DNA of 64,000 nt from an uncultured Eubacteriales bacterium (GTDB taxonomy: Bacteria > Acidobacteriota > Aminicenantia > Aminicenantales > Aminicenantaceae): the NCBI GenBank assembly GCA_964611275.1, contig CAZSZS010000107.1:4720-68719 (forward strand). The letters run 5' to 3'. How positions within the stretch are numbered: position 1 is the first letter of the stretch; every line of letters starts with the position of its first letter. Shown piece after piece: positions 1-64,000 of the stretch. The position numbers and the translations under genes were made by a program. The notes beneath the pieces are model-generated. The model saw only the letters and a list, made by a program, of their open reading frames with translations, was not told where the DNA came from and did not search any database.

Positions 1-144
1 TCTTTGAGGGGTTGAAAGAGACCGTGTTTTGGTATAAACAGAATGAGGATTGGTGGAGGAAAGTCAAACGAAAAAATCCGGAGTTCAAAAAATTTTATAG
101 GGAATACTACAGGAGAAATAAGCGAGACTTGTAAAGGAGGCCTA

Positions 145-1101
145 ATGAGAGTTTTGATCACTGGGATAACAGGATTTGCAGGGAGCCACCTTGCTGATTA
201 CATATTATCAGAGCATAAAGATGTGGAAATCTATGGAATCATACGATGGAGAAGCCGCCGGGATAATATCCATCATATTTTGGACAGGATACATCTTTAT
301 GAGGCTGATTTAAAAGATATTGTTTCTTTAAAGAAAGCCCTTTCACAGATAAAGCCTGACCGCATTTTTCATCTAGCAGCACAGAGTTTTGTACCTACTT
401 CATGGAAGTGTCCTTCGGAAACGTTTGCAATCAATGCCATAGGAGAAATAAATTTGTTTGAAACCGTGCTGGGCCTTGGGATTTACCCGAGGATTCAAAT
501 TGCGGGTTCAAGCGAAGAATACGGACTCGTCCATCCGGATGAAGTGCCCATGACAGAGGATAATCAATTAAGGCCCTTAAGTCCTTATGCTGTAAGCAAA
601 GTCGCCCAGGACCTTCTCGCTTATCAGTATTTCAAGAGTTATGGGTTGGATACGGTAAGGACCAGGGGTTTCAATCATACCGGTCCCCGGAGGGGAGATG
701 TCTTTATTTGCTCGAATTTTGCCAAACAGATCGCCCTGATCGAGAAGAAAAGGCAGGAACCGGTTATTTTTGTAGGGAACCTGGATGCACAAAGAGATTT
801 CACTGATGTACGAGATATGGTGCGCGCTTACTGGTTAAGCCTGGAAAAAGGGGAAAAAGGGGAGGTATACAATATCGGAACCGGGAAAGCCTATCGGATC
901 AAGGAAATCCTTGATAAGCTCCTTTCTCTGGCCGGCGATGATGTGGAGGTCAAAGTGGATCCGGATAGGTTGCGGCCGTCGGATGTGCCCATTCTCCTTT
1001 CTGACAGCACAAAATTCAGAAAAATTACCGGTTGGGAACCCAATATACCCTTCACTCAATCCCTGAGCGACCTTCTGGATTTTTGGAGAGAAAGAGTCTA
1101 A
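145..1101 (+). CDS. gmd: GDP-mannose 4,6-dehydratase
   Basis: N-terminal Rossmann motif (MRVLITGITGFAGSHL). SDR extended-family catalytic YxxxK (YAVSK). An AGGAGG ribosome-binding site sits 5 nt upstream of the ATG at 145. The track ORF 43..1101 carries an in-frame upstream extension that is unlikely to be translated. Confidence 0.85.
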   Translation: MRVLITGITGFAGSHLADYILSEHKDVEIYGIIRWRSRRDNIHHILDRIHLYEADLKDIVSLKKALSQIKPDRIFHLAAQSFVPTSWKCPSETFAINAIGEINLFETVLGLGIYPRIQIAGSSEEYGLVHPDEVPMTEDNQLRPLSPYAVSKVAQDLLAYQYFKSYGLDTVRTRGFNHTGPRRGDVFICSNFAKQIALIEKKRQEPVIFVGNLDAQRDFTDVRDMVRAYWLSLEKGEKGEVYNIGTGKAYRIKEILDKLLSLAGDDVEVKVDPDRLRPSDVPILLSDSTKFRKITGWEPNIPFTQSLSDLLDFWRERV

Positions 1102-1103
1102 CA

Positions 1104-2054
1104 TTGCGGATATTTGTGACCGGTGCAACAGGATTTGTAGGGAATCACCTTTTTGATCTGTTAAGTAAGACAGAGGCAGAGTTTTTTGGGATTTGTTTTC
1201 CGGACGAGCCGGAACCTGGTAAGTATCCACCGGGATTTCACATGCACAAGGCTGATGTGCGTTCCGAGAAGGAGATCGAGGAATCCATAAAATTCTCTAA
1301 ACCGGAGTATATCATCCATCTGGCTGCTGTTTCTAATGTGGGGCAGTCATGGAAAAAGAGGAAAGAGACTTTTGAGGTCAACATAATGGGGACCTTTTAT
1401 CTTTTTGAAGCTGTTAGAAAGCATGCCTCTAAGGCGAGGGTCCTTTTTATCAGCTCTTCGGATGTATATGGTTTGCTGGAGCCCCATTCAAAGCCTTTGA
1501 CTGAAAAGGACCCCGTCCGTCCGGTGAGTCCTTATGGATTTACAAAAATGAGCGGGGAAAACCTGTGCCGGTATTATTCAAAAAACGAGGGTTTGGATAT
1601 CATTACAGCCAGGGCTTTTCCTCATACAGGGCCCGGCCAAAGTCCTGATTTTGTGTGTTCTGACTGGGCGAGTCAGATAGCAAGAATTGAAAAAGAGCTG
1701 TCCCCCCCCATAATAAAAGTAGGGAATATAGAGGCGGAGAGAGATTTTATTGACGTCAGAGATGTGGTTAAAGCCTATTTTTCTTTAATCAAAAAAGGCA
1801 GGAGAGGGCATATCTATAATGTGTCATCAGGAAGGGCCTTATCCTTAAAAAAAGTATTGGATATGCTTTTGGAATATTCCGGGGTCGAAATAGATATTAA
1901 AAAAGACAAGACTAAACTAAGGAAAGTCGATATTCCGGTTTTAGTGGGGGAAAACAGGAAGATCAGGGAAGAGATATCTTGGACTCCGGAAGTGCCTATG
2001 GAACAGACACTTTTGGACTTACTCCAATACTGGCGGGGCGTATATCATTCATAA
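1104..2054 (+). CDS. NAD-dependent epimerase/dehydratase, Gmd/Rmd-like (GDP-4-keto-6-deoxy-D-mannose reductase candidate)
   Basis: Second Gmd paralog immediately downstream of gmd. GxxGxxG motif (IFVTGATGFVGNHL) and SDR YxxxK motif (YGFTK). TTG at 1104 gives an N-terminus (M-RIFVTG) parallel to Gmd. The track ORF starts at 1032 and overlaps the gmd 3' end. Confidence 0.6.
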   Translation: MRIFVTGATGFVGNHLFDLLSKTEAEFFGICFPDEPEPGKYPPGFHMHKADVRSEKEIEESIKFSKPEYIIHLAAVSNVGQSWKKRKETFEVNIMGTFYLFEAVRKHASKARVLFISSSDVYGLLEPHSKPLTEKDPVRPVSPYGFTKMSGENLCRYYSKNEGLDIITARAFPHTGPGQSPDFVCSDWASQIARIEKELSPPIIKVGNIEAERDFIDVRDVVKAYFSLIKKGRRGHIYNVSSGRALSLKKVLDMLLEYSGVEIDIKKDKTKLRKVDIPVLVGENRKIREEISWTPEVPMEQTLLDLLQYWRGVYHS

Positions 2055-2130
2055 ATGCTGCCTGCTTGAAATTTCCCGAAAATCTATTTATAAGTTATAA
2101 TACATAGTTATTTTTTAATGGAGCGAGACG

Positions 2131-3600
2131 ATGTGCGGGATTATCAGTATCTTTGGTTCTGAGGATGTGTTTGAGGATCTTTATCAGGGGATGCTGGCTA
2201 TTCAACACAGAGGCCAGGATTCGGCAGGGATCATCACGTATGACGGCCGATTCCACACAAAAAAGGGAAACGGACTTGTCAATGATATCTTTGACGAAGA
2301 AAATGCCCGAAGATTGAAAGGTCCTATCGGTATAGGCCATACCCGTTATCCCACTATCGGGGGAGGCAGAGGCGAGGATGCCCAGCCGTTTTTTGTGAAT
2401 TCGCCCTTCGGCATCATCATGGCCCATAACGGTAATGTCATCAATTATCCGGAACTTAAAAAGGAGCTTTTTGAAAAGTCCCGCCGGATTTTAAATTCGG
2501 ATAACGATGTAGAGGTCATTCTGAACATATTTGCAAGTGAGCTGGAAAAACAGAACAGCAAGGCGCTTAAACCCGAAAATATTTTCAAAGCAGTGAAAAG
2601 TGTTTTTGAAAAAGTAAAGGGAAGCTATTCGGTGGTCGCCTATATTGCGGAACAGGGGATGCTGGCTTTCAGGGACCCTTTTGGGATCAAGCCCCTGGTT
2701 TATGGGAAAAGGGAAAAAGCCGGGTTTTCTTCCTATGCCTTTGCTTCTGAAAGTGTCAGCTTGAACTTAACCAATTTCACAAAGATACGGGATTTAAAAC
2801 CAGGCCAGGCCGTGTTCTTAGACAACAAAGGGGTACTTCATTCAGAGAGGATAGAGACAAAAAAACATACTCCCTGTCTCTTTGAATGGGTGTATTTTGC
2901 AAGGCCTGATTCGATAATAGATGGAGTCAATGTGTATAAATGCCGCATCAACTTGGGGCGCCTTCTGGCAGAAGAGATAAAGAAGCACGACCTTGATATA
3001 GACGTGGTCATTCCTGTTCCCGATTCAGCGCGGGATGCTGCCATTGAGATCTCCCGGAAGCTTAACCTAAAATATAGAGAAGCTCTGGTAAAAAACCGCT
3101 ACATCGGGAGGACGTTTATCATGCCTTCAGATAAGTCACGGAGGGATTCTATCAAGCAGAAGCTCAATCCCATTGCTTCGGAATTCAGAAATAAGAATGT
3201 ATTGATCGTTGATGATAGTATCGTAAGAGGGAACACATCCCGTTCCATCATTGAAATGGCGCGGGGATGCGGGGCAAAAAAAGTGTATTTTGCTTCCTAT
3301 TCCCCTCCTTTGAGACATCCTTGTGTCTACGGGATCGATATGCAGACATACACAGAATTTGTTGCCAGGGATTTGAACGAGGAACAGGTGGCAAAAAAGA
3401 TAAATGCGGACAGGGTGATCTATCAGTCCATTGAATCCCTAAAAAAAGCGGTCCATGTGGAAAACAAGGAGCTGACTGAATTTTGCGGGGCCTGTTTTGA
3501 CAGAAAATACCCCACCGGCGATATCACATCCCATGTTTTGGCTCAGATAGAAAGAGAGAGGAGCGGGGTTCACAAGAGCCAGATGGATCTCAATATATAG
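2131..3600 (+). CDS. purF: amidophosphoribosyltransferase
   Basis: N-terminal MCGI (Cys1 glutaminase nucleophile of Ntn type), PRTase domain, and a C-terminal Cys-rich segment. Confidence 0.9.
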   Translation: MCGIISIFGSEDVFEDLYQGMLAIQHRGQDSAGIITYDGRFHTKKGNGLVNDIFDEENARRLKGPIGIGHTRYPTIGGGRGEDAQPFFVNSPFGIIMAHNGNVINYPELKKELFEKSRRILNSDNDVEVILNIFASELEKQNSKALKPENIFKAVKSVFEKVKGSYSVVAYIAEQGMLAFRDPFGIKPLVYGKREKAGFSSYAFASESVSLNLTNFTKIRDLKPGQAVFLDNKGVLHSERIETKKHTPCLFEWVYFARPDSIIDGVNVYKCRINLGRLLAEEIKKHDLDIDVVIPVPDSARDAAIEISRKLNLKYREALVKNRYIGRTFIMPSDKSRRDSIKQKLNPIASEFRNKNVLIVDDSIVRGNTSRSIIEMARGCGAKKVYFASYSPPLRHPCVYGIDMQTYTEFVARDLNEEQVAKKINADRVIYQSIESLKKAVHVENKELTEFCGACFDRKYPTGDITSHVLAQIERERSGVHKSQMDLNI

Positions 3601-3634
3601 CCTGGATTATTCACAAGTCGAGGTTGCTGCAGAT
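3601..3634. repeat. 34-bp direct repeat copy A (CCTGGATTATTCACAAGTCGAGGTTGCTGCAGAT)
   Basis: Identical 34-mer found again at 5747..5780 in the same orientation. This copy lies immediately after the purF stop codon. Confidence 0.85.
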
Positions 3635-3642
3635 AGGAGCTG

Positions 3643-4611
3643 TTACTCTTTGATCAGGTTTGACAGCTCTTGGAGAGTAACCACGGCTGTACCTATCTTC
3701 CCGACCACGATTCCTGCGGCTGCATTTGCCAGAAAAGCAGCTTCCTGTATGGACGTGCCGGAGAGAAGAGCCAGACTTGCTGTAGCAATGACCGTATCGC
3801 CGGCTCCTGTTACATCATAAACTTCCTTGGCTGTGGTGGGAATGTGATCGGCCCGTTTGTTTTCATCTATCACGGTCATCCCCATTTTCCCCCGCTTTAT
3901 GATCAGATATTTTACTGATATCTGGGAAAAGATCTCCCTTCCCGCTTTTTCCACTTCCTTGTCCTCATCACAGGGATGATTGACAATAGTCGCTGTTTCA
4001 AAGTGGTTGGGAGTGAGAAGGGTGATGGGAGTGAAAAGGGCTATGTTTTCGATCTTCGGGTCGACAAACACAGGGATATCTCTTTTTCGGGAAAAGGATA
4101 GAAGGCCCTTCATGATATGTTCATTGACAACGCCCTTATTATAGTCGGATATCACGATACCTTCATAGTCTTCTTTTTGTAGGAACTTGAGCATTCTGTT
4201 GTTTGTTTCTTGGGATATAGATTCATTGACTTCTTTATCCACCCTTACTATCTGCTGCTGGTGCGCGATGATCCTTGTCTTGGTGGTGGTGGGCCTGTTT
4301 TTTGTCGTGAAAATGCCTTTCTTACAGTCAAGATTCTTTTTGATCCATTTTCCGCTCTCATCATCTCCTACTGTTCCCAATAAAACAGGGCAGGAACCAA
4401 GGCTTTTTAAGTTCTGGTAGACATTTCCGGCTCCGCCGAGACAGAGTGTATCTTTGCCGACACGGACGACAGGAACAGGAGCTTCAGGTGATATGCGTTC
4501 CACTGTTCCCCATGTGTACCGGTCAAGCATAATATCCCCGAGGACAAGCACTCGCCGGTTTTTGAATTTTCTTATGATAGAGACCAGTCTTTTTCTATTG
4601 ATTGTTTCCAT
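3643..4611 (-). CDS. D-glycero-beta-D-manno-heptose-7-phosphate kinase (RfaE domain I / HldE kinase domain, PfkB family)
   Basis: PfkB ribokinase-like fold, N-terminal VLVLGDIMLDRY motif, GAG/DT motifs. It is 322 aa, so it carries the kinase domain only, with no adenylyltransferase domain. Confidence 0.7.
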   Translation of the reverse strand: METINRKRLVSIIRKFKNRRVLVLGDIMLDRYTWGTVERISPEAPVPVVRVGKDTLCLGGAGNVYQNLKSLGSCPVLLGTVGDDESGKWIKKNLDCKKGIFTTKNRPTTTKTRIIAHQQQIVRVDKEVNESISQETNNRMLKFLQKEDYEGIVISDYNKGVVNEHIMKGLLSFSRKRDIPVFVDPKIENIALFTPITLLTPNHFETATIVNHPCDEDKEVEKAGREIFSQISVKYLIIKRGKMGMTVIDENKRADHIPTTAKEVYDVTGAGDTVIATASLALLSGTSIQEAAFLANAAAGIVVGKIGTAVVTLQELSNLIKE

Positions 4612-5740
4612 ATGTTTTCTCCTGTAGAAAAATCGGATTGGAAAGGATCCAGGGGCAGTTTTTGCTCAATGGAGTTTTTTCCTGAAGATAGACTTCCACA
4701 CGGTACACTCCTGGTTCAATGGGGTTAAAGGAGACAGAGTCTTTGGAGTCAATGAGTACAGGATTCCCGTTATGGATGAGAACGGTTCTGCAGGCGCTGG
4801 AATCCGGAGTTTTAATAAAGAGAGAGATGGATTTGTTAAACAGATGGGATTCACCCATATGTATCCTCTTTTTTCCTGCCTCTGCCCAGAACCGAAAGCC
4901 GTCTGCCGGAGCTGCCGCATCGATGCTGTTATAGAAACAGCCGTTTCGGAGAGCACGGAAGATCTGGTTTTTAGCTTTTTCAAAAGATGAGGATAACTTT
5001 TCTTCTAGCGGCACATGAATTCTGAGCAGGGAAAAAAGTGGTTTATAGAACAGGTGAGCGTCCGTAGCGTAATAAGCATACACAGGATAATCCTTAGTAA
5101 GCATATCCCATTTTCTGAGATTTTTATCAGGATACCTCATTGCTTTCAACAGGGGCAATTCAGGCTCGATGAGAAGAGCGGGAAGATATGCGAGGAGGTA
5201 GATATAGTTTCTTTTGACCATGGCATCGGCATTGATGATTTCTATGCCTGAGTAACCGGCATGTTTTCCCCAGGTCCAGTGTGTTTTCGAATAAGGATGC
5301 GCGATAATAGAGAATCCATTCAGCTGGCTTACCCTGTATGCGGCGGATTCCGCATTCTGGGAGAAGTTTTCCGGAGGGGCTTCAAAGTCCAGTGCCACGA
5401 GATGCCCCCTGCTTACGGAGATCTCACTTCCGGCCAGAATGAGCACCCCTTTTTTCCATCCCTGGCTGTTCAGGCTTTCATAATTGGGATTTCCATGGTC
5501 TGTCAGAATGAAGAAATCCAGGGAAGCTCGAGCCGCAGCTTCTGCGATTTTTTCCACGCTTTTTTTGCCGTCAGAGAGAGCGGAATGGACATGATAGGCT
5601 CCTCTTGCCTCCAGTGGAAGGGATGGCGCTACTGTACTTTTATGAGCCTTAAAGCCTATGAATTGGAAAGAGAGCCAGACAGCATACAGAACAAACATAC
5701 AAAGGATTGAGAGAAGAACCTTTTTTCGTATTGTTGCCAT
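4595..5740 (-). CDS. membrane-anchored PHP-domain metal-dependent phosphoesterase
   Basis: N-terminal transmembrane segment followed by PHP His motifs (YHVHSALSDG, ILTDHG). Overlaps the kinase gene start by 17 nt, so the two are probably co-transcribed. Confidence 0.6.
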   Translation of the reverse strand: MATIRKKVLLSILCMFVLYAVWLSFQFIGFKAHKSTVAPSLPLEARGAYHVHSALSDGKKSVEKIAEAAARASLDFFILTDHGNPNYESLNSQGWKKGVLILAGSEISVSRGHLVALDFEAPPENFSQNAESAAYRVSQLNGFSIIAHPYSKTHWTWGKHAGYSGIEIINADAMVKRNYIYLLAYLPALLIEPELPLLKAMRYPDKNLRKWDMLTKDYPVYAYYATDAHLFYKPLFSLLRIHVPLEEKLSSSFEKAKNQIFRALRNGCFYNSIDAAAPADGFRFWAEAGKKRIHMGESHLFNKSISLFIKTPDSSACRTVLIHNGNPVLIDSKDSVSFNPIEPGVYRVEVYLQEKTPLSKNCPWILSNPIFLQEKTYGNNQ

Positions 5741-5746
5741 ATCTAT

Positions 5747-5780
5747 CCTGGATTATTCACAAGTCGAGGTTGCTGCAGAT
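5747..5780. repeat. 34-bp direct repeat copy B
   Basis: Perfect match to 3601..3634. Located just upstream of the PHP gene start. Confidence 0.85.
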
Positions 5781-5972
5781 GCGAGGCACAGTGTGCGAAG
5801 CTGTGGTCCTTCACCGCGAGTATCCTGTAACGAAGCAGATGCAGTAAGATCGGCTTGCCTATATGGTAAAAAAATGGCGATCAAAATGAAAGTAAAAACG
5901 AACAAAAACATTTCAGTTGTCATTTTTTCTTTTAAAAGCATGTAGTTCCTTAATAGCAAAACAAAAAATGCT

Positions 5973-6001
5973 CATCGCCATTTTTTTATGAATAGGTCAG
6001 G
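5973..6001 (-). repeat. post-stop-codon motif CCTGACCTATTCATAAAAAAATGGCGATG (minus-strand reading)
   Basis: Directly follows the TAG stop of the O-antigen ligase gene. A near-identical motif sits at the 3' end of rdgB (40041..40069). Confidence 0.5.
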
Positions 6002-7156
6002 CTATTTTTTTTCTTGTAACTTGAGTATCCTTTCTGAGGCAAAGGGTATGGTTATCAAGTAAAGAAAGAGAGTGACGACTTCGGAATCACCGAAATTGTA
6101 TTCAAAAAGTCCTGCGGCAAAAAGAGCCAGGAGGCCGGCTAAAGCAGCGGCTGTGAATGGGAAAAGGGAAGGATCCCTGTTCCTGATCAATTTCATCAGG
6201 GAGATAAAAGCCCATATTACAAATGCCAGCCATGCCAGAACAGTAAAAAGGCCTCTTTCGGCAGCGATCTGAATGATGTTATTGTGAAGATGAACATTGT
6301 TGCGGGCATCCTCTGAAAGGTCGTATTTGGGATTTTGAAAGATCACATCCACTGTATCAGGCCCTGTACCGAAGAGAGGATATTCCTTTATGATTTCCCA
6401 TCCTGTTTTTATATATTCTATTCTAATGGCGTTTGAGTAGCTTTTCAGACTGAAAACGCTTAGCGCTCTCTGCTTAATGCTTTTCGGGCTTACAAAAAAT
6501 GCCAGAGCCAGGACTATGGGAAGCAGTGCCACAAGCTTGGGTTTGTAGAGGAGCAGAAGCACAAAGGCAGCGACCACCAGGCCGACCCATGCGTTTCTGG
6601 TCAGAGTCAGCACAAGGGCTATGGAGGAAACAAAAAATGCAGCGCCCCAGAGGCATCTTGTTTTTTTACGAGAAAAAAGAAGCATGCTGAGCGCCAGGGT
6701 GGCAAACAAAAGCAGAAGTCCTGCCTGTGTCATATAATGCCCCATAAATCCGGATATCCTTTCTCCCGGTTCATACTTGAACAGGAAGATGAAAAATGAA
6801 AACAAGATACTGACCAGTCCCGATGCAAGAAGGGCCAGGTTTGACATTCGGATATCTTTTATCTTTTGGAAGCCGGTATAGACCATCGGGACAATGAGAA
6901 ACAGAAGCAGTTCGCGGCTGTCTATGAAACTGACCTCGGGATTATCAGAAAAGACACAGGCCACAAGGGAAAGAAAACTATAGGCAAGGAGAGCCCAGAA
7001 AAAGCCGGGGAATGTAATTTTTTGTTTTGATTTTATCATATAAATGATCCAGAGTATGAACGCGATCCCGAGCATTGCCTGGCTGACTGAAATAGAGACC
7101 ATAGAGAAAAGCAGATAAGAGGCAATAGCGGCAGGCACAAGGTATGATATTTTCAT
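6002..7156 (-). CDS. O-antigen ligase / Wzy_C family polytopic membrane protein
   Basis: Ten or more predicted transmembrane helices with a Wzy_C-like loop region. The ATG at 7156 is preceded by a GGAG sequence. The track start at 7255 is a TTG with no ribosome-binding site. Confidence 0.6.
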   Translation of the reverse strand: MKISYLVPAAIASYLLFSMVSISVSQAMLGIAFILWIIYMIKSKQKITFPGFFWALLAYSFLSLVACVFSDNPEVSFIDSRELLLFLIVPMVYTGFQKIKDIRMSNLALLASGLVSILFSFFIFLFKYEPGERISGFMGHYMTQAGLLLLFATLALSMLLFSRKKTRCLWGAAFFVSSIALVLTLTRNAWVGLVVAAFVLLLLYKPKLVALLPIVLALAFFVSPKSIKQRALSVFSLKSYSNAIRIEYIKTGWEIIKEYPLFGTGPDTVDVIFQNPKYDLSEDARNNVHLHNNIIQIAAERGLFTVLAWLAFVIWAFISLMKLIRNRDPSLFPFTAAALAGLLALFAAGLFEYNFGDSEVVTLFLYLITIPFASERILKLQEKK

Positions 7157-7320
7157 TTGGTTTTTTCTCCGTTTTAAGAATAAAAGGATGATATAACAGA
7201 ACACTAAAAACTTCAAATATCTTATACGGGGATGTCCCCTAATGACCTTGAACAAAGAATATCTTGACTCCTTCTCTAATTAAATTGTAATTTAGGGTTA
7301 CCAAAAAAGGAGACGTCATC

Positions 7321-8970
7321 ATGTCTAAAATCACTTTGGAGAGACGGGAATTTCTCAAATCTTTTTTAGCCGGTATCCCCCTCATAGCCTGGGATTGGGA
7401 TATGTTTCCCAGAGGAAATCAGGAGAAGCCCGGAAGCGGAAGCTATGATGCCATCATCATCGGAGCCGGTCTGGGAGGATTGAGCTGTGCGGCAGCCTTT
7501 GCCAGACAGGGATTCAAACCATTGGTGTTGGAACAGAAGTATATTCCCGGAGGGTATGCCACGGCTTTTAAGCGGCCGGGTGGTTTTACGTTTGATGTCT
7601 CGCTTCATTCTACAACCGTAGGCCTGCGGAACGGAATCCCTAACCTGATTTCCGGATTTCCGGAAATACAGGACATCACATTTGTTCCGCATAAAACACT
7701 GTACCGGACGATTTATCCGGAACACGATATCAGAGTCCCTTATAGAGATGTCGCGGGTTATATCAAGATCCTCCAGGATTATTTTCCTGAAGAAAAAGAA
7801 GGCATCAAAGGGCTTTTTGCGGACATGAAAGGCCTTATCGAGGACCTGAATAAATATCAAAACTCCGGGGGCCAGGTGGACATGAACACCTTCCCTCAGG
7901 AATTTCCCTTTCTGTTCAAAAATTTTAACCGGACATGGGGAGCCATGGTTGATGAGCGCATCGAAGATCCAAAGCTTAAAACCATTATTTCAGCTTTGTG
8001 GGGATATTTTGGCCTCCCCCCGTCCAAGCTTTCGACGTTCTATTATGCTATGCCGCTCATAGGATATCTGGAGGAAGGAGGATATTATCCCATCGGCACT
8101 TCTCAAAAGATCAGCAATGCTTTTGCCAGTCTCATTAAGAACAAGGGCGGGGAGATAAAATGCAACACGAGAGTTACAAAAATACTCACTGAAAACCATG
8201 CTGCCTACGGAGTCCGGACCGAGGATGGGAAGGAATATCTGGGTAAATTCGTGATCTCAAATGCAAACTCTTTTGACACCTTCACCAAGATGCTGGATGA
8301 AAAGGAGCATCTCGAGTCCTATCTGAAAAGAATGGATTCGTTTTCCGTGAGTGCCTCGACTTTCCAGATTTGGCTTGGGTTGAAAAAAGATCTGTTCAGA
8401 GAAGTCGGTATCAAGGACACTGAGATTTTCTATAACACTGGCTATGATATCGAAGCTGACTACAAAGCCATGCTTGAGAGTGATATGACTGATCCCGGTT
8501 TCGGGCTGACCCTGTATGACAATCTTTATAAGGGATACTCACCCGAAGGGAAAAACACGCTCAATATCATCTCACTACAGGGTTACGACCACTGGAAAAC
8601 ATTTGAAGCGAATTATTTTCAGGGGAAAAAAGATGCCTATAATAAAGAAAAACAGCGCATCACCGACATTCTGATCGATAAGGCGGAAGAGACGCTCCTC
8701 CCAGGACTCAGAGACGCCATTGAGGTCAAGGTGGCAGCAACTCCTCTGACGAATGTCCGCTTCACAAGCAATTACAGGGGCGCTATCTACGGCTGGGACC
8801 AGACACTGGAAAATTCAGGAAATAGACGTGTCGATCACAGAACCCCCATCAAGAATCTCTACCTGTCCGGAGCCTGGACCTATCCGGGCGGCGGATATGG
8901 AGCCTGTATTCCCAGCGGCCTGATCTGCTTCTCCAAAGTAATGGAGGACCTGGAGAAAAAAAATCCTTAA
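7321..8970 (+). CDS. Tat-exported FAD-dependent oxidoreductase, phytoene desaturase (CrtI) family
   Basis: Twin-arginine signal (RREFLKSFLAG). FAD Rossmann motif (DAIIIGAGLGGLSCA). AAGGAG ribosome-binding site. Confidence 0.65.
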   Translation: MSKITLERREFLKSFLAGIPLIAWDWDMFPRGNQEKPGSGSYDAIIIGAGLGGLSCAAAFARQGFKPLVLEQKYIPGGYATAFKRPGGFTFDVSLHSTTVGLRNGIPNLISGFPEIQDITFVPHKTLYRTIYPEHDIRVPYRDVAGYIKILQDYFPEEKEGIKGLFADMKGLIEDLNKYQNSGGQVDMNTFPQEFPFLFKNFNRTWGAMVDERIEDPKLKTIISALWGYFGLPPSKLSTFYYAMPLIGYLEEGGYYPIGTSQKISNAFASLIKNKGGEIKCNTRVTKILTENHAAYGVRTEDGKEYLGKFVISNANSFDTFTKMLDEKEHLESYLKRMDSFSVSASTFQIWLGLKKDLFREVGIKDTEIFYNTGYDIEADYKAMLESDMTDPGFGLTLYDNLYKGYSPEGKNTLNIISLQGYDHWKTFEANYFQGKKDAYNKEKQRITDILIDKAEETLLPGLRDAIEVKVAATPLTNVRFTSNYRGAIYGWDQTLENSGNRRVDHRTPIKNLYLSGAWTYPGGGYGACIPSGLICFSKVMEDLEKKNP

Positions 8971-8973
8971 CCG

Positions 8974-10047
8974 TCAGTTTTCTCTCTGTAAATACTCCAG
9001 GCCGGCTTCATACACTTCTTCCGGAGTGATACCCTGAAGGCACCTGAAGTCTTCATGCACACACTGTCTCTGTCTGCAGGGACGGCAGTCAAGATTTTTC
9101 TGGATGATCTTATGTTCCGCACGCCAGGGACCGAAGTTTGCAGGAAGCGTGGGGCCGAAAAGCGCCACAATGGGAGTTCCGGTGGAAGCAGCGATGTGCA
9201 TGGGGCCGCTGTCAGGGCCTACAAAGAGGGATGAATGAGAGATAATGTCTCTGACTTCCCTCAAGCCTAAGTCCCCTACTGAAGATAAAGGTGGGGATTT
9301 TGTCTTTTTTATGATCGCATCTGCGGACTTTTTATCTTCCAGGGCGCCTATGAGCACCACTTTTACCCCCGATTTTTGAGTAAAAAGGCCGCACAGCTTT
9401 ATGTAATTTTTGATATCCCAGCTTCTGAATCTGTTTCCCGCTCCGATGTGCATGGAAATAAATTTAGAATCAGACAGATTATGTCGGGACATTATGTGTT
9501 TGATTTTTTGGTTTTCTTTTTCTATGGAGGAAGGGATGTAGAGGGGTGGTATGGCGCCTGATTTTATGCCCAGTGTTTTCACGAGATTGACATGGTTTTC
9601 AACAGAATGGATGGGTCCGGTTTGGGGGCCTCTCGGGAGCTTGATGTGGTAGATGAAATGTCTGTATTTTATCTTATATCCGATTTTTATATCCGCCCCG
9701 GAAAGCAGGGTCATAAGGGATGACCGGGGGCCTCCGTGGAAATCGATAACCGCATCGAACTTTTTTTTTCTGATTTTTTTGACAACAGAAAAAAAGTCTT
9801 TTATCCGTGCATGAGCGGGGAGTATAAAGGTCTCTGTTATCAGTGGATTGCCTGTGATCAGATCCGCATAGGGTTTTTCGATCACATACGAGAGCGCTGT
9901 CTCAGGAAAATTTTTCTTTAGGACCGAGACGGCGGGAGTTGTCATGATGACATCCCCTATCCGCCTCAGTCTGATTAAAAGTATTTTCTTGATATTTTCG
10001 GGATCAATCCTTGGTTGGTCTTTCAGGTTCAATGGTCGCCTCATCAA
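8974..10047 (-). CDS. ADP-heptose:LPS heptosyltransferase (glycosyltransferase family 9)
   Basis: GT9 N-terminal motif (ILLIRLRRIGDVIMTTPA) and a C-terminal GPDSGPMHIAA motif. Confidence 0.75.
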   Translation of the reverse strand: MMRRPLNLKDQPRIDPENIKKILLIRLRRIGDVIMTTPAVSVLKKNFPETALSYVIEKPYADLITGNPLITETFILPAHARIKDFFSVVKKIRKKKFDAVIDFHGGPRSSLMTLLSGADIKIGYKIKYRHFIYHIKLPRGPQTGPIHSVENHVNLVKTLGIKSGAIPPLYIPSSIEKENQKIKHIMSRHNLSDSKFISMHIGAGNRFRSWDIKNYIKLCGLFTQKSGVKVVLIGALEDKKSADAIIKKTKSPPLSSVGDLGLREVRDIISHSSLFVGPDSGPMHIAASTGTPIVALFGPTLPANFGPWRAEHKIIQKNLDCRPCRQRQCVHEDFRCLQGITPEEVYEAGLEYLQREN

Positions 10048-10192
10048 TAAGCATAACCGGAATGTCTTCTTTTATGGGATAGACGCGGTGGCACTTGATG
10101 CATTTGAGGCCTTTTTCGTCTGAAGTCAATTTGACTTCTGTTTTACAGACCGGACAGGCAAGGATTTCAAGTAAATGGGGATCTATACTCAT
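10004..10192 (-). CDS. Trm112/YcaR (UPF0434) family zinc-ribbon protein
   Basis: LLEILACPVCK...LKCIKCHRVYPIKEDIPVML matches the Trm112-like family. ATG at 10192. Confidence 0.7.
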   Translation of the reverse strand: MSIDPHLLEILACPVCKTEVKLTSDEKGLKCIKCHRVYPIKEDIPVMLIDEATIEPERPTKD

Positions 10193-10411
10193 ATTTTTTC
10201 TCCGGGAGCTTATCATATAACACAGGTTTGTGTTTGTCCAGACACCTTAAGGGCTGTTTTTTGTTGTCAATTCTGCTTTCTATTTCCAGTACATCCTAAT
10301 GTGAGATAGTTTTTTATTCGAGGAGTTTCGGAATCAGTTGCTCCTTGCCTGGGGGAGTCAACACCCCGCCTCAGGTAGCTGCCGCCTAGGGGAATTTTTA
10401 TCAAAAAACCC

Positions 10412-10440
10412 TACACTTTTTATAGGAATTATGCTATAAT
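10412..10440 (+). promoter_or_regulatory. putative sigma-70 promoter for the efflux operon (perfect TATAAT -10 at 10435..10440, weak -35)
   Basis: The TATAAT hexamer lies about 100 nt upstream of the tolC-like start. The -35 element matches only 3 of 6 positions. Confidence 0.25.
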
Positions 10441-10540
10441 TTTTCTTCAAAATTTGGTTCAAGATTCTTCGAAAGGGGAATTCTATAACCTCTTGTTTTA
10501 ATTTTCGTATTAAAACTTTAATAAATTTGTAAGGTTAATC

Positions 10541-11926
10541 ATGATAAGAAGCAAACAGAAAGACATGTTTTTTTTAGAAAAAGTTCTCATCGTAGCCAGC
10601 TGCTTTTTTATAGCCGCGGCAACTGTTTTTGCCTCCCCATCTCAGCAAAAAACAGAGCTCCGCTCTTTCAGCTTGGAAGCGGCCCGTGAGTTCGCTGTCC
10701 AGCACAACTATGATACGATTAGATCAAGGTTGGATATTGAATCCGCTCGAAAAAAACTGCGCGAAACCCTGGCAGGTGGTCTTCCCCAAATCAGTTCTTC
10801 TCTGAATTACTTGAATAATTTAGAGCTGGCCACAGTGCTCATTCCTAATTTTTTTGAAGGGAAGTTTGATGAGAAAATTCCGGTTCAATTCGGAACCCAG
10901 CACAACACCACGTTCACGATTCAGGTCAACCAACTGCTTTTCAACGGCAGTTATTTTGTGGGTCTCAAGACTTCCAGCATTTACCGCCGTCTGGCAGATC
11001 AGGGATTGGAGAGAAGCAAATTAGACGTCCAGGAGACGGTTTCAGACACCTATTTTCTCATTTTGGTATCAGAGGAAAGTGAGAAAATTATGCAGGCCAG
11101 TCTGGATAATCTCAGGAAAACCCATTTAGAGGTCAAAGAACTTTATAAAGAAGGCTTTTTGGCTGAGACGGATGTGGACATGATACAGGTTTCTGTGACC
11201 AGTCTGAATAACGCTCTTCAAGCTCTTCGACGTCAGATAGAGATAGGGTATAACCTTCTGAAATTCCAAATGGGGATGGACCTGGACAAGAAGATCGAGC
11301 TGGAAGACTCCCTGAATTCCTTCATCCATAACCTAAGTCCGGAGGAATGGTTTGAGACTGAATTCAAACTCCAGGAAAATTTGGATTATCAACTTCTTGA
11401 AACGCAGGAAAAACTCGCTGAAATGGGTCTTAAGAACGAAAAAGCCAAGTATCTGCCTACCTTATCGGCTTTCTATACGTATCAGCGCAATGCTTACCAG
11501 GACAAATTCGATATTTTTGGTGAAGATATCAACTGGTTTCGAGCTCAAATTCTGGGTGTTAATGTCAGTATCCCTATCTTTAAAAGCGGAGCTCAATCGG
11601 CCCGGGTCACCCAGGCAAAACTTGAAGTTGAAAAAGCCCGCGAGACCCGGATCCAAGCCGGAGAGGGACTGCGTCTGGAAATGAAGAGAACCATAAGCGG
11701 ATTGGAATCAGCTTACGAGAATTACCTCAACATGAAAGATAACATGAAGTTATCTGAAAAAATTTATAACAAGACTTTAGAAAAATATAAGGAAGGGGTG
11801 TCGTCCAGTATGGAATTGATCCAGGCTCATGATAAATATCTGAACAGTCAATCCCAGTATGTTCAGGCTCTATCAGGACTTTTGAGTGCCAAGAACCAGC
11901 TTGACCGAATCACCCATGATTATTAA
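10541..11926 (+). CDS. TolC-family outer membrane efflux protein
   Basis: Signal peptide plus two OEP-like repeat halves. It is the first gene of a three-gene efflux operon. Confidence 0.8.
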   Translation: MIRSKQKDMFFLEKVLIVASCFFIAAATVFASPSQQKTELRSFSLEAAREFAVQHNYDTIRSRLDIESARKKLRETLAGGLPQISSSLNYLNNLELATVLIPNFFEGKFDEKIPVQFGTQHNTTFTIQVNQLLFNGSYFVGLKTSSIYRRLADQGLERSKLDVQETVSDTYFLILVSEESEKIMQASLDNLRKTHLEVKELYKEGFLAETDVDMIQVSVTSLNNALQALRRQIEIGYNLLKFQMGMDLDKKIELEDSLNSFIHNLSPEEWFETEFKLQENLDYQLLETQEKLAEMGLKNEKAKYLPTLSAFYTYQRNAYQDKFDIFGEDINWFRAQILGVNVSIPIFKSGAQSARVTQAKLEVEKARETRIQAGEGLRLEMKRTISGLESAYENYLNMKDNMKLSEKIYNKTLEKYKEGVSSSMELIQAHDKYLNSQSQYVQALSGLLSAKNQLDRITHDY

Positions 11927-11948
11927 TCAGACAAATAAGGATAAAGCC

Positions 11949-13106
11949 ATGAAACAATCAGCACTAAAAACAAGCCTTATCATAATAGGGTTACTTCTAA
12001 CTCTCTTTGCCTGCGGTCCCAGGGATAATCGATCTGAACTGGAGAGTCTCATAGAGAAGCGAGATGAATTGAATGAAAAAATCGCTCAGCTTAGAGCCGA
12101 GAACTCACCGCAAGTCAGTGAGGAATCTCCTGAGGACTCCATCCCTGTGCGAATTTCTGAGGTGAAATCGCAGGAATTCAAGCATTTCATCACAGTTCAA
12201 GGAACAGTTGAATCTGAATCCAATATCCTGGTCTCGCCTCAAACTCCTGGTTTGGTCCGAACCATCCATGTTCAGACCGGAGACCGGGTAAAAAAAGGAC
12301 AGCTTCTGGCTGAACTCGATGCTTCTGTGATAAAGAGGAGCATTGAAGAAGTTAAAGGGGGACTTGAGTTAGCCCGTACGGTTTATGAGCGGCGGGCCCG
12401 GCTCTGGGAAAAAAATATTGGCAGTGAGATTGAATACCTTCAGGCAAAAAATAGTAAAGAAAGCCTGGAAAAGAAACTGCAGACCCTTCAAGAGCAGTAT
12501 CAAATGACTTTGATCACAGCTCCCATATCCGGATCCATTGATGAAGTCATGATCAAAGAAGGAGAAATGGCTGCCGGGGGCTACGGTACTTTCCGGATCG
12601 TGCAGCTCTCAAGGCTTAAAATAACAGCTTCCCTTTCAGAGAATTACATCGCTCATATCCAGCAAAACGATATCGCGCAGGTATCCATTCCGGTGGCGGG
12701 AAAGGATTTTGAGCAGAAGCTTCATGCTGTATCCCAGGTTATTGACCCCAATAACCGAACTTTTAAGATTGAAATCCGTGTTCCCAGAGAAATCAAGAAT
12801 CTCAAACCCAATATGCTGGCTCTGGTGACCATCAATGACTACACCAATCCCCAAGCTCTGGTTGTGCCCCGGAATATCATTCAGAAAACAGGAGAAAATA
12901 ATTTTTTATTTGTGGTTGTACCGGAGAATGGAAAAATGAAGGCCCGAAAAAGGGTGGTCAAAGTGGGAGAAGAATACGACAGCCTTATTGAGGTCACCGA
13001 GGGTTTGAATCCGGGAGAACAAGTGGTCGTGTTTGGATTTCAGAATCTGGGGGACGGCCAAGTCATTACTGTGAACGGAATCGACAATGAAACATCCTCA
13101 ATTTAA
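11949..13106 (+). CDS. RND efflux periplasmic adaptor (membrane fusion protein), lipoprotein
   Basis: Lipobox (LTLFACG), coiled coil, and HlyD/biotinyl-lipoyl-like domains. ATG at 11949. Confidence 0.8.
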   Translation: MKQSALKTSLIIIGLLLTLFACGPRDNRSELESLIEKRDELNEKIAQLRAENSPQVSEESPEDSIPVRISEVKSQEFKHFITVQGTVESESNILVSPQTPGLVRTIHVQTGDRVKKGQLLAELDASVIKRSIEEVKGGLELARTVYERRARLWEKNIGSEIEYLQAKNSKESLEKKLQTLQEQYQMTLITAPISGSIDEVMIKEGEMAAGGYGTFRIVQLSRLKITASLSENYIAHIQQNDIAQVSIPVAGKDFEQKLHAVSQVIDPNNRTFKIEIRVPREIKNLKPNMLALVTINDYTNPQALVVPRNIIQKTGENNFLFVVVPENGKMKARKRVVKVGEEYDSLIEVTEGLNPGEQVVVFGFQNLGDGQVITVNGIDNETSSI

Positions 13107-16100
13107 AATATCCAACCTGGCTGTAGAGAACCGGACCACGGTCTACATTTTTACCATTCTCCTGATTATCTTTGGGATCATGCAGTACAACAGCACTCCC
13201 AAGGAAAAATTTCCCGAGATTGTTTTTCCCTATTTCATGATCGGAACCATTCATCCCGGGACATCTCCTGTGGATGTGGAAAATCTCATCACTCGGCCGC
13301 TCGAAAAGCACTTAAAAGGCATCAATGGGGTGAAGCACATCAACAGTCAATCCATCCAGGATTATTCGTCCATTTTTATTGAATTTGAATTGTCCGCTGA
13401 TGAAGTTCAGGCATACCTGGATGTCAAACAGGCTGTGGACGAAGCTCGGTCCGAACTGCCTGATGACCTTTTCCAGGAGCCTCAGATCAGCCGGATCGAT
13501 CTCTCTGAAATTCCCATATTGTTCATCAATCTATCCGGAGATGTGGGATTGGTTCAGCTTAAAAGATACGCGGATGACCTTCAAGAGGAGATCGAGGCTC
13601 TGGAAGAGATTTCCAAAGCCGATATTGCCGGAGCCCTGGATCGGGAGATCCAGATCAATGTGGATCTTTACAAAATGCAGGCTGCGGACATATCTTTCAA
13701 TACCATCCAAAACGCAGTGGCTGCTGAGAATCTGACTATTTCAGGCGGCCGTATCGATGAAGGCGGCATGAGACGGAATTTGCGTCTGGTGGGGGAGTTC
13801 AGTACCTCTGAACAGATCGCTGATATCCAGCTTCAAAACGGTATCGCCATCAAAGATATCGCCCGAGTTGTGGATGGATACAAAGAACGGGAAAGCTATG
13901 CCCGGTTGAATTCACAGGATGTGGTGACCCTGAATGTGGTGAAAAAAAGCGGAAAGAATCTGATCTTTGCTGTGGATAAGATCAAAAATATTGTGGAAGA
14001 TTTCAGAGAAAAAGCTCCGGATAACCTGAATATTATTCTGACAGGAGACACCAGCAATCAAACCCGCAACAGTGTCAGTGATTTATTCAACACCATCATG
14101 GTGGGTTTTATTGTGGTGGTTTTTGTTCTTATGTTTTTTATGGGGCAGACCAATGCTCTTTTTGTGGGGGTGGCCATTCCTCTGTCCATCATTGTGGCGT
14201 TTATCTTTGTGCCGGTGGTGGGATACACCATGAATATGGTGGTCTTGATGTCGTTTATCCTGGTGCTGGGTATTGTGGTGGACAATTCCATTGTGGTGGT
14301 GGAAAACATCTACCGTCATTATATGAACACCCCGGATCTGCCCATTATCCCGGCCACTAAGAGAGGAGTGGGCGAAGTGGCCCTGGCTGTTTTTACCGGA
14401 ACCCTCACTACCATGGCGCCTTTTTTTCCTTTGATTTTTATGCCAGGGATCGCAGGGAAATTCATGTCCTTTTTACCGGTGACCATCATCATCGCTCTTT
14501 CCGCATCCATGCTGGTCGCCTATGTCATCAATCCGGTTTTTGCAGTCTCTTTCATGAAATACATTGCTCCGGAAGATAAAAGAAATCCATGGAAAATCCC
14601 CAGAAAAAAACTGATCATTGCGGCTGCTGCCGCGGCTCTGGCTGTGTTGTTTTATCTTTTGGGACAAATGTTTTTGGCTCATGTTTTAATGCTGGGTGTT
14701 CTCCTCTATCTTCTCATGAAAACAGTTCTTCAGTATCTGGTGGAACAGTTTCAATGCTGTGTTCTACCGCGCATGATGAATTTTTATAAAAAGTCTTTGG
14801 CCTTTTTTCTTAAAGGCCGCCGCCCCTATGGAGTATTGGTGGGAATCATTATCCTGATGGTTTTTTCATTCATACTCATGGGTCTGCGCCAGCCCCAGAT
14901 AGTCTTTTTTCCCAAAGGGAGCCCCAATAATCTATATGTGTACATCACCATGCCGGAAGGAACCCATATTCAGGTCACCAATGAGATATGCAAACGGGTG
15001 GAATCCATCGTCTTCGATGTTTTGGGAGAAGACAATCCGGATATAGAGTCTGTGGTGTCTAATGTGGCCGTGAATGCGGGAAGCGGTATGTTCGAACGGT
15101 TCCCTCAGGACAAGCTGGCGAAAGTGACCATCACCTTTGTGGAATACAAATTCCGTACAGATGAAGTGCCCACTCAAGCCTATATGGAAGGACTCAGGGA
15201 AAAGGTGGCCGGGATTCCCGGCGCTGAAATACGAATCGACCGCGATGCTATGGGTCCGCCTTCGGGAATGCCCATTAATATCGAAATCAGCGGGGATGAA
15301 ATTGAAAGATTGGTTGATATTTCTCAACGGCTTCAGGAATTCATCCATAACCTGGGCATACGCGGCATTGAAGAAATGAAATCCAGTATGGAGGTCAGCA
15401 AACCGGAAATCATTTTGAAAGTGGACCGGGATAAAGCCAACCGGCTGGGGATATCCACAGCCCAGATCGGGATGATGCTGCGCACCGCTGTGTATGGTTC
15501 CGAGATTTCTGAATTCAAGGAAGCCGAAGAAGAATACCCTATCCAGCTCCGGCTAAGTGAAGAATTCAGGGATAACCTGGATGCCCTGCTCAGTCTCAGG
15601 ATTGCAGTTCCTCCAAAGGGAAACGGACCCCCAGGCCGAGTTCCCATATCTTCTGTGGCTGATATCACTTACCGGACGAGTTACGGTGGAATCACCCGGG
15701 TGGATAATAAGCGGACCATCACTCTTTCCTCCAATGTCTTGACCGGATACAATGCCAATGAGATCATCCAGAAGATCCAGCGTGCTCTTCCCAAATTTAA
15801 TTTGGAACCGGGTTATTCGGTTCAATTCACCGGGGAACAGGATACTCAAGCCGAAGTGGCTCAGTATTTGGTCAAAGCTCTGTTTATTGCGCTGGCGCTC
15901 ATTTTTATCATTCTGGTGTTTCAGTTCAATTCTTTAGGAAAGCCCCTGATCATCATCACCCAAATATTTTTCAGCTTCACTGGAGTTTTTCTGGGATTCG
16001 CCCTATTCGGATTGGATATATCTGTGATCATGACCGGCATGGGTATCATTGCTGTGGGCGGGATTGTGGTCAAAAATGGAATCATTATTGTGGACTATAC

Positions 16101-16425
16101 GGATAAACGCATCCCGGGGAGTAAGAACAAATTGGACGCGGTGATCGAGGCAGGCGCGACCCGTCTCAACCCCGTGCTTCTGACTGCTATGTCCACTATT
16201 TTAGGGCTGCTGCCTTTGGCTATTGGATTAAACTTTAATTTCCAAACTTTTTTCACCAAGCTGGATCCTCAAATATACTGGGGTGGGGATAATGCGGCTT
16301 TCTGGAATCCCCTTGCCTGGACTATTATTTTTGGACTGGCTTTTGCCACAGTACTGACTCTGATTGTGGTTCCGGCCATGTACACTATTTTTTATGTCAG
16401 AAAATCCAAATCATCTAGAAACTAA
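13087..16425 (+). CDS. RND (HAE1/AcrB-type) efflux permease
   Basis: 1112 aa, 12 transmembrane helices with two large periplasmic loops. Translationally coupled to the adaptor gene. Confidence 0.9.
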   Translation: MKHPQFKISNLAVENRTTVYIFTILLIIFGIMQYNSTPKEKFPEIVFPYFMIGTIHPGTSPVDVENLITRPLEKHLKGINGVKHINSQSIQDYSSIFIEFELSADEVQAYLDVKQAVDEARSELPDDLFQEPQISRIDLSEIPILFINLSGDVGLVQLKRYADDLQEEIEALEEISKADIAGALDREIQINVDLYKMQAADISFNTIQNAVAAENLTISGGRIDEGGMRRNLRLVGEFSTSEQIADIQLQNGIAIKDIARVVDGYKERESYARLNSQDVVTLNVVKKSGKNLIFAVDKIKNIVEDFREKAPDNLNIILTGDTSNQTRNSVSDLFNTIMVGFIVVVFVLMFFMGQTNALFVGVAIPLSIIVAFIFVPVVGYTMNMVVLMSFILVLGIVVDNSIVVVENIYRHYMNTPDLPIIPATKRGVGEVALAVFTGTLTTMAPFFPLIFMPGIAGKFMSFLPVTIIIALSASMLVAYVINPVFAVSFMKYIAPEDKRNPWKIPRKKLIIAAAAAALAVLFYLLGQMFLAHVLMLGVLLYLLMKTVLQYLVEQFQCCVLPRMMNFYKKSLAFFLKGRRPYGVLVGIIILMVFSFILMGLRQPQIVFFPKGSPNNLYVYITMPEGTHIQVTNEICKRVESIVFDVLGEDNPDIESVVSNVAVNAGSGMFERFPQDKLAKVTITFVEYKFRTDEVPTQAYMEGLREKVAGIPGAEIRIDRDAMGPPSGMPINIEISGDEIERLVDISQRLQEFIHNLGIRGIEEMKSSMEVSKPEIILKVDRDKANRLGISTAQIGMMLRTAVYGSEISEFKEAEEEYPIQLRLSEEFRDNLDALLSLRIAVPPKGNGPPGRVPISSVADITYRTSYGGITRVDNKRTITLSSNVLTGYNANEIIQKIQRALPKFNLEPGYSVQFTGEQDTQAEVAQYLVKALFIALALIFIILVFQFNSLGKPLIIITQIFFSFTGVFLGFALFGLDISVIMTGMGIIAVGGIVVKNGIIIVDYTDKRIPGSKNKLDAVIEAGATRLNPVLLTAMSTILGLLPLAIGLNFNFQTFFTKLDPQIYWGGDNAAFWNPLAWTIIFGLAFATVLTLIVVPAMYTIFYVRKSKSSRN

Positions 16426-16650
16426 TCGGCTTCATCGATCATCTTTCTTCTGTGGGCGCTGGTATAGAGGCCGTAATAGCGGACCATAACCTGCCCTTTA
16501 TCAGGAATAGGCGAGGTCACCCGGGCTATAAACTCCAGGTTTGTCCCTGATCTAATCAGGGGTAATCCATAGACTCTGTCTCAGCAGTGTGCTTTCCGTA
16601 TTGATAGGCCACTTGCCCCTGGGTCTTGTCCAGGGATAGTCTTTAAGAGA
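16422..16650 (-). pseudogene. IS91-family (Y2/rolling-circle) transposase C-terminal remnant
   Basis: The minus-strand translation LEFIARVTSPIPDKGQVMVRYYGLYTSAHRRKMIDEAD* matches the conserved C-terminus of IS91/IS801-type transposases (…IP.KG…VRYYG…). It is only about 50 codons; a further frameshifted stretch lies upstream. Confidence 0.35.
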
Positions 16651-16776
16651 ATATTAACTGACTGATTTAAAAAGAGTTAAATTATTTTCAGTCACTTATA
16701 TCAAAAAGAAAACCAATTTTGTTTAAATGTTAATGTTTTGTCCCTTAAGGTTTCTTTCCCTTGCAAATTTTTTGTT

Positions 16777-19700
16777 CTATTTCCAGTCAGGAAGGCGTCC
16801 GGGTGTGTAGGGGGCGCCTATTTCATCGAGCTTCTTTTCGATATTCTTAACGTCTTCTTCTATGATTTTCTTCAGGGCCTCGTAGATGGGGGCAAATTCA
16901 TCCAGCACGATTTGGTAGCTGTCTCTTTGGGTTTGAGTGGGAGCTGATGTCGAACCCCACTGTTCGTAAATAATGGAGTTGATCCGTCTGGCAATACCGG
17001 GTTCTGTATCAAGGTCCAGCTGGCTCAGCATGCGATCTCCGAACATCCGGCGCTGGAATTCTGCCAGTTTTTTCTCGAGGTCCGTGATTTGAGCAAAAAG
17101 TTCCTTATGGGGAACGGTCACGCTTTTTAATGCGACTTTATAATGGGTGACCCTTGTTCCGAGTTCCCTCATCATGCTTGAAGCTGCATTGACTGAATGG
17201 CTGAGCTTCCGGACTTTTCCTTGAAATTCCACTAGGGCTTCTTTATCCTCAGCCGGCAGAGAGGTGTTTCCGAGAGGCTTGGCTTTGAAAACTACGGGGT
17301 CGGTCATCTGTGTGATTTCTCCGTCAACGCACTTGGACATAAAGACCTTGTATGTTCCCGGGAGAACAAAAGTGGAAGAGGGCCCGGAAGAGGTCGGATT
17401 TGCATCTCTGACATTGGTCGGATTCAGAGCCGGATAGCAGAGGTCCCAGGTTATGCGGTGCAGCCCCTTTTGAGCCGGGGCCCTTAGGTGTCTCATTACA
17501 TGGTCGTCTTCATCCTGGATTGTGAACAGAAGATAAGGTGTCATCTCCTCTTCCTCTGCCCGCATCTGTTCATAGGATGGATAATACACGGGCTTTTTCT
17601 GCTTGGCATTTTCCTGTTCCTGCTCACGCCTTTGATCCCTTAAGGTTTTGACGCTCTCCTTGAGATAATAAGTGAAAGTGGCAGCCACAGGGGGATTGGG
17701 AACAGTAAAGTAATTTTCGCCCTGAAAACCTTTGCTTCTGGACCCAAGAGTTCCCAGAGGTGTTTTTTCGACAAACATGAGGGCGTCCTTAATGGAAAAG
17801 ATGTGCCCCTCTTTTGCGAGGGTGTCTTCGGTCAAGGTCCTCATCGGGGAAAAGTCATCCAGGATATAAAATCCGCGTCCAAAGGTAGCCAGCACCAGGT
17901 CGTTTTCTCTTTTCTGTATGGCCAGGTCGCGCACAGCAATAGTGGGCAGACCGTTTTTAAGCTGCTTCCAGTTTTTCCCTCCGTCAAGAGAGGCGAAGAC
18001 TCCGAATTCGGTCCCTGCAAACAAAAGGTCTTTGTTGATGTGGTCTTCGGCCAGAGCGTAAACAGAGCCCCGTTCCGGAAGCCTGGAGGATAGGGAAGTC
18101 CAGGTTTTTCCGGCATCTGTGCTTTTAAGGACATACGGTTTGAAGTCTCCGTTTTTATGGTTGTTAAAGGCCGCGTAGACCGTGTTTGGCTCATGATGAG
18201 ATGCGATGATGTCATTGACATAGGTTCGTTCAGGGACACCCGGAAAACTCTCTATCTTTCTCCAGTTCTCTCCTCCGTCCTCTGTGACCTGAATCAGGCC
18301 GTCATCTGTGCCCACATACACCATTTCTTCTTTTACAGGGGATTCATCCAGAGCCACGATGTTACCGTAGGAAGATGTGGAGGCATTCTTGGCTACAGCA
18401 TCCATAGGCCAGATTTTTCCCATCACTTCCAGTTTGTTCCGGTCGATCTGTCTGGTCAGGTCCGGGCTTATGACCTTCCAGGTGTTTCCCCTGTCATCGC
18501 TCCGGAATAATTTATTGGCAGCAAAGTACAAACGTGTGTGTGAGTGTGGGCTTATGAGCAGGGGAGCGTCCCAGTTCCAGCGGTATTCTTTTTCTCCTTT
18601 TCTGGGTTTGGGCTGTATCCCCATACTTTCTCCGCTTTTTTTGTCGAAGCGGACAAGGTTCCCATGCTGTGACTGGGCATAGACGATGTTCGGGTCTTCA
18701 GGATCCACCTGGGATTCGAATCCGTCACCTCCCTGGGTCGTGTACCAGTCAGCATTCACGATCCCGTGAGCACTGTTGGTACGGGACGGTCCTCCCAGGC
18801 TGTAGTTGTCCTGAGTGCCTCCGTAGACATTGTAAAAAGGCTCGGCATGATCAACCGCGATTTTATAGAATTGGGTCACAGGAAGATTGGGCATGAACTT
18901 CCAAGTTTTGCCCCTGTCAAAGGACTCATACACTCCTCCATCGTTTCCGTTGAGGTAGTAATCCGTATTTTCCGGATTGATCCAGAGGGCATGGCTGTCC
19001 CAGTGTTTGCTGCGGTCTCCCAGGGCTGTCCAGGTATTTCCTCCGTCGTCAGTGACCTGAAGAAAGGTATCCATGGAGTAAACGCGGTCCCTGTCTTTTG
19101 GGTCGCATATGATTTCCTGGTAGTAGTTGCCCGAAGAGGCATAGCTGTTCTGTTTTTCCCAGGAAACCCCTCCGTTTAAACTGCGGAAGAAACCGGCCCG
19201 GCCTCTCTGTGCTTCCACGATAGCGTATAGATAATCCGGGTCAGCCGGAGAGATGGCCAGTCCTATTCTTCCTTTATCTCCGGGAGGAAGTCCTTTGTTG
19301 ATCTTTTTCCAGGTTTTTCCGGCATCCACGGATTTGTAAACACCTGACTCAGGGCCGCCGTCAACAAGTGTGAACACATGCCTCCGGCGCTGATGGGCAG
19401 CTGCATAGATGACATCCGGGTTCCTGGGATCAAAATGGACTTCATTCACACCTGTGTGCTCGCTGATGGTGAGGATGGGCGTCCAGGTCTCTCCACTGTC
19501 TGTGGTTTTGTAAAGCCCCCTGTCGCCTCCGGCACTCCATAGAGGGCCGTAAGCCGCCGCGTAGACCACATTGGAGTCTCGGGGGTCCACAATGATCATG
19601 CCGATATGCTCTGAGTTTTTGAGGCCCATATGCTTCCAGGATGCGCCACCGTCAGCAGATTTATAGATTCCGTCTCCGTAGGCAACGCTTCTTTGATTGT

Positions 19701-20076
19701 TGTTCTCTCCTGTTCCCACCCAGATTATGTTCGGATTATTGGGATCCATGGTGATGCAGCCGATGGAGTAAGATCCCTGATGATCGAAAATCGGAGTGAA
19801 GGTCGTGCCGGCATTGATGGTCTTCCAAACTCCGCCTGATGCGGATGCCACGTAAAATTCGCTCGGGTTTTTCGGATTGACCGCAAAGTCTGATATTCTC
19901 CCTGATGTGAGGGCCGGCCCGATAGATCTGAGTTTGAACGCATTGAGGGAGAGGGAAGCCAGGGGATCTGTATTGCTTTTATCTGCGGGCTTATTTGTCT
20001 TTGAATAGCCGAGAAAAGGCAGGCAAAGTAAAAACACAAAGATCAAGCAGAATGATATAAATATTGGTTTTTTCAT
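16777..20076 (-). CDS. secreted BNR/Asp-box repeat protein with VPS10/sortilin-like beta-propellers
   Basis: Signal peptide and at least 10 Asp-box motifs (SxDxGxTW: SADGGASW, TDSGETW, VDAGKTW, TDDGGNTW, FDRGKTW, TDAGKTW, and others). An approximately 350-aa C-terminal region is of unknown function. Confidence 0.75.
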   Translation of the reverse strand: MKKPIFISFCLIFVFLLCLPFLGYSKTNKPADKSNTDPLASLSLNAFKLRSIGPALTSGRISDFAVNPKNPSEFYVASASGGVWKTINAGTTFTPIFDHQGSYSIGCITMDPNNPNIIWVGTGENNNQRSVAYGDGIYKSADGGASWKHMGLKNSEHIGMIIVDPRDSNVVYAAAYGPLWSAGGDRGLYKTTDSGETWTPILTISEHTGVNEVHFDPRNPDVIYAAAHQRRRHVFTLVDGGPESGVYKSVDAGKTWKKINKGLPPGDKGRIGLAISPADPDYLYAIVEAQRGRAGFFRSLNGGVSWEKQNSYASSGNYYQEIICDPKDRDRVYSMDTFLQVTDDGGNTWTALGDRSKHWDSHALWINPENTDYYLNGNDGGVYESFDRGKTWKFMPNLPVTQFYKIAVDHAEPFYNVYGGTQDNYSLGGPSRTNSAHGIVNADWYTTQGGDGFESQVDPEDPNIVYAQSQHGNLVRFDKKSGESMGIQPKPRKGEKEYRWNWDAPLLISPHSHTRLYFAANKLFRSDDRGNTWKVISPDLTRQIDRNKLEVMGKIWPMDAVAKNASTSSYGNIVALDESPVKEEMVYVGTDDGLIQVTEDGGENWRKIESFPGVPERTYVNDIIASHHEPNTVYAAFNNHKNGDFKPYVLKSTDAGKTWTSLSSRLPERGSVYALAEDHINKDLLFAGTEFGVFASLDGGKNWKQLKNGLPTIAVRDLAIQKRENDLVLATFGRGFYILDDFSPMRTLTEDTLAKEGHIFSIKDALMFVEKTPLGTLGSRSKGFQGENYFTVPNPPVAATFTYYLKESVKTLRDQRREQEQENAKQKKPVYYPSYEQMRAEEEEMTPYLLFTIQDEDDHVMRHLRAPAQKGLHRITWDLCYPALNPTNVRDANPTSSGPSSTFVLPGTYKVFMSKCVDGEITQMTDPVVFKAKPLGNTSLPAEDKEALVEFQGKVRKLSHSVNAASSMMRELGTRVTHYKVALKSVTVPHKELFAQITDLEKKLAEFQRRMFGDRMLSQLDLDTEPGIARRINSIIYEQWGSTSAPTQTQRDSYQIVLDEFAPIYEALKKIIEEDVKNIEKKLDEIGAPYTPGRLPDWK

Positions 20077-20383
20077 ACGTTCCTCCTTTTAGGGAATGTT
20101 AGGGTTTGTGAAAATAAGGAAATATCATATACCATTATTTTATTTTAATGTGTTACTCTTACCAAACGTCCGGTTATGTGTCAAGAAGAAGTTCGCTGGA
20201 AGGGAATATTCCGGCTGGATCATCATGTGAGCCTGTGGCTAAAAGGTTATTACGATGAGACAGTGTGCGGGATTTTTTTTGATATTATCCGATTTCTGGA
20301 ACAAATCTCTTGACAAATGAATCTATATGTTCCAGAATATGGAAGTTATGAATATATCACATGAATGGATTGGAAGAAATCTT

Positions 20384-21997
20384 ATGATCGATGCGAAGAG
20401 AAACAGGTGTAAAAAAAGAGGGTTATTATCCATATCGATTGCCCTATTTTTTGTATGCTGCGGTTTGTTCTTAAAAATAAACGGAGATTTTGAAAGCCCT
20501 GCTCAAGTGGAAAAAGTAAAAAAACACGGAAAGGGTGAATTAAGGATTATTGAAGGAATTCCTTTCTTGAAATTATCCGGAAGCTATTATGAGATGGGTG
20601 AACAATACGGAGTCCTGCTAAAGGATAAGTTAAAAAAAATATATCATGAAGTATTGCCTTATAAAGCGATCATTTTGGTAAAGCAAGCGGATGATATATA
20701 CAGTGAACTCGAGAGACTGACATCCGATAAATTCATTTATCAGTTAGAAGGAATGTCAGCAGGCTCAGGATTGCCGTATAGTGATTTGCTGTTAGCTTTG
20801 TATTTTGGAGTTTTGGAACGCGGGGGCTGCTCTTCCATACTAGCGAAGATTAAGGGTGAAAATGATATTCTTCGAATAGTTCATGGGAGAAACTTTGATT
20901 ACGGCAAAGGAATGGGAAAATACCCTATAGTTGTGGAGTATCAACCGGACGGAGAATGGAAACATATAGCTATCGGGACCATTGCTTCTGCGGGTATGGC
21001 CGAGGGAATGAATGAGAAAGGGATAACGATTTCAGGAAATTTAGCTCCGGGAGATCTTAAGAATAATACCGTTCAAAACGCATCTCCTGATATCTTTTTT
21101 AGAGAAATATTAAGCTCAGCTTCATCTTTGAAAGAGGTCGATGCATTGATGAAAGGATATGCATCGGATGTAGGAAATACGTTCACTATTGGGAGCGGCA
21201 CCGAGACCGATGGAATTATTTATGACATGAACTATGATAATGTGAAAAAGAATTATTTTCACAAACAAAATTGTCTCTTTGCCACGAATGGCTATGTACA
21301 TAAGGATCTGAATCCGGAAAAAGACGACCTCAGATATCAAATTATCCGGGGATATGCGGATGACGGCAATATCAGCACAGTCGATGGAATGATTGAGGTT
21401 CTTTCGGATCCGGGCACATCGTTTGGTGTCAATAATCCGAGCACCATTCATGCCATTGTATTTGATCCCCAACAAAAAACCATATATATGGCATTCAACA
21501 CAAAATTTGCCGCCTGGAGCCAATGGTTAAAGTATGATTGGGGTAAGGGATCGGTTAGTGTTTACAAAAAGGCTGATGAAGATAAGTTACAAAACACCGG
21601 CCGTGTTGAATTAACTGAGGTCCATATAAGCGGAGCGTATTGGAACGGACATCTGCCTATCCGGGGCGGAGGACCAAAATCAAAGCAGCCATTTTTTTGG
21701 GTTTCAATAAAGGAATGGCTCAAAGAAAAAAATGCTGAGCAGCTGAACGAATTTAGAGAACGGGCAGCTAAAGAAATGATATTAAAGGCTGAAGACCTGC
21801 CTGATATTAAAGCAACTGTAACAAAAGGAATGATAGCAATGGAAAATTTCCATGGATTCATGTTTGAGATAAATGAAGAAGATGTCCCGAAGATGGTTCC
21901 TAACACACCTTATACAATCCATTTTGAAAACACGAGCGCTGTCTATAAATGGATCAATGAAGAAGGAGTCACACTTATCAAACCTGAAGATAAATAA
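20384..21997 (+). CDS. peptidase C45 family protein (acyl-CoA:6-aminopenicillanic-acid acyltransferase-like Ntn hydrolase) with membrane anchor and C-terminal extension
   Basis: GGCSS nucleophile motif. The N-terminal hydrophobic anchor follows the ATG at 20384, which has a GGAAG ribosome-binding site. The track start at 20327 lacks a ribosome-binding site. A TTGACA -35-like element is present at 20311. Confidence 0.55.
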   Translation: MIDAKRNRCKKRGLLSISIALFFVCCGLFLKINGDFESPAQVEKVKKHGKGELRIIEGIPFLKLSGSYYEMGEQYGVLLKDKLKKIYHEVLPYKAIILVKQADDIYSELERLTSDKFIYQLEGMSAGSGLPYSDLLLALYFGVLERGGCSSILAKIKGENDILRIVHGRNFDYGKGMGKYPIVVEYQPDGEWKHIAIGTIASAGMAEGMNEKGITISGNLAPGDLKNNTVQNASPDIFFREILSSASSLKEVDALMKGYASDVGNTFTIGSGTETDGIIYDMNYDNVKKNYFHKQNCLFATNGYVHKDLNPEKDDLRYQIIRGYADDGNISTVDGMIEVLSDPGTSFGVNNPSTIHAIVFDPQQKTIYMAFNTKFAAWSQWLKYDWGKGSVSVYKKADEDKLQNTGRVELTEVHISGAYWNGHLPIRGGGPKSKQPFFWVSIKEWLKEKNAEQLNEFRERAAKEMILKAEDLPDIKATVTKGMIAMENFHGFMFEINEEDVPKMVPNTPYTIHFENTSAVYKWINEEGVTLIKPEDK

Positions 21998-22048
21998 TGA
22001 ATATATTTATTTCAGAATACGGAAGCAAATGATTTTGAGGAGAATGAA

Positions 22049-22381
22049 ATGAAACTTTTATCAAGGTCAGAGGAACTGGTTCTTCTGACGGTCATGAAAC
22101 TGCAGGAGGGTGCCTACTGCATTCCCATTCGTGAGGAGCTGATAGAGGTTACCGGGAGGACGTGGTCTTTTGGTTCAGTTTACGATCCACTGGACCGCTT
22201 AGAGAAAAAAGGACTTCTCAAATCCTATTTAACCGAGCCTGTTAAGGAAAGAGGGGGAAGAAGCAAGAGGATCTACCAGCTGACTTCTCTGGGGAAAAGG
22301 TCTTTGATCGAAGTCCGCGGTATCCAGGATGCCCTGTGGGACAGGATCCCTTCTCTGGAAACAGATACGGAAAAGACGTAA
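22049..22381 (+). CDS. PadR family transcriptional regulator
   Basis: Winged-helix PadR signature (YCIPIREEL…DPLDRLEKKGLL). Good ribosome-binding site (GAGGAG). Confidence 0.85.
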   Translation: MKLLSRSEELVLLTVMKLQEGAYCIPIREELIEVTGRTWSFGSVYDPLDRLEKKGLLKSYLTEPVKERGGRSKRIYQLTSLGKRSLIEVRGIQDALWDRIPSLETDTEKT

Positions 22382-22383
22382 CA

Positions 22384-24990
22384 ATGAGCCGAAAAAACCG
22401 CTTCACTCCCCCGCTCCTCGCAGAAAAAATGCTCGGTATCATCTATTCCGATAAGGGACAGTTCACTCATCTTGGGGATTTCGAGGAGATGTTTCTTCAC
22501 ATTTGTGAAAACAAAGGTAAAGGTTATGCCCGGATTTGGTACCGGCTTCAGGTCATGAAGTCTTTACCGGGATTCATAAAGAACAAACTGTACTGGAGTA
22601 CGGCCATGCTGAAAAATTATATTTTAATCGCCCTCAGGAATGGCATTAAAAACAAGGGTTTTTCATTCATCAATGTTACCGGGCTTGCCGTGGGAATGGC
22701 CTGTTTCCTTCTCATCATAGCTTATGTCCAGCATGAATCGAGCTATGACCGGCTTCATGAAAAAAGCGATCGGATCTTCCGCCTTCTTTCCAGAGAATCT
22801 ACAAAGGACGGACAAAAATCCGTGGAGGAGTATGAAGATTCTTTTCCCGAGGTAATGACTCCTCTTCTCATTTCTGATTTTCCTGATGTCAAAAACGCCA
22901 CGTGCTTTATGGGTGCATTTCAGGATAAAGCTGTTCTCAAAGCCGGGGAGAAACTCTTTTATCAATCCGGATTGTATGCGGACAGAAATTTTCTGGAGAT
23001 TTTTAGTTTCCCGCTTATTCATGGAGACAGTCAGAGTGTGCTCTCTGAATCCAACACCATTGTGATTACTGAAGACGTTTCAAAAAAGCTTTTCGGAAAC
23101 GAAAACCCGATTGGCCGGTTCCTCAGCTACAAAGAGAGAAGACGGCAGTATGATGTGGTGGTCAGCGGAGTGGTGGAAAACATCCCCCAAAATTCCAGTC
23201 TAAAGTTCGATTATCTTCTGTCCCTTGCAACGTTAAGGGCGGATAAGTCAAACAGTTTCATGTTCGATAATTGGAATGTGGGTAACTTTCATATTTTTGT
23301 AGAGCTTACAGAAACAGGGGATAAAACCGAAGCGGAAAAAAAGCTCACTGAATTTGCCCAAACCAAAAGAGATGGGACAAAGCTGGCTCTCCAACCCATA
23401 GAAGATATCCATCTGAGGTCTCAGATCTCAGGAGAACTTGACACCAATAATGAGATCCGTTATGTGCGTCTTTTTTCTTTCATTGCCGTGATGGTTCTGC
23501 TCATAGCCTGTGTGAATTCCATGAATCTGGGTGTGGCCTGTTCCACAAAAAGGGCTAAAGAGATCGGTGTGCGAAAAGTTAACGGGGCCAACCGCAGGCA
23601 GATCCTGCACCAGTTTTTGGGAGAATCTTTGTTTATGTCCCTATTATCTTTGTTTGCTGCATTGCTTCTTATGAAGATGTTCCTGCCCCGCTTCAGTCTC
23701 ATCCTGGGAGTGGAGCTGAAACCGGATTTTCTGAACAATATCTTTCTTATCCTTGTGATGGCAGGGACGACCCTTTTTGTGGCTCTGGCATCCGGGAGCT
23801 ATCCCGCTCTGATGCTTTCTGCCCTGCCGCCGGTGAGCTCCATGAAGGAACAGGCCGCATCCGTGAGCCGGAGCGGGAGGCTGAGGAACATCCTCATGGT
23901 TTTTCAGTTTGCGGTTTCCGTGACCCTGATCATCTGTACGGTTGTTGTGTTTAAACAGATGGATTTCATCAAGACCAGGGAATTGGGGTTTGACAGGGAG
24001 CATGTGGTCGTGATTCCCTTAAATGAAAGGGAAACATTGGACAAACGGCAGGTCTTAAAGACATCCTTTCTTGAAATTCCCCAGGTCCAGGGGGTATCGG
24101 TTTCGAGCGGCCTGCCCATAAATATACGAAGCCGCCTCATCAACCATGGTTTTATAAAAGATGATGGCGAAAAAGTCACAATGGATATCACGTTTGACTA
24201 TGTAGATGAGGATTTTGTGGATGTGTTCAAGATCAATGTTTTGAAAGGAAGGAACTTTTCAAAGGATTTTAGTGAGGACAAATACGGGATGCTGATCAAT
24301 GAGACCGCTGTAAAAAAGTTAGGATGGTCTGATCCCATAGGGAAAGAATTCTCCTTCATGAGAGACAAATACCATGTTGTGGGTGTGGTTGAGGATTTCC
24401 AGTTTGCCACTTTTCACCATCAGATCGAACCCATGGTGTTGTTCAATGAAATAGGTTCCAACATTTCGGTCCGGATCCATCCGGGGGATGTTCAGGCTAT
24501 CCTGGGCACTTTAAGGAGGGCATTTGAGGAAACAACCAAGAGCCAGCCTTTTGAATTCTATTTTCTGGATGCTGCCTTTAACAGGCTCTATCAGAAAGAG
24601 ATGAGAATAGGAGAGATATTCGGAACTTTTGCCGGGATCACGGTTTTTATCGCCTGCATGGGTCTTTTCGGATTGGCTGCCTTCATGATCGACAGGAGGA
24701 CCAAAGAGATCGGCATCCGGAAAGTACTCGGCGCCTCTGTGTCTCAGATCGTGATCCTTTTGACCAGAGAATTCGCCGGGCTTGTTCTGCTTTCAAACCT
24801 GATCGCCTGGCCCGTAGCTTACATTATCATGAGAATTTGGCTTCAGGATTTCGCTTTTCGGATAAACATAGGCGTCTGGATCTTTATCCTATCCAGCGCT
24901 TTGGTGCTTTTTATCTCTTTTGTGACCGTGAGTGTCCATACCTTCAGGGCGGCGGCCTCAAATCCTGTCGATACCCTCAGGTATGAGTGA
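22384..24990 (+). CDS. ABC transporter permease, FtsX/MacB-type with two FtsX domains
   Basis: About 870 aa. Each half has a MacB_PCD-like periplasmic domain followed by 4 transmembrane helices. ATG at 22384 overlaps the padR stop, as in the common PadR-permease pairing. Confidence 0.8.
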   Translation: MSRKNRFTPPLLAEKMLGIIYSDKGQFTHLGDFEEMFLHICENKGKGYARIWYRLQVMKSLPGFIKNKLYWSTAMLKNYILIALRNGIKNKGFSFINVTGLAVGMACFLLIIAYVQHESSYDRLHEKSDRIFRLLSRESTKDGQKSVEEYEDSFPEVMTPLLISDFPDVKNATCFMGAFQDKAVLKAGEKLFYQSGLYADRNFLEIFSFPLIHGDSQSVLSESNTIVITEDVSKKLFGNENPIGRFLSYKERRRQYDVVVSGVVENIPQNSSLKFDYLLSLATLRADKSNSFMFDNWNVGNFHIFVELTETGDKTEAEKKLTEFAQTKRDGTKLALQPIEDIHLRSQISGELDTNNEIRYVRLFSFIAVMVLLIACVNSMNLGVACSTKRAKEIGVRKVNGANRRQILHQFLGESLFMSLLSLFAALLLMKMFLPRFSLILGVELKPDFLNNIFLILVMAGTTLFVALASGSYPALMLSALPPVSSMKEQAASVSRSGRLRNILMVFQFAVSVTLIICTVVVFKQMDFIKTRELGFDREHVVVIPLNERETLDKRQVLKTSFLEIPQVQGVSVSSGLPINIRSRLINHGFIKDDGEKVTMDITFDYVDEDFVDVFKINVLKGRNFSKDFSEDKYGMLINETAVKKLGWSDPIGKEFSFMRDKYHVVGVVEDFQFATFHHQIEPMVLFNEIGSNISVRIHPGDVQAILGTLRRAFEETTKSQPFEFYFLDAAFNRLYQKEMRIGEIFGTFAGITVFIACMGLFGLAAFMIDRRTKEIGIRKVLGASVSQIVILLTREFAGLVLLSNLIAWPVAYIIMRIWLQDFAFRINIGVWIFILSSALVLFISFVTVSVHTFRAAASNPVDTLRYE

Positions 24991-25004
24991 GTTAGAATTC
25001 ATAT

Positions 25005-26309
25005 TTACCTGTACCGGCCGTATCTTGACCTTCCTCCAAATCGAGGATTGACAACATTGCTGTAAACAGAGCCGAAGGTGTAGCTGAATCCGATATCTAT
25101 GGAATATTCGTAGTTTGTTGCCAGTTCCTTTCTCTGAAGAAGGATCTCATCCAGTGAAGCCCCTTCAATGGGAAGTGACAGCTGGTCACGGACCCGGTCG
25201 TATCTTCCGCTGAGGTTTATGGAAAATCCCCTGAAAATTTGGAATGAGAGAAATCCTCTGAGCTCAAGGCGGTTTTTTGATAAGTCATGAAAATAATGAG
25301 ATCCTTCCAGAGACGTTGAAGCACTTCCCCAGGGTTCTCTTATTTCCAAACTCAATGTCAGAGACTCATTGAAGAGATTTTCTTTGGTCTTGTTAAAGAT
25401 AGTCTTTTCGATATAGTTCACCGAATGAAAGCCCACTCTGTACAGGCAGCGAAGCTGTCTTCTTGTGGATTCTGAATAAGGAAAGAAGTTATACTCAAGA
25501 GCCGGAGCGACCATATAATGGGAATCAATATTGCTGTATGTGGACGAAGAAGCCTCTATCCAGCTTCCGATCGACCAATGTTCGTTTAAACTTTTTACAA
25601 AAAGTCCCCTGAAATCTTTTTCTTCGGAAATGCTCTTAATAGAGTAGTCTTCATAGTCATAATTGTCTTCTTCATAATCGCCGGAAACTCCCAACTGGAT
25701 TTTCCATTCAGGGGTCACTCTGTTTGCGGAAAGGTCTAAGCTGAGCTGTGTTGTTTTCTGGCTTGACTCTTCCTGTAGTTCTCCGCTGACCCGGATATTA
25801 AAAACCCAAAAATTCCAGTTATCTTTGACCGAAGTCGGCTCAAGATCTTGTTTGCACTGAATAGAGAGCAGGTCCGCTATGGGGGTCTTCATGAGGAATG
25901 GGAAAAGACCTTTTTTCATGACTTCGAGCATCCCTTCCCTGACCTCGTCCCTGGTTTCGGTTTCGTTTGAGGAATAGGTTAGTGTGTTTTCCGTATCCTC
26001 AAATTGATTTCTTCCCATGAACGTCAGAGTGTATTTATTTCCGCCGCTTCCGGTATTTTCGTCCGTCACCAGGATATGGATATCCGCATCTGTCCGGTCG
26101 CGGACAAAATTCACATAGGTTATTTCTTTCCGTATATAATCTCTATCGCATCGCCAGCAGTCCAGAAAGACTTTAGGTGCGTTTTCTTTTAGTTCATCCA
26201 TAGTCGTCCGGTTTGTTTCCGCATGCATTCGTGGAGTAAATATGAGAACGCTTATGGTGAGTATTAGAGCAATAAATTCGGTTTTTCTCGTCATCGTATA
26301 TATCCTCAC
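25005..26309 (-). CDS. hypothetical secreted protein, probable outer-membrane beta-barrel
   Basis: Signal peptide, alternating amphipathic beta-strand pattern, and an aromatic-rich C-terminus. Confidence 0.4.
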   Translation of the reverse strand: MRIYTMTRKTEFIALILTISVLIFTPRMHAETNRTTMDELKENAPKVFLDCWRCDRDYIRKEITYVNFVRDRTDADIHILVTDENTGSGGNKYTLTFMGRNQFEDTENTLTYSSNETETRDEVREGMLEVMKKGLFPFLMKTPIADLLSIQCKQDLEPTSVKDNWNFWVFNIRVSGELQEESSQKTTQLSLDLSANRVTPEWKIQLGVSGDYEEDNYDYEDYSIKSISEEKDFRGLFVKSLNEHWSIGSWIEASSSTYSNIDSHYMVAPALEYNFFPYSESTRRQLRCLYRVGFHSVNYIEKTIFNKTKENLFNESLTLSLEIREPWGSASTSLEGSHYFHDLSKNRLELRGFLSFQIFRGFSINLSGRYDRVRDQLSLPIEGASLDEILLQRKELATNYEYSIDIGFSYTFGSVYSNVVNPRFGGRSRYGRYR

Positions 26310-26464
26310 ATATTGTATTCATAAGTAATGATAGTCAGTTACTGCCGTTCTTGACTATGCAATTGGCAAAGATTATAACAGATTACTATTAAATATAAAT
26401 GAATAAAATATTAAAAAATTTTAATATTTTAATTTTGATTGAACGATTAAGAAATAGTGCTCCT

Positions 26465-28048
26465 TTAGAATTCTTGAATGAAGAAGATCTTAATAGCGCT
26501 TTTTGTTGCGCTGCTGTTGGTGTCTAGAATAGTACCCTGTCTGATGTAGCAATCATATCCAAAGTTTATTTTCGAGGTTTTGGTTATATCCAATCTTATG
26601 TTAAAGGAAGAAACAGACAATGATTCCTGGGCTTCTGAGAAGAGTGAATTGATCCAGTACTGTGAAAATTTAGCGAGGATGCTGCCAAAACCTTTCTTCC
26701 CCACCTCTATTCTGAATCTGGACATCAGGCCGGGTCCGAAATAATAAGGCTTCTGGTTTTTTTCGCCGAATTGACATTTTTCGATATCAAGAGAGGGACT
26801 GGAGCCTCCTAGCACAAAGGATAAAACACCGGAAGCCTCTGTGAAAAAATTTGGTTCAGAATAATAAGATGAGACAGCTCCCATTCCGATTCCCGTTGTA
26901 GAGATCATTTCGATGATCTGGGTTTCTATATAATCATACACTCCGAACAGGCCCCTAAGGCCGTTTTTTGTTTTAGTGCCGCTCAGCAGTACTGTGGCGG
27001 ATATCTCCTTATCCCAGTAACTATCCTTTCGAAAGCCCAATCTTCCGTCGAAAAGAAACCAGTCATATGGTTTGATATATTCCAGTCCTTTTTCCAAATA
27101 ATCCCTGTTTTCAACGTATATTCCAAGCAGGTATCTTTGCTTGTTTGTTGCGGACCAGTAGGTTCCGAGTGGGAGTTGAAAGCGGTAGTAGTGCTCTTCT
27201 GTAAAGAAGTTTAGTCCTGACTGGTTCTTTGAGAACAAATGGAAACTATAAGAGGGGTTTATGATGAGAATGAGAGATTTTTGAAAGAATCCATTAAGTC
27301 CTCTTGAATTCTGGCTGTACAGAGTGCCGGCCATTTGATGGAGAGGTCCTCCCAGGATGTACCCCCCGAGAGTGGTCATGATCACGTCGTTTATAGAGGG
27401 GTAGTTGGATTCAAAAAACAGCTCCCACATAAGACTCCCAGCAGATGTAAAGAATGTAGACTCCCCAATGTCCAGACCGTTCAGCCGGGCCGCTGAAAAA
27501 TACAGGGCTCCATGATAAAGATGAGTCAGATGATTGCTTATAAAGATGCCTCTGTCCCATTCGAATCCGTGGTCGAGATTGGAAACTATTGACTTGAGTG
27601 ATATTTGAGCCCAGGATTTTTTGAGGATAAAGCTGTCCAAAGACCATACCGCAACATTTATCCCGCTGATGTCCATGATAGTATTTGAGTAAGATTTATT
27701 CCCTTCTTGGTACCGGGGCATATAAGAAGACAGCCTGAAGTCATACTGACTGGATCCGTATTTATCCAGCCTGAATTCAGTGACGAGAGCCTTTATTTGA
27801 GAGTCAAAATCGGTGTTGAAGAGATCCGTTCCCCCTTTTATTGATGGGATAGAGAATGCAGGGGTTTTGTTTTTTCGAGAGTTAGAGGAGAGAGAGAAAG
27901 ATTCGGTGTAAAGGGAATAATGTGCGGAAATGGCCTCTGTCTTCTGTTTGGTCTTTGTTTCATTTGTTTCGTTAGCAAACAGAGGAGAAAGACTGAATAA
28001 AAAAGATATTAAAGTAAGTAATGCACTTTTTTTCATTTCCCCTCCCAT
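26465..28048 (-). CDS. hypothetical outer-membrane protein (C-terminal Phe, beta-strand-rich)
   Basis: Signal peptide (MKKSALLTLISFLFSL) and a C-terminal …FFIQEF, typical of outer-membrane beta-barrels. Confidence 0.4.
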   Translation of the reverse strand: MGGEMKKSALLTLISFLFSLSPLFANETNETKTKQKTEAISAHYSLYTESFSLSSNSRKNKTPAFSIPSIKGGTDLFNTDFDSQIKALVTEFRLDKYGSSQYDFRLSSYMPRYQEGNKSYSNTIMDISGINVAVWSLDSFILKKSWAQISLKSIVSNLDHGFEWDRGIFISNHLTHLYHGALYFSAARLNGLDIGESTFFTSAGSLMWELFFESNYPSINDVIMTTLGGYILGGPLHQMAGTLYSQNSRGLNGFFQKSLILIINPSYSFHLFSKNQSGLNFFTEEHYYRFQLPLGTYWSATNKQRYLLGIYVENRDYLEKGLEYIKPYDWFLFDGRLGFRKDSYWDKEISATVLLSGTKTKNGLRGLFGVYDYIETQIIEMISTTGIGMGAVSSYYSEPNFFTEASGVLSFVLGGSSPSLDIEKCQFGEKNQKPYYFGPGLMSRFRIEVGKKGFGSILAKFSQYWINSLFSEAQESLSVSSFNIRLDITKTSKINFGYDCYIRQGTILDTNSSATKSAIKIFFIQEF

Positions 28049-28212
28049 TCTCGTTGTTTATAGGGGGAAATATGAATGTTATCAATAAATGTAAAATGTA
28101 TGATTTCAAGCCGTTTATACCATATTTCCCGTAAGAAATCAATAGGCCGGGCTGAAAAGGGACGGGAATGGATCCCCACACTTGCCAGGATAGGAGCGAT
28201 TTGTTTCCAGTG

Positions 28213-28241
28213 TTCAAAAACCGGTGTTAAGGGTTTATAAT
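28213..28241 (+). promoter_or_regulatory. sigma-70-type promoter TTCAAA-17-TATAAT
   Basis: A perfect -10 hexamer with a 4/6 -35 match, 25 nt upstream of the LPS-kinase ATG at 28266. Confidence 0.4.
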
Positions 28242-28265
28242 AGAGAGAATGAAAATGGGTTTCTT

Positions 28266-29123
28266 ATGTTTATTCAACCCTGTGAGAAAGAGAAAAGAGT
28301 GAAAAGAGAAGACTTCGGAATCCCCCTTTCAGGGTCAGAGTTTAGGGGAAGGCTGGATGTGTGTTTCAATAAGGCGGATCTCGATCCTATTCTGTCCTGC
28401 CCCAAAAAACTGTGGGAAAATTCTTCAATGAAGATGCTGCTTGATGCGAGAAACCGTGTAGGCGCTGTGGATGTCGAGCTCAACGGTCGTGTATTTAGAG
28501 TGGTTGTCAAGTCCTTCCGCATCAGGGGGATTAACAGAGTGAAAAGCATGGTCTTTCCATCCAAGGCTCAAAAAGCCTGGTGCGGAAGTCGTATTCTCAA
28601 AAAGATCAATATAAGCACTCCTTTTCCAATTGCGTTTTTTGAAAGGAGAGAAGGGGGTTCGGTCAGGGAATCCTATTTTTTGTCAGAAATGGTGCAAGGG
28701 ACTCAGGAGATCAGGGTTCTTTTCAAAAGCTTCGAGGGGAAAGATATGGAGGCCCTGCTTAAAGATTTAGCCGGTTTTCTTTCTTTTGTTAGAACCAGAG
28801 GGGTCCTTCACCGGGATTTATCGGATGGCAATATACTGGTCCGCGGGTCCCGGACTGAAGGGTATCAGTTCTTTCTTATAGATACGAACCGGGTAAGAAA
28901 AATAAAGGCTTTTTTTGTCTTAAGAGGACTTAAAAGCCTCATACGCCTGGGCATCCCTTTCCCTTATCAGCGCTCTTTTCTCGAACTCTATTTAAAGCCT
29001 ATGCCGCTGAAAAATTGGTATTGGAGCTGGTACAGGGTCAATAAGGTATTCTTTTCCACATATATTCGGCTTAAGAAAAAGTTGCGTATAAAAAAAATAG
29101 CCCATAAACTGAAGATTCAGTGA
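28266..29123 (+). CDS. lipopolysaccharide kinase (Kdo/WaaP/InaA) family protein
   Basis: Protein-kinase-like catalytic loop (HRDLSDGNIL) and a DTN motif. The track ORF start at 28224 is a GTG that overlaps the promoter. Confidence 0.7.
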   Translation: MFIQPCEKEKRVKREDFGIPLSGSEFRGRLDVCFNKADLDPILSCPKKLWENSSMKMLLDARNRVGAVDVELNGRVFRVVVKSFRIRGINRVKSMVFPSKAQKAWCGSRILKKINISTPFPIAFFERREGGSVRESYFLSEMVQGTQEIRVLFKSFEGKDMEALLKDLAGFLSFVRTRGVLHRDLSDGNILVRGSRTEGYQFFLIDTNRVRKIKAFFVLRGLKSLIRLGIPFPYQRSFLELYLKPMPLKNWYWSWYRVNKVFFSTYIRLKKKLRIKKIAHKLKIQ

Positions 29124-29131
29124 GGATGAGA

Positions 29132-30415
29132 ATGGATTCAAATAAATTTAGCTGGAATCCTTATGCGGACCAACCGCATAATGTCGCCTCCAGGTCACAG
29201 CGTTTCAAAGCGCACTTTTCCTATGCAGGAAGTTATTTGAGGATGGCAACCGCAAACCTGCAGAAATTGGTCCCCGTCCTCATACGATACAGAGCATACA
29301 GGAGGACACTCCATAAAAAGTGCGTGCCTATCGGAGATCCTTTTGCTGTTTCGGTCTCTCTATTAAATGGAAAGGAAGATGATATTTTACAGGCATTAAA
29401 AGAGACAGGAGTGAACCACACCTTGGTGCGTGTCCCTTCATGGGAAAGGGACCGGCTCCATGAATACGAAGTATTTATCGATAGGCTCAGAAACAGCGGG
29501 ATGGATGTGGTCATTGCCTTGCTCCAGAACCGCGAAGACGTGCTTGACAAAAAAAGATGGATCGATTTTCTCAACCGTGTATTTTCCCGTTTTTCTAGCA
29601 AAAGCCTGTTTTTTGAGGTCGGCCATGCCTGGAACCGGACAAAATGGGGATTGTGGGATTACAGGGAGTATCTGGAGCTTGCGGGACCTGCTTTCTCAGC
29701 CGCACGAACTTACGGAGTGAACTTATTAGGTCCGGCTGTCATTGATTTTGAGTTTCATTTATATCCTCCTGTTTTGAAGGCGGTCGATTTTGATGCCATC
29801 ACGTCTCTTCTTTATGTGGACCGGGTAGGAGCCCCTGAAAACAACCAGTTCGGTTGGGACCTTTCAAAAAAAATCACCTTATTGAAAGCAGCGGTTGACC
29901 AGTGCAGCCGAAAAGGAAAGGAACTGTGGATCACCGAATTCAACTGGCCCTTAAAGGGAACTGGAAAATATTCACCTGCTTCAGGAAAACCGAATGTTTC
30001 TGAGGAACAGCAGGCGAATTTTCTTGTCCGCTATTTTATACTGGCTTTATCCACTGGAATGGTCAAAAGGATATACTGGTGGCAGCTTGCGGCTCCGGGA
30101 TACGGGCTTATAGACAACCATGGGAAACAGTGGAGGAAAAGGCCTTCTTTTTTGGCCTTAAAAACGCTTGTGGCTCACTTGAGAAACAGTGAATTTATAA
30201 GAAAAGAAATGAATGCCGATGCAGAGATATTCCTCTTAAGAAAAAACAAGGATGTATTGGCGGCGTGCTGGACCAAAAAAGGACGTTTGGTCCATTCCTT
30301 TTCTGATAGGATTTTAAAAGTGCTGGACAGGGATGGAAAAACGGTTGATTTTTCAGGCAGCAGTATTGTGTTAACTGAAAAACCGGTGTATGTTTCTTTT
30401 GAATCAAGGGAATAG
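29132..30415 (+). CDS. cytoplasmic TIM-barrel glycoside-hydrolase-like protein (GH5/GH39-like catalytic Glu pair)
   Basis: FEVGHAWNR (acid/base-like) and WITEFNWP (nucleophile-like) motifs. No signal peptide. GAGG ribosome-binding site before the ATG at 29132. Confidence 0.4.
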   Translation: MDSNKFSWNPYADQPHNVASRSQRFKAHFSYAGSYLRMATANLQKLVPVLIRYRAYRRTLHKKCVPIGDPFAVSVSLLNGKEDDILQALKETGVNHTLVRVPSWERDRLHEYEVFIDRLRNSGMDVVIALLQNREDVLDKKRWIDFLNRVFSRFSSKSLFFEVGHAWNRTKWGLWDYREYLELAGPAFSAARTYGVNLLGPAVIDFEFHLYPPVLKAVDFDAITSLLYVDRVGAPENNQFGWDLSKKITLLKAAVDQCSRKGKELWITEFNWPLKGTGKYSPASGKPNVSEEQQANFLVRYFILALSTGMVKRIYWWQLAAPGYGLIDNHGKQWRKRPSFLALKTLVAHLRNSEFIRKEMNADAEIFLLRKNKDVLAACWTKKGRLVHSFSDRILKVLDRDGKTVDFSGSSIVLTEKPVYVSFESRE

Positions 30416-30471
30416 CCTGGATTAAGAATCCGGGAAGAATCCTGAAAAGAGAGGATGTGAGACGAGAAGAT

Positions 30472-31146
30472 ATGTCTTTTAAAGATCATGAAGTCCTTGA
30501 TTACGAGAAGAAGAGATACAGAGGTTTTGACCAGAAGATAGTGGACTGGCGAGAGAGAAGGGTCATAAAAAAATTGATAAAGGAAGCAAAGGGGGAAGCC
30601 GAAAAGGTCCTTGACCTTCCGTGTGGATACGGCAGGTTTTCTGAGTTACTCAAAGAGGAAACTCCCTGCCTTATTAGCGGAGACCAATCTTTTTCCATGG
30701 TCAAAAGAGCAATGCGAAACCGGGCCGCCTCGAATATGGATTCCGGGAAGGGAGCGGTGTGTGATGCTGTTGAGGGACTGCCTTTTAAAGCAGGGGCATT
30801 TGACGGCATTTTTTCCATGAGGTTCTTTCATCATCTCCACACAAGGAATGCTCGATTGAAAGTGATGAAAGAATTTTTCCGCACCTCATCGGATTGGATT
30901 ATCATCTCTTTCTACAGTCTGAACCCGGTTCACAAATTTCAGAGAAGGATGAGAAAGGCGGCGGGAAAGAGCAGGACCGATATCAACATGATGTCACAAA
31001 AGGATTTTGTTTCGGAAGCCGAAGAGGCAGGACTTAATGTCAAAAGGATATGCCCTTTGTTCAAGGGGATGCATTCCCAGCATATAGCCTTACTTAAAAA
31101 GACTGAATTTTATCCTGAAGCCGGCCTGAAGGGAAAGGCCGGATAA
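30472..31146 (+). CDS. class I SAM-dependent methyltransferase
   Basis: Motif I (VLDLPCGYGRF) and motif II (DGIFSM). The start is ambiguous: GTG at 30457 or ATG at 30472. Confidence 0.65.
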   Translation: MSFKDHEVLDYEKKRYRGFDQKIVDWRERRVIKKLIKEAKGEAEKVLDLPCGYGRFSELLKEETPCLISGDQSFSMVKRAMRNRAASNMDSGKGAVCDAVEGLPFKAGAFDGIFSMRFFHHLHTRNARLKVMKEFFRTSSDWIIISFYSLNPVHKFQRRMRKAAGKSRTDINMMSQKDFVSEAEEAGLNVKRICPLFKGMHSQHIALLKKTEFYPEAGLKGKAG

Positions 31147-32301
31147 ATCAATAGAGGCCCTCTCCGGGTCTGAAACCCCGTATCCGGATGGTGTTTTATC
31201 CCTCACGAAAACAAGGGGAAAAGTATTCTTATTAAGCACTTCTCCCTGATAAATGTACATGTATCCTTTTTCCTTGTATTCAACGTCGGTGGAATCCCTA
31301 TAAAGACCTTCTCCCTTGAGGTTGTTGGCTACGGCATAACGGCCGGAGGCTTCTAGGAACACACTCAAAAAACGGCCAAAGTCATGGACAAATCCCAGCC
31401 CCAGATATCCTCCGATTTGACCTGAGTCAGCTTTTCCGTTCCATTCCTGCCAGGTATCGTTTTCAGTCATTCTATACAGATAGGAGCATTCAGTGAAAAT
31501 GTATTCGATCCCCCCTTTTATATAAAATTCTGGTCGGATGTGATAGAGGAGAAAGATTCTGACCGGAAGAACCTTTATTTCCGGCCGGGTTTGAATAGTG
31601 ACGGAGACAGGCTGTGAAAAATTGACTGAGGTTTCTTTCTTTCCGAAATAGTAGTCAGCTCCGACCCCAAAATGAAGCACTGATCCCAGCGGCACACTCA
31701 CCTCTCCTCCGAATATGCAGTTCAGGTTTAGAGGCTGGAATTTCCCGCTTTTTTCTGCCTCAAGAGTGCTTTGATAGTAGTCAATAAAGCCTTCGGCTCC
31801 CTCATTTATGTCCCCCACTATTGAATAATTCGCTCCGCCTGAAATATTTATGTGGATTTGAGAAACGGGAGGCAGGCCGGGGACTTTTTTTGTTGAGGGA
31901 TTGGGAACCGGTTTTGAGGTTATGATTTTTTCCTTTTTTACGGGAATTTGCTTTGCTTCCACTTTCCGGAGAGGCTTCTCTTTTTCCTCTTCTGTGACCG
32001 GAGCTGAGGATCGGATTTTTTTTACGAGACTTTCATGCACATAGCCTTCGATTGTTTTTTCGTCATCAAGAGTGATCCTTATATGGTACCAGGGGCCTTC
32101 CTGCCCGAGAACATCCATGGTCGTTCCCTGAGAGGCAAGATGAATGATAGGGCTTCCTATATCAGGTTCTTCCCTTATATTGGCCAGCTCAGTGACCACC
32201 TCAAGCTTGATGACCTGACCCTGGGGGATACCATAGAGAAGACTAAAAAGTAATGATTGAACTAAAAAAATAAGTAATATAAAATAATATTTTCTTTTCA
32301 T
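31090..32301 (-). CDS. SH3b-domain protein fused to a porin-like outer-membrane beta-barrel
   Basis: Signal peptide, a bacterial SH3 domain (ANIREEPDIGSPIIHLASQGTTMDVL), a Pro/Lys-rich linker, and a C-terminal beta-barrel ending in an aromatic residue. Confidence 0.55.
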   Translation of the reverse strand: MKRKYYFILLIFLVQSLLFSLLYGIPQGQVIKLEVVTELANIREEPDIGSPIIHLASQGTTMDVLGQEGPWYHIRITLDDEKTIEGYVHESLVKKIRSSAPVTEEEKEKPLRKVEAKQIPVKKEKIITSKPVPNPSTKKVPGLPPVSQIHINISGGANYSIVGDINEGAEGFIDYYQSTLEAEKSGKFQPLNLNCIFGGEVSVPLGSVLHFGVGADYYFGKKETSVNFSQPVSVTIQTRPEIKVLPVRIFLLYHIRPEFYIKGGIEYIFTECSYLYRMTENDTWQEWNGKADSGQIGGYLGLGFVHDFGRFLSVFLEASGRYAVANNLKGEGLYRDSTDVEYKEKGYMYIYQGEVLNKNTFPLVFVRDKTPSGYGVSDPERASIDLSGLSLQAGFRIKFSLFK

Positions 32302-32428
32302 TCCTTTCACTTTGACCGTCCTTTGAAGGGAATTATAGAAGAGGGTCATTTAACTGTCAAGAAACATAAGAGAAGATACTTTAATAAAAATGGAAAAAGA
32401 TGGTATCATAAAAAAAACGGTGACAGTC

Positions 32429-33217
32429 ATGAAGAGCAAAAAAGAAATCATAGTCTTTTTTGTTGTGGGTTTTTTTATTTTTTCCGCATATCTCAAGGCT
32501 CTAAATGAACCGAAGATAATCTTTGATAATGAAAAAATTGATTTTGGCAGGGCTAAACAGGGAGCCGAACTGACACACAAGTTTTCATTTGAAAATGCTG
32601 GCGGTTCACTTCTTGCAATTGAAAAGATCAGGACATCTTGTGGCTGCACAGCCGCTCTTGCGTCCAAGGAGAGCCTGAAGCCAGGAGAGAAAGGGAATAT
32701 AGAAGTAACCTTTAACACAAGGGGTTACAGTGGGGAAGTATCCAAATACGTCTATGTGTATACCAATGATCCTGGGAGTCCACGGGTCATGTTATCGGTT
32801 TCCGCTCATATTGAAGTTCCGCCGGGTCCTAAAATAAAGCTTGATAGAACCAGTGAGGATATCGGTCTGGTAATCGAAGGGGATGCTATCCAGTCTGGAT
32901 TGGAGATAAAAAACACGGGCGAGCTTGAACTGGATGTGGAATTTTCTCATAAAGATGCCCGGTTTTTTCATGACGGTAAAGAGATAAAGAAGTCGCTGAA
33001 GATAGCCTCAGGCAAGCAAATATATGTTGATATAAAGGTAGGCACTCCTGCACAAGCAGGTTCCATCAGAGAGTATATCCTGTTAAAGACCAATGATCCT
33101 GTGCGCTCCACTCTTTCTTTTTACATAAGGGGCTATGCGGTCACTGAGAAACAGCTTAAAGAACTTTTTGAAAAATACAAACATTTGATCAGAGATAAAG
33201 CAAAAGGATACGGATGA
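32429..33217 (+). CDS. DUF1573 domain protein (two Ig-like repeats, CGCT motif)
   Basis: Signal anchor and an RTSCGCTA motif characteristic of DUF1573. Confidence 0.55.
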   Translation: MKSKKEIIVFFVVGFFIFSAYLKALNEPKIIFDNEKIDFGRAKQGAELTHKFSFENAGGSLLAIEKIRTSCGCTAALASKESLKPGEKGNIEVTFNTRGYSGEVSKYVYVYTNDPGSPRVMLSVSAHIEVPPGPKIKLDRTSEDIGLVIEGDAIQSGLEIKNTGELELDVEFSHKDARFFHDGKEIKKSLKIASGKQIYVDIKVGTPAQAGSIREYILLKTNDPVRSTLSFYIRGYAVTEKQLKELFEKYKHLIRDKAKGYG

Positions 33218-33537
33218 TTTTTTTTGCCAAGTTATTGTACGCTGTATCAAGAATCGCTCACTATATCCTGAACATATATGTATGGATTATCTTTGCTCAT
33301 GTCGTTCTTTCATGGATCAGAACACCTTCCCTCTATCAGATAAGATTGATTCTTTATAAGTTAACCGAACCGGTTTTAGCCCCGATCAGAAAGTTAGTGC
33401 CGCCTTATAAGTTCGGGGGACTGGATATCAGTCCCATCATTGCGTTTGTATTGATCCTTCTGATCGATAGGATTGTCCTGGGGTCTCTCTCTCTCTCTGC
33501 GGTTCAGCTTCTAGGCCCGAGGACTTATTCGTTCTAG
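33214..33537 (+). CDS. YggT family membrane protein
   Basis: YggT/Ycf19 signature with a two-transmembrane repeat. Partnered with yggU-like as in many genomes. Confidence 0.75.
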   Translation: MIFFAKLLYAVSRIAHYILNIYVWIIFAHVVLSWIRTPSLYQIRLILYKLTEPVLAPIRKLVPPYKFGGLDISPIIAFVLILLIDRIVLGSLSLSAVQLLGPRTYSF

Positions 33538-33597
33538 CTTTTTAAAATGTTTGTGAATATATATACGCTGTCCAGCCTGTTCAGGAGAAAGTAAACG

Positions 33598-33825
33598 GTG
33601 CGCATTTCCGTAAAGGTCAATCCCAAATCCGTAAAACCGGGGATAGAAAGACTCGGAGACAGCGTGTTCAAAATTAAAGTAAAGTCTGCTCCTGAAAAGG
33701 GGAAAGCAAACAAAGAGGTCGTGGAGATAATCGCTGATTATTTTCATGTCCCAAAGTCAACGGTCCGTATTCTCAGAGGTCATACCGCTCAAACAAAGAT
33801 GATCGAGATCACGGGTCTTGAATGA
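33598..33825 (+). CDS. DUF167 (YggU/UPF0235) protein
   Basis: A 75-aa protein, RISVKVNPKS…GKANKEVV…ILRG, matching DUF167. GTG start with an AGGAG ribosome-binding site. Confidence 0.75.
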   Translation: MRISVKVNPKSVKPGIERLGDSVFKIKVKSAPEKGKANKEVVEIIADYFHVPKSTVRILRGHTAQTKMIEITGLE

Positions 33826-33870
33826 GTTAAAGGATATGGTTGAGGACGAGACTATGAGGTGACAAACGGC

Positions 33871-35181
33871 ATGGGGATTTATAATTTTGTAAGCCTTCTG
33901 GGTGTTTTTGCCATTGCCGTGTTTGCATGGTTGTGTTCATCAAACCGGCGCGTTATTAATTGGCGGGTTATATTCTGGGGGGTCATGCTTCAGTTCCTCA
34001 TCGCTGTTTTTATCTTTGTGCTTCCGGTGGGAGCAAAATTTTTTCTTTTCATAAATAATCTGGTCGTATCTGTTCTGGACAGCGCCAAAGAAGGGGCTGA
34101 GTTCGTCTTCGGACGTCTGGCCTTAGCACCGGGAGAGACAAATGAAGCCGGTGAGACTTCCCTTGGTTCTTTTCTGGCCTTTCAGGCTCTTCCGACCATA
34201 ATTTTTTTTGCTGCCCTGGTTTCAGCTCTCTATTATCTGAAAATTATGCCTTTGATTATAAAAGGGTTTTCTTATGTTTTTACCAAACTGATGAGGATCA
34301 GCGGTGCGGAATCCCTCAGTGCGTCAAGCAACATTTTTGTAGGGATCGAATCCTCTCTGGTGATAAAACCTCACCTGGATGATATGACAAAGTCTGAATT
34401 GACGACTGTTCTGGCTGCAGGGATGGGCACCATAGCTTCGAGTGTGCTTGCCCTTTATGTGTTCACTCTTCAGGAACAGCTGCCGACCATTGCAGGGCAT
34501 CTTGTATCTGCCTCCCTTCTTTCTGCACCTGCTGCTGTCGTAATGTCCAAGCTGATTGTCCCGGAAACAGAGAAACCAAGGACCTTAGGTGTGGATGTGA
34601 AGCCGTACTATAAAAAAGAAGACAATCTTGTCGCGGCCATTGTCGAAGGAGCCAACAGCGGACTGCGGCTTCTTGGAGGGATCATTGCGCTTCTTATCGC
34701 ATTTCTAGGATTGGTTGCTCTTTTGAATTTGATTCTAGGCTGGGGAGGAGAGAATATAAACCATCTTTTCAACATAAACTTTGATTGGTCCCTTAGATCG
34801 ATCTTGGGTTATGTGTTTTACCCTTTTACTTTGGTACTGGGAGTTCCTCCGGGCGATGCTTTTGAAGTCGCTAAACTTCTTGGAGAGAGGACAGTGGCGA
34901 CAGAGGTGGTCTCATATCAAAATTTGTCACAGCTTATGGCCGATGATGTCCTTATTCATTCCCGTTCTGCCATCATTGCTTCGTACGCTCTATGTGGATT
35001 CGCTCATTTCGCATCATTGGCTATTTTTATTGGGGGGATAAGCGCTCTGGCCCCGAAAAGATTAAAGGATCTTTCAAGGGTGGGACTCAGGGCCTTACTT
35101 GCCGCAACGCTCGCATGTCTTATGACAGGCGCTGTTGCAGGGATATTTTTCTCCTCGGGCTCTCTCCTGTTGGGAAATTGA
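33871..35181 (+). CDS. NupC/CNT-family concentrative nucleoside transporter
   Basis: N-terminal RRxINWRxVxWG…LQF motif and typical CNT topology. Confidence 0.75.
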   Translation: MGIYNFVSLLGVFAIAVFAWLCSSNRRVINWRVIFWGVMLQFLIAVFIFVLPVGAKFFLFINNLVVSVLDSAKEGAEFVFGRLALAPGETNEAGETSLGSFLAFQALPTIIFFAALVSALYYLKIMPLIIKGFSYVFTKLMRISGAESLSASSNIFVGIESSLVIKPHLDDMTKSELTTVLAAGMGTIASSVLALYVFTLQEQLPTIAGHLVSASLLSAPAAVVMSKLIVPETEKPRTLGVDVKPYYKKEDNLVAAIVEGANSGLRLLGGIIALLIAFLGLVALLNLILGWGGENINHLFNINFDWSLRSILGYVFYPFTLVLGVPPGDAFEVAKLLGERTVATEVVSYQNLSQLMADDVLIHSRSAIIASYALCGFAHFASLAIFIGGISALAPKRLKDLSRVGLRALLAATLACLMTGAVAGIFFSSGSLLLGN

Positions 35182-35256
35182 TGCGTTCTTATTACAACTT
35201 GCGTTTTCGTTTTTTCTTGTTACAATAATTTCGAAATCCCTAAAATAAAAGAGAAC

Positions 35257-36357
35257 TTGGAACAAAATCTTAGATACTGGATTGCTTTTAATCATCTCTT
35301 TGCAGAAGATCTAGGTTCTGCACAAAAGATATTTCAACATTTTTCTTCTGTTAAAGACATATTTGAATCACCAGCTGAAGATTTTACAGGCTTGGGTCTT
35401 AAAAAAGAAATCACTGAGTCCATAAAATCTCCAAAAACGATTGAAAAGGCCGTAAGAGAGCTTGACAGAATAAATAAAAAGGGCTATACAGTCCTAACTA
35501 TAGAGGATGACAGATATCCTGAGTATTTAAGAGAAATTTTTGATCCTCCGTACGTCCTTTATTGTGCAGGCGATCTGGATGTGCTGAAGAAACCTGCCGT
35601 TTCCATTGTGGGGGCCAGAATATCGTCACCTTATGGGAGAGCGGTAGCGGAGAGGCTGGCTTTTGAGTTAGCTTCCCGCGGTATCTTGATTGTCAGCGGC
35701 ATGGCGCGCGGGATCGACTCCATGGCTCACTGGGGTGCGTTAAAAGGAGGTAAAACAGTGGCTGTGCTAGGTTCTGGGATGAATAATATTTATCCCAGAG
35801 AAAACAAGAGGCTTTTTGATAAGATCATTGAATCAGGGGCCGTTATCACAGAATATCCTTTAAACTCAATGCCTCTTGGATTTCATTTTCCGTTAAGGAA
35901 CAGGATTATCAGCGGCCTGTCTATGGCTGTGGTTGTGGTGGAAGCTGCAGAGAGGAGCGGGTCGCTTATTTCGGCCAGACTCGCTCTGGAACAGAACAGG
36001 GAAGTGATGGCCGTTCCCGGCAACATTACGTCAAAGCTGAGTAGGGGAACGAACTGGTTGATAAAAAACGGCGCAAAACTTATAGAAGAGTGGGAGGATA
36101 TTATTGAAGAGCTGCCTTCCTATGTCAAAGAGGGCATGGATTTGGAGCCTGAGACAAAAGAGCAGGAGAAAGTGAAGTTAAGTCCCCGGGAGGAAGATAT
36201 TATCAGGCCTCTTAAGACAGACGCTCTGACCCATATAGATATTATCGTAAAAAAAACCGGTTTAAGTGTATCCGAAGTTTTGTCGGTCCTGTTGCAACTG
36301 GAGCTTAAAGGGATTGTCACCCAGAGCCCCGGAAAATATTTTCAAAGGAAATGGTAA
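35257..36357 (+). CDS. dprA: DNA-processing protein DprA (Smf)
   Basis: Rossmann-like DprA core (GARISSPYG…SGMARGIDSMAH) and a C-terminal winged-helix domain. Apparent TTG start. Confidence 0.8.
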   Translation: MEQNLRYWIAFNHLFAEDLGSAQKIFQHFSSVKDIFESPAEDFTGLGLKKEITESIKSPKTIEKAVRELDRINKKGYTVLTIEDDRYPEYLREIFDPPYVLYCAGDLDVLKKPAVSIVGARISSPYGRAVAERLAFELASRGILIVSGMARGIDSMAHWGALKGGKTVAVLGSGMNNIYPRENKRLFDKIIESGAVITEYPLNSMPLGFHFPLRNRIISGLSMAVVVVEAAERSGSLISARLALEQNREVMAVPGNITSKLSRGTNWLIKNGAKLIEEWEDIIEELPSYVKEGMDLEPETKEQEKVKLSPREEDIIRPLKTDALTHIDIIVKKTGLSVSEVLSVLLQLELKGIVTQSPGKYFQRKW

Positions 36358-38639
36358 TGAACAAAAAATTAGTAATTGTGGAATCTCCGGCAAAAGCGAG
36401 AACCGTAAACCGCTATCTGGGCTCAGATTGCTCAGTCAGAGCTTCATATGGCCACATTCGGGACCTCCCTGAGAAGAGTCTGGGAGTGGATATTGACAAT
36501 GATTTCGAGCCTGAGTACAGAATAATACCGGCAAGGAAGAAGATGGTATCGCAGCTTCAGAAAGAAGCTGAAAAAAGTGATTCTGTCATATTAGCTGCGG
36601 ATCCGGACAGGGAGGGCGAGGCCATCTGCTGGCATTTATCAGAGGTCTTAAAGAAATACAATAAAGAGATCCACCGGGTTCTTTTTCATGAAATAACAAA
36701 GAAGGCAGTGGAAGGAGCCTTTAAAAGATTTCTTTCATTGGATGAAGATAAAATTGAGGCCCAACAGGCAAGGAGGATACTGGATAGACTCGTGGGATAC
36801 AGGATAAGCCCGCTCCTGTGGAAGAAGATCGGCAAAGGCTTGAGTGCGGGAAGAGTCCAGTCAATCGCCCTTCGTTTGATTTGCGAACGGGAGAAAGAAA
36901 TTAATGATTTTATTCCGAAGGAATTCTGGGACATCACAGCTCAGCTCAGAGCTTCATCTCTTCCTGTATTTAAAGCTGGTCTTGTAAAGATCAAAGGGAA
37001 AAAAGCCGAGGTCAAGGATGGCAAGACAGCAAAAAAGATATTATCCGATCTGGAAAAAGCCCGGTTTGTGCTTGAGGATTTAAAGGTAAAATTAAAGAAA
37101 AAAAATCCCTATCCCCCTTATATAACAAGCACGCTCCAACAAGATAGTTACCGCATCAATAGGTTTCCTGTAAAGAAGACCATGATGATCGCTCAAAAGC
37201 TTTACGAGGGAAAGGAAATAGGGGGAAGAGGATTAGTGGGTCTTATCACCTATATGAGAACAGATTCTGTCCGGATTTCAGAAGAGGCTTTGAGAAAAGG
37301 ACGGGCCTATATAAAGAAAAAGTTTAGTGGGGATTCCTTCTCGCGTACAGAAAATGGTGATAATCCTTATCTTTCAAATACTCCAAGGAGGTTCAAAAAC
37401 AAGAAAAAAGCTCAGGATGCTCACGAGGCCATACGGCCTACTTCTTTTGATCTTCCTCCTGAAACTGTGGAGCCGTATTTAAACAGAGATGAGCTCAGAA
37501 TTTATTCCATGATATGGAAACGTTTTATCGCATCTCAAATGAGCCCTGCCAAAATTGAAGAAACGGTCTTTGAAATAAAGGCCGGGGATTATCATTTTCG
37601 GGCTAAGGGAGAGGTCATGAAGTTCAAAGGATTCCTTGCTGTCTATCCAGATATGAAGAGCAAGGATGAAAGGCTCCCCCCTGCAGAGAAAGGCGAACAC
37701 CTTAAACTGGAAAAACTAGACAGCGAACAGAAATTTACCCAGCCTCCCCCCCGTTATTCCGAAGGAACGCTTGTTAAAGAACTGGAATCCAGAGGTATCG
37801 GGCGTCCCAGCACTTATGCACCTATTATATCCACGATTCAAGGAAGAGAATATGTTTCAAAGAGCAAAGGAAGGTTTATCCCTACCGAGGTGGGCATATT
37901 TGTCAATGATTATCTCATCGAGAACTTTCCCGATCTAATGAAGTTTGAGTTTACAGCCCAGCTTGAAGAGGCTCTTGACCTGATAAGTGAGGGAGAAAAA
38001 AATTGGAGGGAATATATAAGATCTTATAATGAACTTCTTGATGAGGATTTAGAAAAAGCAGAAAAAAAAGAGGGAGTGAAGTCCAAAGGCATTCCTTCCG
38101 AAGAGAAATGTCCTGAATGCGGCCGGCCGCTGGTCATAAAATCCGGAAAATATGGAAAGTTCAAAGCCTGCTCAGGTTTTCCCGAATGCCGTTATAAAAA
38201 AAGCCTAAATACCAAAGAAGTAAAGCCGGTAGACGAGAAATGTCCCCAATGCGGTTCCCAACTTGTCCTTCGTCAGGGGCGTTACGGGTCTTTCGTCGCT
38301 TGTTCGAATTATCCGAAATGCAAATATATCAAAAAGGAAAAAAAGGATACCGGGATAGGATGTCCTGAATGCAGCGGCACGATTGTGATGAAAAAGACGA
38401 GAAAAGGAAAGGTCTTTTTTGGGTGCAGCAATTTCCCAAAATGTAAGTTCGCTTCATGGGACGAACCGGTCTCACAGCCATGTCCCGAATGCGGAAGGGT
38501 TTTGGTATTCAGGAAAAATATGATTAAAGGGAAGTCTTATTTATACTGCGGTAAAAAAGACTGTAGTTATAAGGAATTTATCGATAAAGAAAAGATATGG
38601 GAAAAAAAGGGAAGAAAGAGGTTGAGGCCAGTTGATTAA
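36351..38639 (+). CDS. topA: DNA topoisomerase I with C-terminal Zn-ribbon repeats
   Basis: TOPRIM (VIVESPAKA, DPDREGE), catalytic Tyr region, and four C4 zinc ribbons. Confidence 0.9.
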   Translation: MVMNKKLVIVESPAKARTVNRYLGSDCSVRASYGHIRDLPEKSLGVDIDNDFEPEYRIIPARKKMVSQLQKEAEKSDSVILAADPDREGEAICWHLSEVLKKYNKEIHRVLFHEITKKAVEGAFKRFLSLDEDKIEAQQARRILDRLVGYRISPLLWKKIGKGLSAGRVQSIALRLICEREKEINDFIPKEFWDITAQLRASSLPVFKAGLVKIKGKKAEVKDGKTAKKILSDLEKARFVLEDLKVKLKKKNPYPPYITSTLQQDSYRINRFPVKKTMMIAQKLYEGKEIGGRGLVGLITYMRTDSVRISEEALRKGRAYIKKKFSGDSFSRTENGDNPYLSNTPRRFKNKKKAQDAHEAIRPTSFDLPPETVEPYLNRDELRIYSMIWKRFIASQMSPAKIEETVFEIKAGDYHFRAKGEVMKFKGFLAVYPDMKSKDERLPPAEKGEHLKLEKLDSEQKFTQPPPRYSEGTLVKELESRGIGRPSTYAPIISTIQGREYVSKSKGRFIPTEVGIFVNDYLIENFPDLMKFEFTAQLEEALDLISEGEKNWREYIRSYNELLDEDLEKAEKKEGVKSKGIPSEEKCPECGRPLVIKSGKYGKFKACSGFPECRYKKSLNTKEVKPVDEKCPQCGSQLVLRQGRYGSFVACSNYPKCKYIKKEKKDTGIGCPECSGTIVMKKTRKGKVFFGCSNFPKCKFASWDEPVSQPCPECGRVLVFRKNMIKGKSYLYCGKKDCSYKEFIDKEKIWEKKGRKRLRPVD

Positions 38640-39516
38640 GGAGTTGAAGGAATTTTTAGATTATCTTGAATTAGAAAAAAATTCATCACCCCACACTTTA
38701 TCCGCTTACCGCCGTGATCTGGAGCAGTATATTTCTTTTATTGAATCAAAGAAAAAAAACTACGATCAGGCTGATAATATTTTGATTAGAAGCTTTCTTG
38801 CCTTTCTTTATAATAACAATATCAAGAAATCAAGCGCGGCAAGAAAATTGGCTGCCATACGTTCGTTTTATCAGTACTGTGTTCACAGGCGTTGGATCAA
38901 TGAAAATCCAGCCAAGGTGGTCAGTACTCCCAAGCAGGAAAAAAGCGTTCCTTCGTTTTTATCAGAAGAAGAGATGGCTGTGTTTCTGGATATTCCGGTG
39001 TCTGCCAAGCCGCTTGAGATGAGGGACAGGGCTCTTCTCGAACTGCTGTATGCTACAGGTTTTAGGGTCAGTGAATTGGTGGGGATAGATGTATCTGATA
39101 TAAATTTTGAAGATAGGCTTATCCGGGTCCGCGGAAAAGGGAAAAAAGAACGTATCGTCCCTTTTGGAAGTCAAGCTGAGAAAAAACTCAACCAATACCT
39201 AATAAAAAGATTTTTGATACATAAAGGGAAGATCGATGAAACGGCTTTATTTTTAAACTACAGGGGAGAGAGGCTAAGTGCCAGGTCAGTGCAAAGGATA
39301 GTGGATGGATATTTTAGGAAGTCTGCCATAAAGAGAAAGCTCAGCCCTCATTCTTTACGCCATTCATTTGCCTCTCATTTACTGAGCCGGGGGGCAGACC
39401 TGCGTGTCATCCAGGAGCTTTTGGGCCATGAAAGTCTGGCTACGACTCAGAAATACACCCATCTCGACTTAAAAAGACTGCTTGAGGTCTATAAAAAAAG
39501 TCATCCGCGGTCATAG
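38632..39516 (+). CDS. tyrosine recombinase XerC/XerD family
   Basis: R…HxxR…Y catalytic residues (HSLRHSFASHLL … TQKYTH). Sits downstream of dprA-topA. Confidence 0.8.
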   Translation: MIKELKEFLDYLELEKNSSPHTLSAYRRDLEQYISFIESKKKNYDQADNILIRSFLAFLYNNNIKKSSAARKLAAIRSFYQYCVHRRWINENPAKVVSTPKQEKSVPSFLSEEEMAVFLDIPVSAKPLEMRDRALLELLYATGFRVSELVGIDVSDINFEDRLIRVRGKGKKERIVPFGSQAEKKLNQYLIKRFLIHKGKIDETALFLNYRGERLSARSVQRIVDGYFRKSAIKRKLSPHSLRHSFASHLLSRGADLRVIQELLGHESLATTQKYTHLDLKRLLEVYKKSHPRS

Positions 39517-39525
39517 AATCCGACA

Positions 39526-39550
39526 GAAGAGAGGGGTTTTCCCTCTCTTC
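39526..39550. terminator. bidirectional hairpin GAAGAGAGGG-gtttt-CCCTCTCTTC between convergent xer and comEA genes
   Basis: 10-bp perfect stem. No strong U-tract. Confidence 0.4.
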
Positions 39551-39552
39551 CG

Positions 39553-39861
39553 TTACTTCACTGATCCGACTGTGATGAGGTCCTTGATATTCATGAATGT
39601 CTTTTCTCCGATTCCCTTCACTTTCATTATTTCTTCGATTCTCTTGAACTTTCCGTTTTCCTCTCTGAAGTCGACGATCCTTTTGGCCACTACTTCTCCT
39701 ATACGGGGAAGTTCTTGGAGTTCAGACAGAGATGCTGTATTGATGTTGATTTTTTCAGCTCCCGTTGTAGAACCCAAACCCCCTTGTACGGACACTGCAG
39801 TTGTGAGCGCGAAGATAACGGCCAATCCTGCAGCCAAACTTTTTGTGATTAGATTTTTCAT
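39553..39861 (-). CDS. ComEA-like helix-hairpin-helix DNA-binding protein
   Basis: Signal peptide plus tandem HhH motifs (INTASLSELQELPRIGEVVAKRIV). Confidence 0.75.
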   Translation of the reverse strand: MKNLITKSLAAGLAVIFALTTAVSVQGGLGSTTGAEKININTASLSELQELPRIGEVVAKRIVDFREENGKFKRIEEIMKVKGIGEKTFMNIKDLITVGSVK

Positions 39862-40040
39862 TTAAACCTCCTTTTGCTTTCGAATAATTGCAATATTCAG
39901 GCCAGAATGGAAAATTTTGCAACTAATTTGATATCAACGAGTTAAAAATGGATTTTGTTTTAGAGTGTAAGCCAAAGTTCACTTTTACCGGTGCTGTGTG
40001 TTGACAGACGTTGGCATCAAGGAAGAGTATTTTAAATGAA

Positions 40041-40069
40041 CATCGCCATTTTTTTATGAATGGTCCAGG
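40041..40069 (-). repeat. second copy of the post-stop motif (CCTGGACCATTCATAAAAAAATGGCGATG), overlapping the rdgB stop codon
   Basis: 25 of 29 nt identical to the motif at 5973..6001. Confidence 0.5.
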
Positions 40070-40656
40070 TTAAGGAAGGTCTTTAATTTTTTCAAAGCCT
40101 TGCCTCTGTGGCTGACCGAGTTCTTCTCTTCGGCAGAAAGCTGGGCAAATGTTTTGTTAAGAGGAGGATAAAAGAAGATGGGATCATAACCGAATCCGTT
40201 TTCTCCTTGTTTTTGTGTGAGTATATATCCGGAGACATGTTCTTTGATTCTGTATACTATCTTGTCCTTTATGGCTAAAGCCATACAGGATACAAATCTG
40301 GCTTTTCTCTTTTCTCTCGGGACTCCTTTTAACAGTTGAAGGACTTTCTCTATGTTTTTCTCGTCTGTGGCCAGTTCTCCTGAAAATCTTGCTGATAACA
40401 CCCCGGGGGCACCGGAAAGGTATTCGATCTCAAGTCCGGAGTCCTCTCCCAGTGTCAGTCCCGGCCATATTCGGCTGTAAAATAGGGTTTTTCCTTCTGC
40501 ATTCTCCATAAATGTTTTTCCTGTTTCTATGAATATATAGGCAGAGCTTATGTCTTTTATGGAGAGGACTTCCAAAGAAAGATGGGACAGAGAATGCTTG
40601 ATCTCTTTTACTTTTCCTTGATTAGCAGTGGCGAGAAGAAGTTTTTTTTCAGTCAA
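40054..40656 (-). CDS. rdgB: non-canonical purine NTP pyrophosphatase (RdgB/HAM1)
   Basis: LLLATANQGKVKE motif and the ITPase fold. Confidence 0.85.
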   Translation of the reverse strand: MTEKKLLLATANQGKVKEIKHSLSHLSLEVLSIKDISSAYIFIETGKTFMENAEGKTLFYSRIWPGLTLGEDSGLEIEYLSGAPGVLSARFSGELATDEKNIEKVLQLLKGVPREKRKARFVSCMALAIKDKIVYRIKEHVSGYILTQKQGENGFGYDPIFFYPPLNKTFAQLSAEEKNSVSHRGKALKKLKTFLNLDHS

Positions 40657-41296
40657 TTTTAAGTTCAGTGATTTCTTTTATATCTGTAAGGCTTTTATAA
40701 AAACTCTGTTCTTTTTCATCAGAAGCTTCAAAGGCAAAGGATATGGTGCTCAAAGGCCCTTCTTTTTTATGGGAGATTTCCTTGAATTTAATGCCTTCAT
40801 GGAGAGCGATTTTTTTTATGTCTAACAGGATTTTTTTCGAAGACTCTGATGTTACCTTGTAGCGGTACATTCCCTTTTTAAGATGTCCTGATTCGACCTT
40901 CCCTAGAAGGAAAAGAGTCAGGATGATGACTGCCGTAAAGATAACAGCATACAAATAATAGCCCGAACCAATGACGAGCCCGAGCACCGCCACAGCCCAA
41001 AGCCCTGCCGCCGTCGTAAGACCGATGATCATTCCTCTGGACTGAATGATAGTCCCGGCTCCCATAAATCCTATCCCGGTTATGACCCCTGCTGCAATCC
41101 TTGTTAAATCCACCATGGATTCGTTTTTGTCCTTGAGAAGGAGCCCTGATAAGATCATCATCATGGTCGCTCCCAAGCATATGAGGATATTGGTTCTAAA
41201 GCCCGCTGGTTTTTTGCTGGATTCTCTTTCCAGTCCGATAAGACCTCCTAGAGCCGTGGCGAGGAGAAGCTTTAAAACGACTTCAGCTGTTTGCAT
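40649..41296 (-). CDS. MgtC/SapB family membrane protein
   Basis: MgtC N-terminal domain (LLLATALGGLIGLERE) and a C-terminal ACT-like region. Confidence 0.8.
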   Translation of the reverse strand: MQTAEVVLKLLLATALGGLIGLERESSKKPAGFRTNILICLGATMMMILSGLLLKDKNESMVDLTRIAAGVITGIGFMGAGTIIQSRGMIIGLTTAAGLWAVAVLGLVIGSGYYLYAVIFTAVIILTLFLLGKVESGHLKKGMYRYKVTSESSKKILLDIKKIALHEGIKFKEISHKKEGPLSTISFAFEASDEKEQSFYKSLTDIKEITELKID

Positions 41297-41396
41297 AATA
41301 CGTCCCTTTTCAAAGGATACAGGTAATTTATCATAAGCTGTGGTATAAAAACAAGCTGATAGGTTTTTTTTAAGTGTTTTTTATGGCCGCCCCGGG

Positions 41397-42305
41397 TTAT
41401 TGGCCGAGTTTATCGAAAAGAAAGGATATGAAAAAGGTGATGACTATTAACAGAGTGTAGCCGGCGAATAAGGGATTTTTAAGAAGTCTTTCCGGCTCTT
41501 CCATCACTTCACTTTTTTGCAGGGTGTGTTTGAAGAAGATCATGAAATAGACCAGCAGCAGGGGCGACAGATAGAGAAAGGATTGGAGTTTGAAAGACAC
41601 GGCAAAATAAAAGTATGTGACAAAGAAAAACAGGACACTTATTCCCATCCCTGAGATCAGGTATTTTTTGGAGTACTTTTTAAGAGAAGCTCTGTAGTTC
41701 CCGGCGTTTTCTTTGAGAAACCTGAATTCAGAAAGCCTTTTTGCCACCATAAGAAAATTGCCGAACGCCCACCAGCATATCAATAATGACAGAGGAGGGA
41801 GGATGTCAGCCTGGGCAAATGCAAACCATCCGATGAGAAAGCGGATGGGATTGTTAGCGGATTCAGAAACGGAGTCAAGAAAAGGGATGTCTTTTGTTCG
41901 AATAGGCTTAATATTGTAGATGAATCCTGCGGCCAGCAGCGAAAGGAGAGATAGAAAAAAGGCCTTATTGAAAAGCAAATAGGCTGCTGTCAGACTGCTC
42001 ACTGACAGAATCAGGCCGAGGAGAAAAAATGGGAATTTTTTTATTTCGCCTTTAATCAGCGGACGGTTTTTTTTGGTGGGATGGTGGATGTCAAAAGGCG
42101 CATCAGCTATTTCATTAATGATATAGTTGGCTGTAGATATGGTCCAGGTGAGGAGGAATACAAGCAGGCTTTTCAATAAAGCCGCACCCAGAGCAAGGGA
42201 ACCCATCTGCTCTCTGTAGAGAAAAAAGAAGGAGGCTGTGCCCACGAAAATGGCTAAACTTCTCGGCCATCTCTCAGGACGTACGGCTTTTACATAAGGA
42301 TTCAT
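41397..42305 (-). CDS. UbiA-family prenyltransferase-like polytopic membrane protein
   Basis: Eight to nine transmembrane helices and a NxxxD-like motif (YIINEIAD). Confidence 0.55.
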   Translation of the reverse strand: MNPYVKAVRPERWPRSLAIFVGTASFFFLYREQMGSLALGAALLKSLLVFLLTWTISTANYIINEIADAPFDIHHPTKKNRPLIKGEIKKFPFFLLGLILSVSSLTAAYLLFNKAFFLSLLSLLAAGFIYNIKPIRTKDIPFLDSVSESANNPIRFLIGWFAFAQADILPPLSLLICWWAFGNFLMVAKRLSEFRFLKENAGNYRASLKKYSKKYLISGMGISVLFFFVTYFYFAVSFKLQSFLYLSPLLLVYFMIFFKHTLQKSEVMEEPERLLKNPLFAGYTLLIVITFFISFLFDKLGQ

Positions 42306-42306
42306 G

Positions 42307-43236
42307 TTATTTTTTTTGAGCGTAAATCTCTATTGAATCACCGAGAGCCAATTTTATCGGAATTTTCCTAAAAAAAGAAGAAAGAAAATGGCTTTTGAGC
42401 AGAAAATCCAGAAAGGTAAGTCGTGATATAAGATAATGCGCGGAAAACGTCCAGGTATAGTTTCTTGTTTTTATGACCTTAAAACCGGCTCTTTCCAGAA
42501 GTCTGTGGAGGCTTGCATTGGAAAAGTAATGAATATGGGCCGGCCTGAAGTGCCACCATTTTCCGCCCGAAATTTTTGCAGCCAGACTGTGGAGATTAGG
42601 CGTTACCAGACACAATACTCCATTTTGTGTTAAGATTTTGTGAGCCTTGAGTACAGCTTGATAGGGATTAGGAATGTGCTCAATAAAGTCAATCATGGTG
42701 ACGGCTTGATAGAGGTTCTCTTTTATAGGGGTTGATTCAAAGGCTCCTTTGTTTATTTTAAGGTTGTATTTTCTTAAAGCGGTATCAACCGCCCAGGTAC
42801 TGGCTTCTATACCGTCAGGTATCCATCCGTACTTGCGGGCTGAGTTTAAAAAAATCCCGGTAGCTGCACCCACATCTAGGATGTTACCCCTCTTTGGATG
42901 GATCCCGTTGATGTTCCATAAAATGGGAAGAAAATTTTTTTCCCTGCCTCCCGACTCTTCCTCATAGGACGGATCTTTGATTTGTGCGTAAAGACGCCGG
43001 ATGTAATCGGCGGTTGGACAGGGGTTAGCAAAAACATGCGTGCAGTCAGCGCACTGGTTTAAATCCCATATTTTCCCGTAGTCTTTGTCCGTGATTTTTA
43101 TTTGGTTATGATTGAACTCTTTATAGGATATGTTTCCCCGTCTGATTGTTTTTATGTTTGAGCTGAAACATACAGGGCATTCTGTTCTGGTCCAAAAACA
43201 AGGCGAATCTTTTTTCATTTTAAAGTTTTTTAACAC
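42307..43236 (-). CDS. SAM-dependent methyltransferase with N-terminal C4 zinc ribbon
   Basis: CPVC…CADC zinc ribbon followed by class I methyltransferase motifs (ILDVGAATG). Confidence 0.65.
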   Translation of the reverse strand: MLKNFKMKKDSPCFWTRTECPVCFSSNIKTIRRGNISYKEFNHNQIKITDKDYGKIWDLNQCADCTHVFANPCPTADYIRRLYAQIKDPSYEEESGGREKNFLPILWNINGIHPKRGNILDVGAATGIFLNSARKYGWIPDGIEASTWAVDTALRKYNLKINKGAFESTPIKENLYQAVTMIDFIEHIPNPYQAVLKAHKILTQNGVLCLVTPNLHSLAAKISGGKWWHFRPAHIHYFSNASLHRLLERAGFKVIKTRNYTWTFSAHYLISRLTFLDFLLKSHFLSSFFRKIPIKLALGDSIEIYAQKK

Positions 43237-43279
43237 TGAAATGAACGCTTGTCAAACCGTGATCGAATTTTTACCTGTT

Positions 43280-46200
43280 TCATGAGAAAAGTTTCATTTG
43301 GGAAGCTTTTTTTTGAAAAGTTCTGGGAGAGGCCTTTTTTATGAGTTTTTCCTCAATGGCATCAAGAAAGCGGCTTCTCCTCGGTTCTCTATGTTTACCC
43401 TGGATAAATCTTTTTTTGGCGTAGGTCAGGTACAGATATTTTTCAGCTCTGGTCATGCCCACATAGAGAAGCCGTCTTTCCTCCTCCAAGTCAGATGTGT
43501 GACCGGGGAACAGGGAGTATGGGAGGATGCCTTCTTCACAGCCTGTAATAAAAACACACGGGAACTCGAGGCCTTTGGCTGCGTGAAGTGTCATCAGAGT
43601 AACGCATTCCAGGGAAGAGTCATAGGTATCAGCACCTGAGCCCAGGAATATGTGTTTCATAAATTCTTCTGTGTTTTCGTCGAATTTATTCACCATATCA
43701 ATAAGCCTTTTAAAGGAGTCCTCTGATTCTTCTTTCTGCCGGATGAAAAAACGGTCTATAATGGCATTAAGGCTCTTGGTTGTGGGCATGTTTTTTGTTA
43801 TTTCATAAAGGCTGGAGACATCCTCGGTCTTTATGACTTTTCTTTTTGTCAAACTCTGTTTGAGAAAAACGCTCTCTTTATTAAGGCTGAGTCTCAATAT
43901 ATCGATCGCAGATCTTATAGGCTCCTCCCTGAAAAAAGGGATTTCTCCGATCTTTTGGAAAGGAATGCTGTGGTCGTTTAGGGCTTTTTCAATAGCCTTC
44001 ATTTGTTCTTTGATCCGGCACAGCACAGCAAAATCAGAAAGGCTGTTTATGTCTTCTTTTTCCTCGCCTTCACTGATATCGGAGTCCATGGAGAAAAATC
44101 TCAATCCGCCTATGGTGTCTTCGATTGTTCTGGCGACGAATTCAGCTTCACTCTTATCTGTGGTGTTTTCAGCCAGATTGATCTTCACTCCCCTGTGCAG
44201 TCCTTTGAGCAGATCTTCCTCAGATGCCGCTTTATTTATCATTTTTCCCGAAGCTTTAAGGATTAAGTCAGAGCACCTGTAGCTTTTCTTGAGTTTATAT
44301 AGGGAAGCCCCGGGATGATCTTTGAGGAAGTCGCTCATAAAACGAACATCAGCGCCCCTGAACCCATATATGGCCTGGTCAGGGTCTCCAATGGTATACA
44401 GGGAGGCATCCTGTCCCGGCATCAGTCTTTTTATCATCCGGTACTGGGCAAGATTGACATCCTGGAACTCGTCCACCAGTAAATGGGCATATCTGTTTTT
44501 ATAATCGTTCCATACAGACGGGACCTGTGAAAAAAGAATCAGGGGTTTATACAGGCAGTCATCCAGGTCGAAGAGGTCTGATTTTTTTAGCGTGTCTTCA
44601 TATGATTCAAATAGAGAAAAGAGGTTGGCATCTTTTATTTCCCCCGGTAATTTGAGGTTCTGTTTGATATTTTTTATGGATTTGGCAGTGGCTGTGGCGT
44701 CTTTACGTTTGAGACCGAATAAATCTCGGATCAGGATGTTTCTTTCTTCATCGTCAAGGATTGAAAACTTTTTACTTCTGCCCAGGTATTCAGGGTGTTT
44801 TTTGAGGATCCCATAGCCAAATGCATGAAAGGTGGATATGCTGAGTCCGGACAGGTCTGTTTCGTTGGGGAGCCACTCCTTCAATCTCTTTTGCATTTCC
44901 TGGGCAGCCTTGTTCGTAAACGTAACGGCAAGGATTTTTTCAAGGGGGACTCCTTTTTCCTGGATAAGATACGCTATTCTGCAGCACAGAGTATGGGTTT
45001 TTCCTGTTCCGGGCCCTGCAATGACCGCAGCCGGGCCTTTATCATGCAGGACAGCCTGTTTTTGCTCTCTGTTAAGCTTTTCCAGGGCAGCCAATTTTCC
45101 GTATTTTTCAGATCTGTCTTCCGCGATCTCCAGCTTTCTTTGAGACGGAGCCAGGGGCATTTTTGCCTGAAGCATTCTGTACTCATTGAGGTCAAAATTA
45201 ATGATTTTTCTTTTGGGTATGGCTGAGGGAGCCTCTGGTTTTTTATCAAACAGAAAGACCTGGCTCTCCGGTGATTGGAGTTCCTCCTTATTGAATACCT
45301 TTATTTTGCCGTACTCGCCGTCAAAGCCTTCCTGAATCAGAACCTGTCTGGAGCGCATCCTTTTTATGGCCTCGGCTAGTATTTCGTATCCTTCCTTTTT
45401 AAGTTCTTCTATCGGCAAATCAAGGAGAATACTTAATTCAGGCCCGTTTCTATTGATCAGAGAAAAGTATGCGGAATCGACTTTTTTGGAAGCGGTTCCG
45501 ACCCGTATGATCTCAGAGAGGATTTCTTTCAGGGGAATGATGGAATAGAAGGGCCGTTTATTCGGGCGCTCGTCAAGGTCTTCCCTGTCAGAAAGTTCGA
45601 CCACCCTGTTCATGACACCCACGGTGACTTTTTTCCCGCATTCGGGGCATACCCCCTTGTTCTGTAACGTCTGAACAGGGTTCCATCGTATACCGCATTT
45701 TCTATGGCCGTCGTAGTGATATTTTCCTTCCTGGGGGAAGAGGTCAATGGTGCCTAGAAATTTTTGAGGGTCTCCTGATTTCATGGCTTTGATGATATCT
45801 GTGTAAGACAAGTTCGTGTCAAGGATGTTGGCATTGCGGCCCAGTTTTTCGGGGGAATGAGCATCTGAATTTGAAACCAGTGTGTATTTATCCAAAAATG
45901 AGCACATCCAGTGCATGGGAGCGTCCGTGGAAAGACCGGTTTCAACAGCGGATATATGCGGTGTCAGGTCTTCAAAACACTCCTCAATGGAATCAAAGCC
46001 TGATTTTGACCCGAGCACAGAAAACCAGGGAGTCCATATATGGGCTGGAATAAAATACGTTCTATCCGAAGCTTCCAGAGTCATATCCAGGAGATCTCTG
46101 GAGTCAAGGCCTAAAATGGGTCTTCCGTCGGATGTGATGTTTCCGCCGATCCGCAGCAGGGAATTTTGTATTTTCTCAGCGGTCTGGAAATCAGGGGCCA

Positions 46201-46534
46201 GAATAACGTTATGTACCTTTCTGACTCTGCCGTTTTTTTTATATATGCTGCTTATTTCCGCTGAGAGCAAGAATCTGATTTCCGGACAGAGGTCAACGGC
46301 TTCGGGGATATTCAGCTCTTTTTGATACTCTTTTTTGAGCTTAAACAGGCCTTCTTCTGAAGGGGCCAGTTTTTCCTTGAGCTCTTTCAGCCATCCGGGA
46401 TGAGAAAAGTCTCCGGTACCTACCACGGAGATACCTTTCACCCCTGCCCAATAATGGATAAATTCAGGGGCAAGTTTCTTGCTGGTCGCCCGTGAGAAGT
46501 GGGAATGGATATGGAGGTCAGCAATAAACCGCAT
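43280..46534 (-). CDS. fusion protein: N-terminal PHP-domain (COG1379-type, with Zn ribbon) + C-terminal UvrD/PcrA superfamily-1 helicase
   Basis: PHP motifs (DLHIHSHFS, DAHSPE) and a CPECGKK zinc ribbon in the first ~400 aa. UvrD motifs I (AGPGTGKTHT), II (DEFQD) and VI (HAAKGLEF) in the C-terminal ~650 aa. Confidence 0.75.
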   Translation of the reverse strand: MRFIADLHIHSHFSRATSKKLAPEFIHYWAGVKGISVVGTGDFSHPGWLKELKEKLAPSEEGLFKLKKEYQKELNIPEAVDLCPEIRFLLSAEISSIYKKNGRVRKVHNVILAPDFQTAEKIQNSLLRIGGNITSDGRPILGLDSRDLLDMTLEASDRTYFIPAHIWTPWFSVLGSKSGFDSIEECFEDLTPHISAVETGLSTDAPMHWMCSFLDKYTLVSNSDAHSPEKLGRNANILDTNLSYTDIIKAMKSGDPQKFLGTIDLFPQEGKYHYDGHRKCGIRWNPVQTLQNKGVCPECGKKVTVGVMNRVVELSDREDLDERPNKRPFYSIIPLKEILSEIIRVGTASKKVDSAYFSLINRNGPELSILLDLPIEELKKEGYEILAEAIKRMRSRQVLIQEGFDGEYGKIKVFNKEELQSPESQVFLFDKKPEAPSAIPKRKIINFDLNEYRMLQAKMPLAPSQRKLEIAEDRSEKYGKLAALEKLNREQKQAVLHDKGPAAVIAGPGTGKTHTLCCRIAYLIQEKGVPLEKILAVTFTNKAAQEMQKRLKEWLPNETDLSGLSISTFHAFGYGILKKHPEYLGRSKKFSILDDEERNILIRDLFGLKRKDATATAKSIKNIKQNLKLPGEIKDANLFSLFESYEDTLKKSDLFDLDDCLYKPLILFSQVPSVWNDYKNRYAHLLVDEFQDVNLAQYRMIKRLMPGQDASLYTIGDPDQAIYGFRGADVRFMSDFLKDHPGASLYKLKKSYRCSDLILKASGKMINKAASEEDLLKGLHRGVKINLAENTTDKSEAEFVARTIEDTIGGLRFFSMDSDISEGEEKEDINSLSDFAVLCRIKEQMKAIEKALNDHSIPFQKIGEIPFFREEPIRSAIDILRLSLNKESVFLKQSLTKRKVIKTEDVSSLYEITKNMPTTKSLNAIIDRFFIRQKEESEDSFKRLIDMVNKFDENTEEFMKHIFLGSGADTYDSSLECVTLMTLHAAKGLEFPCVFITGCEEGILPYSLFPGHTSDLEEERRLLYVGMTRAEKYLYLTYAKKRFIQGKHREPRRSRFLDAIEEKLIKKASPRTFQKKASQMKLFS

Positions 46535-46604
46535 CTTGTTTCTATTTTAAACAAAAAACGGGGATGGTTCTATTTTTTTATTTGCTGCCCCATATTGTTT
46601 TAAG

Positions 46605-46650
46605 GAAAAATAAAAAGGCACTCCCCCATTTAAGGAGAGTGCCATTTTTT
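46605..46650. terminator. rho-independent terminator (GGCACTC…GAGTGCC + T-tract), usable on both strands
   Basis: Hairpin at 46617..46642 flanked by A- and T-runs. Lies downstream of cspA. Confidence 0.6.
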
Positions 46651-46673
46651 GTCTTGCGTATAGCGTAATCGAG

Positions 46674-46874
46674 TTAAACGACAGTCACATTTTTTGCCGC
46701 AGGTCCTTTGGGACCCTGCTCGATCTCAAAGGTAACTTTATCGCCTTCTTTGAGAGATTTGAAACCAGATGCGTTGATCGCTGAATGATGGACAAACACA
46801 TCCGGCCCGTCTTCCTGCTCAATGAAGCCGTAACCTTTGCTGCTATTGAACCACTTTACAGTTCCATTAGCCAT
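46674..46874 (-). CDS. cold-shock protein CspA family
   Basis: RNP1/RNP2 motifs (KGYGFI, VFVHH). AAGGAG ribosome-binding site. Confidence 0.9.
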
Positions 46875-47189
46875 TGTGGCATTCTCCTTTCCTAAGATAC
46901 TCAAGGTTTCAAACTGGGGGATGCCACTTAAAAAAATGGTACTCTCCTGCAGAACGAAACCGGCTTGCTCCTAAGAACAAACCTTTACTGATTTGACATA
47001 TTCTATCATATTTTTAAAAAAAAATACAGATATAGGGAAAAAACAAAAATATTTTTATATATTTTTCTTAAAAATCACATAAGTTCAGGTTTGAATCAGA
47101 TGCCAAAGAGAATGTGATCAAAATAGTCGGACTCCATATCCACGGGAACCAGGATGAGTCCTTACGTGATGGATAAGAGGGTCCCTGAT

Positions 47190-47537
47190 CTATTCGATTT
47201 CAAGTTCCATTTTTTCCAGATATAAATCAGTTCCGTCAAGTGTCTCCAGGTTAATGGAACCACATGAGCTGCAGTTAAGGACCAGGTCGTCTTTAATGGT
47301 CAATGCGCCGCAGTCCTTGCATTTCAGTTTAAGAGGGACTTTTTCGATTTCCAGCTCAGCCTCTGAAGCCAGGGTTTCTTTTTTGTAGATACCAAAGGCT
47401 GTCTCCAGCAGTTCCGGGACAGCTCCGGAAAGCACTCCGACTCGAAGCTTGACATAGGTGATTTTTTTGGAATTTTTTTCCTTTGCCTTCTGCTCCATGA
47501 TTTCAAACAGATTGGCGATTAGAGAAAGTTCATGCAT
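47190..47537 (-). CDS. hypA: hydrogenase Ni-insertion metallochaperone HypA
   Basis: MHE N-terminus (Ni site) and a CxxC…CxxC zinc site. Confidence 0.85.
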   Translation of the reverse strand: MHELSLIANLFEIMEQKAKEKNSKKITYVKLRVGVLSGAVPELLETAFGIYKKETLASEAELEIEKVPLKLKCKDCGALTIKDDLVLNCSSCGSINLETLDGTDLYLEKMELEIE

Positions 47538-48201
47538 TTGCCCGGCGCAGTTTTTTTAGGTTTTTTACGAGATAATCTACGAACTCTTTGATACCGGTTC
47601 CCTCAACAGAACTGATCTTGAATACTTCCAATTTCGGATTGACATCCAGGCTTTCCTGAACGGCCCGGTCTACGTTAAAGGGCATTTTATCTAAAAGGTC
47701 GGTTTTGCTGATGATAAGGGCGTCTGAAGTAAAAAACGCTTTGGGGTACTTTTTGGGTTTATCGTCTCCTTCCGGGACAGAAAGAAGCACACACCGAAGG
47801 CTTTCCCCCAGATCAAAGCTGGCAGGGCATACCAGGTTACCGACATTTTCTATAAACAGAAGATCCAGGTCAGCAGGGATTTCTGAGAATACTTTACCGA
47901 CCATTTTTGCATCCAGATGACAGGCGCCTCCGGTAGATATCTGCCATGCTTGAATCCCTTTTGCTCTTATTCTCTCTGCATCCCTTTCGGTTTCAATGTC
48001 CCCTTCTATCACTGCCATTTTATAACCGGGGGTGAGGACTTCTGAGAGATTTTCAAGCAGGGATGTTTTGCCTGCTCCGGGAGAGCTGAGGAGATTGATG
48101 GCAAGAATTCCCTTTTCAGATAATTTTCTCCTGATATCTCCGGCTATTTTCTTGTTTGAACCAAGCAGGTCTTCCAAAACCATGACTTCTTGTTTTTTCA
48201 T
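47530..48201 (-). CDS. hypB: hydrogenase Ni-incorporation GTPase HypB
   Basis: P-loop (SSPGAGKTSL), CH motif, and SIMIBI GTPase fold. Confidence 0.85.
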   Translation of the reverse strand: MKKQEVMVLEDLLGSNKKIAGDIRRKLSEKGILAINLLSSPGAGKTSLLENLSEVLTPGYKMAVIEGDIETERDAERIRAKGIQAWQISTGGACHLDAKMVGKVFSEIPADLDLLFIENVGNLVCPASFDLGESLRCVLLSVPEGDDKPKKYPKAFFTSDALIISKTDLLDKMPFNVDRAVQESLDVNPKLEVFKISSVEGTGIKEFVDYLVKNLKKLRRANA

Positions 48202-48374
48202 TTTGAAATATCTTTCAATAAGGATTTTAATTTTTTTATAACCACTGGTATCTTCTTTTTCATTTCCTCGGTCAATTTTTCTCCGAGATTGTACATGTTT
48301 TTTGCTTCTATGGCTATTATTTTTATACTTTTAGGGGCTTTCAGGCCTTTTTCAAAAATGGCAACTGAATGGAT

Positions 48375-49493
48375 TCAGCCTTTTGTCTCCTTGTGTTTGG
48401 GGAGAGACACAGAAAACGTGCTTCCTTTTCCCGGAGTGCTCGAGACATCAATAGTGCCCGAATGAGCATCTATTATTTTTTTTGATATGGAAAGTCCCAA
48501 TCCTGAGCCTTTCCCTTGCTTGCTTACGTTCCGGTTGACCCGAAAAAACTGATTGAAGAGCTGGGGAATATGTTTTTCTTCTATTCCCACACCGGTGTCT
48601 TTGATGTCAGTGATGATATACCCATCCTTTTCCCTGAACGATATTTTTACCGAACCGTTTGGTTTGTTGTATTTGACCGCATTGTTCATCAGGTTTGCGA
48701 ACGCCTGTTCCAGAGTTTCCTCGTCTCCCCTGACCGTGCTCTTTCCTGTGGGAGGTTCGATCTCAAGATTTATTTTATTCTTTTCTGCAACAGGCTGCAG
48801 AAATTCGATCTGTTTTTTTAAAAGAGCGAAAAGGGAGACCTGTTTGAATTTTTCCACAAGCTGCCCCTTATCGATCCGGGCCGCATCAAGCCAGTCATTG
48901 ATAAGTTCCAGCAGGCTTTCGACTCTGTTTCTGGCTTTGGATAACATGTCTTTATGCTCTTTTGACATCTCTCCCACAGAACCTGAGAGCATGACCTCAA
49001 AGTACTGGGCAATGGCAACCAGGGGGCTTCTGAGCTGATGGGATACCATTGTGATGAAGTTTTCTTCTATGCGCTTTTTTTCTTTCCTGAGCGATTCAGC
49101 TTCCCTGGACAGCTTTATTTTTTCCAGGCCTCTTTTTATGATGACCCTGAGTTGTTCGGGGGTAAAAGGTTTGGGAAGAAAGTCATATGCGCCTTTTTTC
49201 ATGGCCTCTACGGCTGACTCGACTGTTGCGTAACCTGTAATGACGATCGGAACGGTATCCGGGGATATTTCTCTTATTTTTTCAATCACATCCAAGCCGC
49301 CGATGCCGGGCATTTTTAAGTCAACCAGCGCAATGTCCGGTTTCATTTCTTCTACTTTTTCAAGACCTTTTTTTCCGTCTTCTGCTGTTTCGGTGAGGAA
49401 ACCGTCTTTTTCAAGTATCATACGGCAGGAATCACGCATTGATTCTTCATCGTCTATAACTACGGTAGAATGATTTTTTTTCTGCATGAACAC
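48375..49493 (-). CDS. hybrid response-regulator/histidine kinase (REC-HisKA-HATPase_c)
   Basis: N-terminal receiver domain (Asp in VDLKMPG), H-box (HQLRSPL), and N/G boxes. Confidence 0.8.
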   Translation of the reverse strand: MFMQKKNHSTVVIDDEESMRDSCRMILEKDGFLTETAEDGKKGLEKVEEMKPDIALVDLKMPGIGGLDVIEKIREISPDTVPIVITGYATVESAVEAMKKGAYDFLPKPFTPEQLRVIIKRGLEKIKLSREAESLRKEKKRIEENFITMVSHQLRSPLVAIAQYFEVMLSGSVGEMSKEHKDMLSKARNRVESLLELINDWLDAARIDKGQLVEKFKQVSLFALLKKQIEFLQPVAEKNKINLEIEPPTGKSTVRGDEETLEQAFANLMNNAVKYNKPNGSVKISFREKDGYIITDIKDTGVGIEEKHIPQLFNQFFRVNRNVSKQGKGSGLGLSISKKIIDAHSGTIDVSSTPGKGSTFSVSLPKHKETKG

Positions 49494-49567
49494 TTCCTTA
49501 TCTGGATTAATATTAGTTTATACGAGATTGAGTCCTGTTGTCCAGAGCAATGTTTTTCTAGATACAA

Positions 49568-52500
49568 TCAGGCCCGAAAAATACCTTCTATCTCAGCAAT
49601 GATTTGTGTGTCAGAGAAATGCTTGGCTGTAGAGGCTGAGGACGGACATGCTGACACACAGGTCCCGCATCCTTTGCAGAGGGCTTCGTTCACAACAGAT
49701 ACGCTTCTTTCTTCATCAAAGCTTATGGCTCCGTAGGGACATAGATTGTTGCACAGCCTGCAGCCCGCGCAGAGCTCCGGATCGATTTCAGCTTGAATGG
49801 GTTCGAGTTCTATTTGACCTTTGGAGATATTGGATAATATTCTTGCTGCGGCTGAGCTTGCTTGAGCTACCGAATCTGGAATATCCTTGGGCCCCTGACA
49901 GCATCCGGCAATATAGACTCCGTCTGTCGCCGTACTTGTCGGATCAAGCTTGGGATGTTTTTCAAGAAAGAAGCCGTCAGGGCTTCGGCTTATGGAAAAG
50001 AGCCTTGCCGTTTTTTCCACATCACGCTGCGGTTCTATAGCGTTGCAGAGAATGACCATATCTACCGGTATTTCCCTGTATTTTTTTATCAGAGTATCTT
50101 CACATTTGATGATAAGCGGTTCTGTCCCGTTATCAGAATGCCCGGCTCTAATGACTTCTGATACTTTTCCCCTTATAACGTTTACATCTTCATCGAGTAT
50201 CCTTGAATAGAATTCTTCATATCCTTTTCCGAATGAACGCATATCAATATAGAACTGATAGACTTCCGCATTTGATCTGTCTTTTATTAGATGAGCGAAT
50301 TTAAGGGCGTACATGCAGCATACACGGGAGCAGTATGGATGAAAGTTGATATCTCTGGATCCAACACAATGTATGATACCTATGGCCCTGGGTTCTTTTC
50401 CTTCTTTGGTCACAATAGTGCCTTTAGTCGGCCCGGTGGAGCTCACGATCCTTTCAAACTCCAGGCTTGTGTACACATTATCGAACTCTCCGTATCCGTA
50501 AGGAGTGAGAGCTTTTGAATCAAGAGTGTCATACCCTGTAGTCAAAAGAATCTGGCCGACATTGATCTCTTCTATTTCATCTGCCATACCATGGTCAATG
50601 GCCTGGGCTTCACAAACGGTTTCACAAACATGGCACTCAACGCAGAGTCCGCAGTTCAGGCATCTCGAGGCTTCTTTTGTTGCTTCTTCTTCGGAATAGC
50701 CCAGTTCCACTTCTTCGAAAGTGTAACGCCGCTTTTCAGGATCAAGCGCTTTCATTTCGGTGCGGTCCTTTTTAGGCAGATTCTTGAAAGGAAGGGAATA
50801 CCTGTGGGGCCGATCGTTTTCGTCTCGTTCAGGAAGGGAGTTACACTTTCTTGTTTTAAAATCACTTAGGGGTTCACCCTTGATGAATTTATCAATCACT
50901 TCAGCGGCTCGTTTTCCGTCCCCCATGGCTGTTATAACGGCATCTGGACCGCGAGCCACGTCTCCTCCTGCGAAAACTCCTTTTATTTCAGTTTCCATGG
51001 TATCCGGGTTGATATCAATGGTATTCCATTTCGTAAGTTTGAGATGGGCTTCTTTTTCAGCGTAATTGATTTCAGGTGACTGGCTGACTGCAATAATGAT
51101 GGTATCAATTTTCAGATCATACTCGCTGCCTTTTATGGGTATGGGACGCCGCCTTCCGCTTGAGTCAGGTTCTCCGAGTTCCATTTTTATACATTTCATT
51201 CCCGTTACTTTTCCGGATTTCCCTAAAACTTCGACAGGAGCAGTCAGATACTTTATACGGACCCCTTCTGCCTCGGCAGCCTGGATTTCAGCTTCTTCAG
51301 CAGGCATTTCTTTTCGTGTTCTTCTGTAAAGTATGGTCACTTCATCGGCTTTAAGGCGCAGGGCGGTCCTGGCTGCGTCAATAGCTGTGTTTCCTCCTCC
51401 GATGATGGCCACATTTTTTCCAACCGGTTGAGGTTTTTGAAGGCTTATATTGCGGAGAAAATCAACTCCGTGATAAACTCCTTCGTATTCTTCTTCTCCG
51501 GGAATATCCATTTTTCTGCTGCTGTGGGCACCTGTGGCTATATACACAGCCTGGTACCCCATCTTTTTCAGGGCTTTGATGTCAAAGTCTTTACCCAGAG
51601 CTTTATTTGTCTTTATATCCACACCCAGTTTTTTGATGTATTCTATATCTCGCTTAAGGATTTTCTTTGGGAGCCTGTATTCCGGAATTCCTACCGTGAG
51701 CATACCGCCTTCAACAGGGAGCTTTTCAAAGATGGTGACATCGTATCCTTTTAAGGCCAGGTCATGGCCGCACACAAGGCCTGACGGGCCTGAACCGATG
51801 ATAGCAATTTTTTCTTCTCTTTTCTTCTTGATTTCTGGGGGGTCAGGTTCTCCTTTATTCTCAAATTCCCAATCAATGGCATATCTTTTAAGATTTTTTA
51901 TGGAAACCGCCTTGTCCACAAATTTACGGTTGCATTCTGATTCACACGGGTGGTAGCAGACACGACCGCAGACACTGGGAAGAGCATTTTGCTGCCTTAT
52001 GAGACGGGCTGCTTCCTCAAAGCGCCCCTTTGAGATAAGAGTCACATAGCCTGCGGCTTCCTGGTCGATGGGACAGGTTTCGCGGCACGGAGGCCTGCTG
52101 TCTTTATCAATGACATAGGTATTGGGGATTGCCTGGGGAAAGGTTTTATATATGGCAGAACGTAAAGACTGGTTCTCTTCAAAAGGATTGGGGATGCTGA
52201 TCGGACACGCCTCGGAACATTCTCCGCAGGATGTGCAGTCATCTTTGACGAAACGGGCTTTCTTCCGTACTTTGACCGTGAAATTTCCTATGGATCCCTC
52301 CACTTCTTCCACTTCACTCAAGCTTAGGAGCTTGATATTTTTGTTTTGGGCAACAGATACCATTTTCGGAGTAAGGATACAAGCGGAGCAGTCAAGAGTT
52401 GGGAATGTTTTGTCAAATTTAGCCATTTTACCGCCTATAGTGGATTCTTTTTCTACTAAATAGACGTTATTTCCTGATTCAGCTATCTCTATAGCGGCTT

Positions 52501-52972
52501 GTATTCCGGCAATGCCGGCTCCCACTATCAAAGTGTCTGGATTGACATTAACCTTTACCGGTTCGAGAGGCTGTTGAAGGGCCACTCTGTTTACGGCCGC
52601 TCTTATAAGGGAAGTGGCTTTTTTCGTGGCGCTTTCAATATCTTTATGAATCCAAGAACACTGCTCTCTTATATTGACCATCTGGAACAGATACCGGTTC
52701 ACACCTGCTTTTTCACAGGCCATCCTGAATGTGGGTTCGTGCATTAAAGGGGAGCAGGAAGCGACGATGATCCGGTTCAGCCCCATTTCTTTGATGTCCT
52801 TCATGATAAGGTCCTGTCCGGGTTCAGAACACATGAATTTGTAGTCACGGACAACTTGTACATTTGGCTCATTTTTTATGGCATCGCGCGATTTTTCCAC
52901 ATCTACGGTGGCTGCTATGTTAGATCCACAGTGACATATATAAACCCCTATTTTTATGTTGTTGTCAGTCAT
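49568..52972 (-). CDS. HdrA-like heterodisulfide reductase flavoprotein with inserted GltD-like NAD(P)H domain (HdrL-type), 1134 aa
   Basis: HdrA N-terminal Cys cluster (IGVYICHCGSNIA). FAD motif (GAGIAGIQAA). Inserted ferredoxin. GltD-like 4Fe-4S region with a second dinucleotide fold (IIGSGPSGLVCGHDLA, IIGGGNTAIDAA). HdrA-type CSRVCC motif. C-terminal 2x[4Fe-4S] ferredoxin. Confidence 0.8.
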   Translation of the reverse strand: MTDNNIKIGVYICHCGSNIAATVDVEKSRDAIKNEPNVQVVRDYKFMCSEPGQDLIMKDIKEMGLNRIIVASCSPLMHEPTFRMACEKAGVNRYLFQMVNIREQCSWIHKDIESATKKATSLIRAAVNRVALQQPLEPVKVNVNPDTLIVGAGIAGIQAAIEIAESGNNVYLVEKESTIGGKMAKFDKTFPTLDCSACILTPKMVSVAQNKNIKLLSLSEVEEVEGSIGNFTVKVRKKARFVKDDCTSCGECSEACPISIPNPFEENQSLRSAIYKTFPQAIPNTYVIDKDSRPPCRETCPIDQEAAGYVTLISKGRFEEAARLIRQQNALPSVCGRVCYHPCESECNRKFVDKAVSIKNLKRYAIDWEFENKGEPDPPEIKKKREEKIAIIGSGPSGLVCGHDLALKGYDVTIFEKLPVEGGMLTVGIPEYRLPKKILKRDIEYIKKLGVDIKTNKALGKDFDIKALKKMGYQAVYIATGAHSSRKMDIPGEEEYEGVYHGVDFLRNISLQKPQPVGKNVAIIGGGNTAIDAARTALRLKADEVTILYRRTRKEMPAEEAEIQAAEAEGVRIKYLTAPVEVLGKSGKVTGMKCIKMELGEPDSSGRRRPIPIKGSEYDLKIDTIIIAVSQSPEINYAEKEAHLKLTKWNTIDINPDTMETEIKGVFAGGDVARGPDAVITAMGDGKRAAEVIDKFIKGEPLSDFKTRKCNSLPERDENDRPHRYSLPFKNLPKKDRTEMKALDPEKRRYTFEEVELGYSEEEATKEASRCLNCGLCVECHVCETVCEAQAIDHGMADEIEEINVGQILLTTGYDTLDSKALTPYGYGEFDNVYTSLEFERIVSSTGPTKGTIVTKEGKEPRAIGIIHCVGSRDINFHPYCSRVCCMYALKFAHLIKDRSNAEVYQFYIDMRSFGKGYEEFYSRILDEDVNVIRGKVSEVIRAGHSDNGTEPLIIKCEDTLIKKYREIPVDMVILCNAIEPQRDVEKTARLFSISRSPDGFFLEKHPKLDPTSTATDGVYIAGCCQGPKDIPDSVAQASSAAARILSNISKGQIELEPIQAEIDPELCAGCRLCNNLCPYGAISFDEERSVSVVNEALCKGCGTCVSACPSSASTAKHFSDTQIIAEIEGIFRA

Positions 52973-53844
52973 CTTTGTACCTCTCTTGATATTTTTTCTG
53001 GTTCAAAAGGTATGAGTGAACGGTTGAGGCCCAGCTCGCGGGGAGAGCCACCCAGAGCGTGACCGACGATCTGTGTGAAAAAAAGTACGGGGATCTTAAA
53101 ATCCGTTTCAAATTTTTTATTTATTTTGTTTTGATAGGCTTCCAAGTTGATCTGGCAGAGGGGGCAGGTTGTGATAATTATATCCGCGCCGTTTTCTTTA
53201 GCGCACTCCAGAAGTTTTTTATTGAGGCCCAGACCCACATCAGGATAGGTCGTCATGAGCATCCCGCCGCAGCACTGAGTCTTCATTGGGAAGTAGACAT
53301 TTTTAGCTCCAAGGGCTTCACACAGATCGTCCATCATCTGTGGATTGTCTTGATCGTCCAGTCCCCTTTCAGGTCTCACTATCTGGCAGCCGTAGTATTG
53401 AGCGATCTTTAGGCCTTCCAGGGATTTTTTTGCTTTGGCGGCTATCGTCTCGATGCCCACATCGTTAACCAGGACTTCAAGAGGATGCCTGACCTCGACA
53501 CTTAGATTATACCCGAGTCCTACTTTTCTTAAAGCTTGATTGACTTTTTCCCTCAGGATGCGGTTGTTTTTCAGGATATGATTTGTCTTATAAAGGATCG
53601 TATAGCAGGAACTGCATGGTGCTATGATATCCAGTCCTTTTTTTTCAGCAATAGCCAGGTTTCTGGCAGATATGACAAGAGATATAGTCTCTTTTGTGGC
53701 CATGTAATACGTGGCCCCGCAGCAGTTCCAGTCATCTATTTCTATGAGTTCATGTCCTAACTCATTGAAGACATAGTGCACAGATTCATCATATCCTTTC
53801 GCTGATGCCTCTAGGCTGCATCCCGGATAATAAGAGTAATTCAT
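52969..53844 (-). CDS. HdrB-like subunit (two CCG domains)
   Basis: CCGATYYMA and CCGGMLMTT cysteine-rich (CCG) motifs. Confidence 0.85.
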   Translation of the reverse strand: MNYSYYPGCSLEASAKGYDESVHYVFNELGHELIEIDDWNCCGATYYMATKETISLVISARNLAIAEKKGLDIIAPCSSCYTILYKTNHILKNNRILREKVNQALRKVGLGYNLSVEVRHPLEVLVNDVGIETIAAKAKKSLEGLKIAQYYGCQIVRPERGLDDQDNPQMMDDLCEALGAKNVYFPMKTQCCGGMLMTTYPDVGLGLNKKLLECAKENGADIIITTCPLCQINLEAYQNKINKKFETDFKIPVLFFTQIVGHALGGSPRELGLNRSLIPFEPEKISREVQR

Positions 53845-53897
53845 TTTTTTGCCTCCGAAAACATAAAGGAAGAGGAATGAGAAAGGGATATGATTGC

Positions 53898-54521
53898 TTA
53901 TGATTCCTGCATGGGAATAATATTTTCTACTATCTCTGCTTCCTTAAGTATTTTGGAAAAATTTTTTTTGTGTTTTATTTTTCTGGGGAAAAACCCTATC
54001 CTGCCGTTTTTAGCTAATTTTAAAAACAGAGGGATCATTCCTAAAAGTTTAAATGGATTTGTTCTTAAATAGTAAGCAACTAAAAGACCTGGTTCATAAC
54101 TCAGACCTAAATGGTTTACAAGCCAGACAAAAGAATTGGACAGCGCATAAACAGGGAATTTTTTTGGAAAAATTTCGTTTTCTATAGCCAGCCTTTTCAG
54201 TGTGTAAATAATATCTGTGACTTTAACTCCCTGAGGACACCGGACAGTACAGGAGTAGCAGGAAGCACAGATCCAGATGGTTCTGCTCGAGAGTATGGTA
54301 TCGATATCTTTCGCTCTGAAAAGGGCAATGATTTCCCTTGGCGTTATATCCATGGTATAGCTGACAGGACATGTAGCTGTGCATGTGCCGCACTGGATGC
54401 ATTTTTTTATACTTTCTCCACCCGGGATATTTTGTACTTGGAGCAGGAAAGAATTTCTTAGTTCTTTTTCTTTTTCATTGAGTATGCCAGGTAATATCTG
54501 GCCTGCCTTCCCTTTGGTCAT
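53898..54521 (-). CDS. HdrC-like 2x[4Fe-4S] ferredoxin subunit
   Basis: CIQCGTCTATCP and CASCYSCTVRCP cluster motifs. Confidence 0.8.
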   Translation of the reverse strand: MTKGKAGQILPGILNEKEKELRNSFLLQVQNIPGGESIKKCIQCGTCTATCPVSYTMDITPREIIALFRAKDIDTILSSRTIWICASCYSCTVRCPQGVKVTDIIYTLKRLAIENEIFPKKFPVYALSNSFVWLVNHLGLSYEPGLLVAYYLRTNPFKLLGMIPLFLKLAKNGRIGFFPRKIKHKKNFSKILKEAEIVENIIPMQES

Positions 54522-54925
54522 TTTTTCAGAAGCCTCTCTATGCGTTCGATCAGGTCGTCAGCTTTGACAGGTTTATCTATATAGTCGTCCGGTCCTTCCA
54601 TTCCTTCTTTATCTCCTTTGAATTGGAATCTGGAGCCGGTTACTTCTTTGACTGCAGAAATAAAAATCACAGGTGTGTTTTGGGCGGACTTGAATTCTTT
54701 TGAGGTTTTTATGGCATGACACAATGAGAATCCGTCAAAAAGACTGTCCATCATAATATCCAGAAGAATAAGATCAGGTTTTTCAGATAGGATTTTTTTC
54801 TTTCCTTCTTCGGGATTAGAAGCTGTGATGGCATCATAAGATGCGGAATGAAGGATTGGAGTGATAGCATCTCTGAAATCGGGATCGTCATCGATGATTA
54901 AAATTTTTGCTTTTGCTTTTTCCAT
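54518..54925 (-). CDS. single-domain response regulator (CheY-like REC)
   Basis: DD…D…K receiver residues. No output domain. Confidence 0.8.
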   Translation of the reverse strand: MEKAKAKILIIDDDPDFRDAITPILHSASYDAITASNPEEGKKKILSEKPDLILLDIMMDSLFDGFSLCHAIKTSKEFKSAQNTPVIFISAVKEVTGSRFQFKGDKEGMEGPDDYIDKPVKADDLIERIERLLKK

Positions 54926-54937
54926 TTTATTTCTCCT

Positions 54938-55309
54938 TTATTTACTGAAAGCATTTTTAATTGCCAGTTTTAATTCTTCCTTTCCAAATGATTTTATAAA
55001 ATAATAAAAGATATCTTGTTCTCTTACTTTCGCCTCTAATTCTTTCGTATTTTTTTTGGTTGTCATTATGACTTTTGTATCCGAGTCTATATTTTTTATT
55101 ATGGAAACAGCTTCGTATCCTTTCATCTCTGGAAGTTCGACCGCCATTATAGCACAATGAAAATGATTGGATGTGATTTTTTTTATGGCATCTGTAAGCC
55201 CTTTTCCTGTTTCTACTTGATACTCTTTTTGTTGAAGAAAGGATAATAATGATTTTCTGTCTTTCTCATCAGGGTCAATTATGAGAATTTTTTTCTTAAG
55301 ATTTTTCAT
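54938..55309 (-). CDS. single-domain response regulator (CheY-like REC)
   Basis: Receiver-domain fold. No output domain. Confidence 0.8.
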   Translation of the reverse strand: MKNLKKKILIIDPDEKDRKSLLSFLQQKEYQVETGKGLTDAIKKITSNHFHCAIMAVELPEMKGYEAVSIIKNIDSDTKVIMTTKKNTKELEAKVREQDIFYYFIKSFGKEELKLAIKNAFSK

Positions 55310-55342
55310 TTATAATATCCTTGCATTGTACATTGAGTATAA

Positions 55343-55358
55343 CTGCAATAATTGTGCC
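55343..55358 (-). promoter_or_regulatory. sigma-54 promoter TGGCAC-AATTA-TTGCA (-24/-12)
   Basis: Minus-strand TTGGCACAATTATTGCAG has canonical GG-N10-GC spacing. Lies about 35 nt upstream of the first REC gene start (55309). Confidence 0.6.
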
Positions 55359-55475
55359 AAATCTAAATTTACTTTTCTGCATTTGTAAATATCTTTTAAG
55401 TCTTTAAAAACAAAAAAGTTAATACATTTTCAACTCAAAAAAAACAAAAAAACATTCTACATATATCCACCATAT

Positions 55476-55494
55476 GAGTGGAAATATTCCACAC
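55476..55494. promoter_or_regulatory. palindromic upstream activator site AGTGGAAATATTCCACAC
   Basis: 6-3-6 perfect inverted repeat (GTGGAA-ATA-TTCCAC) about 125 bp upstream of the sigma-54 promoter. The same motif recurs at 60354..60372. Confidence 0.45.
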
Positions 55495-55541
55495 AGTGTA
55501 TGAACATGCCCCAGACAGGAGAACATTCATCAGTTGTAAGT

Positions 55542-55569
55542 GAAGGGCTTGTCAGGAGACAAGCCCTTC
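55542..55569. terminator. strong hairpin GAAGGGCTTGTC-agga-GACAAGCCCTTC downstream of the hydrogenase large-subunit gene
   Basis: 12-bp perfect stem. No long U-tract. Confidence 0.45.
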
Positions 55570-55705
55570 GTATAAAATATTTATGAAAAAGAAAACCGTC
55601 CAGAGGTGATATAGATTGATACAGGAAAAAACAGGTGGGAAGTTATTTGTTGAGGAAACACTATCCTATGATGGCCACCTCTAAGGACGATTCTTCTCAT
55701 CGGTT

Positions 55706-57448
55706 TTAATTCTTCAAATGGTTTATGATTTCAAGGACAGCCTTTTGTACTGGGGGACTTAATTTATTTCCCGGGGCTACTGAATCCGGCTGTATCCCTA
55801 CTACATACGCATTTTTTTGCATGGACAGATTTTTAATGCTTGATATAAATGGTATGAATTTATGGCTCACACTGGATTGGCTGAGGATGTATTCCAAAGG
55901 AAGAACGGTTATCTTGCCTGCTTTTTCATTAAAATCAACCGCATCAAAGAAAACGAGAGGTTTCTTTTCGCTGGAGCTTTTCAGGCTGTCGTTTCTGATT
56001 ATTTCTGATTCAAGCCATACATCTTTAAATCCGAGACCGCATAGTTTTTTTGCTATATCAATACCGCAGCCGTCGTCACTGCGGTCTTCCTTTCCAGCCC
56101 CTATATAGATTGGTGTTCTGTCTTTCCTTATCTCTTCCAGTTTGTTTTTCCAGTTTCCGGAGGGAGCGTGTGTGACTTTAGCCAAATGGGCGGAGCAGCT
56201 GATACAGGGGTCAAAGGCCCTGACAACGATTTCCATTCTTTGTTTGATCTCATCTTCTTTTCCTGAATCAAGGAGATTTTGGGCAGCGATGTGGCAGTAC
56301 TTCTCGATATCTTCCGCATTCTGGGCCGTAGGGGTCACGATGTCCACATAGGAAATGCGTCCATCGCTGATTTCATGATGATGGATGAGAAGCCCTCTTG
56401 GGGCTTCCACCAGTCCTGTTCCTTTTCCGTTTTTTGCCGTGTATTTGACGGGCTTTGGGGTTTCTTCAAACTTGAGGATTTCATCCACCAGTTCTATGAT
56501 CCTTTCAAAACAGTAACTGATTTCCAGAGCCTGGGCGGCATTATGAAACAAGGGATTGACTTCCCAGCGTTTATTGAAATATTTTTTATACATTTTCCCT
56601 GTTTCACCCTTGAACCTTTTCCCTAAGTTGTTGACTCTGGCTAAGGCTCCTACAGAGTAAGGCTTTCCTTTGTAGCGGCTGCGCTTGCAAAAGGAATGAG
56701 AAACAACAAACTCGTTCGTGAGTTTTTGGTAATCGTCTCTAAAGAATTTTTCGCCTGTGGAAAGCATTATTTCGTCTCCCCAGAATCCATAGTTGTTATT
56801 CCCTGGTTCACAGCAGGCATAGATGGTTTCTTTTTCGGGGACTTCGGGATAATCAAGAGTGCAGAAGAGATCGACGGTCTTTTTAACAAAGGGCATGAAT
56901 TGGACTGCTCTGTTTTTTATAAAGACAAGTTCCTCTAGGGATGGGAATGCGCCGAAACCACCGATGATGGGATTTTCGCCGTGAATATAACGCCCGCTCA
57001 GGACTTTCATGACATGGTTGGCAAAATGCTTCATCTCCAGAGCGATTTTGACTTCAAGTTCGAAGTCCGATGCCATGGCTATGGCATTGGGATATCCCAA
57101 GTAATCAGGGAGAGCAAGGTAGTATGTGTGAAGAGAATGGCTTTCGATCATTTCTCCCATATGCATGAGTTCTCTGCAGAGATAGGATTTGGGATGTATT
57201 TTAATATTAAGTGCGTTTTCCATAGACCGGAGAACTGCGTTTTTATGTGAAAGAGTGCAGATGGCACATATCCGGGGAGACATACTGACATCTTCTTCAG
57301 GAGTTAGGCCGATGGTCAGCTTTTCTATGAGGCGGGGGCCTTCATATATACTGAATTTAACGTCTGATACAACTTTTCCGTCAATGGTGGCTGATATGCC
57401 ACCGTTTCCTTCAACTCTGGCTAGATGGTCTACACTTATCTTTTTCAT
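55706..57448 (-). CDS. [NiFe]-hydrogenase large (alpha) subunit, group 3, fused at its C-terminus to a hydrogenase maturation endopeptidase (HycI/HybD-like) domain
   Basis: N-terminal RICAICTLSH (RxCxxCxxxH) and C-terminal DPCISCSAH Ni-Fe site motifs. The additional ~150 aa after the His carry protease-family motifs (IYIGAGKEDRSDDGCGI, FFDAVDF, SxH). Confidence 0.85.
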   Translation of the reverse strand: MKKISVDHLARVEGNGGISATIDGKVVSDVKFSIYEGPRLIEKLTIGLTPEEDVSMSPRICAICTLSHKNAVLRSMENALNIKIHPKSYLCRELMHMGEMIESHSLHTYYLALPDYLGYPNAIAMASDFELEVKIALEMKHFANHVMKVLSGRYIHGENPIIGGFGAFPSLEELVFIKNRAVQFMPFVKKTVDLFCTLDYPEVPEKETIYACCEPGNNNYGFWGDEIMLSTGEKFFRDDYQKLTNEFVVSHSFCKRSRYKGKPYSVGALARVNNLGKRFKGETGKMYKKYFNKRWEVNPLFHNAAQALEISYCFERIIELVDEILKFEETPKPVKYTAKNGKGTGLVEAPRGLLIHHHEISDGRISYVDIVTPTAQNAEDIEKYCHIAAQNLLDSGKEDEIKQRMEIVVRAFDPCISCSAHLAKVTHAPSGNWKNKLEEIRKDRTPIYIGAGKEDRSDDGCGIDIAKKLCGLGFKDVWLESEIIRNDSLKSSSEKKPLVFFDAVDFNEKAGKITVLPLEYILSQSSVSHKFIPFISSIKNLSMQKNAYVVGIQPDSVAPGNKLSPPVQKAVLEIINHLKN

Positions 57449-58227
57449 TTTGACTCCTTTTTAAATTGTTTCAAAAAATCGATCAGCTTTGTGCCTGAAT
57501 AATTAGCCATTCGTTTCTTTATGGATTCAATGTCAAACCCTTTTTCCTGTAAAAGATAATATTCAGAGGTGAAATTGGCCCCTTCCACATGTCCCCAGCA
57601 ACCGAAGCAGGGCACATTGTGATTCGGACATATGGAGCCGCACCCATCTGCTGTCAGGGGGCCCAAGCAGGGGATTCCTTTATTTAAAAGGCAGTCATTC
57701 TCATTGTATTTGCATGTGACACAGACTGGCCGCGGATATCTTTCCGGAAGACTCCCTTTTACAGCCCGGGTAAAGAGGTCGAGAAACTGTTCTTTCCCAA
57801 TAGGACAGCCAGGGAGATAATGATCTACTTTTATATAAGCATCTATGGGCTTGGACTGGACAGGTTTGGTGTGGGTCATCTCTATATCTCCGTAGACTTC
57901 CTTGTATTTCTTTTTCCACTCATTTGGGTCGGTGAATCTTGCCTGTATGCCACCGACAGTAGCGCACAGTCCTATGGCGATCACGATTTCAGCTCTTTCT
58001 CTTATGTCTTTGAGCTCTTCGATCTCTCTTTCTGTGCTCACAGAGCCTTCTACCAGAGCGATGTCAAGCTTTCCATCTATGTTCTCACTGCTAGCCATGA
58101 GAAAGGACTGTATGTCCACAGCTTTAAATATATCAAGCAGTTCTTTTTCGCAGTCAAGAATGAGTAAAGCATCTCCGGCACATCCTGTTAACTCATAAAT
58201 TCCGATTTTTAATTTTCCATTATTCAT
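57445..58227 (-). CDS. [NiFe]-hydrogenase small (delta) subunit, group 3
   Basis: IGIYELTGCAGD proximal-cluster motif and C-terminal Cys clusters. No selenocysteine. Confidence 0.85.
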   Translation of the reverse strand: MNNGKLKIGIYELTGCAGDALLILDCEKELLDIFKAVDIQSFLMASSENIDGKLDIALVEGSVSTEREIEELKDIRERAEIVIAIGLCATVGGIQARFTDPNEWKKKYKEVYGDIEMTHTKPVQSKPIDAYIKVDHYLPGCPIGKEQFLDLFTRAVKGSLPERYPRPVCVTCKYNENDCLLNKGIPCLGPLTADGCGSICPNHNVPCFGCWGHVEGANFTSEYYLLQEKGFDIESIKKRMANYSGTKLIDFLKQFKKESK

Positions 58228-58237
58228 TGTATCCCCC

Positions 58238-59098
58238 TTAGATGAGCTCTCTCATATGAGTGACATCCCAGTATGTGAAAACAGGGCCGTCTAGACATGT
58301 GTAAATGTAGTCTATGGCGCAGTGTCCGCATTTGCCGACACCGCATTTCATACGTCTTTCAAGAGTCATCAGGATCTGGTCCTTTGGTATATTGAGTTTT
58401 AACAGTTCACTAAGGACAAATTTATACATAACAGGGGGACCGCAAACCAGACTGTAAGTGGTTGATGGATTTATATTCTTTATTTTTGGGAAAAGAGTGG
58501 TCACTACCCCGATGTTTTCCGTCCATTTCCCTGTATCGTCTTGATCCACAGAAAGGAAGCATTCTAAGTCCTCTCGTTCCTTCAGCGAGAGAAATTCTTC
58601 TCTGAGTAGCATTTCCGCCGGTCTTTTGGCTCCGTGCAGGAGAATCACCCTGCCGAACTGGTCCCGATTATCAAGGCAGTAGAGCAGAACTGAGCGAAGG
58701 GGGGCTGCTCCGAGACCGCCCATAACGATCAAGATGTCCTTTCCTTTCATTTGCTCCACAGGAAATCCGTTGCCGTAAGGGCCTCTGATTCCAATCATGT
58801 CGTTTTCTTTAAGCCGGAAGATAGCATCGGTGACTATGCCCGTCCTGCGGATACAGAATTCAAGGAGTCCCGGCCGGGAAGGAGTGGATGAGATTGAAAA
58901 AGGAGCCTCTCCGGCTCCGAGAACGGAGATCATGGCAAACTGCCCGATTCTGTATCTAAAGGAAAGAGCTTTTTCCATATCAGCGATCCGGACTTGAAAG
59001 AATTTGACGTCTTCGGTCAGATGATAGGCACGGACTATTCTTGCTGGTTCAGGGAGAAATGGATTCTCTGTTTGGTTGGCTTTGTTTTCACTGTTCAT
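58238..59098 (-). CDS. hydrogenase gamma subunit: FAD/NAD(P)-binding oxidoreductase with C-terminal [2Fe-2S] (HydG/AsrB/PyrK-like)
   Basis: Ferredoxin-NADP-reductase-like fold and a CGVGKCGHC cluster. Confidence 0.8.
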   Translation of the reverse strand: MNSENKANQTENPFLPEPARIVRAYHLTEDVKFFQVRIADMEKALSFRYRIGQFAMISVLGAGEAPFSISSTPSRPGLLEFCIRRTGIVTDAIFRLKENDMIGIRGPYGNGFPVEQMKGKDILIVMGGLGAAPLRSVLLYCLDNRDQFGRVILLHGAKRPAEMLLREEFLSLKEREDLECFLSVDQDDTGKWTENIGVVTTLFPKIKNINPSTTYSLVCGPPVMYKFVLSELLKLNIPKDQILMTLERRMKCGVGKCGHCAIDYIYTCLDGPVFTYWDVTHMRELI

Positions 59099-60156
59099 TT
59101 TGTCACCTCTTTGCTTAATCTCTTCCAGAAGGCATCCACTTTTTCTCCATCCAAGGATTTGCCTACTGTTTTTACATTTATGTCAACAGGGCAGGTAGCC
59201 ACACATCTGCCGCAGCCTACACAGCCAGGTTTGCCGTACTTTGATATATAAGCCTGAAGTTTATGTGTGTACCATAGTTTCAGCCTGTCAGCGCGCTTTT
59301 TTCTGAAATTTTCTCCTCCTGCTACCTCAGAATAACTTTCTAAGGTACAGGCATCCCAACATCTTTTTATGTCCGAATATTCTTTCTCCAGAGCAGGCCT
59401 GTCTGCCACATTATAGCAGTTGCAGGTAGGGCATACGTTTGAACAGGATCCACAGGCCAAACAGGCATTTCCTAACTCTTCCCACATGGGATCATTGTAC
59501 ATGAGTTCCAAGAGATCACCCAGGGAGTCAAAGTTTATTTCTGTTTTAAAGGCATTCTCTCTTTGATCGCACCATTCAGCGTATTCCTCTATGTCTTTGT
59601 CAGATATGCCTTCTTCAAAGAGATCTGCCTTTGTCCTTATGAGGTCATCCCCTTTGCTGGAACCGATCCACACAATGTATCTTCCTTTAAGTTCGGAAAA
59701 AAAGAGGTCATATCCTTCTTTGATGATATGGGTTCTTGTCGATTTGCACAGGCAGTTTTCATCAGGCCAGCAGGAATGTCCCAGGAGGAGAGTGTTTTTT
59801 CTGGATTCCATGTAATAGGGGTCATAGAATTCATGAGTGAAAAAGTCGTCCATTATCAGAATGCCGTGAATATCACAGGGGTGGATGCCAAAGATTATTT
59901 TTTTGGAAACGTGTGAAAAATCTTCCTTGTATTCTTTTTCAGAAGCTCGAAACATATTGATGGAAGGAGGAAGAAGGATCTTTCTGGGCGGTAGAATCGT
60001 TCTTGTACAATCAGTATCAATTTTATTCAAATCCTGAATGGCTTCGAATTTATGTCTATCCGGTGCAACTTTTACGGGAGCCCATAGATCTGCTTCCTTG
60101 GAAATCTCTTCTAGGAAAGAAGGTAAATTGTCTTCCTTTAGTTTTACGATTTTCAT
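59095..60156 (-). CDS. hydrogenase beta subunit: 2x[4Fe-4S] protein (HydB/AsrA-like)
   Basis: CLACGSCSNVCPTC and CVGCGRCVATCP motifs. The beta-gamma-delta-alpha gene order matches sulfhydrogenase-type group 3b enzymes. Confidence 0.75.
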   Translation of the reverse strand: MKIVKLKEDNLPSFLEEISKEADLWAPVKVAPDRHKFEAIQDLNKIDTDCTRTILPPRKILLPPSINMFRASEKEYKEDFSHVSKKIIFGIHPCDIHGILIMDDFFTHEFYDPYYMESRKNTLLLGHSCWPDENCLCKSTRTHIIKEGYDLFFSELKGRYIVWIGSSKGDDLIRTKADLFEEGISDKDIEEYAEWCDQRENAFKTEINFDSLGDLLELMYNDPMWEELGNACLACGSCSNVCPTCNCYNVADRPALEKEYSDIKRCWDACTLESYSEVAGGENFRKKRADRLKLWYTHKLQAYISKYGKPGCVGCGRCVATCPVDINVKTVGKSLDGEKVDAFWKRLSKEVTK

Positions 60157-60225
60157 TTAAGGTGTCCTTTGATGTTCATAGAATTTTTTATAAAAAAGTA
60201 AGCATCACTCATCCGTTTGTCATTA

Positions 60226-60241
60226 TGCAAATTATGTGCCT
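60226..60241 (-). promoter_or_regulatory. sigma-54 promoter AGGCAC-ATAAT-TTGCA (-24/-12)
   Basis: Minus-strand GG-N10-GC with a TTGCA -12 box, about 70 nt upstream of the beta-subunit start. Confidence 0.55.
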
Positions 60242-60353
60242 ATTGAATGGCAAAATGGCCATTTTTTGATAAAGATCTAAATCATTGAATTAAAAGGAAG
60301 TAGGCGGTTTTGTTTCGATAAGTGGAAAATCGCTTGAATAAAAAAACGAAATT

Positions 60354-60372
60354 GTGTGGAAAAATTCCACAC
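60354..60372. promoter_or_regulatory. palindromic upstream activator site GTGTGGAA-AAA-TTCCACAC
   Basis: Perfect 8-3-8 inverted repeat about 125 bp upstream of the sigma-54 promoter. A half-site AAGTGGAAAAT lies at 60320..60330. Confidence 0.45.
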
Positions 60373-60412
60373 TAGGTGTTTAGATATGACATAGGTAGAT
60401 GCGGGGTTTTGA

Positions 60413-61774
60413 TCACCTGATCTTGTGTTTTTTTATTTTTGAATAAAGAGTCTTTCTGTCTATTCCAAGAATTTTTGCTGTTTTGCTTTTGTTCCCATGT
60501 TGAGATTTGAGGACAGATTCCATGTATTCTTTTTCAATTTCTTCTAATGTTTTATATTTTCCTCCTGTCGGGAGAATCATGGAGCGGGAAGTGCTTATCC
60601 CATGATAGATGAGGTCATCCAATTCAACTTTTTTACTTCTTGTCAGCACCATGGCTCTCTCTATGGTGTTTTGGAGTTCTCTTATGTTTCCGGGCCAATC
60701 ATAGTCCATAATGGCCTTTTTCGCTTCAGTTGTGAAACCTTTGATGTCTTTGGATAATTTTTGATTGTATTTATGAAGGAAATGTTCGAAGAGCGGGGGA
60801 ATGTCTTCTTTCCTTTCCCTCAAAGGAGGTATGTTTATGGGGACCACACTCAGGCGGTAGAAGAGGTCTTCCCTGAATTTATTCTGTTTCACACGTTCGG
60901 CAAGGCTTACATTAGTGGCGGCAAGTATACGGATATCGACTTTAATGGATTTGGTACTTCCGATTCTGGTGACCTCCCGTTCCTGAATGACTCTGAGGAG
61001 TTTTGCTTGTATATTCATGCTGATATTGCTTATTTCATCCAGGAATATGGTGCCGCCGTCTGCCACTTCAAACCGACCGTGCTTGGTTACATGAGCACCC
61101 GTAAAAGAACCTTTGACATGACCGAAGAGCTCGCTCTCAAAGAGAGTCTCAACCAGTGCTCCGCAGTCGACCACAACAAATGGAGCCTGTTTTCTTTTGC
61201 TGTGTTTGTGTATTTCTGAGGCCAGAAGTTCTTTCCCGGTCCCGCTTTCTCCGGTGATGAGGACCGTGCTTTCAGTGGGGCTGACTCTTTTCATAATGTC
61301 TATGACCTTTTCCATTGAGGTGCTTTTTCCCACGACCATAGACAGTTTATTCTGTTCAGGGTCTTTACTTTGTGCAAAACCTGCTTTAGCCTCAGTTGTG
61401 TTTAGGGCTTTTTTCACTATTGTGCGCAGCTCTTCCGGGCTGAAAGGTTTAGCCAGATAGTCAAAGGCTCCCTGCTTGATGGTATTGACAGCGGATTCTA
61501 TGGAAGCAAATCCGGTGATGATTATGACCGGAACCTCCGGTGTGGATTTTATTATTTTTTTCAGGATATTGATTCCTGGAATTCCCGGGAGTTTGAGATC
61601 CAGCAGAATGACATCGAATCCGGATTTATTTAATATGTTTACAGCCTCTCGTCCATCCGAAGAAGTCTGGACCTCGTACCCGTCTTTCGTAAGAACCTGG
61701 GTACAGGAATCCCTTATGGATTCTTCATCGTCAATGATAAATATTCTTACTTTCTTAGTCTTTTTCGGGTTCAT
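60413..61774 (-). CDS. sigma-54-dependent response regulator (NtrC family: REC + AAA+ sigma-54 activator + Fis-type HTH)
   Basis: Receiver Asp, Walker A (GESGTGKE), GAFTGA-like loop (GSFTGA), and a C-terminal HTH. Confidence 0.9.
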   Translation of the reverse strand: MNPKKTKKVRIFIIDDEESIRDSCTQVLTKDGYEVQTSSDGREAVNILNKSGFDVILLDLKLPGIPGINILKKIIKSTPEVPVIIITGFASIESAVNTIKQGAFDYLAKPFSPEELRTIVKKALNTTEAKAGFAQSKDPEQNKLSMVVGKSTSMEKVIDIMKRVSPTESTVLITGESGTGKELLASEIHKHSKRKQAPFVVVDCGALVETLFESELFGHVKGSFTGAHVTKHGRFEVADGGTIFLDEISNISMNIQAKLLRVIQEREVTRIGSTKSIKVDIRILAATNVSLAERVKQNKFREDLFYRLSVVPINIPPLRERKEDIPPLFEHFLHKYNQKLSKDIKGFTTEAKKAIMDYDWPGNIRELQNTIERAMVLTRSKKVELDDLIYHGISTSRSMILPTGGKYKTLEEIEKEYMESVLKSQHGNKSKTAKILGIDRKTLYSKIKKHKIR

Positions 61775-63740
61775 TTTTTATAGGTAGTATGACAATAAAC
61801 GTGGAACCTTCACCTACTTTGCTTTGGACCTCTATGGTTCCTTTATGCTTTCTTATGAAACTGTAACTGATGGCAAGACCCAGACCTGTTCCTTTGCCGA
61901 CCTCTTTGGTTGTAAAAAAAGGTTCGAAAAGCCTGCTTTTTACATCTTCAGGAATCCCGGGCCCGGTATCCCGGAAATGAATATAGAGGGTATTGTTATG
62001 CCTATCGATTCCGGTTTTTATGGTCAGAGACCCATTTCCTTCCATTGCTTCTGCGGCATTTATGATTATGTTGATAAAGACCTGCTGGAGTTGAGCGCTG
62101 TCAGCTGTGATTTTCGGAAGGGAAGAAGAGTATTCCTTTTTGATTGTGATATTTTGAAAGAGGGTTTTGGTTTCCATAATAGAGAGTGCTTTTTCCAAGA
62201 CATCGTTTATATTGATCAGGCTTGTCTCAGGGTCTTTGGGACGGGCAAACTCAAGCAGTCCTTTCACGATTTCTTTACACCTTGTTGTTTCTTTGACTAT
62301 TTTTCTTAGATTATCGTAATAAGGTATGTCTTTGTCCAAGTCTTCCAGGATCAGATGGCTGTATATGAGTATTCCTCCGAGAGGATTGTTGATTTCGTGG
62401 GCCACTCCTGCGGCCAGTTTTCCGAGAGAGGCTAGTTTTTCAGACTGAATAAGATGGGCCTGCATTTCTCTCAGTTCTTTGGTGCGCTCTTCCACTTTCT
62501 TTTCAAGTGTTTTTCCCCATTCCAACAATTTTTTGTTTGCCGCATCAAGGTCTTCGGTCATTTTGTTAAATGATTCAGCAAGGTAGCCTATTTCGTCTGT
62601 TGAGTCCACGTTGACTTTATGAGAGAGATCTCCTTTTGCGATTTTCCGGGTGGCCTCGACTATTTTGAACAGAGGATCCGTGATTTTGTTTGTGAAAAAG
62701 TAGAGAAGCACAAGCAGCAGGACCACGCATAAAGAGGCCATCAGGATGAACGTCATCATCACTTTTTGGGCTGTGTCGATGTACGGCTTTTCAAGCATGC
62801 CCACATACAGGATCCCTATGATATGATTTTTTGAGTTTTTTATGGGTTCATAGGCTGTGATGTACCAGTCATTAACCACAAAGGCTCTGTCAATCCATGA
62901 TTTGCCTTCCTTTAGTACGGCATCATTGACTTTTTTGGATACCCTGGTTCCAAGAGCTCTTGAACCGTCACTGTTTTCAACGTTGGTTGATATGCGGAGG
63001 TCATGCTGGAATATTGTGGCGGTCCCTATTTCCTTCCCTTTATATTTTTCCTCTTTATAGACTATTTCCTTGACTCTGTCCACGATTTCATAGTTCCTGT
63101 TTATGAGCACTCCCCCATACAAAACTCCAAGAAGATTGTTATCTTCATCCAGAATAGGAGAGGCGGCTTTCAGAATCATCCCGCTTGTCTCTTTATTTTT
63201 GGTTGACTCTGCTGCCTTGGGTGTTAGCTTGATCTCTATGACAGCCTTTTCAGCGAGATCTTTTCCTTCTCTTAATAGGAGTTCTCTAGAAATTATCTGA
63301 GGGGATGCGGCGACTTCCTTTGATAAGGCTCTCTCTATTATTTCGTCTTGGGATCTGTCATCTCCTGTTATGCTGGGATTTCGTGTCCTTATGATGACAA
63401 TTCCTTTGGGATCTGTCACATTAAGTATATCCAGTCTGTATTTTTTTCTCAGTTGGTTTAGGCATTCTGATATGGGAGCATAATCTTTTTTTTTCAAGCT
63501 ATCTTCAAGTCTTTCCCTTTCAGAGGTTAAGCTGACGAATTCTTTTATATCGCTCACTCTTTCGTTGAATACCATCCATGCTGATGATAGGTCGTGTTTG
63601 ACTTTATCTTGAGCCTGTGAAATGAGGGTATTCCGAATAAGTCTTGAGCCAAGAATAAGGGTTATGATGCCCCCAAGTAATATGACAAGAAGAAAGCTTA
63701 GTATTATTTTTTTTCTGATTGAAAAGTGAGGAATCTTCAT
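61755..63740 (-). CDS. sensor histidine kinase with periplasmic Cache-like domain, HAMP, HisKA and HATPase_c
   Basis: Two transmembrane segments flank an approximately 280-aa periplasmic domain. H-box (HEINNPL) and N/G1/G2 boxes. Overlaps the ntrC-like gene. Confidence 0.85.
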
Positions 63741-63896
63741 TGATTGAATGTATGCTAAATTGTTCGTATCAAAATAATTATACTGTATTTATAGAACCGA
63801 CTCAAGTTGCCGGTTCTGCTTTGTGTTGTTTAGAGATGACCCGGCATTATAGATGATTTGGGATTATTTTGAAAGACACTCTTGCTATGGTTGTCT

Positions 63897-64000
63897 TTAT
63901 TCAAAAAAAATGCCTTCGATTTCAGCTAGTATCTGTTTGTCTTTAAAATGTCTCTGCTGGGAAGCACCTGAAGGACAAGCTGAAACACATGTTCCGCACC
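63897..64000 (-). CDS. 3' end of a second HdrA-like gene (partial, runs off the window edge)
   Basis: The minus-strand translation …[33 protein letters not shown] parallels the C-terminus of the 1134-aa HdrL (…[33 protein letters not shown]). Confidence 0.5.

Follow-up and report, generated by a model that had tools for sequence, protein, structure and literature searches.

A predicted group 3b [NiFe]-hydrogenase large subunit fused to an A31-type maturation endopeptidase domain in several uncultured bacterial phyla

Introduction

A single gene on the minus strand (55706..57448) of a 64-kb stretch of DNA from an uncultured Aminicenantes-type bacterium, referred to below as the window, joins a [NiFe]-hydrogenase large subunit, through a linker, to an endopeptidase domain of the A31 (HycI/HybD) type. 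The fusion is real and conserved across several uncultured phyla. It probably represents the alpha-subunit precursor of a cytoplasmic NAD(P)-linked group 3b hydrogenase with its dedicated maturation endopeptidase in the same polypeptide. A narrower proposal, which can be put forward only tentatively, is that the precursor is autoprocessing: its own A31 domain would cut the His421-Leu422 bond intramolecularly and once, only after Ni insertion, and no trans-acting protease would be needed. C-terminal cleavage is the last checkpoint in [NiFe]-hydrogenase assembly. Full-text literature searches turned up no natural large subunit-protease fusion or autoprocessing hydrogenase, only engineered fusions, which is consistent with the sequence-only reading of this DNA, where the architecture was taken to be undescribed. 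The proteins themselves already have entries in public databases, where automatic annotation names them after one domain, for example "hydrogenase maturation protease", "sulfhydrogenase subunit alpha" or "hydrogenase large subunit".

The fusion gene and its large-subunit domain

The open reading frame begins with ATG, contains no internal stop upon translation and encodes 580 amino acids plus the stop codon. The hydrogenase domain covers aa 1-421 (56186..57448, minus strand). Its N-terminal motif RICAICTLSH occupies aa 59-68 (nt 57245-57274) and the C-terminal motif DPCISCSAH aa 413-421 (nt 56186-56212), contributing the Ni/Fe ligand cysteines C61 and C64, and C415 and C418, respectively. These four cysteines and H421 are invariant in 63 fused homologue sequences. 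Beyond His421 the protein continues for another 159 residues. The coordinates and motifs given in the sequence-only reading proved correct, as did its figure of about 150 residues after the His.

The Pfam family PF00374 (NiFeSe_Hases) is matched with an E-value of 2.3e-34 and 119.6 bits against a cut-off of 25.8. Among NCBIfam models, sulfhyd_HydA gives 371 bits, with aa 4-424 placed on model positions 5-425 of 426, and ShyA gives 338 bits; these scores lie below the equivalog cut-offs of 880 and 700, so the large subunit is an equivalog of neither. The top Foldseek matches are the alpha subunit of P. furiosus SHI (9nf0_H, E 2.5e-29) and T. kodakarensis HyhL. Profile matches, fold and invariant ligands point to a [NiFe]-hydrogenase of group 3b (sulfhydrogenase type), and the domain is assigned to this group on predicted features. 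No intrinsic terminator was found 3' of the gene, and inspection of the window's fusion gene revealed no internal Met or Shine-Dalgarno-like sequence for separate translation of the protease domain.

The protease domain

The A31 endopeptidase domain extends over aa 446-580 (55709..56113, minus strand). The fusion protein matches PF01750 (HycI) with 30.0 bits against the gathering score of 23, and TIGR00072 (hydrogenase maturation protease) with 51.5 bits over aa 449-578 (cut-off 47.45); the tail by itself scores 55.6 bits with the latter model. The domain belongs to the A31 superfamily outside the HycI/FrhD orthologous groups, since it reaches only 34-39 bits against 119 and 23-28 bits against 135. 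An AF2 model of aa 422-580 has a pLDDT of 83.7, and its ten best Foldseek matches are all [NiFe]-hydrogenase maturation proteases (probability 1.0, TM 0.54-0.70; 0.52-0.70 with the match at rank 11 included), the protease entries including 5zby, 5ija, 5ttx, 2e85, 2i8l, 1cfz and 2kml. Rank 11 is an uncharacterized protein and the next unrelated match has an E-value of 0.044. The claim that a large subunit is fused to a protease is therefore borne out by Pfam, NCBIfam and AF2/Foldseek, with both domains above curated thresholds and the alpha/beta/alpha fold of HybD/HycI in the second.

Three motifs mark the predicted active site: IYIGAGKEDRSDDGCGI at aa 447-463, FFDAVDF at aa 500-506 and SVSH at aa 526-529. 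They supply the candidate metal ligands D459 (nt 56072-56074), D502 (55943-55945) and H529 (55862-55864). In phmmer alignments with PDB sequences, DDG, DA(V/T)D and H stand in register with GDDG, DATD and TTH of E. coli HycI, which are presumably the positions of Asp16, Asp62 and His90; the metal-binding residues of A31 enzymes we take to be Asp/Glu16, Asp62 and His90/93 in E. coli numbering. Invariant in the fused homologues (63 sequences) are D458, D459, D502, S528, H529, G551, Q553 and P554. The domain is divergent, with a phmmer E-value of about 0.04 against PDB proteases. In six informative pairs dN/dS amounts to 0.06-0.3 for the protease domain versus 0.03-0.10 for the hydrogenase domain, and purifying selection acts on the protease domain. 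Judged by these features, the domain appears complete and is predicted to be catalytically competent.

The junction

Between the two domains lies a junction of aa 422-445 (56114..56185, minus strand), composed of an equivalent of an assembly peptide of about 14 residues, LAKVTHAPSGNWKN, followed by the N-terminal helix of the protease domain. Cleavage is predicted at the His421-Leu422 bond (nt 56186/56185). Homology to T. kodakarensis HycI begins at tail residue 16, i.e. aa 437, in phmmer comparison with PDB sequences. W433 is invariant, and A423, V425, A428, P429 and I440 are conserved in at least 90% of 63 sequences. Of 219 fused homologues, 214 have the GxG motif at a distance of 27-29 aa from the His, and a few carry a longer linker with up to about 50 extra residues (His-to-GxG up to 78 aa). 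In the AF2 model of the full-length fusion (mean pLDDT 72.8) confidence falls below 50 across the junction (aa 407-427) and the relative placement of the two domains cannot be read from it, so the feasibility of cleavage in cis rests on the argument from linker length.

Distribution of the fusion and its unfused relatives

When homologous fusions were sought in related genomes, at least 220 distinct ones, 44-91% identical, came to light in NCBI, JGI, ENA and Logan assemblies. Their sources are labelled Aminicenantes, Eisenbacteria, Latescibacteria and Desulfobacterota-labelled MAGs, the NCBI labels including also Candidatus Desulfaltia. All 16 genomic copies that were translated are free of stops (13 full length, three C-terminally incomplete), and the fused protease domain was found in every locus spanning the 3' end of the fusion gene. 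A single-sequence phmmer search with the tail against 1.84 billion representatives gave 205 matches, and among the 150 of these that are listed the only large subunit-protease fusions are P0122 and P0142, both from the fused clade. Given that this search used one sequence, independent fusions in other hydrogenase groups may also exist.

Four unfused relatives, P0290-93, share the tail start LVEV(K/R) with the fused proteins and stop 7-8 residues past the His (20 in P0293), like ordinary precursors. The first residues after the His in the fusion resemble the 7-8-aa tails of these relatives, which must be processed in trans. For P0291 and P0293, the closest unfused large subunits, the next gene downstream encodes a phosphorylase of the PNP_UDP_1 family and not a protease. 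In a neighbour-joining tree without bootstrap P0291 and P0293 fall within the fused clade, which suggests secondary loss of the protease domain in unfused relatives of this type.

The operon and the separate protease gene

The fusion gene is the last of a four-gene hydrogenase operon, with its three partner genes immediately upstream on the same strand. The first gene of the operon encodes a hydB-like Fe-S subunit of 353 aa (59095..60156, minus strand; PF17179 Fer4_22, E 3.4e-30) and is syntenic in 14 related loci. It is followed by a hydG-like FAD/NAD(P)-binding subunit of 286 aa (58238..59098, minus strand) with FAD_binding_6, NAD_binding_1 and DHODB_Fe-S_bind domains, and by a hydD-like hydrogenase small subunit of 260 aa (57445..58227, minus strand; PF01058 Oxidored_q6, E 3.3e-25), whose stop codon overlaps the fusion gene's start. 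An Hdr-like module adjoins the operon. Elsewhere in the window are found genes for the Ni-insertion GTPase HypB (47530..48201, minus strand; PF02492 cobW/HypB/UreG, E 9.7e-22) and the Ni metallochaperone HypA (47190..47537, minus strand; PF01155 HypA, E 5.9e-31). An [FeFe] hydrogenase considered upstream of the sensor kinase in loci L002, L005 and L017 was rejected, as the two L002 proteins turned out in Pfam to be NuoF/GltD-like and ferredoxin-like only.

A separate maturation protease was once encoded between the RR-HK gene and hypB, and what is left of it in the window is a remnant of 58 codons (48201..48374, minus strand) recognised by phmmer and tblastn. It corresponds approximately to the C-terminal third of the intact 162-aa protease of relatives, and all three metal ligands have been deleted. 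The remnant matches the intact proteases of loci L008, L004 and L019 with phmmer E-values of 3e-11 to 5e-20; in tblastn the 5' part of the alignment crosses the RR-HK stop codon and the alignment ends at residue 162. The same 58-codon remnant occurs in L001 and L002, and no separate protease gene was detected in L007, L009, L010 and L015. The separate gene has thus decayed in the window's lineage while the fused domain persists. L004, L008 and L019 keep an intact separate protease in this position (PF01750 26-39 bits), so the fused domain is not always the sole protease available, and in these three the separate enzyme might be the real processing one. L004 also possesses a second [NiFe] hydrogenase with an ordinary extension of 29 aa; a tblastn search of the window with the large and small subunits of that enzyme revealed no second hydrogenase large subunit.

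Proposed maturation and alternative explanations

By analogy with HycI, HybD and FrxA, we infer cleavage itself, its site, its dependence on Ni and its mode, whether cis or trans. The Hyp machinery, two components of which (HypA and HypB) have their genes in the same cluster, would insert Fe(CN)2CO and afterwards Ni into the open precursor. The attached protease would read the Ni-loaded site through its Asp-Asp-His triad and cut after His421. A fragment of 159 aa, comprising the assembly peptide and the protease, would then depart and the new C-terminus would close the active site, after which the mature 421-aa subunit could join HydD, HydB and HydG. The freed protease domain could afterwards act in trans too. 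The first cut is most likely intramolecular, because tethering secures 1:1 stoichiometry and a high local concentration. P. furiosus SHI is active only if the HybD-like protease FrxA has taken off the C-terminal residues that follow the same His (PMC2865534). Maturation proteases form stable complexes with cofactor-loaded large subunits, irrespective of the extension sequence, which makes a tethered protease mechanistically plausible (PMC5299533, PMC6769069).

It may be argued that the fused protease works solely between molecules and that the fusion serves co-expression and stoichiometry without true autoprocessing. Standalone A31 proteases are naturally trans-acting, the tolerated linkers with up to about 50 additional residues imply that precise intramolecular geometry may not be critical, and a trans-acting separate protease accompanies the fusion in L004, L008 and L019. 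Set against this, the near-constant 27-29 aa spacing suggests a geometric requirement and tethering gives the cis reaction the highest effective concentration, so that action in trans only is considered unlikely. Less probable still is that the domain is retained as a chaperone, a lid or a Ni-sensing pseudo-protease, the enzyme working as a 580-aa subunit. The divergence of the domain from canonical proteases would fit such a role, as would the stable, uncleaved protease-large subunit complexes isolated in Salmonella (PMC5299533). However, a pseudo-enzyme would not be expected to keep all three catalytic/metal residues invariant, as they are here, and the relatives P0290-93, without the domain, end like ordinary precursors. 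The C-terminal His of a mature [NiFe] hydrogenase lies buried close to the active site, which also speaks against a retained domain. Moreover, the uncleaved enzyme is inactive in the nearest characterised homologue, P. furiosus SHI (PMC2865534).

There is very little probability that the fused domain serves another hydrogenase or another role and that the large subunit owes its processing to a separate protease whose gene lies elsewhere in the genome. An intact separate protease does occur beside hypBA in three relatives, L004 has a second hydrogenase of ordinary type, and the visible portion of the present genome is 64 kb only. Nevertheless, the separate gene of the window is a catalytically void remnant, it was undetected in several other relatives, no second large subunit was found in the window, and a protease attached 14 residues from the canonical cleavage site is the most parsimonious processor. 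As for an artefact of sequencing or assembly, in which two adjacent genes would have been joined through a missed stop codon or frameshift, its probability is negligible. Such an interruption between the domains, which the sequence-only reading had named as the outcome that would overturn the fusion, was looked for across related genomes; it is excluded by an uninterrupted junction in the 13 independent full-length copies and by the at least 220 fused homologues from independent assemblies, and conservation and purifying selection extend to the residues of the junction. The other outcome named there, a C-terminal region that does not match the protease family, is contradicted by the profile and fold matches.

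Comparison with known systems

The closest known systems are P. furiosus SHI (HydBGDA) and T. kodakarensis Hyh, whose operons also consist of four genes for the same kinds of subunit (Fer4_22 beta, FAD/NAD(P) gamma, Oxidored_q6 delta and NiFe alpha) and the same C-terminal DPCxSCxxH motif. The identity of the large subunit with these enzymes is only 33-40% and, unlike them, the fusion occurs in a bacterial host in an operon beside an Hdr-like module. In P. furiosus SHI the alpha subunit has four residues (-VVRL) past the His and a separate protease, FrxA, whereas here 159 residues follow, the protease included (PMC2865534).

The standalone enzymes of MEROPS family A31 (E. coli HycI, HybD and HyaD, P. 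furiosus FrxA, T. kodakarensis HycI/HybD) belong to the same family as the fused domain, have the same fold and the same Asp/Glu-Asp-His metal-binding positions, and are of similar size, the fused domain comprising about 145 aa. They are, however, independent polypeptides of 150-165 aa and cleave another protein in trans, while the fused domain sits on the same chain as its presumed substrate, 14 residues past the predicted cleavage site. Its identity to solved A31 structures is 17-23%, and GAGK replaces the usual GxGN.

Some large subunits are protease-independent, for example those of sensory group 2b (HoxC/HupV) and of CooH/Ech type, which end at His or Arg. These resemble the fusion in passing the final proteolytic checkpoint without a separately encoded partner. 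They have dropped extension and cleavage, whereas the fusion still has the extension and seems to have taken the protease into its own chain.

Significance

One-domain names may cause surveys to miscount proteases or large subunits in Aminicenantes, Eisenbacteria, Latescibacteria and related MAGs. What the extension peptide does is a matter of continuing debate (PMC6769069, PMC5299533). Searches of the PDB with phmmer and Foldseek returned free proteases only and no protease-precursor complex that would show how A31 enzymes recognise a Ni-loaded precursor. A natural substrate-protease fusion provides a built-in 1:1 complex for structural work and offers a simple test of cis versus trans cleavage and of Ni dependence. 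Making group 3b NAD(P)H-linked hydrogenases in a foreign host requires that the right protease be supplied (PMC2865534), and the fusion is a possible shortcut to it. If the proposal of an autoprocessing precursor is true, this would be the first self-maturing [NiFe] hydrogenase and, at the same time, a natural covalently trapped protease-substrate complex, in which a mutant of D459, D502 or H529 could make visible how the Ni-loaded active site is read.

Fused hydrogenase and protease domains

The gene at 55706..57448 (minus strand) is one open reading frame of 580 codons with an ATG start. The sequence-only reading had described in its product both Ni-binding motifs of a [NiFe]-hydrogenase large subunit, and these are found as RICAICTLSH at aa 59-68 and DPCISCSAH at aa 413-421; the protease motifs which it named were likewise located (IYIGAGKEDRSDDGCGI at aa 447-463, FFDAVDF at aa 500-506 and SVSH at aa 526-529), and its approximately 150 residues beyond the His proved to be 159 after His421. 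In [NiFe]-hydrogenase large subunits the normal cut site lies directly after the His matching His421.

Profile matches, structural comparison and the make-up of the operon place the hydrogenase part in the [NiFe] large-subunit family, nearest to group 3b, with P. furiosus SHI and T. kodakarensis Hyh (group 3b) as the closest systems. The fusion protein is matched by NiFeSe_Hases of Pfam (E 2.3e-34) and by the NCBIfam models sulfhyd_HydA (371 bits, aa 4-424 on model positions 5-425 of 426) and ShyA (338 bits), and its hydrogenase part is an equivalog of neither HydA nor ShyA. Profile, triad and fold put the C-terminal part in the A31 superfamily. The HycI profile PF01750, proposed earlier as a check of this region, recognised it at 30.0 bits against a gathering score of 23, and the NCBIfam superfamily model TIGR00072 ‘hydrogenase maturation protease’ at 51.5 bits against a cut-off of 47.45 (aa 449-578); the domain is divergent and lies below the NCBIfam equivalog cut-offs for HycI and FrhD. 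Standalone A31 proteases are free-standing and act in trans, and it is in this feature only that the fused domain differs from them, which is the point of interest.

Conservation of the protease domain

When PDB sequences were searched with phmmer, the tail (aa 422-580) matched only HycI of E. coli (2e85, 2i8l) and of T. kodakarensis (5zby), with E of about 0.04. In these alignments D459, D502 and H529 line up with the HycI positions GDDG, DATD and TTH, which we take to be the metal-binding triad Asp16, Asp62 and His90. The AF2 model of the tail has a pLDDT of 83.7, and its 10 best Foldseek matches in PDB are all hydrogenase maturation proteases (probability 1.0, TM 0.54-0.70), namely HycI or HybD from T. 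kodakarensis, E. coli and a thaumarchaeote; rank 11 is an uncharacterized Wolinella protein, and the following match has E 0.044. D458, D459, G462, D502, S528, H529, G551, Q553 and P554 are invariant in 63 aligned fused homologues. Nei-Gojobori dN/dS was calculated per domain between the window and its relatives. Six informative pairs give 0.06-0.3 for the protease domain, and the nearly identical pair of loci L003/L004 (dS 0.02) gives 0.53, synonymous sites being saturated in three pairs; values are 0.03-0.10 in the hydrogenase domain and 0.1-0.5 in the linker. On account of the alignment register, the modelled fold, the invariant residues and dN/dS, the tail is regarded as a conserved protease domain of family A31 in which the predicted catalytic residues are intact.

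Homology to standalone T. kodakarensis HycI starts in phmmer at tail residue 16 (aa 437), and the domain model has a confident helix at aa 433-443, ahead of protease-domain strand 1, so the segment equivalent to the classical assembly peptide is predicted to be only about 14 residues long, LAKVTHAPSGNWKN. Hyd-1 and Hyd-2 of E. coli have extensions of similar length, roughly 15 residues. The fusion protein looks like a normal precursor and a complete protease joined end to end; in the full-length AF2 model the junction is not reliably predicted (pLDDT below 50 for aa 407-427).

Distribution of the fusion

Homologous fusions, which the sequence-only reading had suggested seeking in related genomes, exist in quantity, since 220 of the 224 large subunits retrieved are fused. 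The fusion protein is matched by 1819 proteins at E <= 1e-10, and each of the best 120, drawn from NCBI, JGI, ENA and Logan assemblies, measures 572-597 aa, with query coverage of 97-100% and identity of 64-91%. Species-representative genomes yielded 19 related loci, whose informative labels are Aminicenantes or Acidobacteriota; 13 related loci span the full length. A missed stop or frameshift between the domains is excluded by the many fused homologues and by stop-free translation in 16/16 extracted copies (the window and 15 loci).

Judging from homologous sequences, the fusion reaches beyond Aminicenantes: P0142, a fused protein of 616 aa from the tail search of representative proteins, has fused relatives labelled Candidatus Eisenbacteria, Latescibacteria DG_63 (deposited as ‘hypothetical protein AMJ46_10055’), Candidatus Desulfaltia and a ‘Clostridiales’ MAG. 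The His-to-GxG distance is 27-29 residues in 214 of 219 fused homologues with the motif located, and low-complexity insertions stretch it to 78 in a few. Long insertions of this kind, in the linker or in protease loops, occur in P0142 and in two other fused homologues, P0271 (repeated (T/S)E(N/S)xxR units in the linker) and P0272 (a G/N/S-rich insertion inside the protease domain). A different fusion of the same protease family was seen in P0172, a representative-library protein of 490 aa in which an N-terminal HycI domain (62 bits) is followed by an ApbE flavin-transferase domain (293 bits) at the C-terminus.

In four close relatives, P0290-93 (427-440 aa), there is no fusion: the protein stops 7-8 residues past the His (20 in P0293), and its tail LVEVRKKE matches the linker start of fused neighbours. 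The unfused large subunits, with loci L020 (1796..3118) and L021 (6001..7287), are labelled Eisenbacteria or unlabelled, and no protease gene was found downstream of them (P0291, P0293). P0290-93 nest within the fused clade in a neighbour-joining tree of the hydrogenase domain without bootstrap, and appear to have lost the protease domain secondarily; one ancient fusion followed by occasional domain loss is the simplest reading.

Gene neighbourhood and the separate protease

All genes of the cluster lie on the minus strand. The order starts with a Cache-domain sensor histidine kinase (61755..63740) and a sigma-54 activator (60413..61774), followed by the hydrogenase operon with hydB-like (59095..60156) and hydG-like (58238..59098) genes and the hydD small subunit (57445..58227) directly before the fusion gene, after which come two single-domain response regulators (54518..55309). 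Between the hydrogenase and hypBA lies an Hdr-like module (49568..54521) encoding a 207-aa HdrC-like protein, a 291-aa HdrB-like protein with two CCG domains and a 1134-aa HdrA/GltD-like protein with an inserted GltD-type NADPH module (Fer4_20 + Pyr_redox_2), which may link the 3b hydrogenase to flavin-based electron bifurcation. A hybrid response regulator-histidine kinase (48375..49493), hypB (47530..48201) and hypA (47190..47537) complete the cluster. Gene order is kept in related loci, with the Hdr-like module absent from L001 and L007. Unusually many regulators flank the operon (the Cache kinase, the sigma-54 activator, both response regulators and the hybrid receiver-histidine kinase), and this is conserved among relatives.

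The most informative new finding on genomic context is the decay of a second, separate protease gene. Loci L004, L008 and L019 carry it intact (about 162 aa; PF01750, 26-39 bits) between the hybrid kinase gene and hypB, where the window has a HycI-family remnant of 58 codons (48201..48374, minus strand; phmmer E 3e-11 to 5e-20 against the intact proteases of relatives). The remnant is roughly the last third of the protease, the N-terminal two thirds and all three metal ligands being deleted, and, going by the coordinates, its stop codon seems to overlap the ATG of hypB. Since similar remnants occur in L001 and L002, and no trace of the gene was detected in L007, L009, L010 and L015, the separate protease must have been lost repeatedly, with the fused domain retained and its putative catalytic residues invariant. 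The window hydrogenase cluster has no protease besides the fused one. The separate protease may have served another enzyme and vanished along with it, because L004 has a second [NiFe] hydrogenase (1..1958, immediately upstream of the Cache kinase), a candidate client whose large subunit carries C-terminal DPCHACGTH and then an ordinary 29-aa extension; no equivalent was found in the window by tblastn, for which that enzyme's large and small subunits served as queries.

Processing of the precursor

In work on P. furiosus SHI (PMC2865534) and enterobacterial enzymes (PMC5299533, PMC6769069), the last maturation step is cleavage after a conserved His or Arg, which happens only after cofactor loading; the enterobacterial papers describe protease binding to the cofactor-loaded large subunit as largely independent of the extension sequence. 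By analogy, the tethered A31 domain is most likely the processing enzyme: with Ni in place it would cleave the His421-Leu422 bond, giving a mature alpha subunit of 421 aa and a free 159-aa fragment. An intramolecular first cut is favoured, and cis cleavage is sterically conceivable on the length argument alone, as a flexible stretch of 14 residues could be long enough to span the protease domain. The main rival is cleavage in trans, between precursors or by released domains. A protease domain permanently attached and never cleaved off is less likely, because the catalytic residues are invariant, P. furiosus SHI needs C-terminal cleavage for activity (PMC2865534) and the domain-less relatives end just past the His.

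Significance

The searchable full text, in which subscription journals are mostly uncovered, described only engineered fusions; neither a natural fusion of large subunit and protease nor an autoprocessing [NiFe] hydrogenase was found, which is absence of evidence. Databases already contain fused proteins, named automatically after one domain. The fusion is widespread among uncultured anaerobes. It is suggestive as to mechanism and could act as a natural protease-substrate complex for the study of the last step of hydrogenase maturation.
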